A stretch of DNA of 64,000 bases. Origin: Takakia lepidozioides (lineage: Eukaryota; Plantae; Bryophyta). Positions 1 to 64,000 of the stretch are shown one piece after another (within the stretch, counting starts at the first letter, position 1; every line of letters begins with the position of its first letter). Both the position numbers and the translations under genes were made by a program. The DNA lies in contig CM060733.1 of the NCBI GenBank assembly GCA_030704615.1, positions 11,656,001 through 11,720,000 on the forward strand, in the 5' to 3' direction. Below the pieces are notes generated by a model. It did no database searches and had not been told where the DNA came from. It saw nothing but the letters and a program-made list of their open reading frames with translations.

Positions 1-12247: not shown

Positions 12248-15200
12248 ATGGCTCCTCCTCTAGTCAGCACCCACGTTGACCAAGTACTAGGCCTTCAAGA
12301 CTTTTTCAAGCCAGAGGTATATCATATATTTCAGGTTTCCACACAAAAATTTGAATTGCATGTTTACAGTCTCCACATATGTACATTGTATCAAGATACT
12401 TCAATCTATTGGACTTGAACTGCCCAGCTGAAATTAAGTTCGAGTGAAGCACAGATCTAGTAGAACTACCTGAAAGCAGATGCCTTTGAGAAATTCATGC
12501 TATCCTGAAGACATCAATATGCCTGTTGTGATATCTAGAGGAACACACAGAAATTCAATCTAAATCTGCACCTTGGCTGTTCAGGATTGCTTGCAGGATG
12601 AGCTGGATATGTGTGTAGAGCTACATTTGGTTTTCTTACTTTGAACATGATAACAACAAACTTACGGACCTACACAACCTTACTAAAGACTCTTCTAGAT
12701 CACTGGACAATCCCACTGGTCTACTGGACAATGCCCGCTGAGGTGAATTCAAATTATCAAGATTGGAGTAACTGATTAGATCTGACCATGGCTCTTGAAT
12801 CAAGCATTCCATGATCAATTAAGTGGACAGCTGCAAATTACTGAATCTGCTAACTTGCATAGTGACATAATAAAGCTCGAGCTCTGATCAGTCCAGAAAC
12901 CTTGGAGGGGCCTCAACTATTCAGAGAAATGATCTTATATGGATGTCTTGGCTCAGATATGGAGGGCAGCAGCAATGGAATTTGCGGCCACTTTGACCCT
13001 AATGTTTATGAGCATCTCTGCCACAATTTCAATCCTGGAGCAGGGCTATTCCAGTCCCATCATAGCACTTGCAATAATACAAGGCGCCATTCTGTCTTTC
13101 TGTATTCTGGGGGCTGCCCCTGCATCTGGCGGACATCTCAACCCGTTAATCACAGTTGCAACTATGCTGACAGGGTACAGCAGCCCAGTACAAACCATAC
13201 TATACGTCACATGCCAAGCACTCGGCTCTATTTGCGCCAGCTTTGTTGTTAAGGTCAGTATCCAAGCACCCTCTTGAGATTATTAACTTTTCCTTTGAAC
13301 ACAGGAGAGAGAAAGGAGGTCCAATTATCAGTCTTAACTCTCAATTAAGTTTTGCGCCTCAGCATGGGCTCCTTGGCTGTTACATTTCCTTCATAAGGGA
13401 ACAAGGGCCCATTTGTGGGTTTTCAACTGGATTTTATCTGGCAGGGTATACATGAACCTAACAAATCTTTATTCCCTCGTGCTCACAGTCAAGGACAACC
13501 AGATTGAGGCATTAAATTGGAGATTAGTACATGACACTAATCTCAAATGCTGCCAATGTATATGTCATCTGACCTTACACAGTCATAACACGGGGTGTGA
13601 ACTGACAGTATACCATAGTGTGAGAAACGGACATCTTGCGAGAGCCTGTACAGTAATGGGCCAGTCACATTCCACAAGTCAGATCGAGGATAGGCCCACA
13701 TAGAGAGTTCAATAATTATATGAGGGGATGCCAGGCCTAATGCGACATGAAATTGTAAGGAATCTCACCGCTTAGTCCAGAGGGAGAAAATGTTGAGAGA
13801 AGAATCTTTTGAGACGGAGAGAGAAATAGTGGAAATCGAGGGTTGGAGATTCTAGAGAGAGAGAAGTCAGGAAGGCGCAGTACTTGTGGAAGAAGAGCTG
13901 GTCGTAACAAATAGCGATTTAACAACTCAAGAGAGCTGCAAGAGGCAGATGAGCAATTTACTAATCGGATAACATAACTCCTTGGAGAGTACACATGTTG
14001 GTCACATACGGGTTATAGAAGGCGCCTAGGAGTTTGCGCCTAGGTAGTTTTCAAGATGGAGATAGCATATACCAGATTTACTTCTACTGATACACAAGCT
14101 ACAATAGAGGATGGGTTCCGACCTCTTGTCGTGTAATCAGCCTTGTCCAGATGACACACATACTGTGGAAGCTGCAAACATGTCCGCTTGCAACTTCCAC
14201 TGCATTGAGGATTGTTCACCAGTTAGACAGCCTTTTCTCAGATTCCAGCACCCTAATCAGTTGGCCAACTTTCTAGACAGATGTACGCTGTCTATGACTA
14301 AATCGTTTATATGGACATAGAGATGCGACTGAATATCACTTGACAGTCAACGCCAGGCATGAAAAGTTGTTGCAACTGGGCGTACCTTTCTTTGGACCCT
14401 ACACTTTGAAAGACATTCTGCTGTTCAAGTCATGCCCAAAAATCACGTTTCAAACAAGAATTTCCAGCCACAGGCAACGTGATTGAGGCATGCTACTCGC
14501 TTAGAGCCTTGCTAGTGGATGAGCTACAACTGTTCACAGCGTACACATGAATTCAGAGAGCAGGTATGTCAGAAAAAATACCTCAACCGAACTCGACCAG
14601 TCGAGAGGGTCCCTTAGAAAGAAAACGGAACAATCATATCAAAACCTTCCAGATACCCTAGAACTCCACAAATCCGAATCCAAATCCAGCATCACAGATC
14701 AGTCAATGCGTAGAAGCAGGAGCCCAGATAGCCCTAGTGGCGCTTGATATGATACGACCCGAAACCCTACTCCCACCCACCCCACCTTCAATATGTTTTT
14801 CAAGAGAAACAAAATCCAACATTCAATCTCCAACCAAACTCTCTCTTTGTCCTCTCTTTCTTCCTCTCTTCAAAAGAATGTGACACATTCTAAAGTGGGG
14901 CATAGATTGAAACAATCCGTGCAGACAATGGTGGGGATCGAAATAGCTCAACAGTACAACCTCGGAGGCTGCGTGCTGCGGAAGACGCCATCGACGGGGT
15001 TGGCCAACGGGCCGGGTTTCCTCGCAGAAATCGGCTTCTCCTTCGTCGTCCTCTTCATCGTCTTCGGCGTCGCCGTGGACCCCAAGCTGAAGCTGGTGCC
15101 CGGCATTCCTTCGCTACCCTTCATCGTCGGGGCCGCCGTCGGAATGTGCATCTACGTCTCGGCCGGCCTTTTGCCGGGCTACCTTGGCGCCGGGCTGAAC

Positions 15201-15434
15201 CCCGGGCGGTGCATCGGCCCGGCCGTAGCCCTGGGGGGCAGCCTGTGGCACGGCCACTGGGTGTTCTGGGCTGGACCCTTCACCGCGGCCCTCGCCTTTG
15301 CGTGTGTCTTCCACCTAGTCCCGCCCAACCATGTGGAGCTCTACCGCGATAAGCGGGACATGATAAGCGGTGCCCGCCGCTTTATCACGAGCAGCTCCAG
15401 TCTCAAGGTTGACAGCTGCGGAAATGGACTATGA
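12248..15434 (+). CDS. XIP: Aquaporin, XIP subfamily, ~291 aa; join(12248..12316,12957..13253,14925..15434)
   Basis: In-phase GT-AG introns. VLGLQDFFKPE|IWRAAAMEF; SGGHLNPL; loop C LGGC; GAGLNPGRC (NPxRC and LGGC cysteines are diagnostic of XIPs); HWVFWAGP. Confidence 0.92.
13619..14004. mobile_element. Possible solo LTR in XIP intron 2
   Basis: TG...CA ends flanked by CATAG/CATAC (4/5 TSD-like match), with a GA-rich interior. Confidence 0.35.
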
Positions 15435-16829
15435 TGGAATTCTGTCACACTCTCTTTTCCATCCATCCAATACGAAAATGAAAGGGAGTAGCCCTTGGAA
15501 CACCATAAGTTACGTTTGCTTCGGCAGGGTTAACTTTCAATAGCAAAGGACGGCTGACACGGGTATTTGTATAGTATGACTAACATAGGAACATTCTCAT
15601 GTACGTACAAAATTTTCAAAAACAAATTCTTTGTATTTCGAGTGCTTATTTCGTGGAGAATAGTGCCACGTTGTTAGAGTTGCTTACGGAGTGTAAGCAC
15701 CTTGTGTTAATGGCACAAAGTGACACTCTGAAAGGCTCCTCATTAGCATGACAAAGCACTTTTCTTTTGAAAATTCTTTAAGTTGGGAAAGCAACCCACA
15801 CGCATTGCTTCACTGGTTCTCCCCTCTCGGGCTCCGCCCTCGTGGCAAGGGGTTCAAACCTGTGAAGCACCTCGCGTAGGTTACTTACCCTACACAATAT
15901 TTGATCTGAAATTCCAGGGATAGACTTTCGGGTTCAGTTCAATCTAAGAGACATGGGACAAAGATGGTGACATGACACATGATATCCTACGTTGTTGTCA
16001 GATTTGACACAAATTAAATATATTTTGGGTTGTTGAAATTTTTGAATTAACTCAAGTGATATGTCTAAAAATCCAGAAATATTACATACTTGTCGAAAAA
16101 TAAGAAAATTTGGAAAATCTCAAAAAATCTACTAAAGGACAGAATACATACTTGTGCTATATACTACTCTGGACACTGCCCAAATGTGTGTCATAGCATG
16201 GCTACCCTCGAAAAGGGCAAAAACGTCTATGTTGACATCATGACGTTTTGGGGTTGATCCTCTACCTCATTCCTACCCCATATGTGGCTGAGAAGGTCCA
16301 CCCTGCAGCCAAAATATTCTATTGTCTTGCATCATTGCATTGAGATACTAAATGCCTTCCTAGTTACACAACCATATGTAGAGAGAAGACACAAAAGAGA
16401 CCGCCATGACAAATCAGCCTGTAAATGGACACTTTGTTTTGTAAATGCACAGATGGGTGGACCAAAAATTGCGTAATATGCAATTTCTGCAGTGACCTCC
16501 TTCCATGGTTTTACTCATATTTGTCCAACATCTCAATATTTCATCTAAATTTATATGTGATAGGGTTTCTAACTACAATAGGTATGTGTACCAACTCTTA
16601 GATTGCAAAAATAATCATGAACCAGAGAGCTATGGACTTTTAAAGTTGATTATTGTGGACTGCAGATGTTACACATAAAACCTTATGGACTAAAAAAACA
16701 TCATCTACACTCATATAATGGCACAACGGAAAACATATTAGGGGTGTCATTTCTAACCAACCCAAATCCACTTTTATATGGACAAGTTACCCTAGATATT
16801 GAAAGCTATGGACTATTTTATACCTTAAG

Positions 16830-18245
16830 AACAAATTGTCCATAGCATACTATGTTTTGGGTTTTTTGCAGCTGGCCAATTTTTGATCACCATAACCATT
16901 CGATCAAGATTCTCAAGTTGCAAACGACATCGTTTGAGTGCTGTCAAAACCCCAACAATGCTAAAAATTCTTTCAGTCTCAATTTGAGAACCTGGGATGC
17001 CAATGATTTCTTTTTCCAAGAACCCAACATTTGGAAATTGGTTTTCATGGTCTCTCCACCATGCTAGAGGATCGATGCACGCATTGGGCTGAATTGACAA
17101 GCATAGTTCAATTCCCCTTTCACAAGCACTTTTGAGGACTCCTCATCTATTTGCCTGTGAACCAAACATCATGTTGTCTTCATCGACATCAACATGAGCC
17201 ATCTCTGCCCCAGATGAGCCTTGTGCCATCGATGAAGTTGTTGCAGGGTTTAATAATGCAAAACAAACCATTGATAAAGGAACAACAATGTTCACATCAT
17301 ACTGAGAGACTAATGCAATAGTAGAACCTCGACCAGCATACTCAATTACACACCTCAAATTCTTGAAGCGGGGTTCTAACATGATAGCAAGCATATTGTG
17401 AGATTGCTTGTTATCAAATAGCACAAGAAATCTGATAAACGGCTCAAGTACAGAAATTACTTGTTGTCGCATTCTGCTATGAAGAATAAGACCCTGGCTA
17501 CTCCCATGTACATGTACCTCCCACCCATGCACTTGCCCTGCTCGACTATGTCCAGATATCCTACTAGTGCAAGGATTACCCACAACGGCCTCACCCCCTA
17601 TCACGCCATCTACGTCATTTATCATCCACTTCATCGAATTCACATTCTGCCATGACCGATACCCACAAGACTCCATACTAGAGAAACGACAAAAATATGC
17701 CCCACTCATCCTAGCCATTCGCCGCCAAGGATGGCGCATTGGTCCACTAACCGTCATCACGGCTGGCACTAGGGGCGGCATCCACAATGCCAGTATTAAC
17801 GACTTGCACAATAATTTCCATATTCCTATCTCCCCGATCCACAAATGCTTCCAATTTACCTCACAGCTCTCCGCTCCCTCACCGCCAATATCACCAACAA
17901 ACGGAAACTTGAATCCAACCTAGCTGCACCGCCCTAGACCCCAGGGGCACCCCCCTTGGGGGGAGGACGCCCCCCCCCCGGGATTCATAGTCAAGCCCGA
18001 GCCCCCACACCTCTGGTTACGAGGTGCCCAACCGGGCACCCGCTTTACCATAGGGCCCACCCCGACAGGGGGCAATAGCCGCATGACGAAGTGGCTCTTA
18101 GTTACGCCGGCTTTGGCCGGAGTATTATCTTTATCTCAAAATAAGAAGCTCTGCCTCAAACACATCTGGAGGCTTAATCTCATCCTCAACTCGAACAATC
18201 TCAGCTCGCATGTTCACACACATAGTCATAGCCATAGTGATTTGC
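16830..18245 (-). mobile_element. hAT transposase C-terminal half (pseudogene), interrupted by a LINE
   Basis: ITMAMTMCVNMR...EAELLI|LHSRMRQQV...HNMLAIMLEPRFK, then the hATC dimerisation domain DPLAWWRDHENQFPNV...IPGSQIETERIFS...LENLDRMVMVIKNWP. Confidence 0.85.
17492..18139 (+). mobile_element. 5'-truncated non-LTR retrotransposon with restriction-like endonuclease (RLE; Dualen/R2-group-like)
   Basis: PDILLV...HFIEFTFC...EKRQKYAPL...GW...AGTRG is a PD-(D/E)xK RLE motif. The GC-rich 3' UTR ends in a TTATCT-type tail. AATAAGA TSD at 17485-17491 and 18140-18146; removing the insert restores the hAT frame. Confidence 0.8.
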
Positions 18246-18599
18246 AGAAGGTACCACTTGAATGTTTTTCACAACAATTGTTTGAATATTTTGGAGAAGT
18301 TGAGCTGCAACTTGAGGATCGACAACCTAGAGAGTTTGGTTGCAGCGTGTCAAATTATTCAAGCTATTGCAGAGGTTTGAAGTTATAGAAGTGGTTCCAG
18401 ATGATCCAAAGATGGACGACTTATCTTTATGCTTATCTTTATCTTTATACTTATCTTTGTAAAAGACAGCCTCGCCATCTAGACTCCACAAGAATGCATC
18501 CAGCTTGTCATCATCGTCTGCACTAGTAGACACAAATTGATCTCTCGCTGGAGAATGACCCATCAAGGGTTCCATGGGAATTTGATCACATAAATGGGC

Positions 18600-19465
18600 A
18601 GAAACGAACAATGTTGTACCAATAGTACACACATTAGTTTTTGACAAATCTCTTTCAAGAAGGCAGCTGGTTGAGATTTCGTATCAGATTGCACATCACT
18701 ACTTGGAGAATGGTTCTCTTCAATAGCTTTACGGTAATTTTCTTTTTCTGAATCAAGAGCCTCCACGTAAGTCAACGGTCTTCCGTTCACCGTTTCACCA
18801 GCTATTATCCACTATATGGCATGATCCCGAAGTGTTTTATCCATATGATATCTACACATCCGAAGCCACATATTATGAATCAGATGCAAAGAAATAATAC
18901 TAGTTAGTTACAAGAAAACTAGAAATAACTTACTTCCCATAGGCCTTGGCACTATTCTCTGATCTCCATCCAATGCTCTTGCAGAACTAGTATTTTTTTT
19001 CTAGATGCGTGTTACCAAGGCCTCATCTCCCAACCCGTTGAGGCAAATCCCGGGTCATCTTAGAAGTGTATGAGCACAGTAGTCTTACCTACATGTACCT
19101 TTGTAAACCACACATAATCTGTAAATCACCATTTTTCTGCTTTGGTGTGAGAGACATGGGATGGGGCCGGGCCCAGACTCATCAATATTCGATGTAGGGT
19201 GCTTCTTCATTAAGAAATAAACGTTAACTACCTCCTTCAGGTGGTAATCCCTTGTGATCTTCAGGCCAACATTGGTTCACATTCAGATGTAGTTCTTCGA
19301 CATACTTTGGGAAAACCTACAAAATACATGTACAGCTTAGTCAACATTCTAAGATTGAACATGAATTAATAAATTATCAAAAAATAGGAAGATCTGTATC
19401 TTACCGCAAAACATGACCAAGCCTCGTGTGTATAATGCTATCATCTTGATCTACTCTTCGCAACT
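18600..19465 (-). repeat. Dispersed repeat (degraded spliced TE gene), inverted copy of 22283-23197
   Basis: Shared peptide remnants DKTLRDHAIQWII.GE.V.GRPLTY.EALDS in opposite orientations; the nucleotide similarity is visible by eye. Confidence 0.75.
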
Positions 19466-20047
19466 TTGTTGAAGAATGAGGAAATGCCAAGTGCATTAGT
19501 AGGCGAACAAGTAGTTTAGACCATAGGGACTGTATAGTTGGCACATCGGCTGACTTAACATCAATCTCTCCTCTATTTTAGTCACGATGTCACTTTTCTT
19601 GGTGGATCTTCCCGAGGAAGCACTGCATGACCAATGGACTGTCTCATCAGCGGCAACCTTTACTTTTGCATAGCGTACATATGCCAGTTTGTTAAATTTC
19701 ACCGGAGGAGATATATTGGTCTTAATTATTCTTTGTTCTTGTCCGGCTTTGATCACACGTCCAAGAGCCATCACCATTGAAGTAGAAGGAGGGCCCACGC
19801 TCCTACTGCTATGCTGGCCTAGGCGTACAGGTGTCCACCTATCTTATGCAGTGATTAAAAAAAAACCCTTGCTTGCACTCCTACCTACCAGCCCATTGGC
19901 CACTCCAACCACCTTACACTACATGTGTCTACCTCCCATCGACCCACTTCCTTCCTCTCCAAGCCTCCCGCGACCCCACGCTATTGGTTGTTCCCACAGC
20001 GTCCGGTCCTTCTGATCTTCCCAAACTCCCCAAATCAGTTGGGGTAC

Positions 20048-21127
20048 ATAGTTATGGCGACCTTTTGACGATTTGTTGTGAATCATGAACCCTTTATCAC
20101 AAACTTTGCATGTGTTGCGTACTCACCGGAACGATTCAATTCCAAAGGCCCACATTTCTCTTCGGTAGGGCCCAATGCATTGACTTTGGACATTTGATGG
20201 AGTGACAGAAGCCCTCTGAATCTGGAATGATCTACTTCACTTCCGAACATGGGTTTGTTTTGGTCAATTTTTGGCGTCCCATTTGCACCTGCTTCACAAA
20301 AGTTTATTTTACACTTGCACTTGTCACATTCGAATCGCATGTGAGGAAGCATGGAAAAAGTGAAAAACGAGTCTGGTCACACTCTTGTTTTCTATGCAAT
20401 TGATATCTATTTTCACCCTGCTTGTACTCAGGGTGACCCCTTGCCCAAGTCTGTGCTTCCAATCCTTGCCGGTACCGGAATGTCCATTGCTTGTTAGCCG
20501 GTCACTTTGCGGGCTGAAATTTCCCAACACATGTATAACATGCACCATGACAGGATGCTACATGCAATTGTATGTATGTGTGGACAAATGTATGTAGAGA
20601 TGGTCCATATCCTTTCATATTGCCATGTGAATAACATCTGACATGATGGTACTGATCACTGTACCATCCACAAACTTTTTACTGAATTTTCTATTTATCA
20701 TCTTTGATTTATATTATTATCTATTAGATATAGGAGAATATTATGAAACAAGTTTGTTATCTTTGTCTATGTGATTTTTTGGTAAGATATTCTTGCTCTC
20801 ATTTGCACTCTAATGTCGACCTTCACTTAAACATTTGAGAAATGAATTGGTCTTTCTTTTGGGGGTTGGTATCTCGTGAGCACAATCCACGGGTTATAGG
20901 GGGTAATATGTTTGAAATGGAAATACAAGTCATAGGCAGACATGGGGTACTGCCATGCTAATAGGGTCAGTTACATGGTCTATGAGTCTAATTTAGTTAA
21001 AACCCTCTAGATATATAATAAAACAGAAATATTTAATAGTGAAATACTACTTTCAATGATAAATCAACAGCAATATTATTAGCAAAATGTGAGACATACT
21101 CAAGTTTGGACAATTTCGTTGACGAAG
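20048..21127 (-). repeat. ~1.1-kb dispersed repeat, inverted copy of 32743-33812
   Basis: Colinear reverse-complement similarity along the whole length (e.g. TTCCAAAGGCCCACATTTCTCTTCGG, CAAGTTTGGACA). Confidence 0.85.
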
Positions 21128-21476
21128 CAAACTAACCCAAAATAAAAATTAAAAATAACAAAGGAAGTTTGCTAGCAAAACTCTTGTGTACTCACCACAT
21201 GGCTATGTTGGGGTTTTATTTTTTCCCCTTATTTATAAATCTTGGGTTTTCAACAAATAATTGACAATATTATTTTATATCAAATAGATAATATATGTAT
21301 TGGGCTAGCTGAAAGCAAGCACTGGAAAAAAGAACTTGCATGGAAAATTCAGGAAAATAGAGGCCAAATAGCATACATCATACCATCATATCAATGTCTA
21401 TGATGCGGATATGCCACAAAAGAATATGGACCATTGTCATAAGATCCGTCTCTATGTGTAAATCCATATACCCCTA

Positions 21477-21657
21477 CCTCTAACTGTCCTATTCATAACC
21501 GTCTAAATTTGAAGAATTTTGTAGAATAGATAACCGGTGGATATACTAAAATAAAAAAATTATCCTTATACATAACCATGGAGTGTGTCCATCCCAAAAA
21601 ATATTGAAGTAACCTTAACCGGCGGATATGTAAAATTCTTATAACCGGCCAACACTA
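21477..21657 (+). mobile_element. Right (3') end of hAT element, followed by 8-bp TSD GTTAAAAC
   Basis: Ends ...TAACCGGCCAACACTA, the reverse complement of the left TIR at 24700. Near-identical to 374-551. Confidence 0.75.
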
Positions 21658-22282
21658 GTTAAAACCCACAACCCCTAGAGAAGCTTAGCCCTTACCACTA
21701 GGCAGGCGAAGATATTGGAGATATGTAACAAACAATTGAGCACGGTGTGTGCACTAACAAGAGAACTTTGGTTCAAGCCAGATATGAGACCTTCACATCA
21801 AAGCTATGGTGGTCGCTGAATTCCAAGCGCTCCACATGCAATGCACCTGCCTGCAACCCGCACACATTCAAATCAAACCAGCCCAGTTGTGTGAACATAA
21901 CATTTTGTTAAAAAAAGACCAAAAACCTGGGAAGCTAGAACAAATCGGCAAAGAAGGGAACCTAGACATAGGGTACAAACAAACATGAGGATGTAGGAAT
22001 GGATTTCAGAGAGTTGATTACCCCTTTTGGAGCCCTAGTCATTTGTAGCAAGACAACCCATCAGGTCTTTTCTTGTTTCATGTTCGAAACAGTTGTGTTC
22101 TGAAGCTACCCACGGTCAGAATGGGGACTCACGAGTCTGACTGGTTGGTTTCCCCGCATGTGCTTATATGTCATCTGCATTCAAATCTGCACTTTTCCCA
22201 TATTCAAAAAGGTTGTCCGCCTTTTATGTGTATGCAAGTTTTAGGGTTTCAATTTTCTATGTACATCATTCAGGCTTCCGCG

Positions 22283-23197
22283 GAGTTGCGAAAAGTAGAT
22301 GAAGATGATTTTAGCATTGTACACACGAGGCTTGGGCCATGTTTTGCGGTAAGATACAGATCTTACTATGTTCTTTAATTTATTAGATCATGTTCAATCT
22401 TTGAATGTCTACTAAGTTGTACATGTATTTTGTAGGTTTTCCCAGGGTATGTCTAAGAACTACAATCTAAATGTGAACCATGTCGACCCGAAGATCACAA
22501 GGTACTAGTGGACTGCCACCTCATAAACATTTATAATTTCTTAATGATGAAGAAGCGCCCTACATGGAATGTTGATGAATCTAGGCCCATCCCATGTTTC
22601 TCACACCAAAGCAGAAAATGATGATTTAGAGATAATGTGTGGTTTATAAACATACATGTACGTAAGAGTTCATTGTGCTCATACACTTCTAAGATTACCA
22701 TGGATTTGCCTCAACGGGCTGGGAAAGTGTTTTCTAACAAGACAAGAATAGGCCTTGGTATCACGCATCTGGAAGAAGCATTAGTTCCAGAAGAGCACGG
22801 GATGGAGATCACCGGATATTGTAGTGCCAAGGCCTATGGGCATTAAGTTATTTCTAACAATCTTTTGGTTTTGTTGTAACTAGTTAGTATTTTGTTTCCG
22901 TGCATCTGAATTATAACTATACGGCTTCGGATGTGTAGATATAACCAGATAGATAAAACACTTCGAGATCATGCTATACAATGGATAATAACTGGTGAAA
23001 TGGTGAAGGGAAGACCGTTGACTTACTTGGAGGCTCTTGATTCAAAAAAAAAAAAAAAAAACCTTAAAGCTATTGAAGAGAACCATTCTGCAAGTAGTGA
23101 TGTACAATTTGATACGAAATCTTAGTCAACTGCCCTTCTTGAAAGAGATTTGTCGAAAACTAATGTGTGCACTATTGGTACAACATCGTTTGTTTCC
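22283..23197 (+). repeat. Dispersed repeat (degraded spliced TE gene), inverted copy of 18600-19465
   Basis: See partner copy; GT-AG intron remnants are retained in both. Confidence 0.75.
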
Positions 23198-23222
23198 AAT
23201 TTAATGAAAGACTAGTGTCACC

Positions 23223-24638
23223 GGTGCATGAGCAATTCTTGGTGGCCAATTTACACATAATTCAATGAATGACGTCGACCGACCATTCGTAGGGTTGCCG
23301 GAATTCTACCTGGCTGCCACCGCCAACTACCAAACATTTTGTCATGTAGGTATCATGTGGCTATTGCAAAGCCCAGATGATTATCAACATCACTTCCCGG
23401 TAGCACACATGCATGGCCCACATACTCTACATTCATAGTTACATACAAACAAAATAATGTGGACGTGTTGCCCAAGAAAGTGGAATTTATGGTATCTCTT
23501 TATCACAAAAAACTACGTCTATACCTTCCAATGCAAGGTGGGACAATCAGCGTTTATTCTTCTCATTTTTCAAAAGTAGAATTGTGTATACTACCCAGCG
23601 CCCCATGTGGCGAAAAAAATGCGGGTTGGACTAGTGACTGAGTGGGCAGCATAGTGGCAGCCTAGTGACTGACTAGTGGTAGCCTAGTGGTTGGACTAGT
23701 GGTTGGACTAGTGGTATACTAGTGTATGGTGTGCACATGTGTTGTGTGGTTTTGGACAGCGATGTAGTTGTGTAGCGATATGTATGTGCACAACAAGTGA
23801 CATACTATATGTATACTACGTCTCCGCAAGCATGATAAAAGCCATGAACTACTTTCATGCCTTTCCTCACTGCCACCAATATTTATGCCCGGGCGAACCA
23901 TACTTCTAACCCCTCCTCAGGTTCTTCTCTGACCAAAGGGTGTTCCTACCGAGGACGTGGTCCAACTCCGTTTGCAGTGGGTCGTCTTCCTCATTAGGAT
24001 GAGGCAAGCCACAATGTGAAATATGTATATACTAGACCTCAACACGGTACATGCCTTCAGGAATAACTCGACAATGATATGTGTCTTTGCCAAACGCACC
24101 AGTGACAACTCCAGTGCCGGCCTTATGTCGTGGTGATGAAGGATCATACAGGTGGACTCTGTCCTTCAACTTAAACTGCACCCAACACCCACTACAAAAT
24201 GCATTTCTAGAACGGTCGCTATATGACAAGTGGCATGTTTTAACAGATCCATAATTGCATTCATACAGATTTTCTGGCGACATCTTCTTGTGCATCGTTC
24301 TTGTTTAGGCGAAAATTTGGAAAACCATGCTTTCATTTTCCTTTAGTGAGGTAGGAGATCCAAAAAATGGGAGCCTTTTGGAAAAAATTCACCAAGGAAA
24401 AGAAAAGAAAAGAAAAGCATTGGATCATACAACATTAGAGCCGAGCACATATTGTATAGTTATTTTATATTCCAGGAAAAACCAATTTGTTATTTTCATG
24501 AATTCCCAGTGACAAAAAAAACTTGAAATCCAATATAGAACTAAAGGTCCAAAAATTATGAAACCACCTCAATGCACCCCTCGTCATCGAGGGCTCTCCA
24601 ACAATATTAAGAACCCGGGTGGAGGCCTTACGGTTTCC
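23223..24638 (+). repeat. Dispersed repeat, direct copy of 31915-32748, with an internal insertion at ~23605-24200
   Basis: 23223-23600 matches 31915-32330, and 24205-24638 matches 32355-32748. Confidence 0.75.
23620..24200 (-). mobile_element. CACTA/EnSpm Tnp1-like domain fragment plus GACTAGT minisatellite
   Basis: VHLYDPSSPRHKAGTGVV...YHCRVIPEGMYRVEV*...LPHPNEEDDPLQTELDHVLGRNTLW resembles the Tnp1/En-Spm-associated domain. GGTTGGACTAGT-like repeats lie at 23624-23725. Confidence 0.55.
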
Positions 24639-24699
24639 AACATGACACACAAACCAAACAAACAAACAACCTTGCTTAACATATTGATGTGGTTAAAAC

Positions 24700-27262
24700 C
24701 AGTGTTGGCTGGGTGTAGCACTCTACCCCGGTTAGTGAGTCGGTTACCACCCCGATTAGTAGATATACATAACCGCATACAGGGTACTTTTTGCAAAATA
24801 GAGCAAATAGATAACCGATGGTTGGGAGGTGAGTATGTATATGTATATGTACCCTATATTAAGGTTAGCACTACACTGTATACCCGGATTAGTAAGGCGT
24901 TTTGACCCCTAGAGCGGTTACAGTTATGTGTAAGACACGTTCCTGCTCACACCACGCAGCTGCATGTCCCTCCATTGAAGGCATTCAATGAATCAGCAAA
25001 GCTACATCAGCATCTAAAACATGAATACGATGTCTAGTTAAGCTTCGGGAATATGAACTATGAATAGATCGTTTCGCTTCAAATTTGTCACACATTGTTT
25101 GCTTTGAATCTGTTTTTCATAGATGTACGTAGAGGAGGGAGGTAGAGTTAATGCCATTAGCATTGGGGAAGTTTGCTCAACAATCTCTCATCCTGAACCT
25201 TTGAGTTTGACTAAGCGTGGTGAGGTGAACCTGCAAGTTGATGGGGATGCAGCACATCTTGCAGCGATGCACCTTCAAGCTGGTTTTTGGAAACCACATA
25301 ATCGGAATAGCGTTTGTTGGGGATTCTTTGCTGTGAATGATAATCTTTCTGTGGATGTTGCAAACCCTCAAATTTGAGATGCATTGTTTGCAGATGACAC
25401 AACTTTCAATAGTGTATTTAATCAGCAAAGTACACTCAGGAAGGGACTAGTCAAGTATACCAAGAAGCATGGTATCACTGCTATGCACACGCATATTCAA
25501 AATGTTCATCCCCATTTATTGACTAAGAGAAAAATTCAACTCGTGGAGAAGAAAAGTGACGACACACGTCAGCCAGCAAAGAAACTACTGGCGCTGCCAT
25601 CACAGCTTTCTTTGGTTTGAGTAATCCTTACTCAAAACATGATGATGCATAAGGGCAGTTGCAGCCTCCGGTGGACCAAAAATATTGTCACAACACTGTT
25701 TTTTTGGGACCTTGATTAGTTGTAAATTATCATACTCCTAAATGGCAATGCTGATAGTAAAAAGGGACTAAGCTATGAAGGCTCAACTAGATATATTTCC
25801 CCTGCTCCAAGTCTAATAACCAAAAAAACAAATGGTTAGAAATTATGGACTTTGGAACAAGTCCAAAAGGATTTGTTATAATCCATATAAAAAGCCGTTA
25901 TGGACTTTTTTTAGAGCATGATTAATAGAAAATTAGAAAAAATGACTTGACCAAATGTGCTGTGAGGGATAAAGAATCTAGAATGAAAACATCCACTCAA
26001 AATATTGAGTAATATAAACTTTATGTACTATTTTGAGCCTTCAAAATAACTATTTTCGTAAAGTCCTTTACATATAGAATTCTTTGAAATATCAACACTA
26101 CCTCATTAAATATACATAGACCAAGGGTAAACCTCCGGGGTGGATCAAGGTCAAATTTGAAAAAAAAACTATCGTGATTTGAAAATAAAGTATTTAATGG
26201 TCAATCATATACGGTTGAAATTGTAAATTGAAGCGAATCCAATGGTTGAGGATTCGCCACATCCCCCTTTATGTACTTTTAGGGACTCATGGTGTGTTTC
26301 ATTTTGGTCCACCGTAGGCTGCAACTACCCACAAGTGAAGTTTCTTCAAGACCTCACCTTGTACGTGTGCAAAGGTTATAGGCCAATCTCAACGGTAGAA
26401 AATATATGACTCATGAGGTTAATATTACGTCAGTGTCCTCGAGTCGTGTTTCCCTCTTGTCACCTGTTTGTCAAGAAAACAACATGGTACATAAGATTAT
26501 GGACCAGTACGTGTTGCCTTCCTTGCGAATGCTAGCACTATATCTACAAGTTTTGATTTGTGGATGAGTAGGGGTGGCGTGGATACATTTGCATTGGTTA
26601 TAAATTTCTTGAGCGACAAATGGGTTCCAGTACACTTAACACTTGGACTGTTTGAGGTTTCAGATACACATGATACTCCTATGGCAATCCAGCTTAAATC
26701 CATGCTTGATAAGTTTGGCCTCACCAAACGAGTAATTGTCGTTGTGAAGGATGAAGGTGGCAATCTGGGAACCATGACAGCAACTCTCAGATCGATTGTC
26801 ACATGTGAGCCATTGCAGATTCAAAGGGTACACGAGGGTACTTGTTTTGGTCACGTTTTGTCCAAAACAATACAATAATATGCTACCGATGACAAAACTG
26901 TATCAGCAAATATGACAAGTGTCAGTATTAGTGATGCCCAAGCTACTTTGCAAAAGACCATAATGTGGATAAAAAAATCAGGCAAGGGGCAAAGGGAGTG
27001 AAAACAGGCATATATGGATATGTAGTTGAGGCCTCCTGTAAAAAACACGTTTTGCAAGCAACGTTATGTTATGTTTCAGGAAACTCTTGAGTTCAAGCAA
27101 GCGATCATTATGTGTTATGGTCGGCAAGTGTCACTTGCTTTGCAACAACGAGTTCCAAAACCTCAAGTTTGGGCGATTTCAGAAGCAATTACATCTATCC
27201 TGAACCCAGTGGTAACAGCTTGTGTGTTGAATCAATCACGTGGACATTGGCTCCTATCTGAC
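24700..27262 (+). mobile_element. hAT element left end plus N-terminal half of transposase (pseudogene)
   Basis: TIR CAGTGTTGG preceded by GTTAAAAC; CGGTTA subterminal repeats; BED-finger-like CWGFF...CIVC...HIQNVH; catalytic SFDLWMSRGG, VVKDEGGN, CFGH. It ends abruptly at GHWLLSD. Confidence 0.85.
25653..26330. mobile_element. MITE with 29-bp TIRs inserted in the hAT transposase
   Basis: GGGCAGTTGCAGCCTCCGGTGGACCAAAA / TTTTGGTCCACCGTAGGCTGCAACTACCC (27/29). Flanks are ATAA/ACAA, and the transposase reads through (HDDA|QVKFLQDL). Confidence 0.85.
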
Positions 27263-30200
27263 GTAGACCCTCTCTTCACAAAACAATATGCCTCAAACAC
27301 CAATGTCTGCACATCCAACAAAAGAGGGATCAACTCCAGGGTATAGTTTAGATACACCACGATATGAAGTGAATGCAATAGATTGATCACTTACACTCTG
27401 GCCCTCTGTTCGCAACCCCTGTGTATTGATGCAGAACCATTTTTTGAGGAGGACCGGGGTGACACTTTTCGGTGTCCATCTTGCCACAACATTCTCTGTG
27501 GTCTTCCCTCTTGTGGCAAGGACCATCATACATCCACCGTCATCCAGGAGCATCCCCGCCAGCCCAAACCCGGCTCTCCAGTAGTCCTCAGTAAACCTGT
27601 TCCAGGTGGGCACACCATCCAGGCCCTCCAGCAGCTCCCCATCTGGAATATCGAGGAGAATCATATCGCAGGCTCTCTCCACCTCACCCCCCCCCCCCCC
27701 CCCCCCCCCAGTGCTCTTGCAATCCGTGCTCACAATCGTGAAGAATTCCATCATGGCTTCCAAACCAGGGGTGTCTTTAGGCTCTGTACCGGCAGCCCTC
27801 TTCTTGGTTTTCCCCTTCAGCTCCTCCAGAGACTTGCTGTGTGCCACCTTCTTCGTCCTGGTAGCCAGAGTGTCAAGGAAGCTCTCATTGACACATTCGA
27901 TGATGGTTGGGGGTTCTAGCTTTGGCCTCTGCGGAAACGTCACCGCCGAACACCGCCGTGTAGGTTCGCCCTCAGATGCCAACTCCTTGGCAGAGCCAGT
28001 CCCAGTCCGAACTGACTTGGGAACCCGGACGACCGATGACTTGGTAGCAACAGCAGCAGCAGCAGTCGCAGGACCTTGCACAAAGTCGTCGTCGGAGTCA
28101 CTCCCTTGGGGCCCCTCCTCCGCCTCCTCTGGTGCCCCGGTGGTTTTCTGTTTTTTGGGGGTTACTGTACTCCCCTGTTTCCGTGTCCTTTTCTTTTGTC
28201 CTTTATTCTTTTCATTCAATTTCTCCTGAATACCTGCAAGCGCTTTCGCCTCTTTTGGACCCAGCGGAGGCAGCGGAGCCCGGTTTCGTCGGGCCTCCGC
28301 ATCCAGCTTCAATTGAAACTCGGATGAGTCGAGCGAGCCGGGCGGAAGGTCCACATACCAAGGGCAGTCGCGCAATGTTCCAGATGTCACTCCTTCACGA
28401 TAACGTCAGTGTACATAGAGTCAGCCCCAGGGATCCTCCATGCGAGGAAGAATGGCAGCTCGAAGGACAGATGACCTTTCTCCAAAAGAGAGAACTTGCA
28501 GTACCTGCATTCAAGAAACACACACAGAATGAGGTCCCGGGAACGAGGTAAATTTCAGGGAATGAAACTAGAAAAATGAAACTGAAACTGAAACTGGGCC
28601 CGGAACTGGAAAAATGGCGCCGAATTTCCAGTCTCGGTGCCAGCCACCCCAGGGACTTAGCCATTTTCGGGGCCCTGAACTGGAAATTCGGCGCCATTTT
28701 TCCAGGTTGGGGCCGAAAATGGCTAAGTCCCAGAACTGACTGGGCCCGGAACTGGAAAAATGGCGCCGAATTTCCAGTCTCGGTGCCAGCCACCCCAGGG
28801 ACTTAGCCATTTTCGGGGCCCTGAACTGGAAATTCGGCGCCATTTTTCCAGGTTGGGGCCGAAAATGGCTAAGTCCCAGAACTGACTCGGCCCGGAACTG
28901 GAAAAATGGCGCCGAATTTCCAGTCTCGGTGCCAGCCACCCCAGGGACTTAGCCATTTTCGGGGCCCTGAACTGGAAATTCGGCGCCATTTTTCCAGGTT
29001 GGGGCCGAAAATGGCTAAGTCCCAGAACTGACTCGGCCCGGAACTGGAAAAATGGCGCCGAATTTCCAGTCTCGGTGCCAGCCACCCCAGGGACTTAGCC
29101 ATTTTCGGGGCCCTGAACTGGAAATTCGGCGCCATTTTTCCAGGTTGGGGCCGAAAATGGCTAAGTCCCAGAACTGACTCGGCCCGGAACTGGAAAAATG
29201 GCGCCGAATTTCCAGTCTCGGTGCCAGCCACCCCAGGGACTTAGCCATTTTCGGGGCCCTGAACTGGAAATTCGGCGCCATTTTCCGAGGTTGGGGCCGA
29301 AAATGGCTAAGTCCCAGAACTGACTGGGCCCGGAACTGGAAAAATGGCGCCGAATTTCCAGTCTCGGTGCCAGCCACCCCAGGGATTTAGCCATTTTCGG
29401 GGCCCTGAACTGGAAATTCGGCGCCATTTTCCGAGGTTGGGGCCGAAAATGGCTAAGTCCCAGAACTGACTGGGCCCGGAACTGGAAAAAAGGCGCCGAA
29501 TTTCCAGTCTCGGTGCCAGCCACCCCAGGGATTTAGCCATTTTCGGGGCCCTGAACTGGAAATTCGGCGCCATTTTTCCAGGTTGGGGCCGAAAATGGCT
29601 AAGTCCCAGAACTGACTGGGCCCGGAACTGGAAAAATGGCGCCGAATTTCCAGTTTCGGTGCTAGCCACCCCAGGGACTTAGCCATTTTCGGGGCCCTGA
29701 ACTGGAAATTTGGCGCCATTTTCCGAGGTTGGGGCTGAAAATGGCTAAGTCCCAGAACTGACTGGGCCCGGAACTGGAAAAATGGCGCCGAATTTCCAGT
29801 CTCGGTGCCAGCCACCCCAGGGACTTAGCCATTTTTGGGGCCCTTAACTGGAAATTCGGCGCCATTTTCCCAGGTTGGGGCTGAAAATGTCTAAGTCCCA
29901 GAACTGGAAAAATGGCGCCGAATTTCCAGTTTCGGTGCCAGCCACCCCAGGGACTTAGCCATTTTCGGGGCCCTGAACTGGAAATTCGGCGCCATTTTCC
30001 CAGGTTGGGGCTGAAAATGGCTAAGTCCCAGAACTGACAGGGCCCGGAACAGGAAAAATGGCGCCGAATTTCCAGTTTCGGTGCCAGCCACCCCAGGGAC
30101 TTAGCCATTTTCGGGGCCCTGAACTGGAAATTCGACGCCATTTTCCCAGGTTGGGTCCGATATTGGCCAAGTCCCAGAACTGAATGGTCCAGGAACTAGA

Positions 30201-30911
30201 AAAATGGCGCCGAATTTCCAGCCATCCCCCACGGCCCGAATCAGGAAATTCCAAGGAAGCCATTTTTCCAAGGACTTCTTCACAAATAATTTTCATGCGC
30301 TACATAAGGCTTCTTACATCTTGGAAATGTAGGGACTAAAAAGAAAGGCATCGCATATGTACCTGTACAGAAGGCGCATTGCCGCTTTGTCCGCGTTCGA
30401 CTGGTCGGTGAACTCGTGGCTCCGCCGGGCATGGGGTATCTCTCGAAAGAATAGGTCGATTTTGTAGAGCAGAAAATACCTCATCACATAGTCGCGTAGG
30501 CTCTCTGCTTCACCAGAAATCTCCAGCTTGAACTGATGTGCTCGTGTGTCAAGGTGCTCTTGTGCATTCGTCGTCACCTGTGGAAATTCTCCATCAGACC
30601 GCTTTCCTCAAAAAATACAGTAAATCCACCCGGTACAAGCGTAGTATAACGATAATCCATGAAAATAGAGAAACATGCTTGCTTATACTGATAATAGTCA
30701 GAAATGTTGATTTGAGTATTTGCCCTAAGAGATAGATAAATTTGTACATATTGATAAGGCTCTCATTTTTTAATAATAGGGTCATGAATGCATGGGCGGG
30801 CCCTGCCAGTACGACCCTTGGGGTGAGCTCATAAGCCCACCGCCCATTCACCGGGTGGGCGAGATTCTGAAATTTTTCTAAGTCCTTGTTCATGTACCGT
30901 GGCGAACCTTC
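27263..30911 (-). pseudogene. Multi-exon TE-like gene fragment ending in a putative beta-class N6-adenine/N4-cytosine methyltransferase domain
   Basis: Phase-compatible exons 30577-30363, 28504-27395 (one frameshift at ~28392) and 27306-27263. Motifs CDMILLDIPDG...WN...LLDDGGCMMVL...KKWFC...|TLVFEAYCFVK. A possible further exon lies at ~30911-30813. Confidence 0.55.
28585..30262. repeat. 146-bp tandem satellite, ~11.5 copies, with interleaved internal inverted repeats
   Basis: The 146-bp period is seen in the sequence and in the ORF track. Each monomer holds A=CTGGAAAAATGGCGCCGAATTTCCAG, B=GGGACTTAGCCATTTTCGG, then exact revcomp A' and B'. Confidence 0.97.
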
Positions 30912-31095
30912 TAACAGACCGGGCAGACCCTCCAATAGACCGATCCAACCTTCTAGCGGACAGGCAGGTAGACTCTCCAGCAGACTGGGCAGACCCCCTC
31001 CAGCAAACCGGCAGACTTTCCAAGCAGACCCCCCCCCTTCGGCACCTCCGGCAAACCGGCTTGGACCCTCCAGCAGACCGGCAGACCCTTCGACA
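30905..31095. repeat. Degenerate ~20-bp minisatellite (CAGACCGGCAGACCCTCCAG-like)
   Basis: About 8 imperfect copies visible. Confidence 0.7.
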
Positions 31096-31914
31096 AAATA
31101 TATTATTAATAACACACATTACTGCCGCAATACAACCTAACGAGATTTAAACATCACACCTCGTGTTTATCATTCATTGCTCTTAACCATCACACTACCC
31201 ACCACTTTCTGCAAACCCATGCAATAACTAATGCTTTATGTGCATATTGTGGGCCCCAGCAGACTAGCTCATGTGTTTTGTGGGACTCGCTTGTTGGTAG
31301 AGACACCACAGCAACAACAGACTGGGAGGGTCCATAAGAGCGCTCCCACCCTCCGCGACCCCTCTACCACACGCGGGCCTGCCGCAACCACATGTGCGGG
31401 CATTCATGACCCTATTATTGTTAAATGAGAAGCTATTGATAAAGGTGAAGCATATTGATAGTATAGTCATGCTAAAAAATGTGAATCCATCCTTAGTGAC
31501 ATTTGCAATTGTGGGCACCACAAATTTTGATACATATTGAAACGATCATGCACAATTGAATACATATTGATCAATGTAGCACTAGCACTGCTCGATTCTC
31601 TTGACAACCTCTTTGTGCTAATTGTGAAATCTCAAGTTTTTGGTTCTTTTTTTCTCTTACTTTTCTGTATGCAAACAGTCCATCATCAATACTAGGAAAA
31701 CTCAATTCGTGTCCAAAAGAAACATGAAGTGAAAGAAATGGTTTGGAAAGATCAATCTTAAAATATGGAAATAAAGAAACCATGCCAACATGGCAGGACG
31801 CATCTTACAAAGCGTAAGATGCGTCTGAAAGGTTTGGAGGATCTTCGAATCACGTGAAAAACGTCCATTATGCACCTTTGATACGTGCCAACTTAATGAA
31901 CGGCTAGTGCCATA

Positions 31915-33812
31915 GGTGCATGAGGAATTCCTGGTGGCCAATTTGCACATAATTCAATTAATGACATCATCCAACCATTCGCTAGGTTGCCAGGGTTGTC
32001 TGAATTCTATCTGGCTGCCACCGCCAACTACCAGACATTTTGTCATGTAGGTATCATGTGACTATTGATGGTAACATCCTAGGCAAAGCCCAGATGATTA
32101 TCAACATCACTTCTTGGCACCACACATGCATGGCCGGCATACTCTACATTCATAGTATGTTACGTGCAAACAAAAAAAAATTGATGTGTTGCCCAAGAAA
32201 GTGGAAATTATGGAGTCTGTAAAAGCTACGTTTATACCTTCCGATGCAAGCTGGGACAACCAGCGTATTTTTTTCTCATTTTTCAAAAGTAGAATGTGTG
32301 GCCATCTGTGGATTCTACCCAGCGCGCCCAAGTGGCCAAAAAAAGAGCGGGCACGTCTAGAAAGGCCGCTATATGACAAGTGACACGTTTTAATATCCAC
32401 AATTGCAGTCATACGGATTTTCTGGTGACAACTTCTTGTTCATTTTTCTTGCCAGTTACCCCCCAAAAAAGGAGTCTTTTGGCAAAAATTCACAAGAAAG
32501 AAAAAAACAAAACATTGTATCATACAACACTAGTGTGGCATGTGCCATTGAACACGTATTGTACAGTCATCTTATATTCCAAAACAAATCCAATTTGCTA
32601 TTTTCATGATTTTCCAGTGACCAAAAATACTTTAAGTTCAATATCTTCCACACCGTAGGTCCAAAAATTATAAAACCACCTCATTGCACCCCTCCTTATT
32701 GAGGGGTTTCCAGCAATATTAGGAACCCGAGCGGAGGCCTCACGGTTTCGCCAATGAAAATGTCCAAACTTGAGTATTTCTCACATTTTGGTAGTGAAAT
32801 ACTGCTGTTTATTATATTATTAAAACTAGTATTTCACTACTAGATGTTTTATTATATATCCAGAGGTTTTAACGTTTTAACTAAAGTATACTCATAGACC
32901 ATGTAACTGACCCTATTAGCATGGCAGTACCTATGTCCGCCTATGACTTGCATTTCCGTTTGCAAACATATAACCCCCTATAACCGTGGATTGTACTTAC
33001 AGGATACCCAACCCCCAAAAGAAAGACCAATTCATCTCTCAAATGTATAAGTGAAGGTGGACATTAGAGTGCAAAAGAGAACAAAACATCTTACCAAAAA
33101 CTCAGATAGACAAAGATAACAAACTCGTCTCATAAAATTCTCCCTATATCTAATAGATAATTACAAAGTCAGTAAGAAAATTAGTGGATGGTACAGTGAT
33201 CAGTACCATCATGTCAGATGTTATCATCAACATGAAAGGATATGGGCCATCATGCATACATTGTCCACACATACATACAGTAGCATGTAGCATCCTATCA
33301 TGGTGCATGTTATGCATGTGTTGGGAAATTTCTGCCCGGCTAACAGGGCAATGGACATCCCGGTACCGGCGAGGGGCGAGGGGACAGTTCCGGCGCCCGA
33401 GTTGGAAGCACAGAGTCGGGCAAGGGGTCACCCGGAGTACAAGCAGAAAATAGATATCAATTGCATAGAAAACAAGAGTGTGACCAGACTCGTTTTTTTC
33501 CTCACATGCGGTTCGAATGTGACAAGTGCAAGTGCAAAATAAACTTTTCTGAAGCAGGTGCAAATGGGACGCCAAAAATTGACCACAACGAATCCATGTT
33601 CGGAAAGTGAAGTAGATCATTCCAGATTCGGAGTGCATCTGTCACTCCAACAAATGTCCGAAGTCAATGCATTGGGCTGCCAACCGAAGAGAAATGTGGG
33701 CCTTTGGAATTGGATCGTTTCGGTGAGTACGCAATTACACATGCAAAGTTCGCAAAGCTCATGCCAGAGTGTTCATGATTCGGCGCAAATCGTCAAAACA
33801 TCGCCGTAACTG
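31915..33812 (+). mobile_element. Non-autonomous composite repeat element
   Basis: The left part matches 23223-24638 (direct) and the right part matches 20048-21127 (inverted). No coding capacity was recognised. Confidence 0.6.
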
Positions 33813-34049
33813 ATCTGTTGTGCACAATATTTTATTCTCGAGAGTTTGATTTTGGAGTTCGGGGAAGAAGTGTGAAGGAAAGATCAAAGATGCTTGTACA
33901 GAACGTACTCGAATCTGCAAAGCGACACGCTGAACTACCTACGGTTGCTCGTGAGGAGACCGATGAAGGCTGCCGATGTGGGTTTGTACTTTGTACCTTT
34001 GTAGGGTAGCCGCTCCTCACTCCATGGAGGGATGGAAATTTATACAGTA

Positions 34050-35030
34050 GGAGACGACTCTTTAGGGCCTAGGCCCAACATTTGATTTGGGAGTGTGGTC
34101 CCTGCTGGGAAGATTACGGTTTTGACTGAAGCTTGTCAGGTTCTGGAATTGGTCAACGCAAAAGGGCGCTCTCAAGTTTCTCCAAGCATATTCAGGGAGG
34201 GACATGTAGGCTGGATACGCGAGCTGCATGAGCAAAGAGCTGCTGCATGTTATCTTCCAACATCTTCACAGTATTGTCCATGCAGATCCTGTGGTCCCGC
34301 CATGGTCTCCTACTGTAACTCATGCATCGGTGAAAAGCTTCGAGTCTCCAAAAAGTCTCACAGACTGGAGTTACTAAGGATGGTGAGGTCAGTGGACTGA
34401 AGGACTGTGTACTGAGACACAAGAGTATATAACATACGGCAGGTGATACAGTTCCAGAATTGCTGATTCGAAATTAGACAATATTGAAATCCCCACGTAA
34501 TATTATTAACAGCTTTCCGAATGTTTCTTTGAGAGCTATTGAGCTCTTGGGGCAGATCTACTAGGTACATAAATAATCCTAGCTAGGGCTACCACCCTAA
34601 TCCGGTGGCGTGTGCGCCTCTGTCAGCGTGTGGGGCATTGATGAAAGTGGAATAGGAACCACGAAGAAGGTAATCCAATCCGCGCATCTAGAACCTCGAC
34701 CCAACTAGAAGGTCAACAATCGAAGAAATGTGTTCCACTAGAAAGGTTGTTAATTAATGTGATTGCCGGGCGAAAGTCTTGCATGTTTGCATCGCAAACG
34801 TCCGGGCGCAACTGTCCAAGCTCTCCAGCTCACCGCTGTTCAAATTTAGAGAGCTGTCAGAGGCTCCACTCGCAAGTAAATCAACCTGCCAGCTCCTCAT
34901 TCCACTACAGAGGCTTTCAGCTAGTCAGCTATTGACACAGAACTTAAGGCAAGGGTTGAGAGACGATTATGCACCATAAACTAACGTGACAAGTTGCGTG
35001 GATCTCGCAAAGCGTGCTCTGATACCGCAC
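34050..35030 (-). mobile_element. Possible degraded LTR-retrotransposon 5' region (PBS-Met-like site)
   Basis: Minus-strand GCGGTATCAGAGC at ~35016-35028 resembles the tRNA-iMet PBS TGGTATCAGAGC. Downstream gag similarity is weak. Confidence 0.3.
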
Positions 35031-38000
35031 TTTACGCTTTTGCTTGCAGCATGTTGTGGACTTAATGGAATCACTGCGTCACTGTGGGTACAGGATAAAA
35101 GCTGGCTGACAGGACGACCATATCCAAGCCTCAAGGCCCTTTCCAAGTTTATGTACAGTCACATGTGAACTGCGGGAAATGAGGGGATGTGCGAGTCTCG
35201 TGGCAACCAACTTCACGATTTATAACAACCTTGCACTCATACGGTAGTATAACATTGAAAATCTCTCAAGTTTCATGACAGAAAGTCGCTCTTATTTATT
35301 AGTACAAGTTTGTATAGTGAATGCCAGCTACAAGAGCTTATGAGCTGTAGGTACCCTACATGAGCGTGTACGCGGTTACCTCCTCACATTCTCCCTTGCG
35401 AAACTCGATGAATGAAATGTTGGGCCACAAAGCATCGCCGGTTCGGCCGGGTCAGCCTCGCACCGCAGTCCCCACATCTTGACATCTTCCCCAGCTCAAA
35501 TCTATGCTGCATCAACCCGAATCTGTTGAATTGGGTTTCCAATCGTCTAACTTAGTCTACCCTCCTCTGGCCCACAAGTGTACGAAATGTTACTGCAAAC
35601 GAACCCCCACAATCTCAGTTGGAACCTTGGAAAAAGCTCTTGCGCAAGAGTCCAGAAGCAGGCTATAACCCAGAAAAGGACAAACTGTTGTGCGTGCCCA
35701 GCACTCTCTAAGAAGAAAACTGCACGGTGACATGCGTGTCGGTATACACCAGCGTCCGGGAAATAATTTCAGTTGAACCAGCCGGTAGCCGCTCATTCCC
35801 AGCAGCAATCGGCTAAGTGGGTTGGGCACTCGGTCGCTGCCCCTTAGTGGTAACTATACCCGGTCAATTTCCGAGATAATTTCTTTACAACCGGTAATAT
35901 TCCTAATGATTTATTTTGTGTTCAGCTATAAATCCGGCCCTTATAAATATCAACCGGTTGACAACACAAGTGTCAAATATGCACAACAATAAGTAAATAA
36001 TAATAATAATAAATAATCACAACCAGTTTTAAGCAATTCAAACAAGTGAAGAACATTGTATCCTTATAGAAGTTGGACCTGTCAATGCCTTCAAACCACA
36101 TGGAGAAGAATTGAACCCGCGTGGACGGGTGAGCTGTGATAGCAGGCAGCGAGTGCAAGCAGGCGTGGGGCTGGGGCTGCGAGAGCAACGTCCAGACTTA
36201 GTAGGGTTTGCCCGCGGGCCCGCCCTCTTTGAGTTCAATATTTTTTGACCTAAACGCCCTTCCTTGGATGTAACCCGGCCTGGCACGTTGGATTTCTGCC
36301 ATGTGGTGGACTTCGACGGCCATTTCCATTTTTTGTAATATAAGAAGGGCCGGAATCCGTCCAGGCCTTGCCATCTAAGGCAGATTTCCTGTCTGTAATG
36401 AAATGGAAAGGCAAATATCCTTCCTAAGAGTAGGGCACCCGGTTGATTTCCGCTTCGGCCATTTTGTCCCTCGGATCCATTTCCTGAGGTTTCATATTTC
36501 ATTCGGAAATTCTGGAATTCAGTCGGCTAGCATGTAACTGGCTGCCGGTTCTCCCCGGACGTTGGTATACAGACTCTCTTCCTCTTGATACTCCCTGCGA
36601 GCTTCTCCCAGGCTCTTCAGAAACTCTGCATCACCGTCCTCGCAGCATCCGAGCACTGACGATCCTTTTTTCCCTTTTCTTTTTCACATCTGAAAAGTGT
36701 TATGTAGAATATAGTATTTATTAGTCTACTAAACAGTATGCAATTTTTATGATTTGTCTCTCAGAGCATACCCCAAACCACAGCCTGGGATTGAACCCCA
36801 GACCCGATGGGCTACAACCCCTACGTCTATAGTCTATAGTCTATACACTCCAGATGAATTAAAAACTGAAGTTTTCTCTTACTAATTCCACATTCGTCCA
36901 CGTACGATACATTCATCCACCCTCCTCTTGCCCTAATGTAAGTGAGTAGGTATGTTGTAAAAGATCCCAGTGCTTACCACTTTCCTGGAACTCCATGACC
37001 TGGGAACTACATCCTACCTACATATTTCATCCATCTGTAAATATGGATGAAAGGTTCCAACTACACCTGTCTTGAACTAATTCGACGCTTAACCGAGATT
37101 GGTGCTAAAGCAAAGGGTGGTGCTGCCTTTAGGGCACGGCCAACAAGTCAGTGACAACTCTCATTGAGCAGCTGCCATTTGGAAGCTTATGATAGGCTGT
37201 ACTGTGCCAAAATTCCTCCCGTGTATAGCGGGTTGGTTGGTCCCGGGGTGTTTCCCTTTTTCTCTAATAATAATAATAATAATAATCGAAAATAAAACAA
37301 AAGTGCCACACTGGCTGTTGCCGGCGCGACTTTGACCGCGGTTAGTGGAGCCCGCGGCGACGCCGCGCAGGCATCGCGCGGACCGCACGCCACCGTTTCT
37401 GCCGCCGCAAAAACCATATAAGTTATTGTTTCTCAAATATTTGCATACGAAAATTTATTTCTCATAAGCTGGTTGCAAAGTTTGTAGTTGTAAGCAAAAT
37501 GTTGGGTGAGACACATTGTGCTTTTCTGAGTAGAGTGTTGCGCACCCGCACATCAAATCCGTCAAGGACTCGGGCTGATTTCTCTTGGTTAATATCGTTT
37601 CGTTATACAGCGTAATAGCCAGCTACGAGTAGAGTAGGAGGGCAATACAAAAAGGTATACTGTACAATGCACAGTGTCGACTACGTTCTTCTGTGTAATG
37701 CACACCTCCAACAATGCAAGGAAAAAGAAATCATCCCATTTCTTTACGCAGAGGAAGGCCCCTTGTGTCGGGCGCCCCTTGAGTTTTATCCCCAGGGCCT
37801 CGGGAAAAGTAGAATCTTTTCTAAGTAGAGAGTTGCGCACCCGCACATCAAACCCCTCTATTTCAATCAAATTGGAAAAGTAGAAACGAACATGTGGGTT
37901 TGGTCTTTCCGTCATGGATAAGTGTGATTTATGTTGGCTTGGAAAGTTTGTCTTTTCGTCTCCATGTCCGCCTCATGGCCTTTATTTTTTCCAAAATCCG

Positions 38001-39836
38001 GACACGCGGAAATGTGGCATGTGGCTTGTGTTGGGCGGGATCCCATTTTTACAATAGTGAAAATACCGAACTGCCTAGGTACTAGGTATCTACGCAGATA
38101 CCTACCCAGTGCGCGCTGGCGCCTATAGAGTAGTGGTGGTAATAAGTCAGACAGACGCAGGTGTATTTATTGCCGCGACTTCTGACCGCACGGTGCAGAA
38201 GTCAGCCGCGCGGTCTTCGTGCTGATGGCTGATTGCTGGTGCCAAGAAAAATTACCCCTACAACAAAGTTTGGGTAATGTTGGGTTTTTTTTATTGTTTT
38301 TAAAGGAAATGTTGGGCAATGTTTTTAAAATTACCCAAAATTTTACCATAGCTGGAAAAATAAAATATCTCATTTTTAAGCTGTTATTGGGTACTACTTC
38401 ATATAATGTATAGCCACTTTCACGTCGTCATTGATTTGATTGCGGAGATGATGATCATTTTGATCATCCAACCCCCTTGTGATGACGGTGAGGCGATACG
38501 AGATCATTGCAACCTTGTCCGGGCACCGCACAGTTGCCGTCCAAAGTTACGCCACATATGTCAGCGGCCTCCGGGACAAACAATCGCATCATTGTCATGG
38601 ACCGACCAACAACAAATATATGTTGTTTGAATTTGCGGGTGCCGGAGTTGGTGTGAGGTTGTGGGCTGGGAGAAAAAAACTTGAAGTGGAAACACCTTAT
38701 ATTATTGCGATTGAGACAACGCCATTTTGCCGGTTTTACCTCTAGTCAAAGACGATATGCGGTGACGCCAATTGGCGAAACTGGCCGAAACTGACCGATC
38801 ATCTCAAAGTTCAAATTCCGAGAAAATTTGATTGGCCCGGTTTCTTCTCTCTCTCTCTCTCGCTCGTGGGTTTGTGTTTCCTGCTTGAGGGCTTTTGAGC
38901 GAAGCTTCCGACTTTCAAATTTCAAGGATGGTGGACCTGTTTCTGGATGCCCCTCCTGTATCACCTCGGTTTCCAATCTGCATTGGTAACTTCCGCACAG
39001 TGGCAAGATCCTTATCTCAGTACTTAAGCTTGTGGTCGACCACTCTCCTGCAAACCATCTCAGACGCAGATTTCTCTCCCTCTCCCTCTCTCGCTCCCTA
39101 TCTCTCCCTCTCCATCTCTCTCGCTCGCACACACACAATTAACAAGAAGGGTGTGCACTACAGTCTAGGTGGTGACTACTGGATCTAGTGGACCTTGGAC
39201 CCATTGGGTTCGGTGCACATTAATTCTTTCTCTTTCTTTCCTTGTCTCTGAAAAATTCAAGTGCTGTTCTTCTCTTCCACAACCTTTGTCTGAAAATTTC
39301 TCAAGCTCTTTGAGCTTTCTGTGGACGTTATAAAGGACCATTTCATTTCATTTCTGAAATTTTACCCAATTTTTCGGTCTTCATACATATATCTTCCAGG
39401 AGGACGTGACCGGGATCAAGCGATCCCCGAGAAAAGTGAACCGCGACCTAGGAAGACAGATATCTTTAAGCGGATCATCTCAAACTCGATCGGAATATCA
39501 GAGGACCAGAGAAACCATATGCAGTTGCAGTTGTACATTTCAACTTGTTCATGGCAGGACCATCAGATGGACCCTCTCAATTCCGCCGTTCGACTTCCAA
39601 GTACGTCTTCTAAACCACATTCACAATACCATGTAAGGGGGTGTCTGTATGTGATCTATAGCCTCCAGAAAGGGGAAAAATGTTGTATCCGTACACGGAT
39701 CTGTGTAATGGGGATGAGGCCGGATAGATCATATTAGGTCTCTAGACTGTTTCCCATTCACTCCTGAGTCATGAATAGCTACTGCAGGTTGTCATTCATA
39801 TTCATTGATCATGTTCTCCTGGCAATCCACAGACAA

Positions 39837-41923
39837 ATGCCTCCACCCACAACAGATGCGGAACCACATCACGTAGACTGGGAGAACATCTATCAGGTAC
39901 CAACACAGTGGACAGCACGGCAAGACTCTGTAAAGGGAAATTATAGCGGGAGCGTATCGAATGTGCCAACGTTGAAGAAAAAATTGAAGGAAGTTGTCGG
40001 GCCATACGATTTCAACAACCCTAATGTACGTGCATGATTCCTTGTTTTCTGAATTCCAAGTATCTGTAATTTGGACATGTGTCATGGTGTTACAACTTAC
40101 AAGCTCAGTTCGATGGAAGAATAGAGAATCAAAACACTAATCTGGAACATAACCCCCTCGTATCGATGGGCATTGGAACTATCCCAAGTACTGTTCCTTG
40201 TAAGCCGTGTAGGTTTCAGGACCATTGCTGTCCCATTGCTGTAAGACGTTAGCAGTATATAGCCGTTTGGGAGAGAAAGATACTTGTCGATCTGCTTTTG
40301 TAAGCATAATCCACATTGGTGCGAGTCTAAGTTAGGACAGAGTTGTAGCTAAAACTTGTACATCGTATAAGCTGAACGCATTACACACCTTCACGCAATC
40401 TGGATCATTCTTGAGTATATTCTTGAATCTCTTGAAAACCCATCTGGAAAGAGAAGGGAACTGGTAGATCTAAATATAAAAGGAAATTACACACCATGAT
40501 AGAAGCATGGTGGAGCTATTGTCAGCCAGCAGGTCTCTAGAAAGAGTGTACTTAAACATGAATAGAAGTTTTGTCTAACAATTTGCCTGTTTTCCCTCGG
40601 CTAGTAACTGAACTTTGCAGACTTTAGATTTTGAAGAGTTCTAAAGTTGGTTTGCGTGTCAACAGTAGAATCGGGTAAACCAGAGGTAAATCATCCTGGC
40701 AGTATTGGGTCAGGCCACTGAGGTTCAAAGTCGAGTGCCCAGAGGATGGTCCTATATATTATAGCCTCATAGGTACGTGCTCAAATCTTATACTCTTTGC
40801 TTCTTAGAGGTATTCTGATGCTTGACGAATTGACATGGTCAAATGATCCGATCTGCAGATCTGGCGAGCTTCAGTGGTTGAGTTTGCTGGGACGGCAGCC
40901 CTCACCTTCATGAGTATAGCTGCGGCAATAACATGTCAACAACAGGCGCAATCACACGGCTCCTCAACTTCGGCCGCCACATTCCCCACAGTCCAAGTTT
41001 TAATCTACTCTTTCTGCATTCTAGCAACAGCTCCTGTCTCAGGTGGCCACCTCAACCCAGCCGTCACCTTCGCCACCTTCTTGACCGGCCATGCAACTTT
41101 GGTCAGATCACTCTTTTATCTGGTTGCTCAAACTGCAGGCGGTATCCTAGGGGCTTATTTAGTGAAGAACATCATTTCTGCAGATTTGGAATCTACACAT
41201 CACCTAGGTGGATGCTTATTGAAAGATGTAGTTGCAGACCAGTCGACGGTTGGGTTGTCCCATAGGCAAGGGACTTTAGCAGAGGTCGTCTTCACCTTCA
41301 TCTTTATTTTTGTATCATACCAAGTGAGCCTGGAGCCCAGAAGCCTAGTAGTAACCTGGCCAATAGTTGGCCCCTTTGTTATAGGCACGGTCTTCGCCCT
41401 CCTCAACTTCGTCTCTAGGGGACTAGCTTCCCAAGCTTACACGGGTGCTGGTATGAATCCAGCAAAGTGTTTCGGGCCTGCGGTGGTCTACGGGAGAGAC
41501 TTATGGGATCCCCAGCCAGTGTTCTGGTCTGGCCCCTTGTTTGCTGCCATGGCCTTTGCGCTGATCCACCATCTGGTCCTCAGTAGAAACGTTCGAGATT
41601 TTCAACCTGGAGATTATCATCAGCCTCTGCTCCCTCTTAATTTTGAGTACCCAATGCCCGTCGGGGACCGCGTTCTTACCGATATGCTCCATGGAGAGAG
41701 GCCGGCTAGTCCGGTGGCTGGTGAGTCCCAGGAGCCTAAGAAGATGAACGTGGTGCTGCACATAAAGGCGGCCATGTTGCATCCGGGCAACAGCGAGAGA
41801 AATATTGAGGATGGCAGAATGCCGAGTGTGTCGGAGTTCCACAGAAGGTCGAGTGTATCGGAATTCCAAAAGGAGGTCGCAGATGCGACACTCTCTAGTT
41901 TCACAACAGTGATACCTATGTAA
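39837..41923 (+). CDS. XIP: Aquaporin, XIP subfamily with long termini, ~417 aa; join(39837..40025,40859..41923)
   Basis: EVVGPYDFNNPN|IWRASVVEF (same intron position as the paralogue); SGGHLNPA; HLGGC; GAGMNPAKC; VFWSGP. The start codon is uncertain because more upstream exons are possible. Confidence 0.9.
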
Positions 41924-44875
41924 GCCATCCTTCAATTCCACTCGCACGTATCACTGTAGGGAGATCTTCCCCACAAGACGGAAATTTTACTTGCCGGGTG
42001 CAGGTGTTCTAAGTATCGATTTGAACATGCATGAAGCTTCTGAAGACCCTTAGTAATCCCACTCCACACACTCAGAGGCGGAATGGATTGTGGGAGTGGG
42101 GCAGGTCCTCGGATATTGCCATACCTTTGTGGCCACATAGACACTTACACAAAGAGCAATTGGCATAAAGAGAATACATACCTCCTCGGGAACATCTAGT
42201 CTTGGTTGGCCCAAAGGAGAAGGAACTTAGAATGTGTACTGACCAAAAATTTCATTCCGCGGGAGTCTTGTGCTGCCAACTTTGCAGCTGCAATAATTGT
42301 AAGATGGGTCTTACAAAACCCAACGATCCCAGCTGTGGGGATAGAGAGGATATCCCATAGGATTCCTAAATAAGTGAGTCAACGCAGGTTGATGTATGGA
42401 CTCGACACTCAAGGGCAAAGTGGTGCTTGTGTCCTCAAACGTCCTCAAAGTTCTTATTTAAGTGCTGGTCCTTCATTACAGCATGAAATATCCCAGCAGC
42501 AGCAACACAGCTAAGCTCAAAATACTGTGCATTCTGCTCAAAGCAAATTGAAATCCTTTTTACTTGCTAGGATAGTGGCAGGTAAGGACCTTGCTTTTGA
42601 CAGGACTTACAGTGTGAATGGTGCAGCTCACATTGAGTGCGCCATGGAAGAATTCCTAGCTGAGCAGGAGCACTTGCTTAGAAATCAAGGTCCCTGTGCT
42701 TTGATCTTCTTGTAAAATTGACATTTTGTGGCTTTAATCCCCTCCCTCATCAAATTGGATTCAAGTGCAGAGCACATGATCACTTACATTTCAATTTCTC
42801 TCAATACCAACATTAAGGTTGTACAAATCAGTTCGGCCTGTGGAACATTAGTAACACTCCACATGTACATAAGTAATAAGGAAAGAGCAGAATAATCTAG
42901 AGCATTGAGCGATAAAAAGGTGTGCAAAGGAACAGTATAGCTAGAAAAGACCAACTTCTCACCTTCGCCATATTTGGCTCCCCTCCCTTCATCACGAACT
43001 GAGTAAGCATCATAAACCATACAAACAGTCAGTCCTCAGTTGAAATAATGTCGCTAAAGCCACTAATTGAATACATTCGATGCCAGATGTGAGCAACCTA
43101 TACTCTAAAATAATAAAACCAGAGATGACTATCTTCACACTGTGGACATATGAACAGTTTCTTTGGATTTTAGCCAAACCTTCCATGCTGAAGTACAGTT
43201 TATCTCAGTAGTTTGACAATTTGAGAATATTTCCTCTCCCATGCTGTACTAGCACGACATCACGATGACATATTGATCAACCTGTTGAGCACATTGCAGG
43301 CCTTCACAAAGGACCTTTGAGAACTCTACATGCAAGTTTATGGCTTAGAACTATTACATTACCAACCAGAACCCAAGGGAGTTCGATCATTCTGAAAGTA
43401 AGGTAACAATAAGTAAAACTTACCCAACAGACGACATAATATCAAAGAGATTGAAGCCATTAAGCGTGCCAAAACCATCCCGCTAATCTTAGATATATCA
43501 CAGCCTAAACAAACTCTCCTTATAGAAGGAGACTTGGAGTCTTTCTCACTTACCAACTTCATGAGAAAACCCCGTTCTCTGGCCGTCCCACTGCCCATAC
43601 GCTCAGAAAATACTGAACGGCATTACAAACAGAATTAAAAAAATCTTTGGCTATCTCCCACCTCCATCTCACACAACCGCACCCGCAAGTTACACCCCTC
43701 CCAAAACACATTCAAAATCGAATAATTTACAAGTTTCACCAGAGCGAAGACAATGAAAAGGACGACAAATGCAAATATTGGAGCACTACATGTGTTATCT
43801 CTTGCCTGAGAGAGAGAAGGTTATCTTAAGAATCGCACCTTACGTTCGCGACCCAGTAAAAGGGGCATAACACAGACATCAACTGTGGCACCAGAACCAA
43901 ACAAAGAGAGACACAGACAGAGGGAGGTAAGACCAATAGAAGAGAAAGAACAGTACCATCAACAGTGTCGGTCACGAAGGCGGATTAACCTCACCGCCCC
44001 GCAATTTCCTGTTGAGAGAAAGACTGTCTCGCTGCCGAGCACAAATGTGCACATACTTGAGCCCCCTTTCCAATCCCTCTTGTGCAGCAAACAAACACCG
44101 GCCGCCATTCCTCGCTCCCTCACCTCCACACTACTTACAGCTCGCAGCTCGCACACATGTACAGTAAGTAGCCTACTCTCTCAGTGGAGTGTAAACGCAA
44201 ACATTATGGGATATATATTTCGTCGCAATAATAATGCGGCCGCACACCTCATCGCACTATTCGTGGGCAGGTCAGCCTACCACACGGGCCCACGCTGGGC
44301 CCAATATCATGCCCCCCTAAATACTCCCATCCACTAACAGCTACTCTCTTGTTCAACGCTCGCCCCGATGAAACCCATCCATCCACCCATCCATCCATTC
44401 ATTCAAACGAGAGAGTTGGCGCCAAACGATAGATTGTCCCACGTCCCGCAGTCCCCCACCCCATGTCCGTCGGTGGTTCATGTCCACGGGACGCAGCATG
44501 GGGCAGGCGAACTTCCCGGGTCCCACCCGTGTCCCGCGCCCCATGTCCTGCACCTCATGTGATTGAAAAATAAAGTTGGACGGAGGTACTGTTTGGTCGA
44601 GGGATGCGCGGATTGAAATCGTAATAGTTGATGGTCGGAAAATGGCGGGCTGGTGGGTGGGCGGGGGTGGGTGGAATAATTTGTGGGGTATGGTATGGAA
44701 AGACGTTACAGTGAAAGTCTTGACAAAAGGGCGAGAGAGAGAGGCAATCATGGCGGGGGGCGTCAGTTGGCATTGTTGGAGCTGCGGCTGCCTGCCTGAC
44801 ACCCACACGCGCGCACACAGACACACACACATCCACCCGAGCTCCGAGCTTGCGCAATGCGAGAGGAGGAGCAGC

Positions 44876-44877
<2 letters not shown>

Positions 44878-44912
<35 letters not shown>
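44878..44912. repeat. (GA)n microsatellite upstream of the ALE2-like gene
   Basis: About 16 GA units. Confidence 0.9.
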
Positions 44913-44915
<3 letters not shown>

Positions 44916-45561
44916 TGTCCACGTAGTTGGTGGATTTGTGTTTGGTTGAAGGAGGCTGTGTAGGTTTGTTGGTTTTTGAGTTCACACTGCGGAGTTTGGT
45001 GGCGGATTGAAGGGGATGGCATCGCGTGTGCGGGGCTGGGGTTTGCTGTAGCTGCGGAGAAGGACGAGTGTGGTGGTAATGGGGGTGGAGGTGGAGGTGG
45101 AGGTGTGGAGGAGCTGGCAATGAGCGTCACCTCTGGCGGGTGGTATTGAGGTCGTGGATGTTGCTGGTGGAATAAGGCGAGATGGAGGAGTTTGTTTGAG
45201 TGCAGGCTTCATCTCCAGGCAATATGATGCAATGAGGGGGAGGGATCTACTTTTTACTGGGTATCAAGTGGTGGTCATTTACAGGATAGGTTGTAGAAAA
45301 TGCCGTCGTACCTGCAGCGAGAAGTTGCAGCGGGTTCGTGGGGTAAGAGGGCGGGACATTATGCAAGGGGAAATTGAGGTGGGAGTATTCTGGCAAGGAA
45401 GTTCGGAGGATGTCAAGTAGCTGTGCGGGGAGGTAGCCCCTGCGACGTGGTTTCATTCGCCAAGAGAAATTATACAGCTGCGCAGACATGCGAATGGACA
45501 GGGCAGTGGGTGGTAGAGCAGTTTGTGAAAGAGAAAGAAGTGCTCAACGGTAACAGCCAAC

Positions 45562-48500
45562 ATGTGCAGCAATGCTTGCAAAATTGCAGGGTTGCTGCCG
45601 GTGCTGATTCTGGCTGTGATCCTTGTCGGAAGCTTCGGCCAAGGTTTGCGTTCCTCCTGTAGTATTTGCACGACCATTGCTGCAGCTGTACCTTGCCACT
45701 AAGGACTGTAGGACGTATAGAGGTTTTCTGAGTCGATTTATTTGCAGACTAAACTATATCGCCTGGGCATGTACTGCGTGGACGGCTGTGCACATGTATA
45801 GCCGTCGTCAAACTCCGTTCTGTTGACAGTGGTGGTCCTTGACATTGCAATGTTGCAGTGCAATATTGCAGCAAGGCATACCCCTGTTTTCTGACTCTGC
45901 TGGTAACTGATGAAGGGTTGGAAGGCACGAGAGTTTTCCCTGCACTAATTGATATGGCACATATTGAAATAGCAGGCTGGGGACAGGGGATTGATTAGTT
46001 GATATCATCTCAGATGCAGTTTCAAACTTGGATTTTGCAGAAGTTAAAGACTACAGCAGTTCCTATAGTGTATCCGCCAAGTCCTAGGAATTTACACAAG
46101 TAACTCAGAGTAAACAGGCAACCACAATTGAAGTAGTAAATGCGAGTGATGTACCTGGTTCTGTGTGTTGACTGTGTCTTTCTCGCTTTCTGGTGCAGAA
46201 GTACGGTCAAATGCGCATGGAAGTAATGAATGTGACTTGGTGACAAATTTCTTAAACCATGATAGATCTCAAACAGTGTTAAGTGAGGCAAGTACCCTCA
46301 GATTATCTAGGGTTCTTTTTTCTGCCCCTACTTTATTGGGGTTTTCAAAGTTGCGACCCCCATTTTCTTTCTTTCAAACCCAAGGACGACAAGTTGGCAG
46401 CTCAAGTCCTATTGTGGAGTTTCCAGCATTGCCGCAAACAGGAGCACCAGTGGCACCTGCTTTATTGCAAGCTCTCGGGACTGCACCAGTTGCCCCATCC
46501 ACTCTAGTGTCAGATTCTCCATCCCTAGCCCTTGATGTTAGGCCCCTCTTAGCCTCGCAGGGCCCTGCATCTCCACCTCAACATTCAGGTGCCGGGAGGC
46601 ATTTGGCCCCAATTTCACTACCACCTGTTGCAGCACCCAAGTTGCATGACCCAAAACCATTGCGTCCTTCACCACCTCCTCTCACAAAAAGACACGTCCA
46701 TCGCAATCACTCAAGTGTACAATCTGCAAAAGCACCGAAGGGATTGGTGCCAGCCCCTGCTCCACTTCCACATTCACCACGAGGTCACCATCATTTACAT
46801 CCAGGTCAGCACCTGCACTCGACAGAAAGATCGTATGTCGGTCACCCCTCCCCTTTCCCCTAGCATTTCTGGGTAAATTAGTAGTGCAAAACCTACCTTG
46901 TGTGTATGCTTATTCAAGGAGTGTTAGCTCTGCCATTTGCACAGCGCTTCCTGTCTGTTTGTAGCCATGATTCTCTGCCTGGTTTTCTCTGACATGGATA
47001 AGTTGTGGCGGTCTGTGTTTTTTGTTCACTTGGAGTGGTGAACAGTGCCTGGCCCAAGGCCTCTATCAAATGCATACCCGCCACCAGCACCAACCATCTT
47101 TAGTCCACCTAACAGTTCTCAAGGTATACTTTTCCAACAGTCAAACCTCTGCTTGAAGCAGTGTTTTTCTTCCTGGCAAAAAATCGCCAGATTTCAACCT
47201 GGAAACTACGTCAGCTACTTGTACAAAGGAATTATGGGGGGTAAAATCTGATTTTTTCGCCAAAAAGCAGCAGCAGATCAATTTCAGGGGCCTAATCTTG
47301 CCGACGTGGACCAGTTATAATATGCCACCTGGAATTTAGCCACTTTTCTAACTCTGTCACCTCGATATTCTCGCCCCATGGGCACTGTGTAGAATTCACA
47401 GGTGGCCCCGCCAGCGATTTTGGAAATATGAAATAAAAACCCACTGGCTTGAAGACCCAGGATATTGTGCAGTTCTCTCTTTTTAAGAATCCAGGTTTTG
47501 GAGGTGATATAAAGGGAATGTATATCGATCAGGCAATGTGGTTGTTAGGCATGGGAGGAGGCCAGTGGCAATGTCCTATCATAGACCATTATCCAACTCC
47601 CTCACGTAATATGAAATTGTCACATATTTATGATTAGTATCTTTCCGAGATTGTACCTTCCCTTCTTATTGCAAGTTGTTGACTCCATGAGACCTTGTGT
47701 CCTGTTCTTGCTCTCATCTGCTGCAAGTAGGAATATTGGAATCTTGCTGCCATGTCCTGGCTTTTGGTATATTACCATACCATTTGCAAACTTCGGTTCT
47801 ACCAAGGGAGGTTTTTAGTATGATTCTCTGAGTCTCACATATAATCCTCTCCGAGGCCTTCACAACTCCTGGGCATTGTAACAGCAGCTTCTCATACAGG
47901 ATTTCCTTAGATTGAGGCAAGTGTTGGCTCAGGGCTGCTGGTTCAATTCAAAGCTCCACATGTTTTGGGACTCCACGCTAACTTTGTGGGGAGTAGTTTG
48001 GGGAGAGAATTACTCCTGGTTACACCTGTATTCTCACCTCTTTCATCTGAACCTCTCTGTGTGAAGCCGAGTGCCATGGCTCTAATTCCGTCTATCTTGC
48101 GTCTGTTTATCAGGCATTATTCACAGTCTTTTCTTTGGCAGGTTAAGTAGGGTGCATACTCATATTTTGTCCTTTAGATGCTCTCTTGTTGCAAAGTGTC
48201 CAGAGGGAACGATGCAGGAGAGAGAATTTACTTTTGCAGCAGCCTTGTGCCCATAGCTGTGCCCAGTTTGGCAGATGTGTTAGGGAGAGAGTTCTCACTC
48301 GTTTTCTCCTCTTTGTCTACAGACTGCAATACACCATGTGGGGATGGCTACACCTACATGCCACCAGGCTCACCATGCGGTTGTGTCATACCTATTCAAG
48401 TGCAGCTGCAACTGGGGATCAATCTTGAGACCCTTTTCCCTCTTGTGTCGGAACTAGCAAAGGAGTTTGCCAATGGCCTCTTTCTGCAAACAAGTCAAGT

Positions 48501-51500
48501 GCGGATTGTAGGGGCAAACGCTGTTGATCAAAACCAGGATATGACTGATGTTAATGCAGATTTTGTGCCTCTGGATATGGCCTTTGATAACACTACTGCT
48601 GCACTCCTTGCCTCACGGTTCTGGACCCACCAAGTGCTGCTTAATGAAACGCTTTTTGGATCATACTCAGTTGTATATGTCCGATACCCAGGTATGATGT
48701 TTGAACTCCATGAGCTGGGTAAAAGTGTTTTCAGCTTGGTCATAGTTGAAGCAATTCACAGAATCAGGAAGATAATGAAGAAGAAGAAGACACTCTTTTG
48801 TTTGAATTTCATTGAGACATTCCCTCTTGGAAAGTGGTCACTGTGAGAATCCATACCTCGCATCCTTAACTTTATTTGTGTATGCAAATAATCTAGTTTC
48901 CTCCACTGCAACATTTTGCTTTGGTCCTTTTCTCATCCATATTGTAACCCAAGCTAAGCTTGCATACTTATATCCACGTCATAGATACCCTATATTATGT
49001 CCATCAGTTTATTCATAGTGTAAGATAAGACGTCCACAAGTTTGCTTAATGTGTGCCAGTGGAGTCTACAAGCTACTTAACTTGTGTGAATCAATTTCCC
49101 TTTGTTTGCTTTGTGTCTTTCATGTAGGTCTTCCTCCCTCCCCTCCTTCACAGGCTCCTTCAGGGGGAAGCACCCCGCCACCAGGCGATGAGGTGGGGAG
49201 CCAGCGTCCAATTGGGGTTGACATCACCAACAGGAGTCACAGAATGAACAGTGTGTTTATTGCAGTGATTGCCTTAGCATCAGCCATGGGTGTGGTGATT
49301 TTTCTTGGAGCTATATGGTTACTGCTTCTGCGTTGCAGTCTCCGAAGAGGGTCTTCATCATCTGTTGAACCTATTCTTGCTGCTTCCAGCACCAAACGTC
49401 CAGGTACACTTTTTGCTCAATTGCACACAGGAAAGGGAGCACAAGGGTAAGTGAGGAAGAGTGAAGCCAGGAGTGTGGCACTCAATGCCTAGAGAAAGAA
49501 AGAGCAAGCTGCCTCTTTATCCTCATAGAAGGCTCTCTCTCTCTCAGAGACACACATGCCCAGAAGTTTTTGTTCTCTCTTCCTTTATCTGGCTTTGCAA
49601 GTGAAGGTGTCGCAGAACAGACTTTGCAAAACCCAATCACAGCTCTGGCAAGCCAGGAAATGCCAACTTTATTGTTGCAGTCAAATCACACATCCAACAA
49701 GCAGCCAGCCCCTCCCAAAAGGACGCAATAGGCAGAGGCCAAAGCACCGTCTGATGAGTCTTTCCCAGGCCACAGCAATTAAAACCTACTGCCTACATCT
49801 GTGCTTGGTTTTTTCCCTGAAGCGTAGTAAAGCTTTTCCCTGTCTCTGACAAATCTTAGTTTGTAATCTGTGCAGGAGGTTCAATCTTGTCGGGCAGCAT
49901 TGCCAGTTCCACATCCATCTCATTTGCATCAAGTATGGCAGCATACACAGGCACTGCAAAATCATTCTCCCTAGCAGAGCTAGAGAGAGCAACTGAAAAT
50001 TTCAAGCCTGAGAACATTGTGGGAGAAGGAGGATTTGGAAGGGTCTATCAGGGGCTGCTAGATGACAGCTTGCCAGTGGCTGTCAAAGTGTTGACCCGTG
50101 ACGATCAGCAAGGGGGACGTGAGTTTGTTGCAGAAGTAGAGATGCTGAGTAGGTTGCACCATCGCAACCTTGTGAAGCTGATTGGTATCTGTACAGAAGA
50201 TCACATGCGCTGCTTGGTCTACGAGCTTATTCCCAATGGCAGTGTTGAATCACATTTGCATGGTATAATCCACCTTACACTGGATCATGACATGTTCAAT
50301 TCTTGCTGAATGTTTGAACTTCCTCTACCCCCTTGCAGGCTCGATTAGAATCCTCAATATAACAAAGTAAAAGCCATTAGATAACTTTGGGCAATGATTA
50401 TATAACTTGACCTTGTCAGCCTTTGTTACTGTGCAACAATTTAGGGCAAGGACAGAGTAGCGGTGGCGTCATTTGCTTATTAGGATGCGATTCAACTCTG
50501 TGAGGACACACCTTTACAGTACCAGAGTCAGGTAGGGAGGCTGGAGGAGCTGTTTGAAGGTGCTATGATCAGACTAGACAATTCTGTCTGTTGTCCATGA
50601 TGATTGCTTTGGTGAAGTCTCTGGAGAAACCCCATAATCCATGAAGGCAGTTGTCTGCGTGGGTGAATCTTGCAGTTACAAAATGTGAAACAGCCACATT
50701 GAGCGCCATTGGTGCTGCCCAGTTAACTTCTCTCTCTAATGTTGGCACTACTGAAGTTTATGTTATCAGCCATCTGTGCTATCCTGTGGTACAGAACAAA
50801 CACATTAGCTTCTATGATACCAGCTCCCTGGTGGTGATGTGGCACAACCCATCCTCTAGAAACTGATGATGATAGCTGATGATTGACCTCTCTTCTCAGC
50901 AGGTGCAGACATGCTCACTGCCCCTCTGGACTGGGAGGCACGTGTGAAGATAGCACTGGGTGCTGCACGGGGTCTTGCCTACTTGCATGAGGATTCGAAC
51001 CCAAGAGTAATTCATCGCGACTTTAAAGCTAGCAACATCTTGCTTGAGGATGATTTCACTCCCAAGGTATCTGATTTTGGGTTGGCTAAGGCAGCAGCTG
51101 AGGGAGGTGGCAGCGAGCACATCTCCACACGAGTAATGGGAACTTTTGGGTGAGTTTCCTTCCATTTGTTTTCATGTTTTCGCAATCTGGACACAACTGG
51201 TATTTATATGCACATGACCAACAGCTGGACCTTTTTGCAAGTGATGGAATGCATGCAGGTATTATTGATCCCAAGTCTTTGATGTTATGTCAGAGTTGTC
51301 ACTGTGGGCTCCCATTGGCATACATACAAGCAGATATGTATAACAGAATAAGACATGCAAGCCCTTCCCATGCTTTTTGGGTATTTAGTCTTACACGCGC
51401 TTTGCTTGTTTGAGGGCAGAGCTGGTGTTACTGTGGCTTTTCTCTCTTCTATGTTAATTTGGCTGTTTTGGTGGTTGGCCTGGCCACCCTCCCATTTATG

Positions 51501-52523
51501 CTACAGTAAGGTTCCCTCTCTGGTTGCTAAGCACATCTAGTGGGTGCTCTCTACTGCTATGTGCAAGCAAGGAGCTGGTCGTTAGGCGCATTCTAGTAAT
51601 TGCATTTCTCTTTGTATGAAGCAAGGAGCCAAAGCACTTTGTGGCCTACCTCCTCAAGGCACTTCGTCTTGTACAAGACTAGATTTATTTCAGTTCTTTG
51701 TTTGTTCTACCCTGTTCCATCAGCCCTTGTGACCCTCTCTGAATGTTACAACGTTTCTTTCTTTCTTTCTTTCTTGAACTTTTCGACATTTGTGTTCAGG
51801 TATGTGGCTCCTGAATATGCAATGACGGGGCATCTGCTGGTGAAGAGCGATGTTTACAGCTATGGAGTTGTGTTGCTTGAGCTTCTTTCTGGCCGAAAGC
51901 CGGTGGACATGTCTCAACCACCCGGACAGGAGAATCTGGTCACATGGGCACGCCCACTGCTTATAAGTAAAGAAGGGTTGGAGCTACTAGTTGATCCAGC
52001 CCTAGAGGGCAATTTCCCCTTTGACAATTTCGCAAGAGTGGCTGCCATAGCTTCGATGTGTGTACAACCTGAAGTATCACACCGGCCTTTCATGGGGGAA
52101 GTTGTGCAAGCCTTGAAACTAGTATACAACGACTCGGATGCAAGTGACTCTGGTCCTGGAGAAGATTCTCCAACCCCGCTTAAAAAAGGGGCAGGCCATG
52201 ACCCACGGTCACTGTTTTTGCCTGACAATTCATTTATTAGTGTTGATTATGACTCAGGCCCGCTAAATCGGCAGGACCTTGAGCAAGGGCGGCCTCTCTC
52301 TGCCTCAGCAGTGTTGACAGGTTCCGGGCGCTTTATTCGGCAGCTCTCAGGTTCTTTCCGGCGTCACAGTGCCTCGGGCCCCCTGAAGACATCCACAGGA
52401 AGCAAGCCGCCAGCATGGTACAGATTCGGGGGCCCAAAGGGCGGTACTAGGAGTGAGCATGATGGTGTTGGTAGATATCACAGACCTGGAGTGCGAAGGG
52501 ACTTTTATGGGTTATGGCCATGA
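45562..52523 (+). CDS. ALE2: ALE2-like receptor-like Ser/Thr kinase; join(45562..45643,46199..46804,47046..47123,48323..48691,49128..49403,49876..50262,50903..51149,51800..52523)
   Basis: Signal peptide ([17 protein letters not shown]); Pro-rich region; [12 protein letters not shown] ectodomain; TM helix; kinase motifs [25 protein letters not shown]|YVAPE. All introns are GT-AG and phase-compatible; the 5' exons are less certain. Confidence 0.9.
47159..47446. mobile_element. hAT-type MITE in ALE2 intron 3
   Basis: CAGTGTTTTT...AAAAACCCACTG termini with a perfect 8-bp TSD GCTTGAAG on both sides. Confidence 0.9.
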
Positions 52524-53799
52524 GGCTTTCAAATTGCTTGTGCCTGGCTGTTTGATATGAGATGGGGCATGATTGTGTTTTTCTCAATAGACAACACCTC
52601 TGACCTTACAGGGGGAATTTGTGAACATTATGCATTCTGTGTTAAAACCCTCTGTCGGTTTGTCGAGCTCGGAGAGGACGGGCGGTTGGCAGCTACAAGC
52701 ACTTGGCACTGGTGTACGTTAGCATGTTAGTCTCACCATTTATGAATGAAATGGTTCCTTGGGATCCATAATAAACTCTTTAGAACTAGTTTTTGTAGAC
52801 TCTTGCTCTAGGTGCTGGATTGCACCCGGTGAAAAATATAACTCAGTGGGCATATTCCCAAACAGTACCATTGTTTCTTAGATTTATGGTCCATCCTTGT
52901 GCTCCAGCAAAAGTGAATGCAGGGTGTTCTGTCCCCAGACAGGTTCACCATTCAGCAATCAGAGCAAGCAGTACATTTGGACATGATCTCTTTGTCTGGA
53001 TGATATGATGGGTCTAATCATTTTGTTTTGGTTGCCCTAATTGTGGCAGCTGTAGATTTGCTTGGATGTGCGGGCTATGTGCTAGCAGCCATATAGACAA
53101 GCCTCAAACGGCAATTGGCTCTCTTGCTTTGCTTTGGCACAACAGGAATGCAAGACTCGGGAATTAAAATTGAAACACAACGTAAGGTACTTGACCACAT
53201 TTTCTCCATTGACTTGCATGTCTCCGCAAAGTCTCTCTCTACAAGAGAACCAAAAAAACCACTCTATTTGGGCTCAACATGGCTGGAACAACAGAAGTCT
53301 GCCTTAAGAAAGTTGAGGGGAAAGAGAAAGAAGCCGTCCATGAGTACTAAGCATTTTCAAGGCTTCCAACTTGGGGTAATTTCCACTGTTGGGCGGTTAC
53401 CAACCTGGGCCCTGGTTAACAGGCTATTCCTACAGAACTGGACTCCCATCCAGAACCAGGGTTTAGGGGATAGTTATATGTTGTGATGAAAACTAACCAA
53501 GAGACGGTTCCAGATCCGATTCTGTTTTTATTTTATTGAGGCGTTCCGGTCTGGTTCCGGTTCCAACTTTTAAACATGGTGGTTCCAGTTACTGGTTAGT
53601 CGCTGAGATCAAAACATCGGTTCAACTTACATTTGCGTTCTGTTATCAGAATGTGACTATTTGATATATATTATTATTATTGATTTCTTATTATTACTTA
53701 TCAGTCTGGTCGACAAACTGGTTGGCACATTAAATATTCAGATATTTCAACCAGGGCGTTTATTGGCTCCTCTTCTTTCTAAAGAGGAGTCTATGCATA

Positions 53800-55491
53800 T
53801 GTGAGACCAAATGAAGTCCCAACACACAAAATACAAATATAAATATCCAAAATGTCCTAGTTAACTAGAAGTAGGTAATTCTAGTTAACCATGACTAAAA
53901 CCATGACAGTTGTCGTGCACCTAAGCATCGTGCCACAACATACATCGTTGTCCACCATACATTCTAAGCACACAATCTTAGAAAGCTATGCCACAATCGC
54001 CCCCCTAGCTAGTGATTAGGTCCCTCTAACACCGGATAGCTGACAAGTATCCATCTCAATAAGATCATCGCTTGGTCTTCAATCGCACATGTCCCAATTT
54101 TTTAAAATATATGGATCAAGAGGCCAGGTGCAACGAGAGCCCCATCGTTAATCGTCTGCTTACAATCCATGATCTTCAATTGAGTATCCATGGCGTTGAG
54201 CTCCTACCAGCTAGACCTTGGATCACTTGGCAACTCCACCATTGTCATACCCACTACCTATGTCCAAGGCATCATAGACACAACCATTCTCCACTAGGAA
54301 CCTCCTCAAGTGGCGGTATCAAGCATCCGATGTGCCACCCCCTTGAGCATTTGTCACACACCAACATGGTTGCGGCACCACCAGCATGCCCACATATCAT
54401 GCAACGCAACCCTGCATGTACCACTGCAAGGTTGGGATCTATCCTCCCATCCACATGTGGAAGGTGACATGGTGCACAATTGTGCACATGGTCCTTCCAT
54501 ACCATTCCATCTCGATCCTCCAGAATCAACACTCCTGAAGGCAACACCTCCCGGACCCTTAGAATCACACGTCCTGCTGTGACATCCAAAGTCGTAGGCG
54601 CTCTCTGCTGTAGATACACATAGTCCCCAGGGTGGAAACGCCGAACACCTGGCCGATATCTTCCTCCACGTATAGTGGCGTACCTCAATGTGTCTCGGTG
54701 TTGGGCAATAGCAAGGTTCTCAAAAGCCATAGTCATGACTCTCTTGAACAACTCTGCCTGCTGGACACATGCTTGTGTCCACGCATCCAGATCATCAAGA
54801 TTGAGGACTACTGCAGTCTCCTTGCGAATAGATGCAGACAAATCTGGCTCTTGGCCAAAGAGAAGGAAATAAGGCGAGAACGAGGCAAGTGATGTTTGTT
54901 TGCTAAACCTGTAGCCCATGGCCAACCAAGATAGCTGAAGGTCCCAATCTCCTAAGTGTCACTTCTGCAAGCCATACTTGCGCAAGCCTCGCTTGACTGT
55001 TTGTACAACCCTCTCTGCCAGGCCATCAGCCTCGGGATGATCCCGAGAAGTAGTGCGGTGATCTATCAAGGCTTGCTCACACAAAGCCTGAAAACTCCCC
55101 CAAGAACTCTCTCCCCTGGTCCGTGAGTACCTCGTCTGGAGCACCAAATTGGCTAAGCACTCGATCTAAGAATACATACGCAGCCCCCTCACTTGCCTTG
55201 TCAGGCAATGCCACCAGTTCAATCCACTTGGAGAAATGTTCCACCATCACCAGCACATACAGTGTTATGGCGAATCGTTAGTGGCAATGGGCCTGCGAAG
55301 TCAAGACTCCAACGATAGCCCAAACCCATAATGGGTAAAGGATGCAATTGTGGAGTAGGTGCATTGAAAGAAGCCTGCACTTTATCACACACCATGCACC
55401 TTGCCACTAACTGTTGCACATCAGTGTACATTTCCCGCCACCAGTACTGTCTTTGCAGCAAACTATGAGTGCGCCGCACCCCAAAATGTCC
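53800..55491 (-). mobile_element. Older Ty3/gypsy copy (same lineage): integrase-PHD, PPT and 3' LTR, truncated by the younger element
   Basis: Frameshifted integrase highly similar to the 56225-59242 ORF; PHD CMIC..CDKC..HIGC..WLCL*C; PPT AGGGGGGCGAT then TGTGGCA at 53995. The LTR left boundary (~53800) is tentative. Confidence 0.85.
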
Positions 55492-56019
55492 TGTCGTGCG
55501 CATACGTATCGCTACACAACTACATCACTGTCCAAACCACACCACACATATATGCACAATAAAGTAGTCTGCCACAATGATAATAAAACTAGAAAACACA
55601 CTGCTCACACCAGAAACAACATGAATCCATCGCTATCACTCTTTAAAACAGAAGTCGAGCCAGGGGCACCCCAAGCTATAGGGACTACACCCCACAACAA
55701 CCTACACTCTCATCATAAGCACACTCAAATCTAAACGCAAGAAGGAGCTCGGTCGCGCAGGCTCAACTCGAGAGAGATGAGCTGCGCGACTGCCGCTCTC
55801 GTGAAGATAAGACGGTTCAGGTGTCAAACTAAACTTGACACCTGACTTAACACTTGACCTAAATCCAAGTGTTAAATACAAATAACTAGCTTTATTCTAG
55901 TCATTTTCACACTGTGCTTATTTAACTTGACAGCTGTCGTGCGCATACGTATCGCTACACAACTACATCGCTGTCCAAACCACACCACACATATATGCAC
56001 AATAAAGTAGTCTGCCACA
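55492..56019 (-). repeat. 3' LTR of the DNMT-carrying element, with an ~85-bp direct repeat at both ends
   Basis: Starts TGTGGCA right after PPT AGGGGGACGAT and ends CACGACA at the junction with the older integrase. 55492-55576 is nearly identical to 55935-56019. Confidence 0.75.
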
Positions 56020-56224
56020 ATCGTCCCCCTAGCTGGTGGATAGGTCCCTCTACCTCCAGATAGCTACAAGATGTAATAGCCACAGCCGTACTAAGTCCTC
56101 TATCACTGTCCCTATTGTACTCAAACTCTATAGACCAAGAGGCCGGGTACAAGAGTAGCCCCATCGTTAGTCGCCGTCTTGCAATCTGTGAACTTGAGCC
56201 AGGACCTCGTGTGTTCAAGGTCTC

Positions 56225-59200
56225 CTAGTAGCTGGGCCTTGCGTTTCTTGTTAGCCTTCCATGGTTGTATCCACTCCCACTATCCAATGCAATGTCCCCA
56301 TCCGGAACCATCTCAAGAGGTGGAGTCAAGCATCCCATATGCCAACCTCTAGAGCATCGATCACACACCAGCATGGTGGCTGCCCCTTTAGCAGACCCAC
56401 ACAACATGCACCTCAAACCTGCAGATACCACTGCCAGGTTTGGGTCAATCCTGCCATCGACATTCGGAAGGTGACATGGCGCACAATTACGCACATGGTC
56501 CTTCCAAGTTATGCCATCCCGACCCTCCAAGACCAAGACGCCTGAGGGCAAGACCTCTCGAACCCTCAAAATAACACGTCCTGCAGTCACATCCAGGGTC
56601 GTAGGAGCAGTCTGCTGCAGATAGACATAGTCACCAGGGTTGAATCTCCGAACCCCAGGACGATAGCCCCCACCACGTATGGTAGCATACCTCAACGTAT
56701 CACGGTGTTGTGCAATGGCAAGGTTCTCGAAAGCCATGGGCATGACTCTCTTGAACAACTCTGCACGCTGCTCACATGCACGTGCCCACACGTCCGGATC
56801 GTCAAGGTTAAGAACTGTAGCAGCTTCTCTGCGAATGGATGTAGGCAAATCCGGCTCTCGGCCAAAGAGAAGAAAGTATGGTGAGAAGGAGGCAAGTGAT
56901 GCTTGCTTGCTGAACCTGTAGCCCATGGCTAACCAGGGTAACTGAAGGTCCCAATCTCCTAGGTGTCCCTTCTGCAAGCCATACTTGCGCAAACCCCTCT
57001 TTACTGTCTGAACAACTCTCTCTGCCAAGCCATCGGCCTCAGGATGATCCCGAGAAGTGGTGCGGTGGTCTATCAAGGCCTTGTCACACAAAGCCTGAAA
57101 CTCCCCCAAGAACTCTCTCCCTTGGTCCGTGAGTACCTCAGCTGGAGCACCGAATCGGCTAAGCACACAATCCAAGAATGCATACGCAGCTCCCTCACTA
57201 GCCTTATCAGGCAATGGAACCAATTCAATCCACTTGGAGAAGTGCTCCACCATCACCAACACGTACTTGTTGTGGCGCATGGTCAGTGGCAACGGCCCTG
57301 CGAAGTCAAGACTCCACCTGTAGCCCAATCCCATGATCGGAAGAGGGTGCAATTGTGGAGTAGGGGCGTTGAATGAAGCACGCACCCTGTCACACACCAT
57401 GCACCTAGCCACAAATTGTTGCACCTCTGTGTGCATACCACGCCACCAATACTGCCCCTGCAGTAGACTATGAGTGCGTCGCACCCCAAAATGCCCCAAC
57501 TCCTCATGGGCATGCCGCACTAACCGTGCCCGCTGTGTTGGGTGAGGCACAATCCTCACTCGACCATCCTCCCACACTCGGAGCAGGTGTGTCCCCTCCC
57601 ACTTGAACCTCTTGGCTCGTTGTAGGATCCGATCCCTCTCCTTGGCAGTCACAGTGGCTGCAGTGTCTCCAGTGCGGAGGTAGTCCAACACAACTGAATC
57701 CTCATGTATATCTTTGGCGCCACCTTGCTCATTGCTGGCCTCAGGGTCCTCAGACACTTGATCTACAGTCATCCCTGTTGCAGGTCCAACCTGGCCTTCC
57801 GCTGCCAAGATACACAGAAATGCAGATGCATGCCATCCGGGCACCATCTCCTCGTCCGTCTCACCATGCCACCGAGCTCCAGTGTCATCCTGCTGGCTCG
57901 TGCATGGATTGCGACTCAACCCATCTGCATTGCGATTGACCAAACCCGGTCGATGCACCACCTGAAAGTCATACTCTTGAAGGATGAGTGCCCACCGTGC
58001 AAGCTTCCCCGTAAGCTTGTCTGACTCCATCAACCACTTGAGTGGTTGGTGATCCGTGACAAGGGTGAAGAGATTGCCGTATAGATAGCACCTGAAGTGT
58101 GCCACGGCCCACACTGCAGCTAAGCATTCTCCCTCATATGAGCTATACTTAGACTCTGCAGCATTGTTCGAGCGGCTAGCATAAGCCACTACGAACTCTC
58201 TTCCCTCATCATCCACCTGTGTGAGCACCGCTCCAAGCCCCAGCATGCTCCAATCTGTATGCAGCTGAAAAGGACGCCCCCTGATAGGTCGTCTCAAGAT
58301 GGGCGCCGAGGTCAACCTCGCCTTGAGCTCTTGAAAAGCTTGTTCTTGCTCATCTTCCCACTGCCACTCCTGGTCCACCTTGGTCAGCTTGGTTAGAGCC
58401 TTTGCAATGGCACTAAATCCCTTAACAAACCGTCTGTAATAGTTTGCTAACCCCATGAAAGCTCGAACTCGGCTCACATCCGTGGGGCGTGGAACCTGTG
58501 CAATGGACTCTACCTTAGTCTGCTGTACCCCCAATCCTCCAGGATATATCATGTGACCCAGATACTCAATCTGGTTGTGGAAAAACTTGCACTTTCCCGG
58601 ATGTAACTTCAATCCGTGCGTCCTCAAGCGCTCAAATACCCCCTGAAGGTGTCTCTCATGCTCCTCCACCGTAGCACTAAAGATGATGATGTCATCTATG
58701 TAGCACCGAGCAAACTCCACCCCTGCTAGAATCCTGTCCATGACTCTTTGAAACTCAGCGGGAGCGTTTTTAAGCCCAAATGGTAAGAACCGCCACTGGT
58801 ATAGGCAATCCTTCCCGTGCTCATTGATCCCCCAGAATGCCGTCTTTTGCTTATCCGCCTCCTTGATCGGCAACTGGTGATATCCGGATCGTAAATCCAA
58901 CGTGCTAAAGACCTTGGAATGCCCAATGGCATCAAAGATCTCCTCTGGTGTCGGCATGGCATACCTATCGGACTTGGTCTGACGATTTACAGGCCGGTAA
59001 TCACCGCACATACGTCTCTCCGTCCAATTGCCATAGACATCCTTCTTGGCTGGCATCACTGTGGCTGAAGCATACTCTCCACCAGAGAGCTCCACCAAAC
59101 CTGCCTCCCAGAGATCTTGAGTCCTCATCTGAATCAAAGACCTCTCCATGTCACTGTATCTATAGGGTCTCCGAAAGATTGGCGTGTCAGTGGCCAACTC

Positions 59201-59401
59201 AATACGGATCTCTTGACCCTTCAGTGCTCCCAAGTCCTTCAAACTGAAGGCAAAGCAATTCCTGTAAGCCCTCAGGAACCGCCGTATACGTCGTCTCTCT
59301 CCTCCGGTGACAATGGGTCCAATGTCAGGCTCCCAATTGTCCTCCGTAACTGCAACCTTAAGTCCAGTGGGCTTAGAGGTAGAGGACGCGTCCCGTGGTT
59401 G
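56225..59401 (-). CDS. pol: Pol: RT-RNaseH-integrase-PHD (PHD end disrupted)
   Basis: LDLRSGYHQ, YIDD, LHTDWS, HEELGHFG..CMVC, WSLDF, VLTDQG, GLAER; PHD CMLC..CDRC..HMGC. The frame is open from the TAG at 59402-59404. Confidence 0.95.
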   Translation of the reverse strand, partial: QPRDASSTSKPTGLKVAVTEDNWEPDIGPIVTGGERRRIRRFLRAYRNCFAFSLKDLGALKGQEIRIELATDTPIFRRPYRYSDMERSLIQMRTQDLWEAGLVELSGGEYASATVMPAKKDVYGNWTERRMCGDYRPVNRQTKSDRYAMPTPEEIFDAIGHSKVFSTLDLRSGYHQLPIKEADKQKTAFWGINEHGKDCLYQWRFLPFGLKNAPAEFQRVMDRILAGVEFARCYIDDIIIFSATVEEHERHLQGVFERLRTHGLKLHPGKCKFFHNQIEYLGHMIYPGGLGVQQTKVESIAQVPRPTDVSRVRAFMGLANYYRRFVKGFSAIAKALTKLTKVDQEWQWEDEQEQAFQELKARLTSAPILRRPIRGRPFQLHTDWSMLGLGAVLTQVDDEGREFVVAYASRSNNAAESKYSSYEGECLAAVWAVAHFRCYLYGNLFTLVTDHQPLKWLMESDKLTGKLARWALILQEYDFQVVHRPGLVNRNADGLSRNPCTSQQDDTGARWHGETDEEMVPGWHASAFLCILAAEGQVGPATGMTVDQVSEDPEASNEQGGAKDIHEDSVVLDYLRTGDTAATVTAKERDRILQRAKRFKWEGTHLLRVWEDGRVRIVPHPTQRARLVRHAHEELGHFGVRRTHSLLQGQYWWRGMHTEVQQFVARCMVCDRVRASFNAPTPQLHPLPIMGLGYRWSLDFAGPLPLTMRHNKYVLVMVEHFSKWIELVPLPDKASEGAAYAFLDCVLSRFGAPAEVLTDQGREFLGEFQALCDKALIDHRTTSRDHPEADGLAERVVQTVKRGLRKYGLQKGHLGDWDLQLPWLAMGYRFSKQASLASFSPYFLLFGREPDLPTSIRREAATVLNLDDPDVWARACEQRAELFKRVMPMAFENLAIAQHRDTLRYATIRGGGYRPGVRRFNPGDYVYLQQTAPTTLDVTAGRVILRVREVLPSGVLVLEGRDGITWKDHVRNCAPCHLPNVDGRIDPNLAVVSAGLRCMLCGSAKGAATMLVCDRCSRGWHMGCLTPPLEMVPDGDIALDSGSGYNHGRLTRNARPSY

Positions 59402-62400
59402 CTATGCTGCAACCTCTTGAGCAGTACTCCCTTCCTGCTCAGTCAATGACAAGGCCTCATCCTGCCCCATCATCTCATCATTGAGAACCTCCTCATCCCG
59501 AGAAGAATCCCCAACCTCATCCATCACAGCTGCCTTGGCTGCCAACTCCCTCTGAACCTCGAGCACCTCCCACGTGTGCCATGGATGTCTACACCCCGTG
59601 GTCCTCACCGGCTCGCCCCCACTCGCTGCCTGTACCGTCTCGGTAGGCAGAGAGACCGTCAAGGGAAGTGCACTCCGCACTCTACGTTGCTCAGCCATAG
59701 CCAAGCTGATAATCCAGGTCAAGCAATTGAGATCCATTGCTTGCCCCAACACCTGACGACGTGATGCCTCAGAAAGAGAAGGCACCGCCGTGGTCCCAGT
59801 GGAAAACCCATAGCCCGCTCTCGCTCGTCGGCATTAGGCTCCACTAACTGTTGCAACTGAGCATCCCACAGGAGGCCAGGTCCACCATCCCGAAAAGCAT
59901 GGGATCCTGGGAAGCTGAGCAGTGTAGGTAATGCTGCTCGTGGTTGACCCACCCTGTTGACCACTGCCAAAGGCGAACGGTCATCGTGTCTCACACGTTG
60001 AGACTGCCTCCCTGTGTCCAAAATGCCATCCACGGTGAGGTGTGCTGGCCGCTGCACCCCATCAAATGCACGCTTGAGCAGTGCGGGTGGCATCAAGTTA
60101 GTCCACCATAGCCGTGGACGATGAGCCCGTGACCCCACTGCAGCTGCATCCAGCAACACTGCTGACCCAAGCCACGACCGGACTTGATGCACACTGGCCA
60201 TCACCCTGGCCCGAGAATCACCCATCAGTGGCACATTCTCCAAGATGTATGCTGGAGATACAGCTTGATGAAGCTGCAAGTGGCGCAAAATCCGCACCAT
60301 CTCCCAAAACAGACCCGTCCTCGAGTCTCGCAATCCATTGCCATGCCCGGCTGATGAATGCCCTTGGCAGGGCCAACCTGCCACTACCAGATCAATGGAG
60401 CCAACCTGCTCCAAATCCTGCGCCCCCAGCAACGAAATGTCTGCTGGCAAGGCTTGTTGGTATCCACGAACTGCAGACACTGGCAACAAAGCAGGGTACT
60501 GCTGTACCAACTGAGCAACATGGCGCAGTGAGACGCGTCGTGCAGTCTCATCCCTCTCCACATACAGGTAACGCCTTACCCGCACACCTGCCTGTAGCAC
60601 AGCAGCCAATCCGGTGCTGATCCCGCCAAACAAGTCCAGAAGGCAAATGCCTTCATCCGGATACTGCCACACAATAGGTGTGGTATCCAATGGTGACAAC
60701 TGAGGTGGTCCTGGTGCAATACCCGCACTCTCCTCCTCTCCTGACGGTACAAAAGCCTCTACCCAGGCTTGTTGCACCCGTCGATCAGCAACCTGCTGCA
60801 AATCCTTGCTCGTACCCCACAATGGAGTGTGAGCAACCATGGCAGGCAACTCCGCCATACCATGCATGTCATCCTGCTCTGCTGGAGGTGGCACATCCTC
60901 TGCATGGGCATTGCCTTCCAGCAACTCTCCAGGCCAACTAACTGCAGCTGTAAAGGCGGCTAGTGTTGGCATCTTGCCCCGCTGGGCAGCCGCAATACCC
61001 CCAATGAATGTCACAGGGAGCTGTGCACGACGACCATCCCCTGACTGCCATCCAGGCCTGTAGGATGCTGACTCCTCCCAAAAGTCCAGGGTGAAGCCCA
61101 TGGGGTATAACACTGCCCCACCAACGAGGACATCGTAAGAGACCGCGTCTGTCACAATGGCCTTGGCTCGCATCACTGAGCCATCTATAGGATGATCCGG
61201 CTGCAGTCTAATGGCCAACTGATGCCGTGTCATGCCCCGAGCCTGCTCTGATCCTCCCAGAGATGTCTGTATCTGGAAAGGACAAGGCTCCATATCCGCC
61301 TCCATGAGGCCCAAACCTGCAATAGCAGCTCTGCCCAACATCAGTGGCTGAGCTCCCGAGTCCAACAAGACCCGCAGTGGCCGGTACTTCTTGCCTGCCG
61401 GTCCACTCAAAGAGAAAATGCCATCCTGGTTGTCTAACAAGACAACTCCAGGTGTCACCATGGCGCGCTCAAAGGCTGGCCTAGCTGGCAGCTCCGTCAA
61501 CCTGGCAGCTGCAGCTTGCCATGGCGCAGCCGTGGCAGTCTTGACCCTCAAATCCGAGGATCCCTCTGCCACTACACCTTCCACTAACTCCGCAGAAGAT
61601 GAAGTGACCTCCCCACTCTCACAGAGTGTTGCTGCTAGTCTGAACACTGCAGCTGGTCTTACCCCCGGCGTCGCAATCATGGTTGCCGAGAACAGTGGGG
61701 CTTGACACACAGAGGTGGCTGCCCCCAACAACACACCGGCTGCACTAGCCTTGGCAGCAGGTGTCAGTGCTGCACGTGTAGCTCTCCCCAATGGCATAGT
61801 AACCTCCGCCTCGGTAACAGTCGGGCGAGAACTAGGTGCCATGGATGGCGTCGACACTGTCTCCGCCAATGTGAATGACTGAGGAAGCCTCGCCTGACGG
61901 CTTGCCTCCCCACGTTGTGGATCCAACTCCACCTCTGCACCTCGTGGCTCAGGAACTCGTGCTGCTCCTCGAGTCACGGCTGCAGCAGACTCCACCTGCT
62001 CTAGTGGTAGTGCTGCTCCGCACATGAATCCCATGCCTCCCATATCTCCTCCCTCAGGAGCAGGAGGTGGACCATCCCGCCTGGGAGCCGGTACCGCCTG
62101 AGCTGTAGCCATGGCAGCGAGCCTCTGCTCTAGCTGCTGAAGCCGGTTGGCCATGCCTTGGTCAACACCCTGACCTCCGCGTCCTTGGCCATGTTGAGCT
62201 TGCCCTTGGCCTGCACCTCGTGCCCGACCACCTCGTCCTCTCTGGGCTGGTCCACCTCGCCCCCGGCCACCATTGTTCCCTTGGAACTGGCCTGGGCGCA
62301 ACTCAGGATGCAAGTCATAACACTGGGCATCTCCATGCCCATACTTGCCACAATGCCCACACTGCAACTGTGCAGGCTGTGCTTGTGCCGGCCTTTTGCC

Positions 62401-63606
62401 ACTCTCTGGGCAATCTCTCTTGACATGGGGTCCTCCACATGTCCAACATATCACCCCTGGTTGCTGTTGGCCTGCAAAAGATGCCACGGGCCTCTGCACC
62501 TGAGGTCCCCTGTAAGCTCCATGGAACTTGGGTTGGGAAACCTTGCCCCCCTGACCACGCTGTTGGGCAGTCCCTTGTGCCTGTGGGCTGGCAGCTGCGC
62601 CTCGTGCAGGCATGTCCTTGCCAAATCCAATGGTAACAACTCGCTCCTCCACCATGTTGAGCTCAATCCGCTCAGCCAGCAGAAACACATCTGCTAATGT
62701 GGGTTGGGCTGCTTGTAACAGGGTTGCATCCCGCACCCTTCTCCTGAGCTCCTTGTCCAAAATTCCATACCAGAACTGGATTGCCTGAGCTTCAGTAACC
62801 CCTTGGGTCACACTTATCAAGCGCCTCATACGAGTGTAGGCCTCTCGCAAGCTCTCACTGGGTTTGCGCTGGAAGTCTTGCAAACTTCGCAGCTTCTCTG
62901 TCCGTACACCTTGGTAGTTCCTCCGCAACTCCTGGAAGAACTCCACCACCGGGTTGAATCTAGGCACATGTGTTGTAGTCGTGGCAGGAGGAGTAGTAGC
63001 ACCTTTTGAACTGGTACCACCTGCAGAAGTACCGGCACTACTTGTTCCACTACTAGTGCTGGCAGTGGGAGATATTGGTACTGATGCAGCTACTGGTCGC
63101 GTCGTGCCTCGAGTAATGGAGACGTAGTCAGGTGACCAATACATCCTCCACTCCTCAATCTCTGCTTCATGTCCTCGCCTGAACTCGTGGTAATCGTCCA
63201 TAGGCGGGCCTTCCAAATGCTGGAACAGTCCCTTCCACGCCATGAATGGGGTGAATAGCTGTGGATTGCGCATCTGCTGCAAATCACACCAGCTGTCGAA
63301 CTCCTGGATAAAGTCATCCAACTCGATTGTGCCCACAGCTCCAGAGTACCTACGAGGCCCCTTGGTAGCTCCATACATCTCCTCCATGTCGTCCCACAAC
63401 AATGGCGAATGAAACTGCACACCTGTTGATGAAGCCTCCGAGTCTGTGTCTGACTCTGCACTAGTTGAGGGTGGAGGTGAAGGTGGTCTGAACGAACACC
63501 TCGTCTGTGAACCCACTCTCACTGTTACTGCCTGTAGCCGTACTCCCCTCAAACCCTGGGTAACTCCGTAATGACACTCACAATGTGCACCTCCCCCACG
63601 TGACAC
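59402..63606 (-). CDS. Gag-zinc knuckles-aspartic protease-C5 cytosine methyltransferase polyprotein (one -1 frame change at ~59803)
   Basis: CWTCGGPHVKRDC, CGHCGKYGHGDAQC, LLDSGA. MTase motifs: I LLDLFGGI, II YVERD, IV AGWPCQG, VI ILENV, VIII RAHRPRLWWTNL, IX ERERAMGFP, and X RRQVLGQAM (in the shifted frame). Confidence 0.92.
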
Positions 63607-64000
63607 TATAAGGCTCTAGTACTAATTCTAATAGTGACACGGGTAGGCACGGGTGGGCACCTGTTGCAGTAAGGGTCATATCCCAGTGGCTCAGGGCACC
63701 TGCACCTGCATCCACCGCAAGAACTCCTATGGTTGGCTGGTCATCAACCCAGTCTCACCATAGAAGAAACACTGGTGGTCTTGCTGGTCATCACTCCAGC
63801 CTCACCACCGACAACATACTCTAGGATTGACCGGTGATCAAATCCGGCCTAATCCCTATGAAAGCAAGCGCCCACACAAAACCAACATGGCGCACAGTCA
63901 AGCATGCAGGTGTTGGGGGGGATCCAAACACAAGAAATCAAAACATCAACACCCCCACACCAAAATCCAGCTACAATGCTGATCCTGCAGAATATCCCAG

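Follow-up and report, generated by a model that had tools for sequence, protein, structure and literature searches.

The methyltransferase-like frame on the minus strand of the window, by which we mean the whole 64,000-nt stretch of Takakia lepidozioides DNA that was analysed, is part of a dead 3.3-kb gene fragment that carries a stop, a frameshift and a truncation at both ends. By homology, the stretch belongs to a land-plant family absent from Pfam, which is found among Adiantum proteins and in plant DNA of metagenome contigs. We give a probability of about 55% to the reading that this is the remnant of a many-copy, spliced gene, likely the accessory of a large DNA transposon, which would couple a ParB-like domain to a methyltransferase fold with a rebuilt motif, the domain being more likely a pseudo-enzyme or weak enzyme than a normal catalyst.

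In the window copy, DMILLDIPDG begins at 27667 and is followed downstream, in a single frame, by WNRF, YW, MLLDDGGCMMVL and KKW; the open reading frame spans from 28405, through this motif, to a GT donor at 27394. At 27395..27682 lies the N-terminal half, with motif IV, of a domain resembling beta-class amino-methyltransferases (family HMM, iE 3.6e-13); the motif IV equivalent, D-I-P-D, is at 27652-27641. This half is followed by an 88-nt phase-0 GT-AG intron (27307..27394) and by a downstream exon, TLVFEAYCFVKRGST (27261..27306), which is severed at a junction and continues in frame in other copies. The entire large exon (27395..28504, minus strand) comprises a C-P-W-aromatic-x-D segment, which matches a fern profile with an iE of 0.044, a basic low-complexity linker and the methyltransferase half; its frame is interrupted twice, by a premature stop (28389-28387) and, near 28373, by a frameshift of 1 nt, and at both breaks other copies differ from that of the window. 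Upstream, an inferred large intron (28505..30362) is delimited by splice signals read from the sequence, an AG/GT donor at 30363/30362 and a TGCAG acceptor at 28505; its length varies among copies, and joints in DNA runs skip portions of it. Beyond the intron lies an upstream open exon piece (30363..30615, minus strand), part of the same abundant repeat as the gene, marked by a step in depth and cut near 30615, a boundary that is approximate; the upstream exon pieces showed no significant likeness to the fern proteins (hhalign probability 0.4% for 30363..30615). A comparison of the window with other copies gave no clear signal of purifying selection (16 differences; 5 of 14 changed codons synonymous). 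Directly upstream of the truncated gene, 30620-31500 is occupied by another repeat, of intermediate depth, in which short direct repeats rich in GC occur.

Membership of the family can be considered real because a phmmer search with a 96-aa piece of the window against 1.84 billion representatives returned, among 13 matches at E<=1e-3, ten homologues with E values from 6e-8 to 5e-4; the other three (P0001, P0002 and P0009) were dropped as repeat-protein artefacts. Cluster mates of the relatives include P0019, which is Adiantum nelumboides MCO5554666.1, and P0014, which hhalign aligned with the fern profile over both halves with a probability of 96%. A profile search retrieved 14 proteins, nine of which are annotated paralogues from Adiantum, the longest having 958 aa (P0024), and a search with P0015 led to five metagenome loci of decayed plant DNA, two of which (L001 and L002) are one place. 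Pfam gave no match to the window peptide at E<=10, and so stayed silent on PF01555, the family proposed in the initial annotation; on the relatives its best score was 13.7 bits against a cut-off of 26.7. Likewise, a word-indexed homologue search with the window reading frame found no match among proteins of 185-590 aa or 591-2000 aa, and searches of PDB sequences with the peptide and two profiles found none that was significant, the best being a SAM methyltransferase at E 1.6. Pattern searches, which see close relatives only, found none in viral contigs and phage records, none in metagenome contigs with the window as query, and none in prokaryote genomes with P0016. Evidence for a mobile-like high copy number comes from the nine Adiantum paralogues and from the contrast in depth: a single contig of run X5 has a depth of 162-173 over the gene, compared with 4-8 on neighbouring contigs, and in X1 the contig depths sum to 1e5 across much of 27261-30600 but to a few hundred on the adjoining hAT-like coding stretch. 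This contrast marks a far more abundant repeat, contig depth not being a copy number. In every genome sampled the copies are multiple and decayed.

The gene is also transcribed, judging by a single spliced contig from a run presumed to be RNA. In run X8, which bears the same species label, comes from a different study and is taken as RNA by guess, a 770-nt contig covers 27670-27395, then 27306-27261, and then 425 nt past the window cut, joining 27395 to 27306 so that precisely 88 nt are skipped; it comes from another copy, not from that of the window. Such a joint was present in one of the four runs compared over 27180-27760. The intron is retained in X5 and X6, which are DNA-type or unlabelled, and X8 and X9 also contain intron-retaining contigs from a more divergent copy; a processed DNA copy is a possible source of the X8 joint. 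The intron position is common to P0014, L002 and L003. In fact, the homologue P0014 reads in frame through an intron at the same place and then continues with TLIFEGVCLSK, and its alignment with the second exon of the window scored 34, a value reached by none of 2000 shuffles; with L003 the score was 32 (0 of 2000 as high) and with L002 a weaker 24, equalled by 37 of 2000. The 88-nt intron is thus real, beyond chance, in view of the exact skip in X8 and of the matching exon that follows a same-site intron in P0014, and the initial annotation was right to place it at 27394-27307 and to resume translation with TLVFEAYCFVKRGST. A separate group of contigs in X8 and X9 diverges from the window at 27393, two bases into the intron, and carries other letters thereafter, possibly as a subfamily with a different intron or as an alternative junction.

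The initial annotation had read the frame as the catalytic half of a beta-class amino-methyltransferase whose SAM-binding half had been lost, and the full-length relatives agree with both parts. Motif IV precedes motif I in all ten stored members of the family that extend into the motif I region, by patterns written after the sequences had been seen; the window copy ends before that point, and the relatives continue past its break with E(K/R/E)S, a LELGAGTG-like motif I and a strand ending in acidic residues, the GxGxG being intact in five of the ten. In place of the DPFxGxG motif that had been anticipated downstream, motif I has this LELGAGTG-like sequence. The motif I region of P0024 (819-868) matched a phage DNA-methyltransferase family (phrog_3008, E 7.5e-4), and that of P0014 matched positions 147-194 of PF01555 with an E of 0.062. 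A Rossmann-type methyltransferase match was also found at the level of structure: the Atlas model of P0019 335-545 superposed on 10 of 10 listed N6_N4/MT-A70 clusters with a TM of 0.63-0.73 over 171-195 residues, a comparison with predicted models on both sides, and two Pfam-less Atlas clusters, of 95 and 104 members, lie nearer still by features. By the same ESM Atlas features, the 99-aa window peptide scored 0.92 to PF01555 clusters, which is a lead only. The AF2 model of P0024 has a mean pLDDT of 44 and is unreliable outside about 270-370 and 610-732, and thus over its ParB-like region and its motif I half; the confident part at about 610-732, which includes the match to the window exon, resembled solved permuted amino-methyltransferases (MTA1c, Z 5.8; M1.MboII, 4.9; M.BceJIV, 4.3; M1.HpyAVI, 4.2; METTL3, 4.2; CcrM, 4.0), all of them weak values below 8 and with class I non-amino methyltransferases reaching a similar Z of 5.2-5.5. 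Foldseek with the P0024 model gave no match at E<=1e-3, and a wide VIA structure search with it was filled by helical bundles. Taken together, the motif order, the Atlas TM, the Z-scores and the phrog_3008 and PF01555 matches lead us to predict a beta-class order and an N6/N4-methyltransferase fold for the full-length members.

That non-coding repeat DNA resembles methyltransferase motifs by chance, as might be suspected of a peptide without Pfam or PDB sequence match and with a pLDDT of 40 in single-sequence AF2, is scarcely conceivable and is refuted by the ten homologues, the spliced contig, and the fold and motif I of the relatives. It is very unlikely, too, that the gene was left behind by an endogenous large DNA virus or by other non-transposon mobile DNA. 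Genes for ParB and amino-methyltransferases do co-occur in phage loci, and the Atlas feature clusters nearest to the window peptide are viral, but the gene has a spliceosomal intron at a conserved site, the viral and phage searches, seeing close relatives only, were empty, and the open frames scanned, 98 at the metagenome loci and 83 in the window between 16.5 and 36 kb, included no viral gene.

In the initial annotation DIPD was taken for a degenerated DPPY, and this view has to be abandoned. Among the 28 proteins matched out of 54 stored, a sample with many near-identical paralogues and from which the family member P0008 was missed, the first position is D in 27, the second, that of the first proline, is P in none, with no DPP anywhere, the third is P in 27, and the fourth is aromatic in only four, all of one subfamily (DLPF in three, DLPY in one). 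A statement that all plant versions lack the usual motif is thus true for the PP, the aromatic residue being kept in one subfamily. The (D/N/S)PP(Y/F/W) consensus occurs in none of the 28, and both the window and the spliced contig read DIPD, as does the high-depth DNA contig; over 27620-27670 the contigs of X5, X6, X8 and X9 that cover the stretch have no listed departure from the window. Since D-h-P-x is family-wide and DIPD unchanged in other copies, DIPD is, as far as sequence can tell, the working state of the family in T. lepidozioides and not the decay of a single copy. Judged by motif IV, the family protein is not a canonical beta-class enzyme; a D-h-P-x with a kept SAM motif would point either to an active site of a new type or to a pseudo-enzyme conserved over a long time.

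DLPY is a common reading in bacterial beta-class enzymes. The four proteins with an aromatic motif IV residue (P0007, P0012, P0016 and P0017) form a subfamily of their own and, given this residue, would be the first candidates for activity. In N4CMT and CcrM, the target amino group is held by the first residue together with the carbonyl of the first proline, and the tyrosine stacks on the target base (PMC10406627). The base-stacking aromatic is absent in most members, this lineage included, and for that reason we lean, modestly, towards a SAM-binding, DNA-engaging pseudo-enzyme or weak enzyme over normal 6mA/4mC catalysis in this lineage; the retained aspartate and motif I argue against a fully dead enzyme. 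Alternatively, the full-length protein of the same element could be an active DNA methyltransferase that uses a non-canonical motif IV to place 6mA or 4mC on the element encoding it. Such activity would accord with the near-invariance of the aspartate and the second proline (27 of 28 each), with the DLPF/DLPY subfamily, with the intact GxGxG in half of the proteins that reach motif I and with the splicing of one copy; moreover, the first proline contributes its main-chain carbonyl, so that its substitution need not kill catalysis. We nevertheless regard it as possible rather than probable, as 24 of 28 proteins, and this lineage, lack the stacking aromatic, amino-methyltransferases on transposons are not always active, those of DIRS1 having been judged inactive (PMC4738411), and major multicellular lineages are described as having lost 6mA (10.64898/2026.05.21.726589).

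The loss of the SAM-binding half had been placed at a hAT junction. The truncation there is real; a clean hAT insertion is not what produced it and was rejected, the hAT-like relic and the gene each being cut internally. A decayed stretch at 24900..27261 on the plus strand (start approximate), separate from the gene, was delimited by translation; we take it, by its motifs, to be the N-terminal half of a hAT-like transposase, and Pfam gave no hAT match to this half. The relic is cut mid-gene at the junction and in other copies runs on past 27264, and at 27261 the other copies of the gene continue with different letters in X1, X4, X5, X6, X8 and X9. The junction at 27261 is a copy-specific rearrangement, because it interrupts both partners in their interior and each of them runs on in other copies. 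The C-terminal half of a hAT transposase (PF05699, E 2.6e-9) lies on the opposite strand at 16828-17919, 7 kb from the hAT-like N-terminal half; either an inversion or another copy might account for it. One dispersed repeat is present as three pieces that overlap and are 71-82% identical (18601-21126, minus; 22284-24637, plus; 31888-33811, plus); their segments connect in a circular order, as would be seen with an element bearing direct repeats at its termini, and two of the pieces flank the block formed by the hAT and methyltransferase stretches. Host genes in the window comprise two for aquaporins (MIP) and one for a receptor-like kinase (12933-15431, 40847-41923 and 46150-52523).

The window further holds a Gypsy element (63615-56225, minus strand) and a partial second copy (53904-55491). 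A C5 cytosine methyltransferase (PF00145, E 9.4e-13, about 60440-60110) forms the end of its gag-protease frame and a PHD finger that of its pol; in KnitGypsy-Dnmt3 of Klebsormidium, by contrast, the methyltransferase domain lies in Pol (PMC5890265). The earlier remark that two methyltransferase classes lie on mobile DNA some 32 kb apart is correct insofar as both are real and both sit on repeats, but nothing links them; a connection with the Gypsy enzyme was rejected as there is no connecting evidence, and its closeness is probably coincidental.

The linked transposase that might have been expected was not found by Pfam in the 98 open frames of the metagenome loci or in the 83 of the window between 16.5 and 36 kb, and no element ends were detected in the window flanks or in the five decayed loci. 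The empty frames, the decay of most copies seen and an intron position conserved across distant plants would all be compatible with a host or once-domesticated gene that was captured as passive cargo (Pack-type or Helitron) and multiplied while playing no part in the element. We hold this to be improbable, since a gene that is multi-copy and decayed in every genome sampled is a better fit to an element's own gene than to independent captures, and since the same domain pairing constitutes a transposon accessory gene in algae.

This pairing concerns a conserved W(D/E)GN(H/N)R domain that lies upstream of the methyltransferase in the fern proteins P0023 and P0024 and at the metagenome locus L002. 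We take it, by its motif, to be ParB/Srx-like, and a ParB-like N-terminal domain is likely on the sequence; searches of Pfam, PHROGs, NCBIfam and PDB sequences returned no match confirming the label, and the AF2 model of P0024 has a pLDDT below 50 over the region. The corresponding exon is absent from the window, the fusion being known from P0023, P0024 and L002. A putative target for such a domain is found within the inferred large intron, where a tandem array of 11.3 units of 146 bp (28593..30221) contains, twice per unit, in alternating orientation and with a spacing of 72/74 bp, an imperfect palindrome of 22-28 bp centred on GGCGCC; this pattern has 15 matches in the array and none elsewhere in the window. 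The array is an obvious candidate binding site. Neither the ParB-like domain of the family nor this array had been noted in the initial annotation. At L002 an unrelated-looking 116-bp array lies about 1.3 kb upstream of the WDGNHR exon. The decayed gene at that locus is flanked by tandem arrays with units of 116 bp and about 71 bp (7245-7886 and 18120-19373). We hypothesize that the palindrome array, lying in an intron of the element itself, would be bound by the ParB-like domain, and that the methyltransferase fold would thereby be recruited to the DNA of the element, which the pseudo- or weak-enzyme domain would then shield or mark.

We infer that the family works like the accessory genes of the ParB-methyltransferase type carried by algal transposons. 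In Ectocarpus, Sola1-1_Ec32 encodes an accessory protein of 1104 aa with a ParB-like and an N4C/N6A methyltransferase domain, which has been proposed to bind and modify its own element; for green algal versions, the same source cites Iyer et al. 2011 (PMC12477816). Compared by description, the land-plant family shares with it the likely domain pairing, a similar size (958 aa in P0024) and a eukaryotic repeat context, and differs from this brown algal protein in its host group, in a D-h-P-x motif IV and in that no linked transposase was found. In red algal Plavaka, PAG2 combines PF01555 with SET and PAG3 a ParB-like domain with a 2OG oxygenase, and the ParB-type gene adjoins tandem inverted-repeat arrays (10.1101/2025.02.11.637652). 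Both systems thus place amino-methyltransferase and ParB-like modules on high-copy DNA with arrays of this kind, yet in Plavaka the modules reside in two genes, with PF01555 detectable and the arrays beside the ParB gene, whereas in the land-plant family they are fused and escape Pfam, with the array placed in an inferred intron. The PF01555 enzymes CcrM, M1.MboII, M.BceJIV, M1.HpyAVI and rotifer N4CMT resemble the family in the predicted fold and in having motif IV before motif I; the family departs from them in lacking (D/N/S)PP(Y/F/W), in scoring below the Pfam cut-off and in its spliced gene.

Among land plants, Marchantia MpDN4MT1a/b are beta-class amino-methyltransferases as well, encoded by two host genes, active in sperm and with a TSPPY motif (10.1101/2021.02.12.428880). 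Identity with this 4mC enzyme type was rejected on TSPPY against D-h-P-x, and the multi-copy nature of the family is a further difference, the two being set apart by published description. The DAM domains of DIRS/LTR retrotransposons are likewise prokaryote-like amino-methyltransferases carried by eukaryotic mobile DNA, but, being Dam/PCIF1-type NPP enzymes within polyproteins, they are of a different, retrotransposon-borne class (10.64898/2026.05.21.726589; PMC4738411), and those of DIRS1 were judged inactive (PMC4738411). Neither 'ParB' nor 'land plant' occurs in the main text of 10.64898/2026.05.21.726589, and the main-text part of PMC4738411 lists no such land-plant clade. Full-text literature searches retrieved no description of the family in land plants; supplements or Iyer et al. 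2011 may list members.

Transposon helpers that join ParB to an amino-methyltransferase have so far been described in algae, and the land-plant family is likely such a helper, a view based on this analogy. On the question of whether land plants have real 6mA or 4mC in their DNA, and which enzymes would write it, Marchantia DN4MT1 is the one published plant case found, and a Pfam-silent, repeat-borne family with a spliced transcript adds a candidate 6mA/4mC writer or a mimic of one. A bolder view, which we consider doubtful, is that seed-free land plants carry old, still transcribed giant DNA transposons whose ParB-methyltransferase would load on a parS-like intronic array and write 6mA/4mC by means of D-h-P-x, a self-marking that would counteract silencing. 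With this family, the idea put forward for algae, of an accessory protein that binds and modifies its own element, becomes directly testable in land plants.

Follow-up and report, generated by a model that had tools for sequence, protein, structure and literature searches.

A Ty3/Gypsy Retrotransposon Family with a DNMT3-like Cytosine Methyltransferase in Takakia lepidozioides and Other Green Plants

Plants defend themselves against retrotransposons mainly by cytosine methylation, which makes an element that keeps a de novo methyltransferase of its own over deep time a puzzle. It was left open by de Mendoza et al. (2018), who had only an alga to work on, Klebsormidium nitens; their KnitGypsy-Dnmt3 is a gypsy element bearing a DNMT3 domain, the acquisition of which they inferred to have occurred "in the K. 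nitens lineage" (PMC5890265). The KnitGypsy domain gave no methylation in yeast, a result that its authors call inconclusive; with the domains of SymbioDIRS-Dnmt3, from Symbiodinium, de novo CG methylation was obtained in yeast (PMC5890265). Non-permuted catalytic domains of the DNMT3 type also occur in bryophyte host enzymes, namely PpDNMT3a/b (Yaari et al. 2019, PMC6453930) and MpDNMT3b (Walker et al., bioRxiv 2021.02.12.428880). DAM-LTRs and EpiLTRs are LTR elements that combine a DNA methyltransferase of their own with a chromatin reader (Fernandez-Moreno et al., bioRxiv 2026.05.21.726589); that preprint sets the "streptophyte Gypsy-DNMT3" apart as a case already described.

We analysed a stretch of 64,000 nucleotides from Takakia lepidozioides (the window, meaning this stretch at its full length), which contains on its minus strand a Ty3/gypsy element with a complete DNMT3-like C5-methyltransferase (MTase) domain between protease and reverse transcriptase (RT). 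With KnitGypsy-Dnmt3 it shares the Ty3/gypsy type, an intronless, non-permuted DNMT3 domain inside the gypsy coding region upstream of RT, DIRS-like repeats arranged A-coding-B-A-B, and purifying selection. The K. nitens protein KFL_009030040 (P0063), in which protease, MTase, RT, RNase H and integrase follow in that order, has an MTase 46% identical to that of the window and an RT of the same clade, which bears out a relation to the Klebsormidium gypsy elements named in the initial annotation; we take P0063 to be KnitGypsy-Dnmt3, the text of the paper giving no locus identifier. The window element differs in its land-plant host, in its much higher abundance, and in a stop codon with a read-through context between MTase and RT, which P0063 lacks and which places the two domains in separate open reading frames. 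Its integrase also carries a PHD finger, unmentioned in the text of that paper but present in the K. nitens pol protein P0126.

SymbioDIRS-Dnmt3 likewise has a DNMT3 domain in a retrotransposon polyprotein and split direct repeats, but it is a DIRS element with a tyrosine recombinase, whereas here we find a DDE integrase and, in relatives, 4-bp target duplications. Host plant DNMT3 genes have several exons and join the MTase to a C-terminal DUF3444; the window domain, in contrast, is intronless, gives no DUF3444 match in Pfam and lies inside a retroelement, and is thus not a host-type gene. The element loci of Marchantia are distinct from MpDNMT3b (Mp5g09290). DAM-LTRs and EpiLTRs differ in having an adenine MTase, a DNMT sister to DNMT4, and a chromodomain, and are described in the preprint as absent from streptophytes. 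To these descriptions the present analysis adds a wider distribution with a probable single capture, the conserved stop with its read-through context, and, in relatives, 4-bp duplications and an internal junction. The literature searched contained no report from embryophytes, as the initial annotation had supposed, and describes such an element in one alga only.

Structure of the Element and State of the Window Copy

All features are on the minus strand unless stated otherwise. ORF1 (59807..63387 from the first conserved methionine, MEEMYG, to a frameshift; stop-to-stop frame 59719-63615) encodes Gag, two zinc knuckles, an aspartic protease and MTase motifs I to IX. The Gag match to PF03732 is weak (E 0.005, below the cut-off), and the ORF1 N-terminus is the same as in Marchantia P0005 and P0007. 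The CCHC-type zinc knuckles (CWTCGGPH..C and CGHCGKYGH..C; 62335..62448), recognized from sequence, and the protease (61006..61470, with LLDSGA at 61368-61351; PF13975 E 0.008, below the cut-off) are conserved in related loci. In the MTase domain (59698..60660) the motifs run in canonical order from I to X: LDLFGG (motif I, 60639-60622), GWPCQ with the catalytic cysteine (IV, 60378-60364), ILENV (VI, 60246-60232), RAHRPR (VIII, 60129-60112), followed by WTNL (60105-60094), ERERAMGFP (IX, 59826-59800) and RRQVLG..AMDL (X, 59761-59729). This set was found at the places claimed initially, with the protease DSG upstream and RT downstream.

An acidic linker (59405..59697) ends ORF1, as in homologs, where ORF1 ends at a similar distance past motif X. 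It is followed by an in-frame TAG (59402-59404) and CAA CCA (together 59396..59404), and by ORF2 (56225..59401), which encodes RT (YIDD at 58702-58691; Pfam E 2e-32), RNase H (8e-36), integrase (zinc finger 57541-57377, core 57322-57041; 8e-14) and a C-terminal PHD finger (56290..56410; PF00628, 7e-7).

The window copy is a slightly damaged member of an abundant family. A one-base frameshift near 59806 (within 59800-59806) places motif X in a different frame from motifs I to IX, so that, although the catalytic Cys, ENV and RxR are intact as first described, a whole MTase cannot be produced from this copy. An intron or splicing as the source of the frame change was rejected; contigs of all four runs examined include copies open there, so the change is a lesion, and in related loci the domain lies in a single frame. 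The PHD finger is truncated by a 13-nt deletion near 56294, which is missing from contigs of runs X5 and X7; the finger is complete in a neighbouring older copy and in homologs.

The order Gag, protease, RT, RNase H and DDE integrase is that of Ty3/gypsy. The element had been called an LTR retrotransposon, but its termini are split direct repeats and not ordinary LTRs. A polypurine tract (56020..56031) is followed by repeat B (B1, 55935..56019, beginning TG and ending CGACA), segment A (55579..55932, beginning TGTCA and forming with B1 the palindromic junction GACA-GC-TGTC) and a second B (55492..55578), 99% identical to B1 over 88 nt, which is the 3' end of the element. The window thus holds B-A-B, the polypurine tract and the 3' CA; the 5' copy of A is to be expected past position 64000. 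In L033 and L061, which are relatives of full length, the arrangement is A-coding-B-A-B (shared in part by L005, L020 and L071), with neither a TGG primer site downstream of the 5' A nor two equal LTRs. They are the only two loci holding both ends, TGTCA...GACA, and are flanked by 4-bp duplications (AAGG in L033, CATA in L061). Of the 23 loci that extend 700 nt or more past the PHD finger, nine have the internal, end-to-end B/A junction, against a shuffled background of 0.011 per kb, its alignment having been selected by the junction motif and hence being no independent test.

The chromodomain of chromoviruses is missing after the integrase, where the PHD finger stands instead. Among solved structures, the best matches of this finger are CHD4, PHD1 of KDM5A/B, KMT2C/D, WSTF, DPF3, ATXR5, BHC80 and AIRE, which we take to be mostly readers of unmethylated H3K4. 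The two target duplications seen in relatives do not follow the NCGN insertion preference of the Phygy clade (Neumann et al. 2019, PMC6317226), a comparison made with the published description; the text of that paper, which treats the non-chromovirus clades Phygy and Selgy, mentions neither a PHD nor a methyltransferase domain.

An older copy of the same family (53904..55491; 78% identical), which retains integrase, a complete PHD finger, the polypurine tract, B and the B/A junction but no MTase part within the window, abuts the younger element or is interrupted by it. An isolated B-like repeat, 83% identical, lies on the plus strand (23711..23795). Also on the plus strand is an intron-containing, moss-type ALE2-like receptor kinase gene (46000..52523, 5' boundary approximate); in a tree of its last exon (34 rows) it groups with moss sequences (support 98/98), in keeping with a land-plant host as first proposed.

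Class, Distribution and Selection of the Methyltransferase

A search with PF00145, the check named beforehand, returned 51.8 bits (E 1.1e-13; cut-off 22) for the window domain. All 25 sequences compared, with identities of 31-70%, share the catalytic Cys of motif IV, Glu-Asn of motif VI and both Arg of motif VIII. Among 58 PDB matches, the profile of these 25 sequences scored highest with DNMT3A (89 bits) and DNMT3B (82), then DRM (60 and 49, with only profile positions 3-135 as the best stretch), M.HhaI (41) and DNMT2 (37); no DNMT1, MET1 or CMT entry was among the 58. An AlphaFold model of the intact homolog L002 (pLDDT 93.6) retrieved DNMT3A, DNMT3B or DNMT3C in all 31 fold matches listed (E 4e-20, full length). 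By profile and predicted fold, the closest characterised MTase is DNMT3A, and the canonical motif order agrees with these searches in favouring the DNMT3-like class first assigned over DRM or CMT/MET1; membership of the DNMT3 clade itself is taken from where the K. nitens element was placed in the literature, our broad trees being trees of element sequences without host DNMT3 or DRM. A phage origin was rejected: the best of 58 phage MTases scored 63 with the family profile, and the 58 matches on viral contigs are short MTase hits of the ordinary kind, with no TE-type locus.

The family is not special to this genome but extends across mosses, liverworts and green algae, with homologs in Marchantia (Mp4g09160, Mp8g17980, Mp6g11220 and Mp2g26090), Calypogeia, Sphagnum, Closterium, Tetraselmis and Scenedesmus. 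Every element that bears the MTase belongs to a single RT clade (FastTree support 100; the broad trees were made with FastTree, and IQ-TREE was run on 14 rows). For 39 elements, RT and MTase trees have 18 of 36 splits in common, where random labels share at most 2, and no strongly supported splits conflict. The spread across green plants and the congruent trees therefore point to one ancient DNMT3 capture that is not Klebsormidium-specific, which would revise the published view. The capture probably took place once, early in green-plant history; in one chlorophyte branch, where the MTase is found between RNase H and integrase, it appears to have moved there.

In Takakia the family is abundant: 19,329 contigs of run X1 map to the MTase stretch (1.36 kb), where the summed depth of about 1e6 equals the level at RT and integrase, against about 60 in the host flank, and the family is abundant in four runs that bear this organism's label, with such runs coming from four studies. 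Variants in the MTase (from the 40 best-supported of 86 variant rows) comprise 20 synonymous and 11 non-synonymous changes, against an expected synonymous share of 26-32% (p 7e-6 to 2e-4); a 2:1 ratio is likewise found in the linker. In intact relatives dN/dS of the MTase is 0.13 (pair L025/L026, dS 0.25), 0.15 and 0.12, resembling protease and RT, and in a close, decayed Sphagnum-like family it is 0.42-0.88, exceeding RT in two pairs. The domain is thus encoded by the transposable element throughout the family, its position being shared by dozens of loci, and the sequence comparisons show that it is under purifying selection. None of what we found corresponds to a one-off capture, neutral evolution, a missing PF00145 match, or a contaminant or chimeric assembly.

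A Conserved Stop Codon between Methyltransferase and Reverse Transcriptase

The MTase had been described as lying inside the polyprotein. It does lie between protease and RT, but it ends the Gag-protease frame, and a TAG conserved in the family separates it from RT, so it is not simply within one pol ORF. A stop followed by CARYY, in frame and 45-66 nt before RT, is present in 37 of the 46 loci that hold both motif X and the RT start; among mutational stops, CARYY follows in 11 of 542. The strict hexamer CARYYA occurs in six of the 37, 31 of which belong to the close, decayed Sphagnum-like family with CAR-YYC/T. The stop with CAR-YY(A) is found in about four lineages, between which the linker proteins around it differ. 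A contig of run X8 retains the TAG, its only two differences over 59340-59573 falling elsewhere. The TAG as a decay mutation was therefore rejected, stop and context being conserved across the family.

A UAG with CAR-YYA (motif definition from PMC2754532), conserved and in frame with the downstream ORF, is the same stop and 3' hexamer as in the TMV-type signal, which works in plant cells and gave 6-10% read-through in transgenic Arabidopsis (PMC2754532). Unlike the TMV case, the signal here is predicted from sequence, and would part Gag-protease-MTase from RT-RNase H-integrase in a retrotransposon. The enzyme, separated by the stop from RT, RNase H, integrase and PHD finger, would be made at the level of Gag and would be expected inside particles. 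In algal members (P0063, P0140 and P0209) MTase and RT share one ORF, so the lineage can do without Gag-level amounts. CARYYA-type signals are known from Sirevirus env and from some gag-pol junctions. On the 3' side of the stop, a stimulatory stem-loop was not supported: one 131-nt window folded with z -3.3, but with windows of 110 nt z was -0.4 to -1.5 in nine of ten loci (L065 alone reached -4.3), against -4.05 for a control window in the element.

Proposed Role and Alternatives

We propose, with a probability of roughly 0.6, that the enzyme, encoded in one frame with Gag and protease ahead of the conserved stop, is packed into the particle with Gag and methylates cDNA before integration. 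Most ribosomes would stop at the UAG and a minority would read through, yielding much Gag-protease-MTase and little full polyprotein; the protease may then free the MTase inside the particle, where cDNA, unmethylated at birth, would receive de novo methylation and enter a methylated genome pre-marked. Such marking could act as camouflage against host recognition or as a built-in damping of expression, and the PHD finger may read histone H3 tails and so steer insertion. No depletion of CpG or CHG that might betray self-methylation was found in the element beyond the level of its host (CpG observed/expected 0.42-0.59 against 0.53-0.59); self-methylation would therefore leave no visible mark. More tentatively, and with odds below even, the family may be part of a previously unrecognised, green-lineage-wide clade of integrase retrotransposons whose DNMT3 has been at work since before the chlorophyte/streptophyte split; in bryophytes the enzyme would be loaded at capsid level by programmed read-through, so that new copies would be methylated on arrival, replication would take a DIRS-like split-repeat route lacking a tRNA primer, and in this moss, where copies probably number in the thousands, the family may shape the host methylome.

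The enzyme might instead act in the nucleus on chromatin, at the insertion site, on integrated copies or more widely. Production at Gag level would make it abundant, engagement of the element with chromatin is shown by the PHD finger, and effects on the host methylome were discussed by de Mendoza et al. (2018, PMC5890265); yet the Gag-protease fusion would favour packaging, the MTase itself has no targeting domain, and in the chlorophyte branch it sits with the cDNA-handling enzymes, so that we regard nuclear action as unlikely. Less likely again is that a genuine stop is followed by re-initiation or splicing, with no read-through. Besides the want of a conserved stem-loop, an ATG usually lies 6 nt past the stop in the Sphagnum-like family, whose sixth base breaks CARYYA, which means that re-initiation is also allowed there, and several annotated pol proteins start at a methionine shortly before RT. 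However, the first methionine of the window ORF2 is residue 85, inside the RT region, and the strict hexamer recurs in unalike sequence in the window, L002, L025/L026 and L030/L065, in each case in the RT frame. That the domain is kept for binding nucleic acid, or for methylating element RNA or RNA:DNA hybrids and not double-stranded DNA, is improbable: it would fit the inactivity of the KnitGypsy domain on yeast DNA and the unremarkable CpG/CHG content, but every DNA-C5 catalytic residue is invariant, and the closest structures are DNA-bound DNMT3, with DNMT2 scoring far lower.

As for the family's history, its spread may owe something to horizontal transfer among wet-habitat green plants, in place of or alongside one ancient vertical lineage, a possibility that we hold to be appreciable but less likely than not. 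Sphagnum-like copies nest among liverwort copies, and a tree holding moss copies together is rejected (p-AU 5e-7; IQ-TREE, 14 rows, the group having been named after the first tree was seen); a Coleochaete pol is 70% identical to that of the window, and of the 120 pol matches listed none is named as Physcomitrium, Selaginella or a fern. Against this, the deep RT clades track host groups (bryophytes, Closterium, Tetraselmis, Chlorophyceae), and ancient paralogs with loss would give the same pattern. That the domain is a one-off capture or a neutral passenger, or stems from a contaminant or a chimeric assembly, is refuted for the family and deserves almost no credence. The window copy is broken, and no contig of the same-organism runs bridges host flank and element, but run X7 contains both the 3' end of the host kinase and 2.2 kb of the element, and the purifying selection, the recurrence in runs from four studies and the shared MTase position in dozens of loci, named genomes included, all argue otherwise.

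The preferred reading, methylation of cDNA in the particle, lends itself to test in the abundant young moss family and in Marchantia polymorpha, which has copies of the element and for which met1 and dnmt3b lines exist. Liverwort and peat-moss loci of the family are annotated as hypothetical or as DNA (cytosine-5) methyltransferase, and can inflate DNMT counts.

Element structure and published range

The element in the window is real and belongs to the same lineage as KnitGypsy-Dnmt3 of Klebsormidium nitens, the precedent that the initial annotation had named and that the accessible text of de Mendoza et al. (2018; PMC5890265) bears out. It is a Ty3/gypsy element on the minus strand, extending from approximately 63390 to 55490. 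A stop-to-stop frame (ORF1; 63615-59719, minus) contains coding sequence for Gag, a pair of zinc knuckles, and an aspartic protease whose DSG motif lies at 61368-61351, together with the first nine motifs (I-IX) of a C5 cytosine methyltransferase (MTase) that matches PF00145 as had been anticipated (E 1.1e-13). The annotated MTase coordinates and motifs are correct, and every motif of the set was located, but motif X (59761-59729, minus) lies in a different frame from motifs I-IX. An acidic linker then leads to a TAG stop in frame (59402-59404, minus), and ORF2 follows with 1,058 codons on the same strand for reverse transcriptase (RT), RNase H, integrase, and a PHD finger. An older subfamily copy (53904-55491, minus) directly adjoins the 3' end, which suggests that the younger element inserted into its own kind.

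The accessible text of de Mendoza et al. (2018) reports the element from K. nitens alone and treats it as acquired independently by that lineage; its table of 96 genomes includes Physcomitrella and Selaginella, and the available supplement text contains no match to Marchantia or Sphagnum. A 2025 paper (PMC12344493) and a 2026 preprint (bioRxiv 2026.05.21.726589), in the portions available, cite the case under "streptophytes" and name no land plants. In agreement with the initial annotation, which knew of no embryophyte report, we found no bryophyte or chlorophyte DNMT3-gypsy in the open full-text literature, including the available text of PMC11982613, PMC10952607, PMC6317226, PMC9477723, PMC6453930, PMC6673714, PMC12730594, PMC8557442, bioRxiv 363937, and bioRxiv 2021.02.12.428880; one may be mentioned in papers behind subscription, in Repbase, or in figures or supplements to bioRxiv preprints. 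A literature search on read-through likewise yielded no paper on this DNMT3-bearing element. Unlike KnitGypsy-Dnmt3, the window element resides in a land plant and has a predicted read-through layout, and the range of the lineage is far wider than published.

Enzyme class, distribution, and constraint

DNMT3A is the top match of the window MTase among PDB sequences. A profile of 25 family members scores DNMT3A at 89 bits, DNMT3B at 82, DRM at 60 and 49, M.HhaI at 41, and DNMT2 at 37, with no DNMT1-type entry among its 58 PDB matches; phage MTases score at most 63 against the family (n = 58). The predicted fold (pLDDT 93.6) of an intact homolog from metagenome locus L002, 70% identical to the window domain, matches DNMT3 structures along its entire length. 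Sequence, profile, and modeled fold thus all place DNMT3A first and favor the DNMT3-like class originally proposed. The catalytic residues are unchanged in all 25 MTase rows, comprising 18 DNA references picked for absence of a stop and seven short proteins.

Longer homologs number 67 proteins in one search; many belong to Marchantia polymorpha (up to 74% identity), and Calypogeia fissa (73%), Sphagnum troendelagicum, S. fallax, K. nitens (46%), and Monoraphidium neglectum are also represented. With a full HMMER search, 219 representatives were obtained at E up to 1e-30. When 20 proteins were looked up, the names obtained included Scenedesmus sp., four strains of Closterium, and, for a pol fragment, Coleochaete; Tetraselmis proteins show a weak MTase match, below the Pfam limit, upstream of RT. 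Among 80 metagenome loci retained of 117, two layouts occur, protease-MTase-RT and RNase H-MTase-integrase, the latter (L048, L050-L055, L059, L062, L072, L079, L080; protein P0209) also including the Scenedesmus and Monoraphidium proteins. All MTase-bearing elements form a single RT clade (support 100), the RT and MTase trees each recover the second layout as one clade, and for the 39 elements with both domains these trees have 18 of 36 splits in common (13 strongly supported in both, with no strong conflict; Mantel r 0.65, with 0 of 2,000 permutations as high), all of which points to one MTase capture and one relocation. In bryophytes the element tree deviates from the host tree, so horizontal transfer or old paralogs play a part. 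In the RT tree, Sphagnum-like copies (L003, L005, L010) branch from within those of liverworts (compare proteins P0012, P0018, P0076), and horizontal liverwort-peat moss transfer is a candidate explanation. Outside the DNMT3 clade, a related PHD-bearing gypsy protein (P0181) has a precomputed PF05869 annotation, a Dam-type adenine methyltransferase domain on a retroelement protein, and so resembles the DAM-LTRs described in the available part of the 2026 preprint.

Within the MTase, 20 variants are synonymous and 11 non-synonymous (n = 31, from the 40 best-supported of 86 rows over 59340-60700), where a synonymous share of 26-32% would be expected (p 7e-6 to 2e-4). Among intact relatives, dN/dS is 0.12-0.15 for the MTase, 0.10-0.15 for the protease, and 0.05-0.16 for RT; between the window and L002 it is 0.08, with dS saturated. 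Decayed Sphagnum-like copies give 0.42-0.88 (MTase) and 0.39-0.60 (RT).

Stop codon, element ends, and proposed MTase function

An in-frame stop followed by CARYY, 45-66 nt upstream of RT, is found in 37 of the 46 loci with motif X and an RT start (window included); four have another stop context and five no stop. Such a context accompanies only 11 of 542 mutational stops. Strict CARYYA follows the stop in six loci (window, L002, L025, L026, L030, L065) and CARYYC/T in 31; these 31 belong to a single family of closely related copies, in which certain loci were assembled in duplicate, leaving approximately four independent lineages with the stop. UAG followed by CAR YYA is the TMV read-through signal, with 6-10% read-through in transgenic Arabidopsis according to the available text of PMC2754532. 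Annotated ORF1 proteins (Marchantia, Calypogeia, unnamed) end 77-188 residues past motif X, and the first Met of the window ORF2 is residue 85. We therefore predict programmed read-through at this stop; folding of the stop region did not support a helper stem-loop 3' of it. Intact elements with strict TAG-CARYYA also occur on environmental contigs (L025, L026, L030, L065; proteins P0073/P0033, P0074), and one member of this cluster, filed as an uncultured cyanobacterial protein, is probably a mislabelled eukaryotic contig.

With this layout the MTase would be produced within the abundant Gag polypeptide. The reading we consider most likely (roughly 0.6) is that the particle carries the enzyme, which methylates newly made cDNA. 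Action on nuclear chromatin appears unlikely, and action on RNA or hybrids, or service as a binder, less likely still. CpG and CHG are no more depleted in the element than in the host and so give no indication of the sequence context of the MTase.

In the window, the polypurine tract is followed by 85 nt of terminal repeat segment B, 354 nt of segment A, and a second copy of B (together 55492-56019, minus). Two loci with both ends present, L033 and L061, read A-coding-B-A-B, with a TGTCA start, a GACA end, and 4-bp target duplications (split-repeat regions at 10238-10805 and 14550-15118, respectively), the arrangement that a figure legend of de Mendoza et al. (2018) gives for KnitGypsy-Dnmt3. 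At the inner B/A junction the last and first element bases are joined across two nucleotides in a palindrome resembling a two-LTR circle junction; it occurs in nine of 23 loci with sufficient 3' sequence, in both layouts. No tRNA primer site was found 3' of the 5' A in L033 or L061. Split-direct-repeat ends occur here on an integrase element. Junction templating of ends has been proposed for DIRS/PAT elements; here the B/A junction would template both ends in reverse transcription, and integration would fall to the DDE integrase.

Host, copy state, and neighboring features

An intron-containing ALE2-like kinase gene neighbors the element; its best match is a moss protein (73%), and one exon groups with mosses (98/98) on a short branch outside the Sphagnum and Funariales/Ceratodon subclades, in accord with the land-plant host originally stated. 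The MTase region is present in runs from four studies labelled as one organism (one possibly the source) and in a plant metagenome. In one run so labelled (X1), 102,142 contigs fall on 11.5 kb of the window, and summed depth is approximately 1e6 alike over Gag, MTase, RT, and integrase versus approximately 60 on the host flank; this sum does not equal copy number, and with overlap of short contigs allowed for it suggests a family of thousands of copies. Contigs of other copies lack the frameshift and the 13-nt PHD deletion, which are therefore lesions of the window copy. No contig spans from host flank into element, leaving the window insertion without independent confirmation.

Elsewhere in the window are two divergent MIP/aquaporin genes (PF00230; 14748-15434 and 40847-41923, plus strand) and a partly self-complementary tandem array (28447-30336; 146-bp unit, approximately 12 copies) beside a 370-codon frame (27293-28405, minus) with no Pfam match. 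Long inverted and direct repeat pairs (18738-23055, 20241-33605, and 23196-24637 with 31888-32749) are probably nested non-autonomous DNA transposons.
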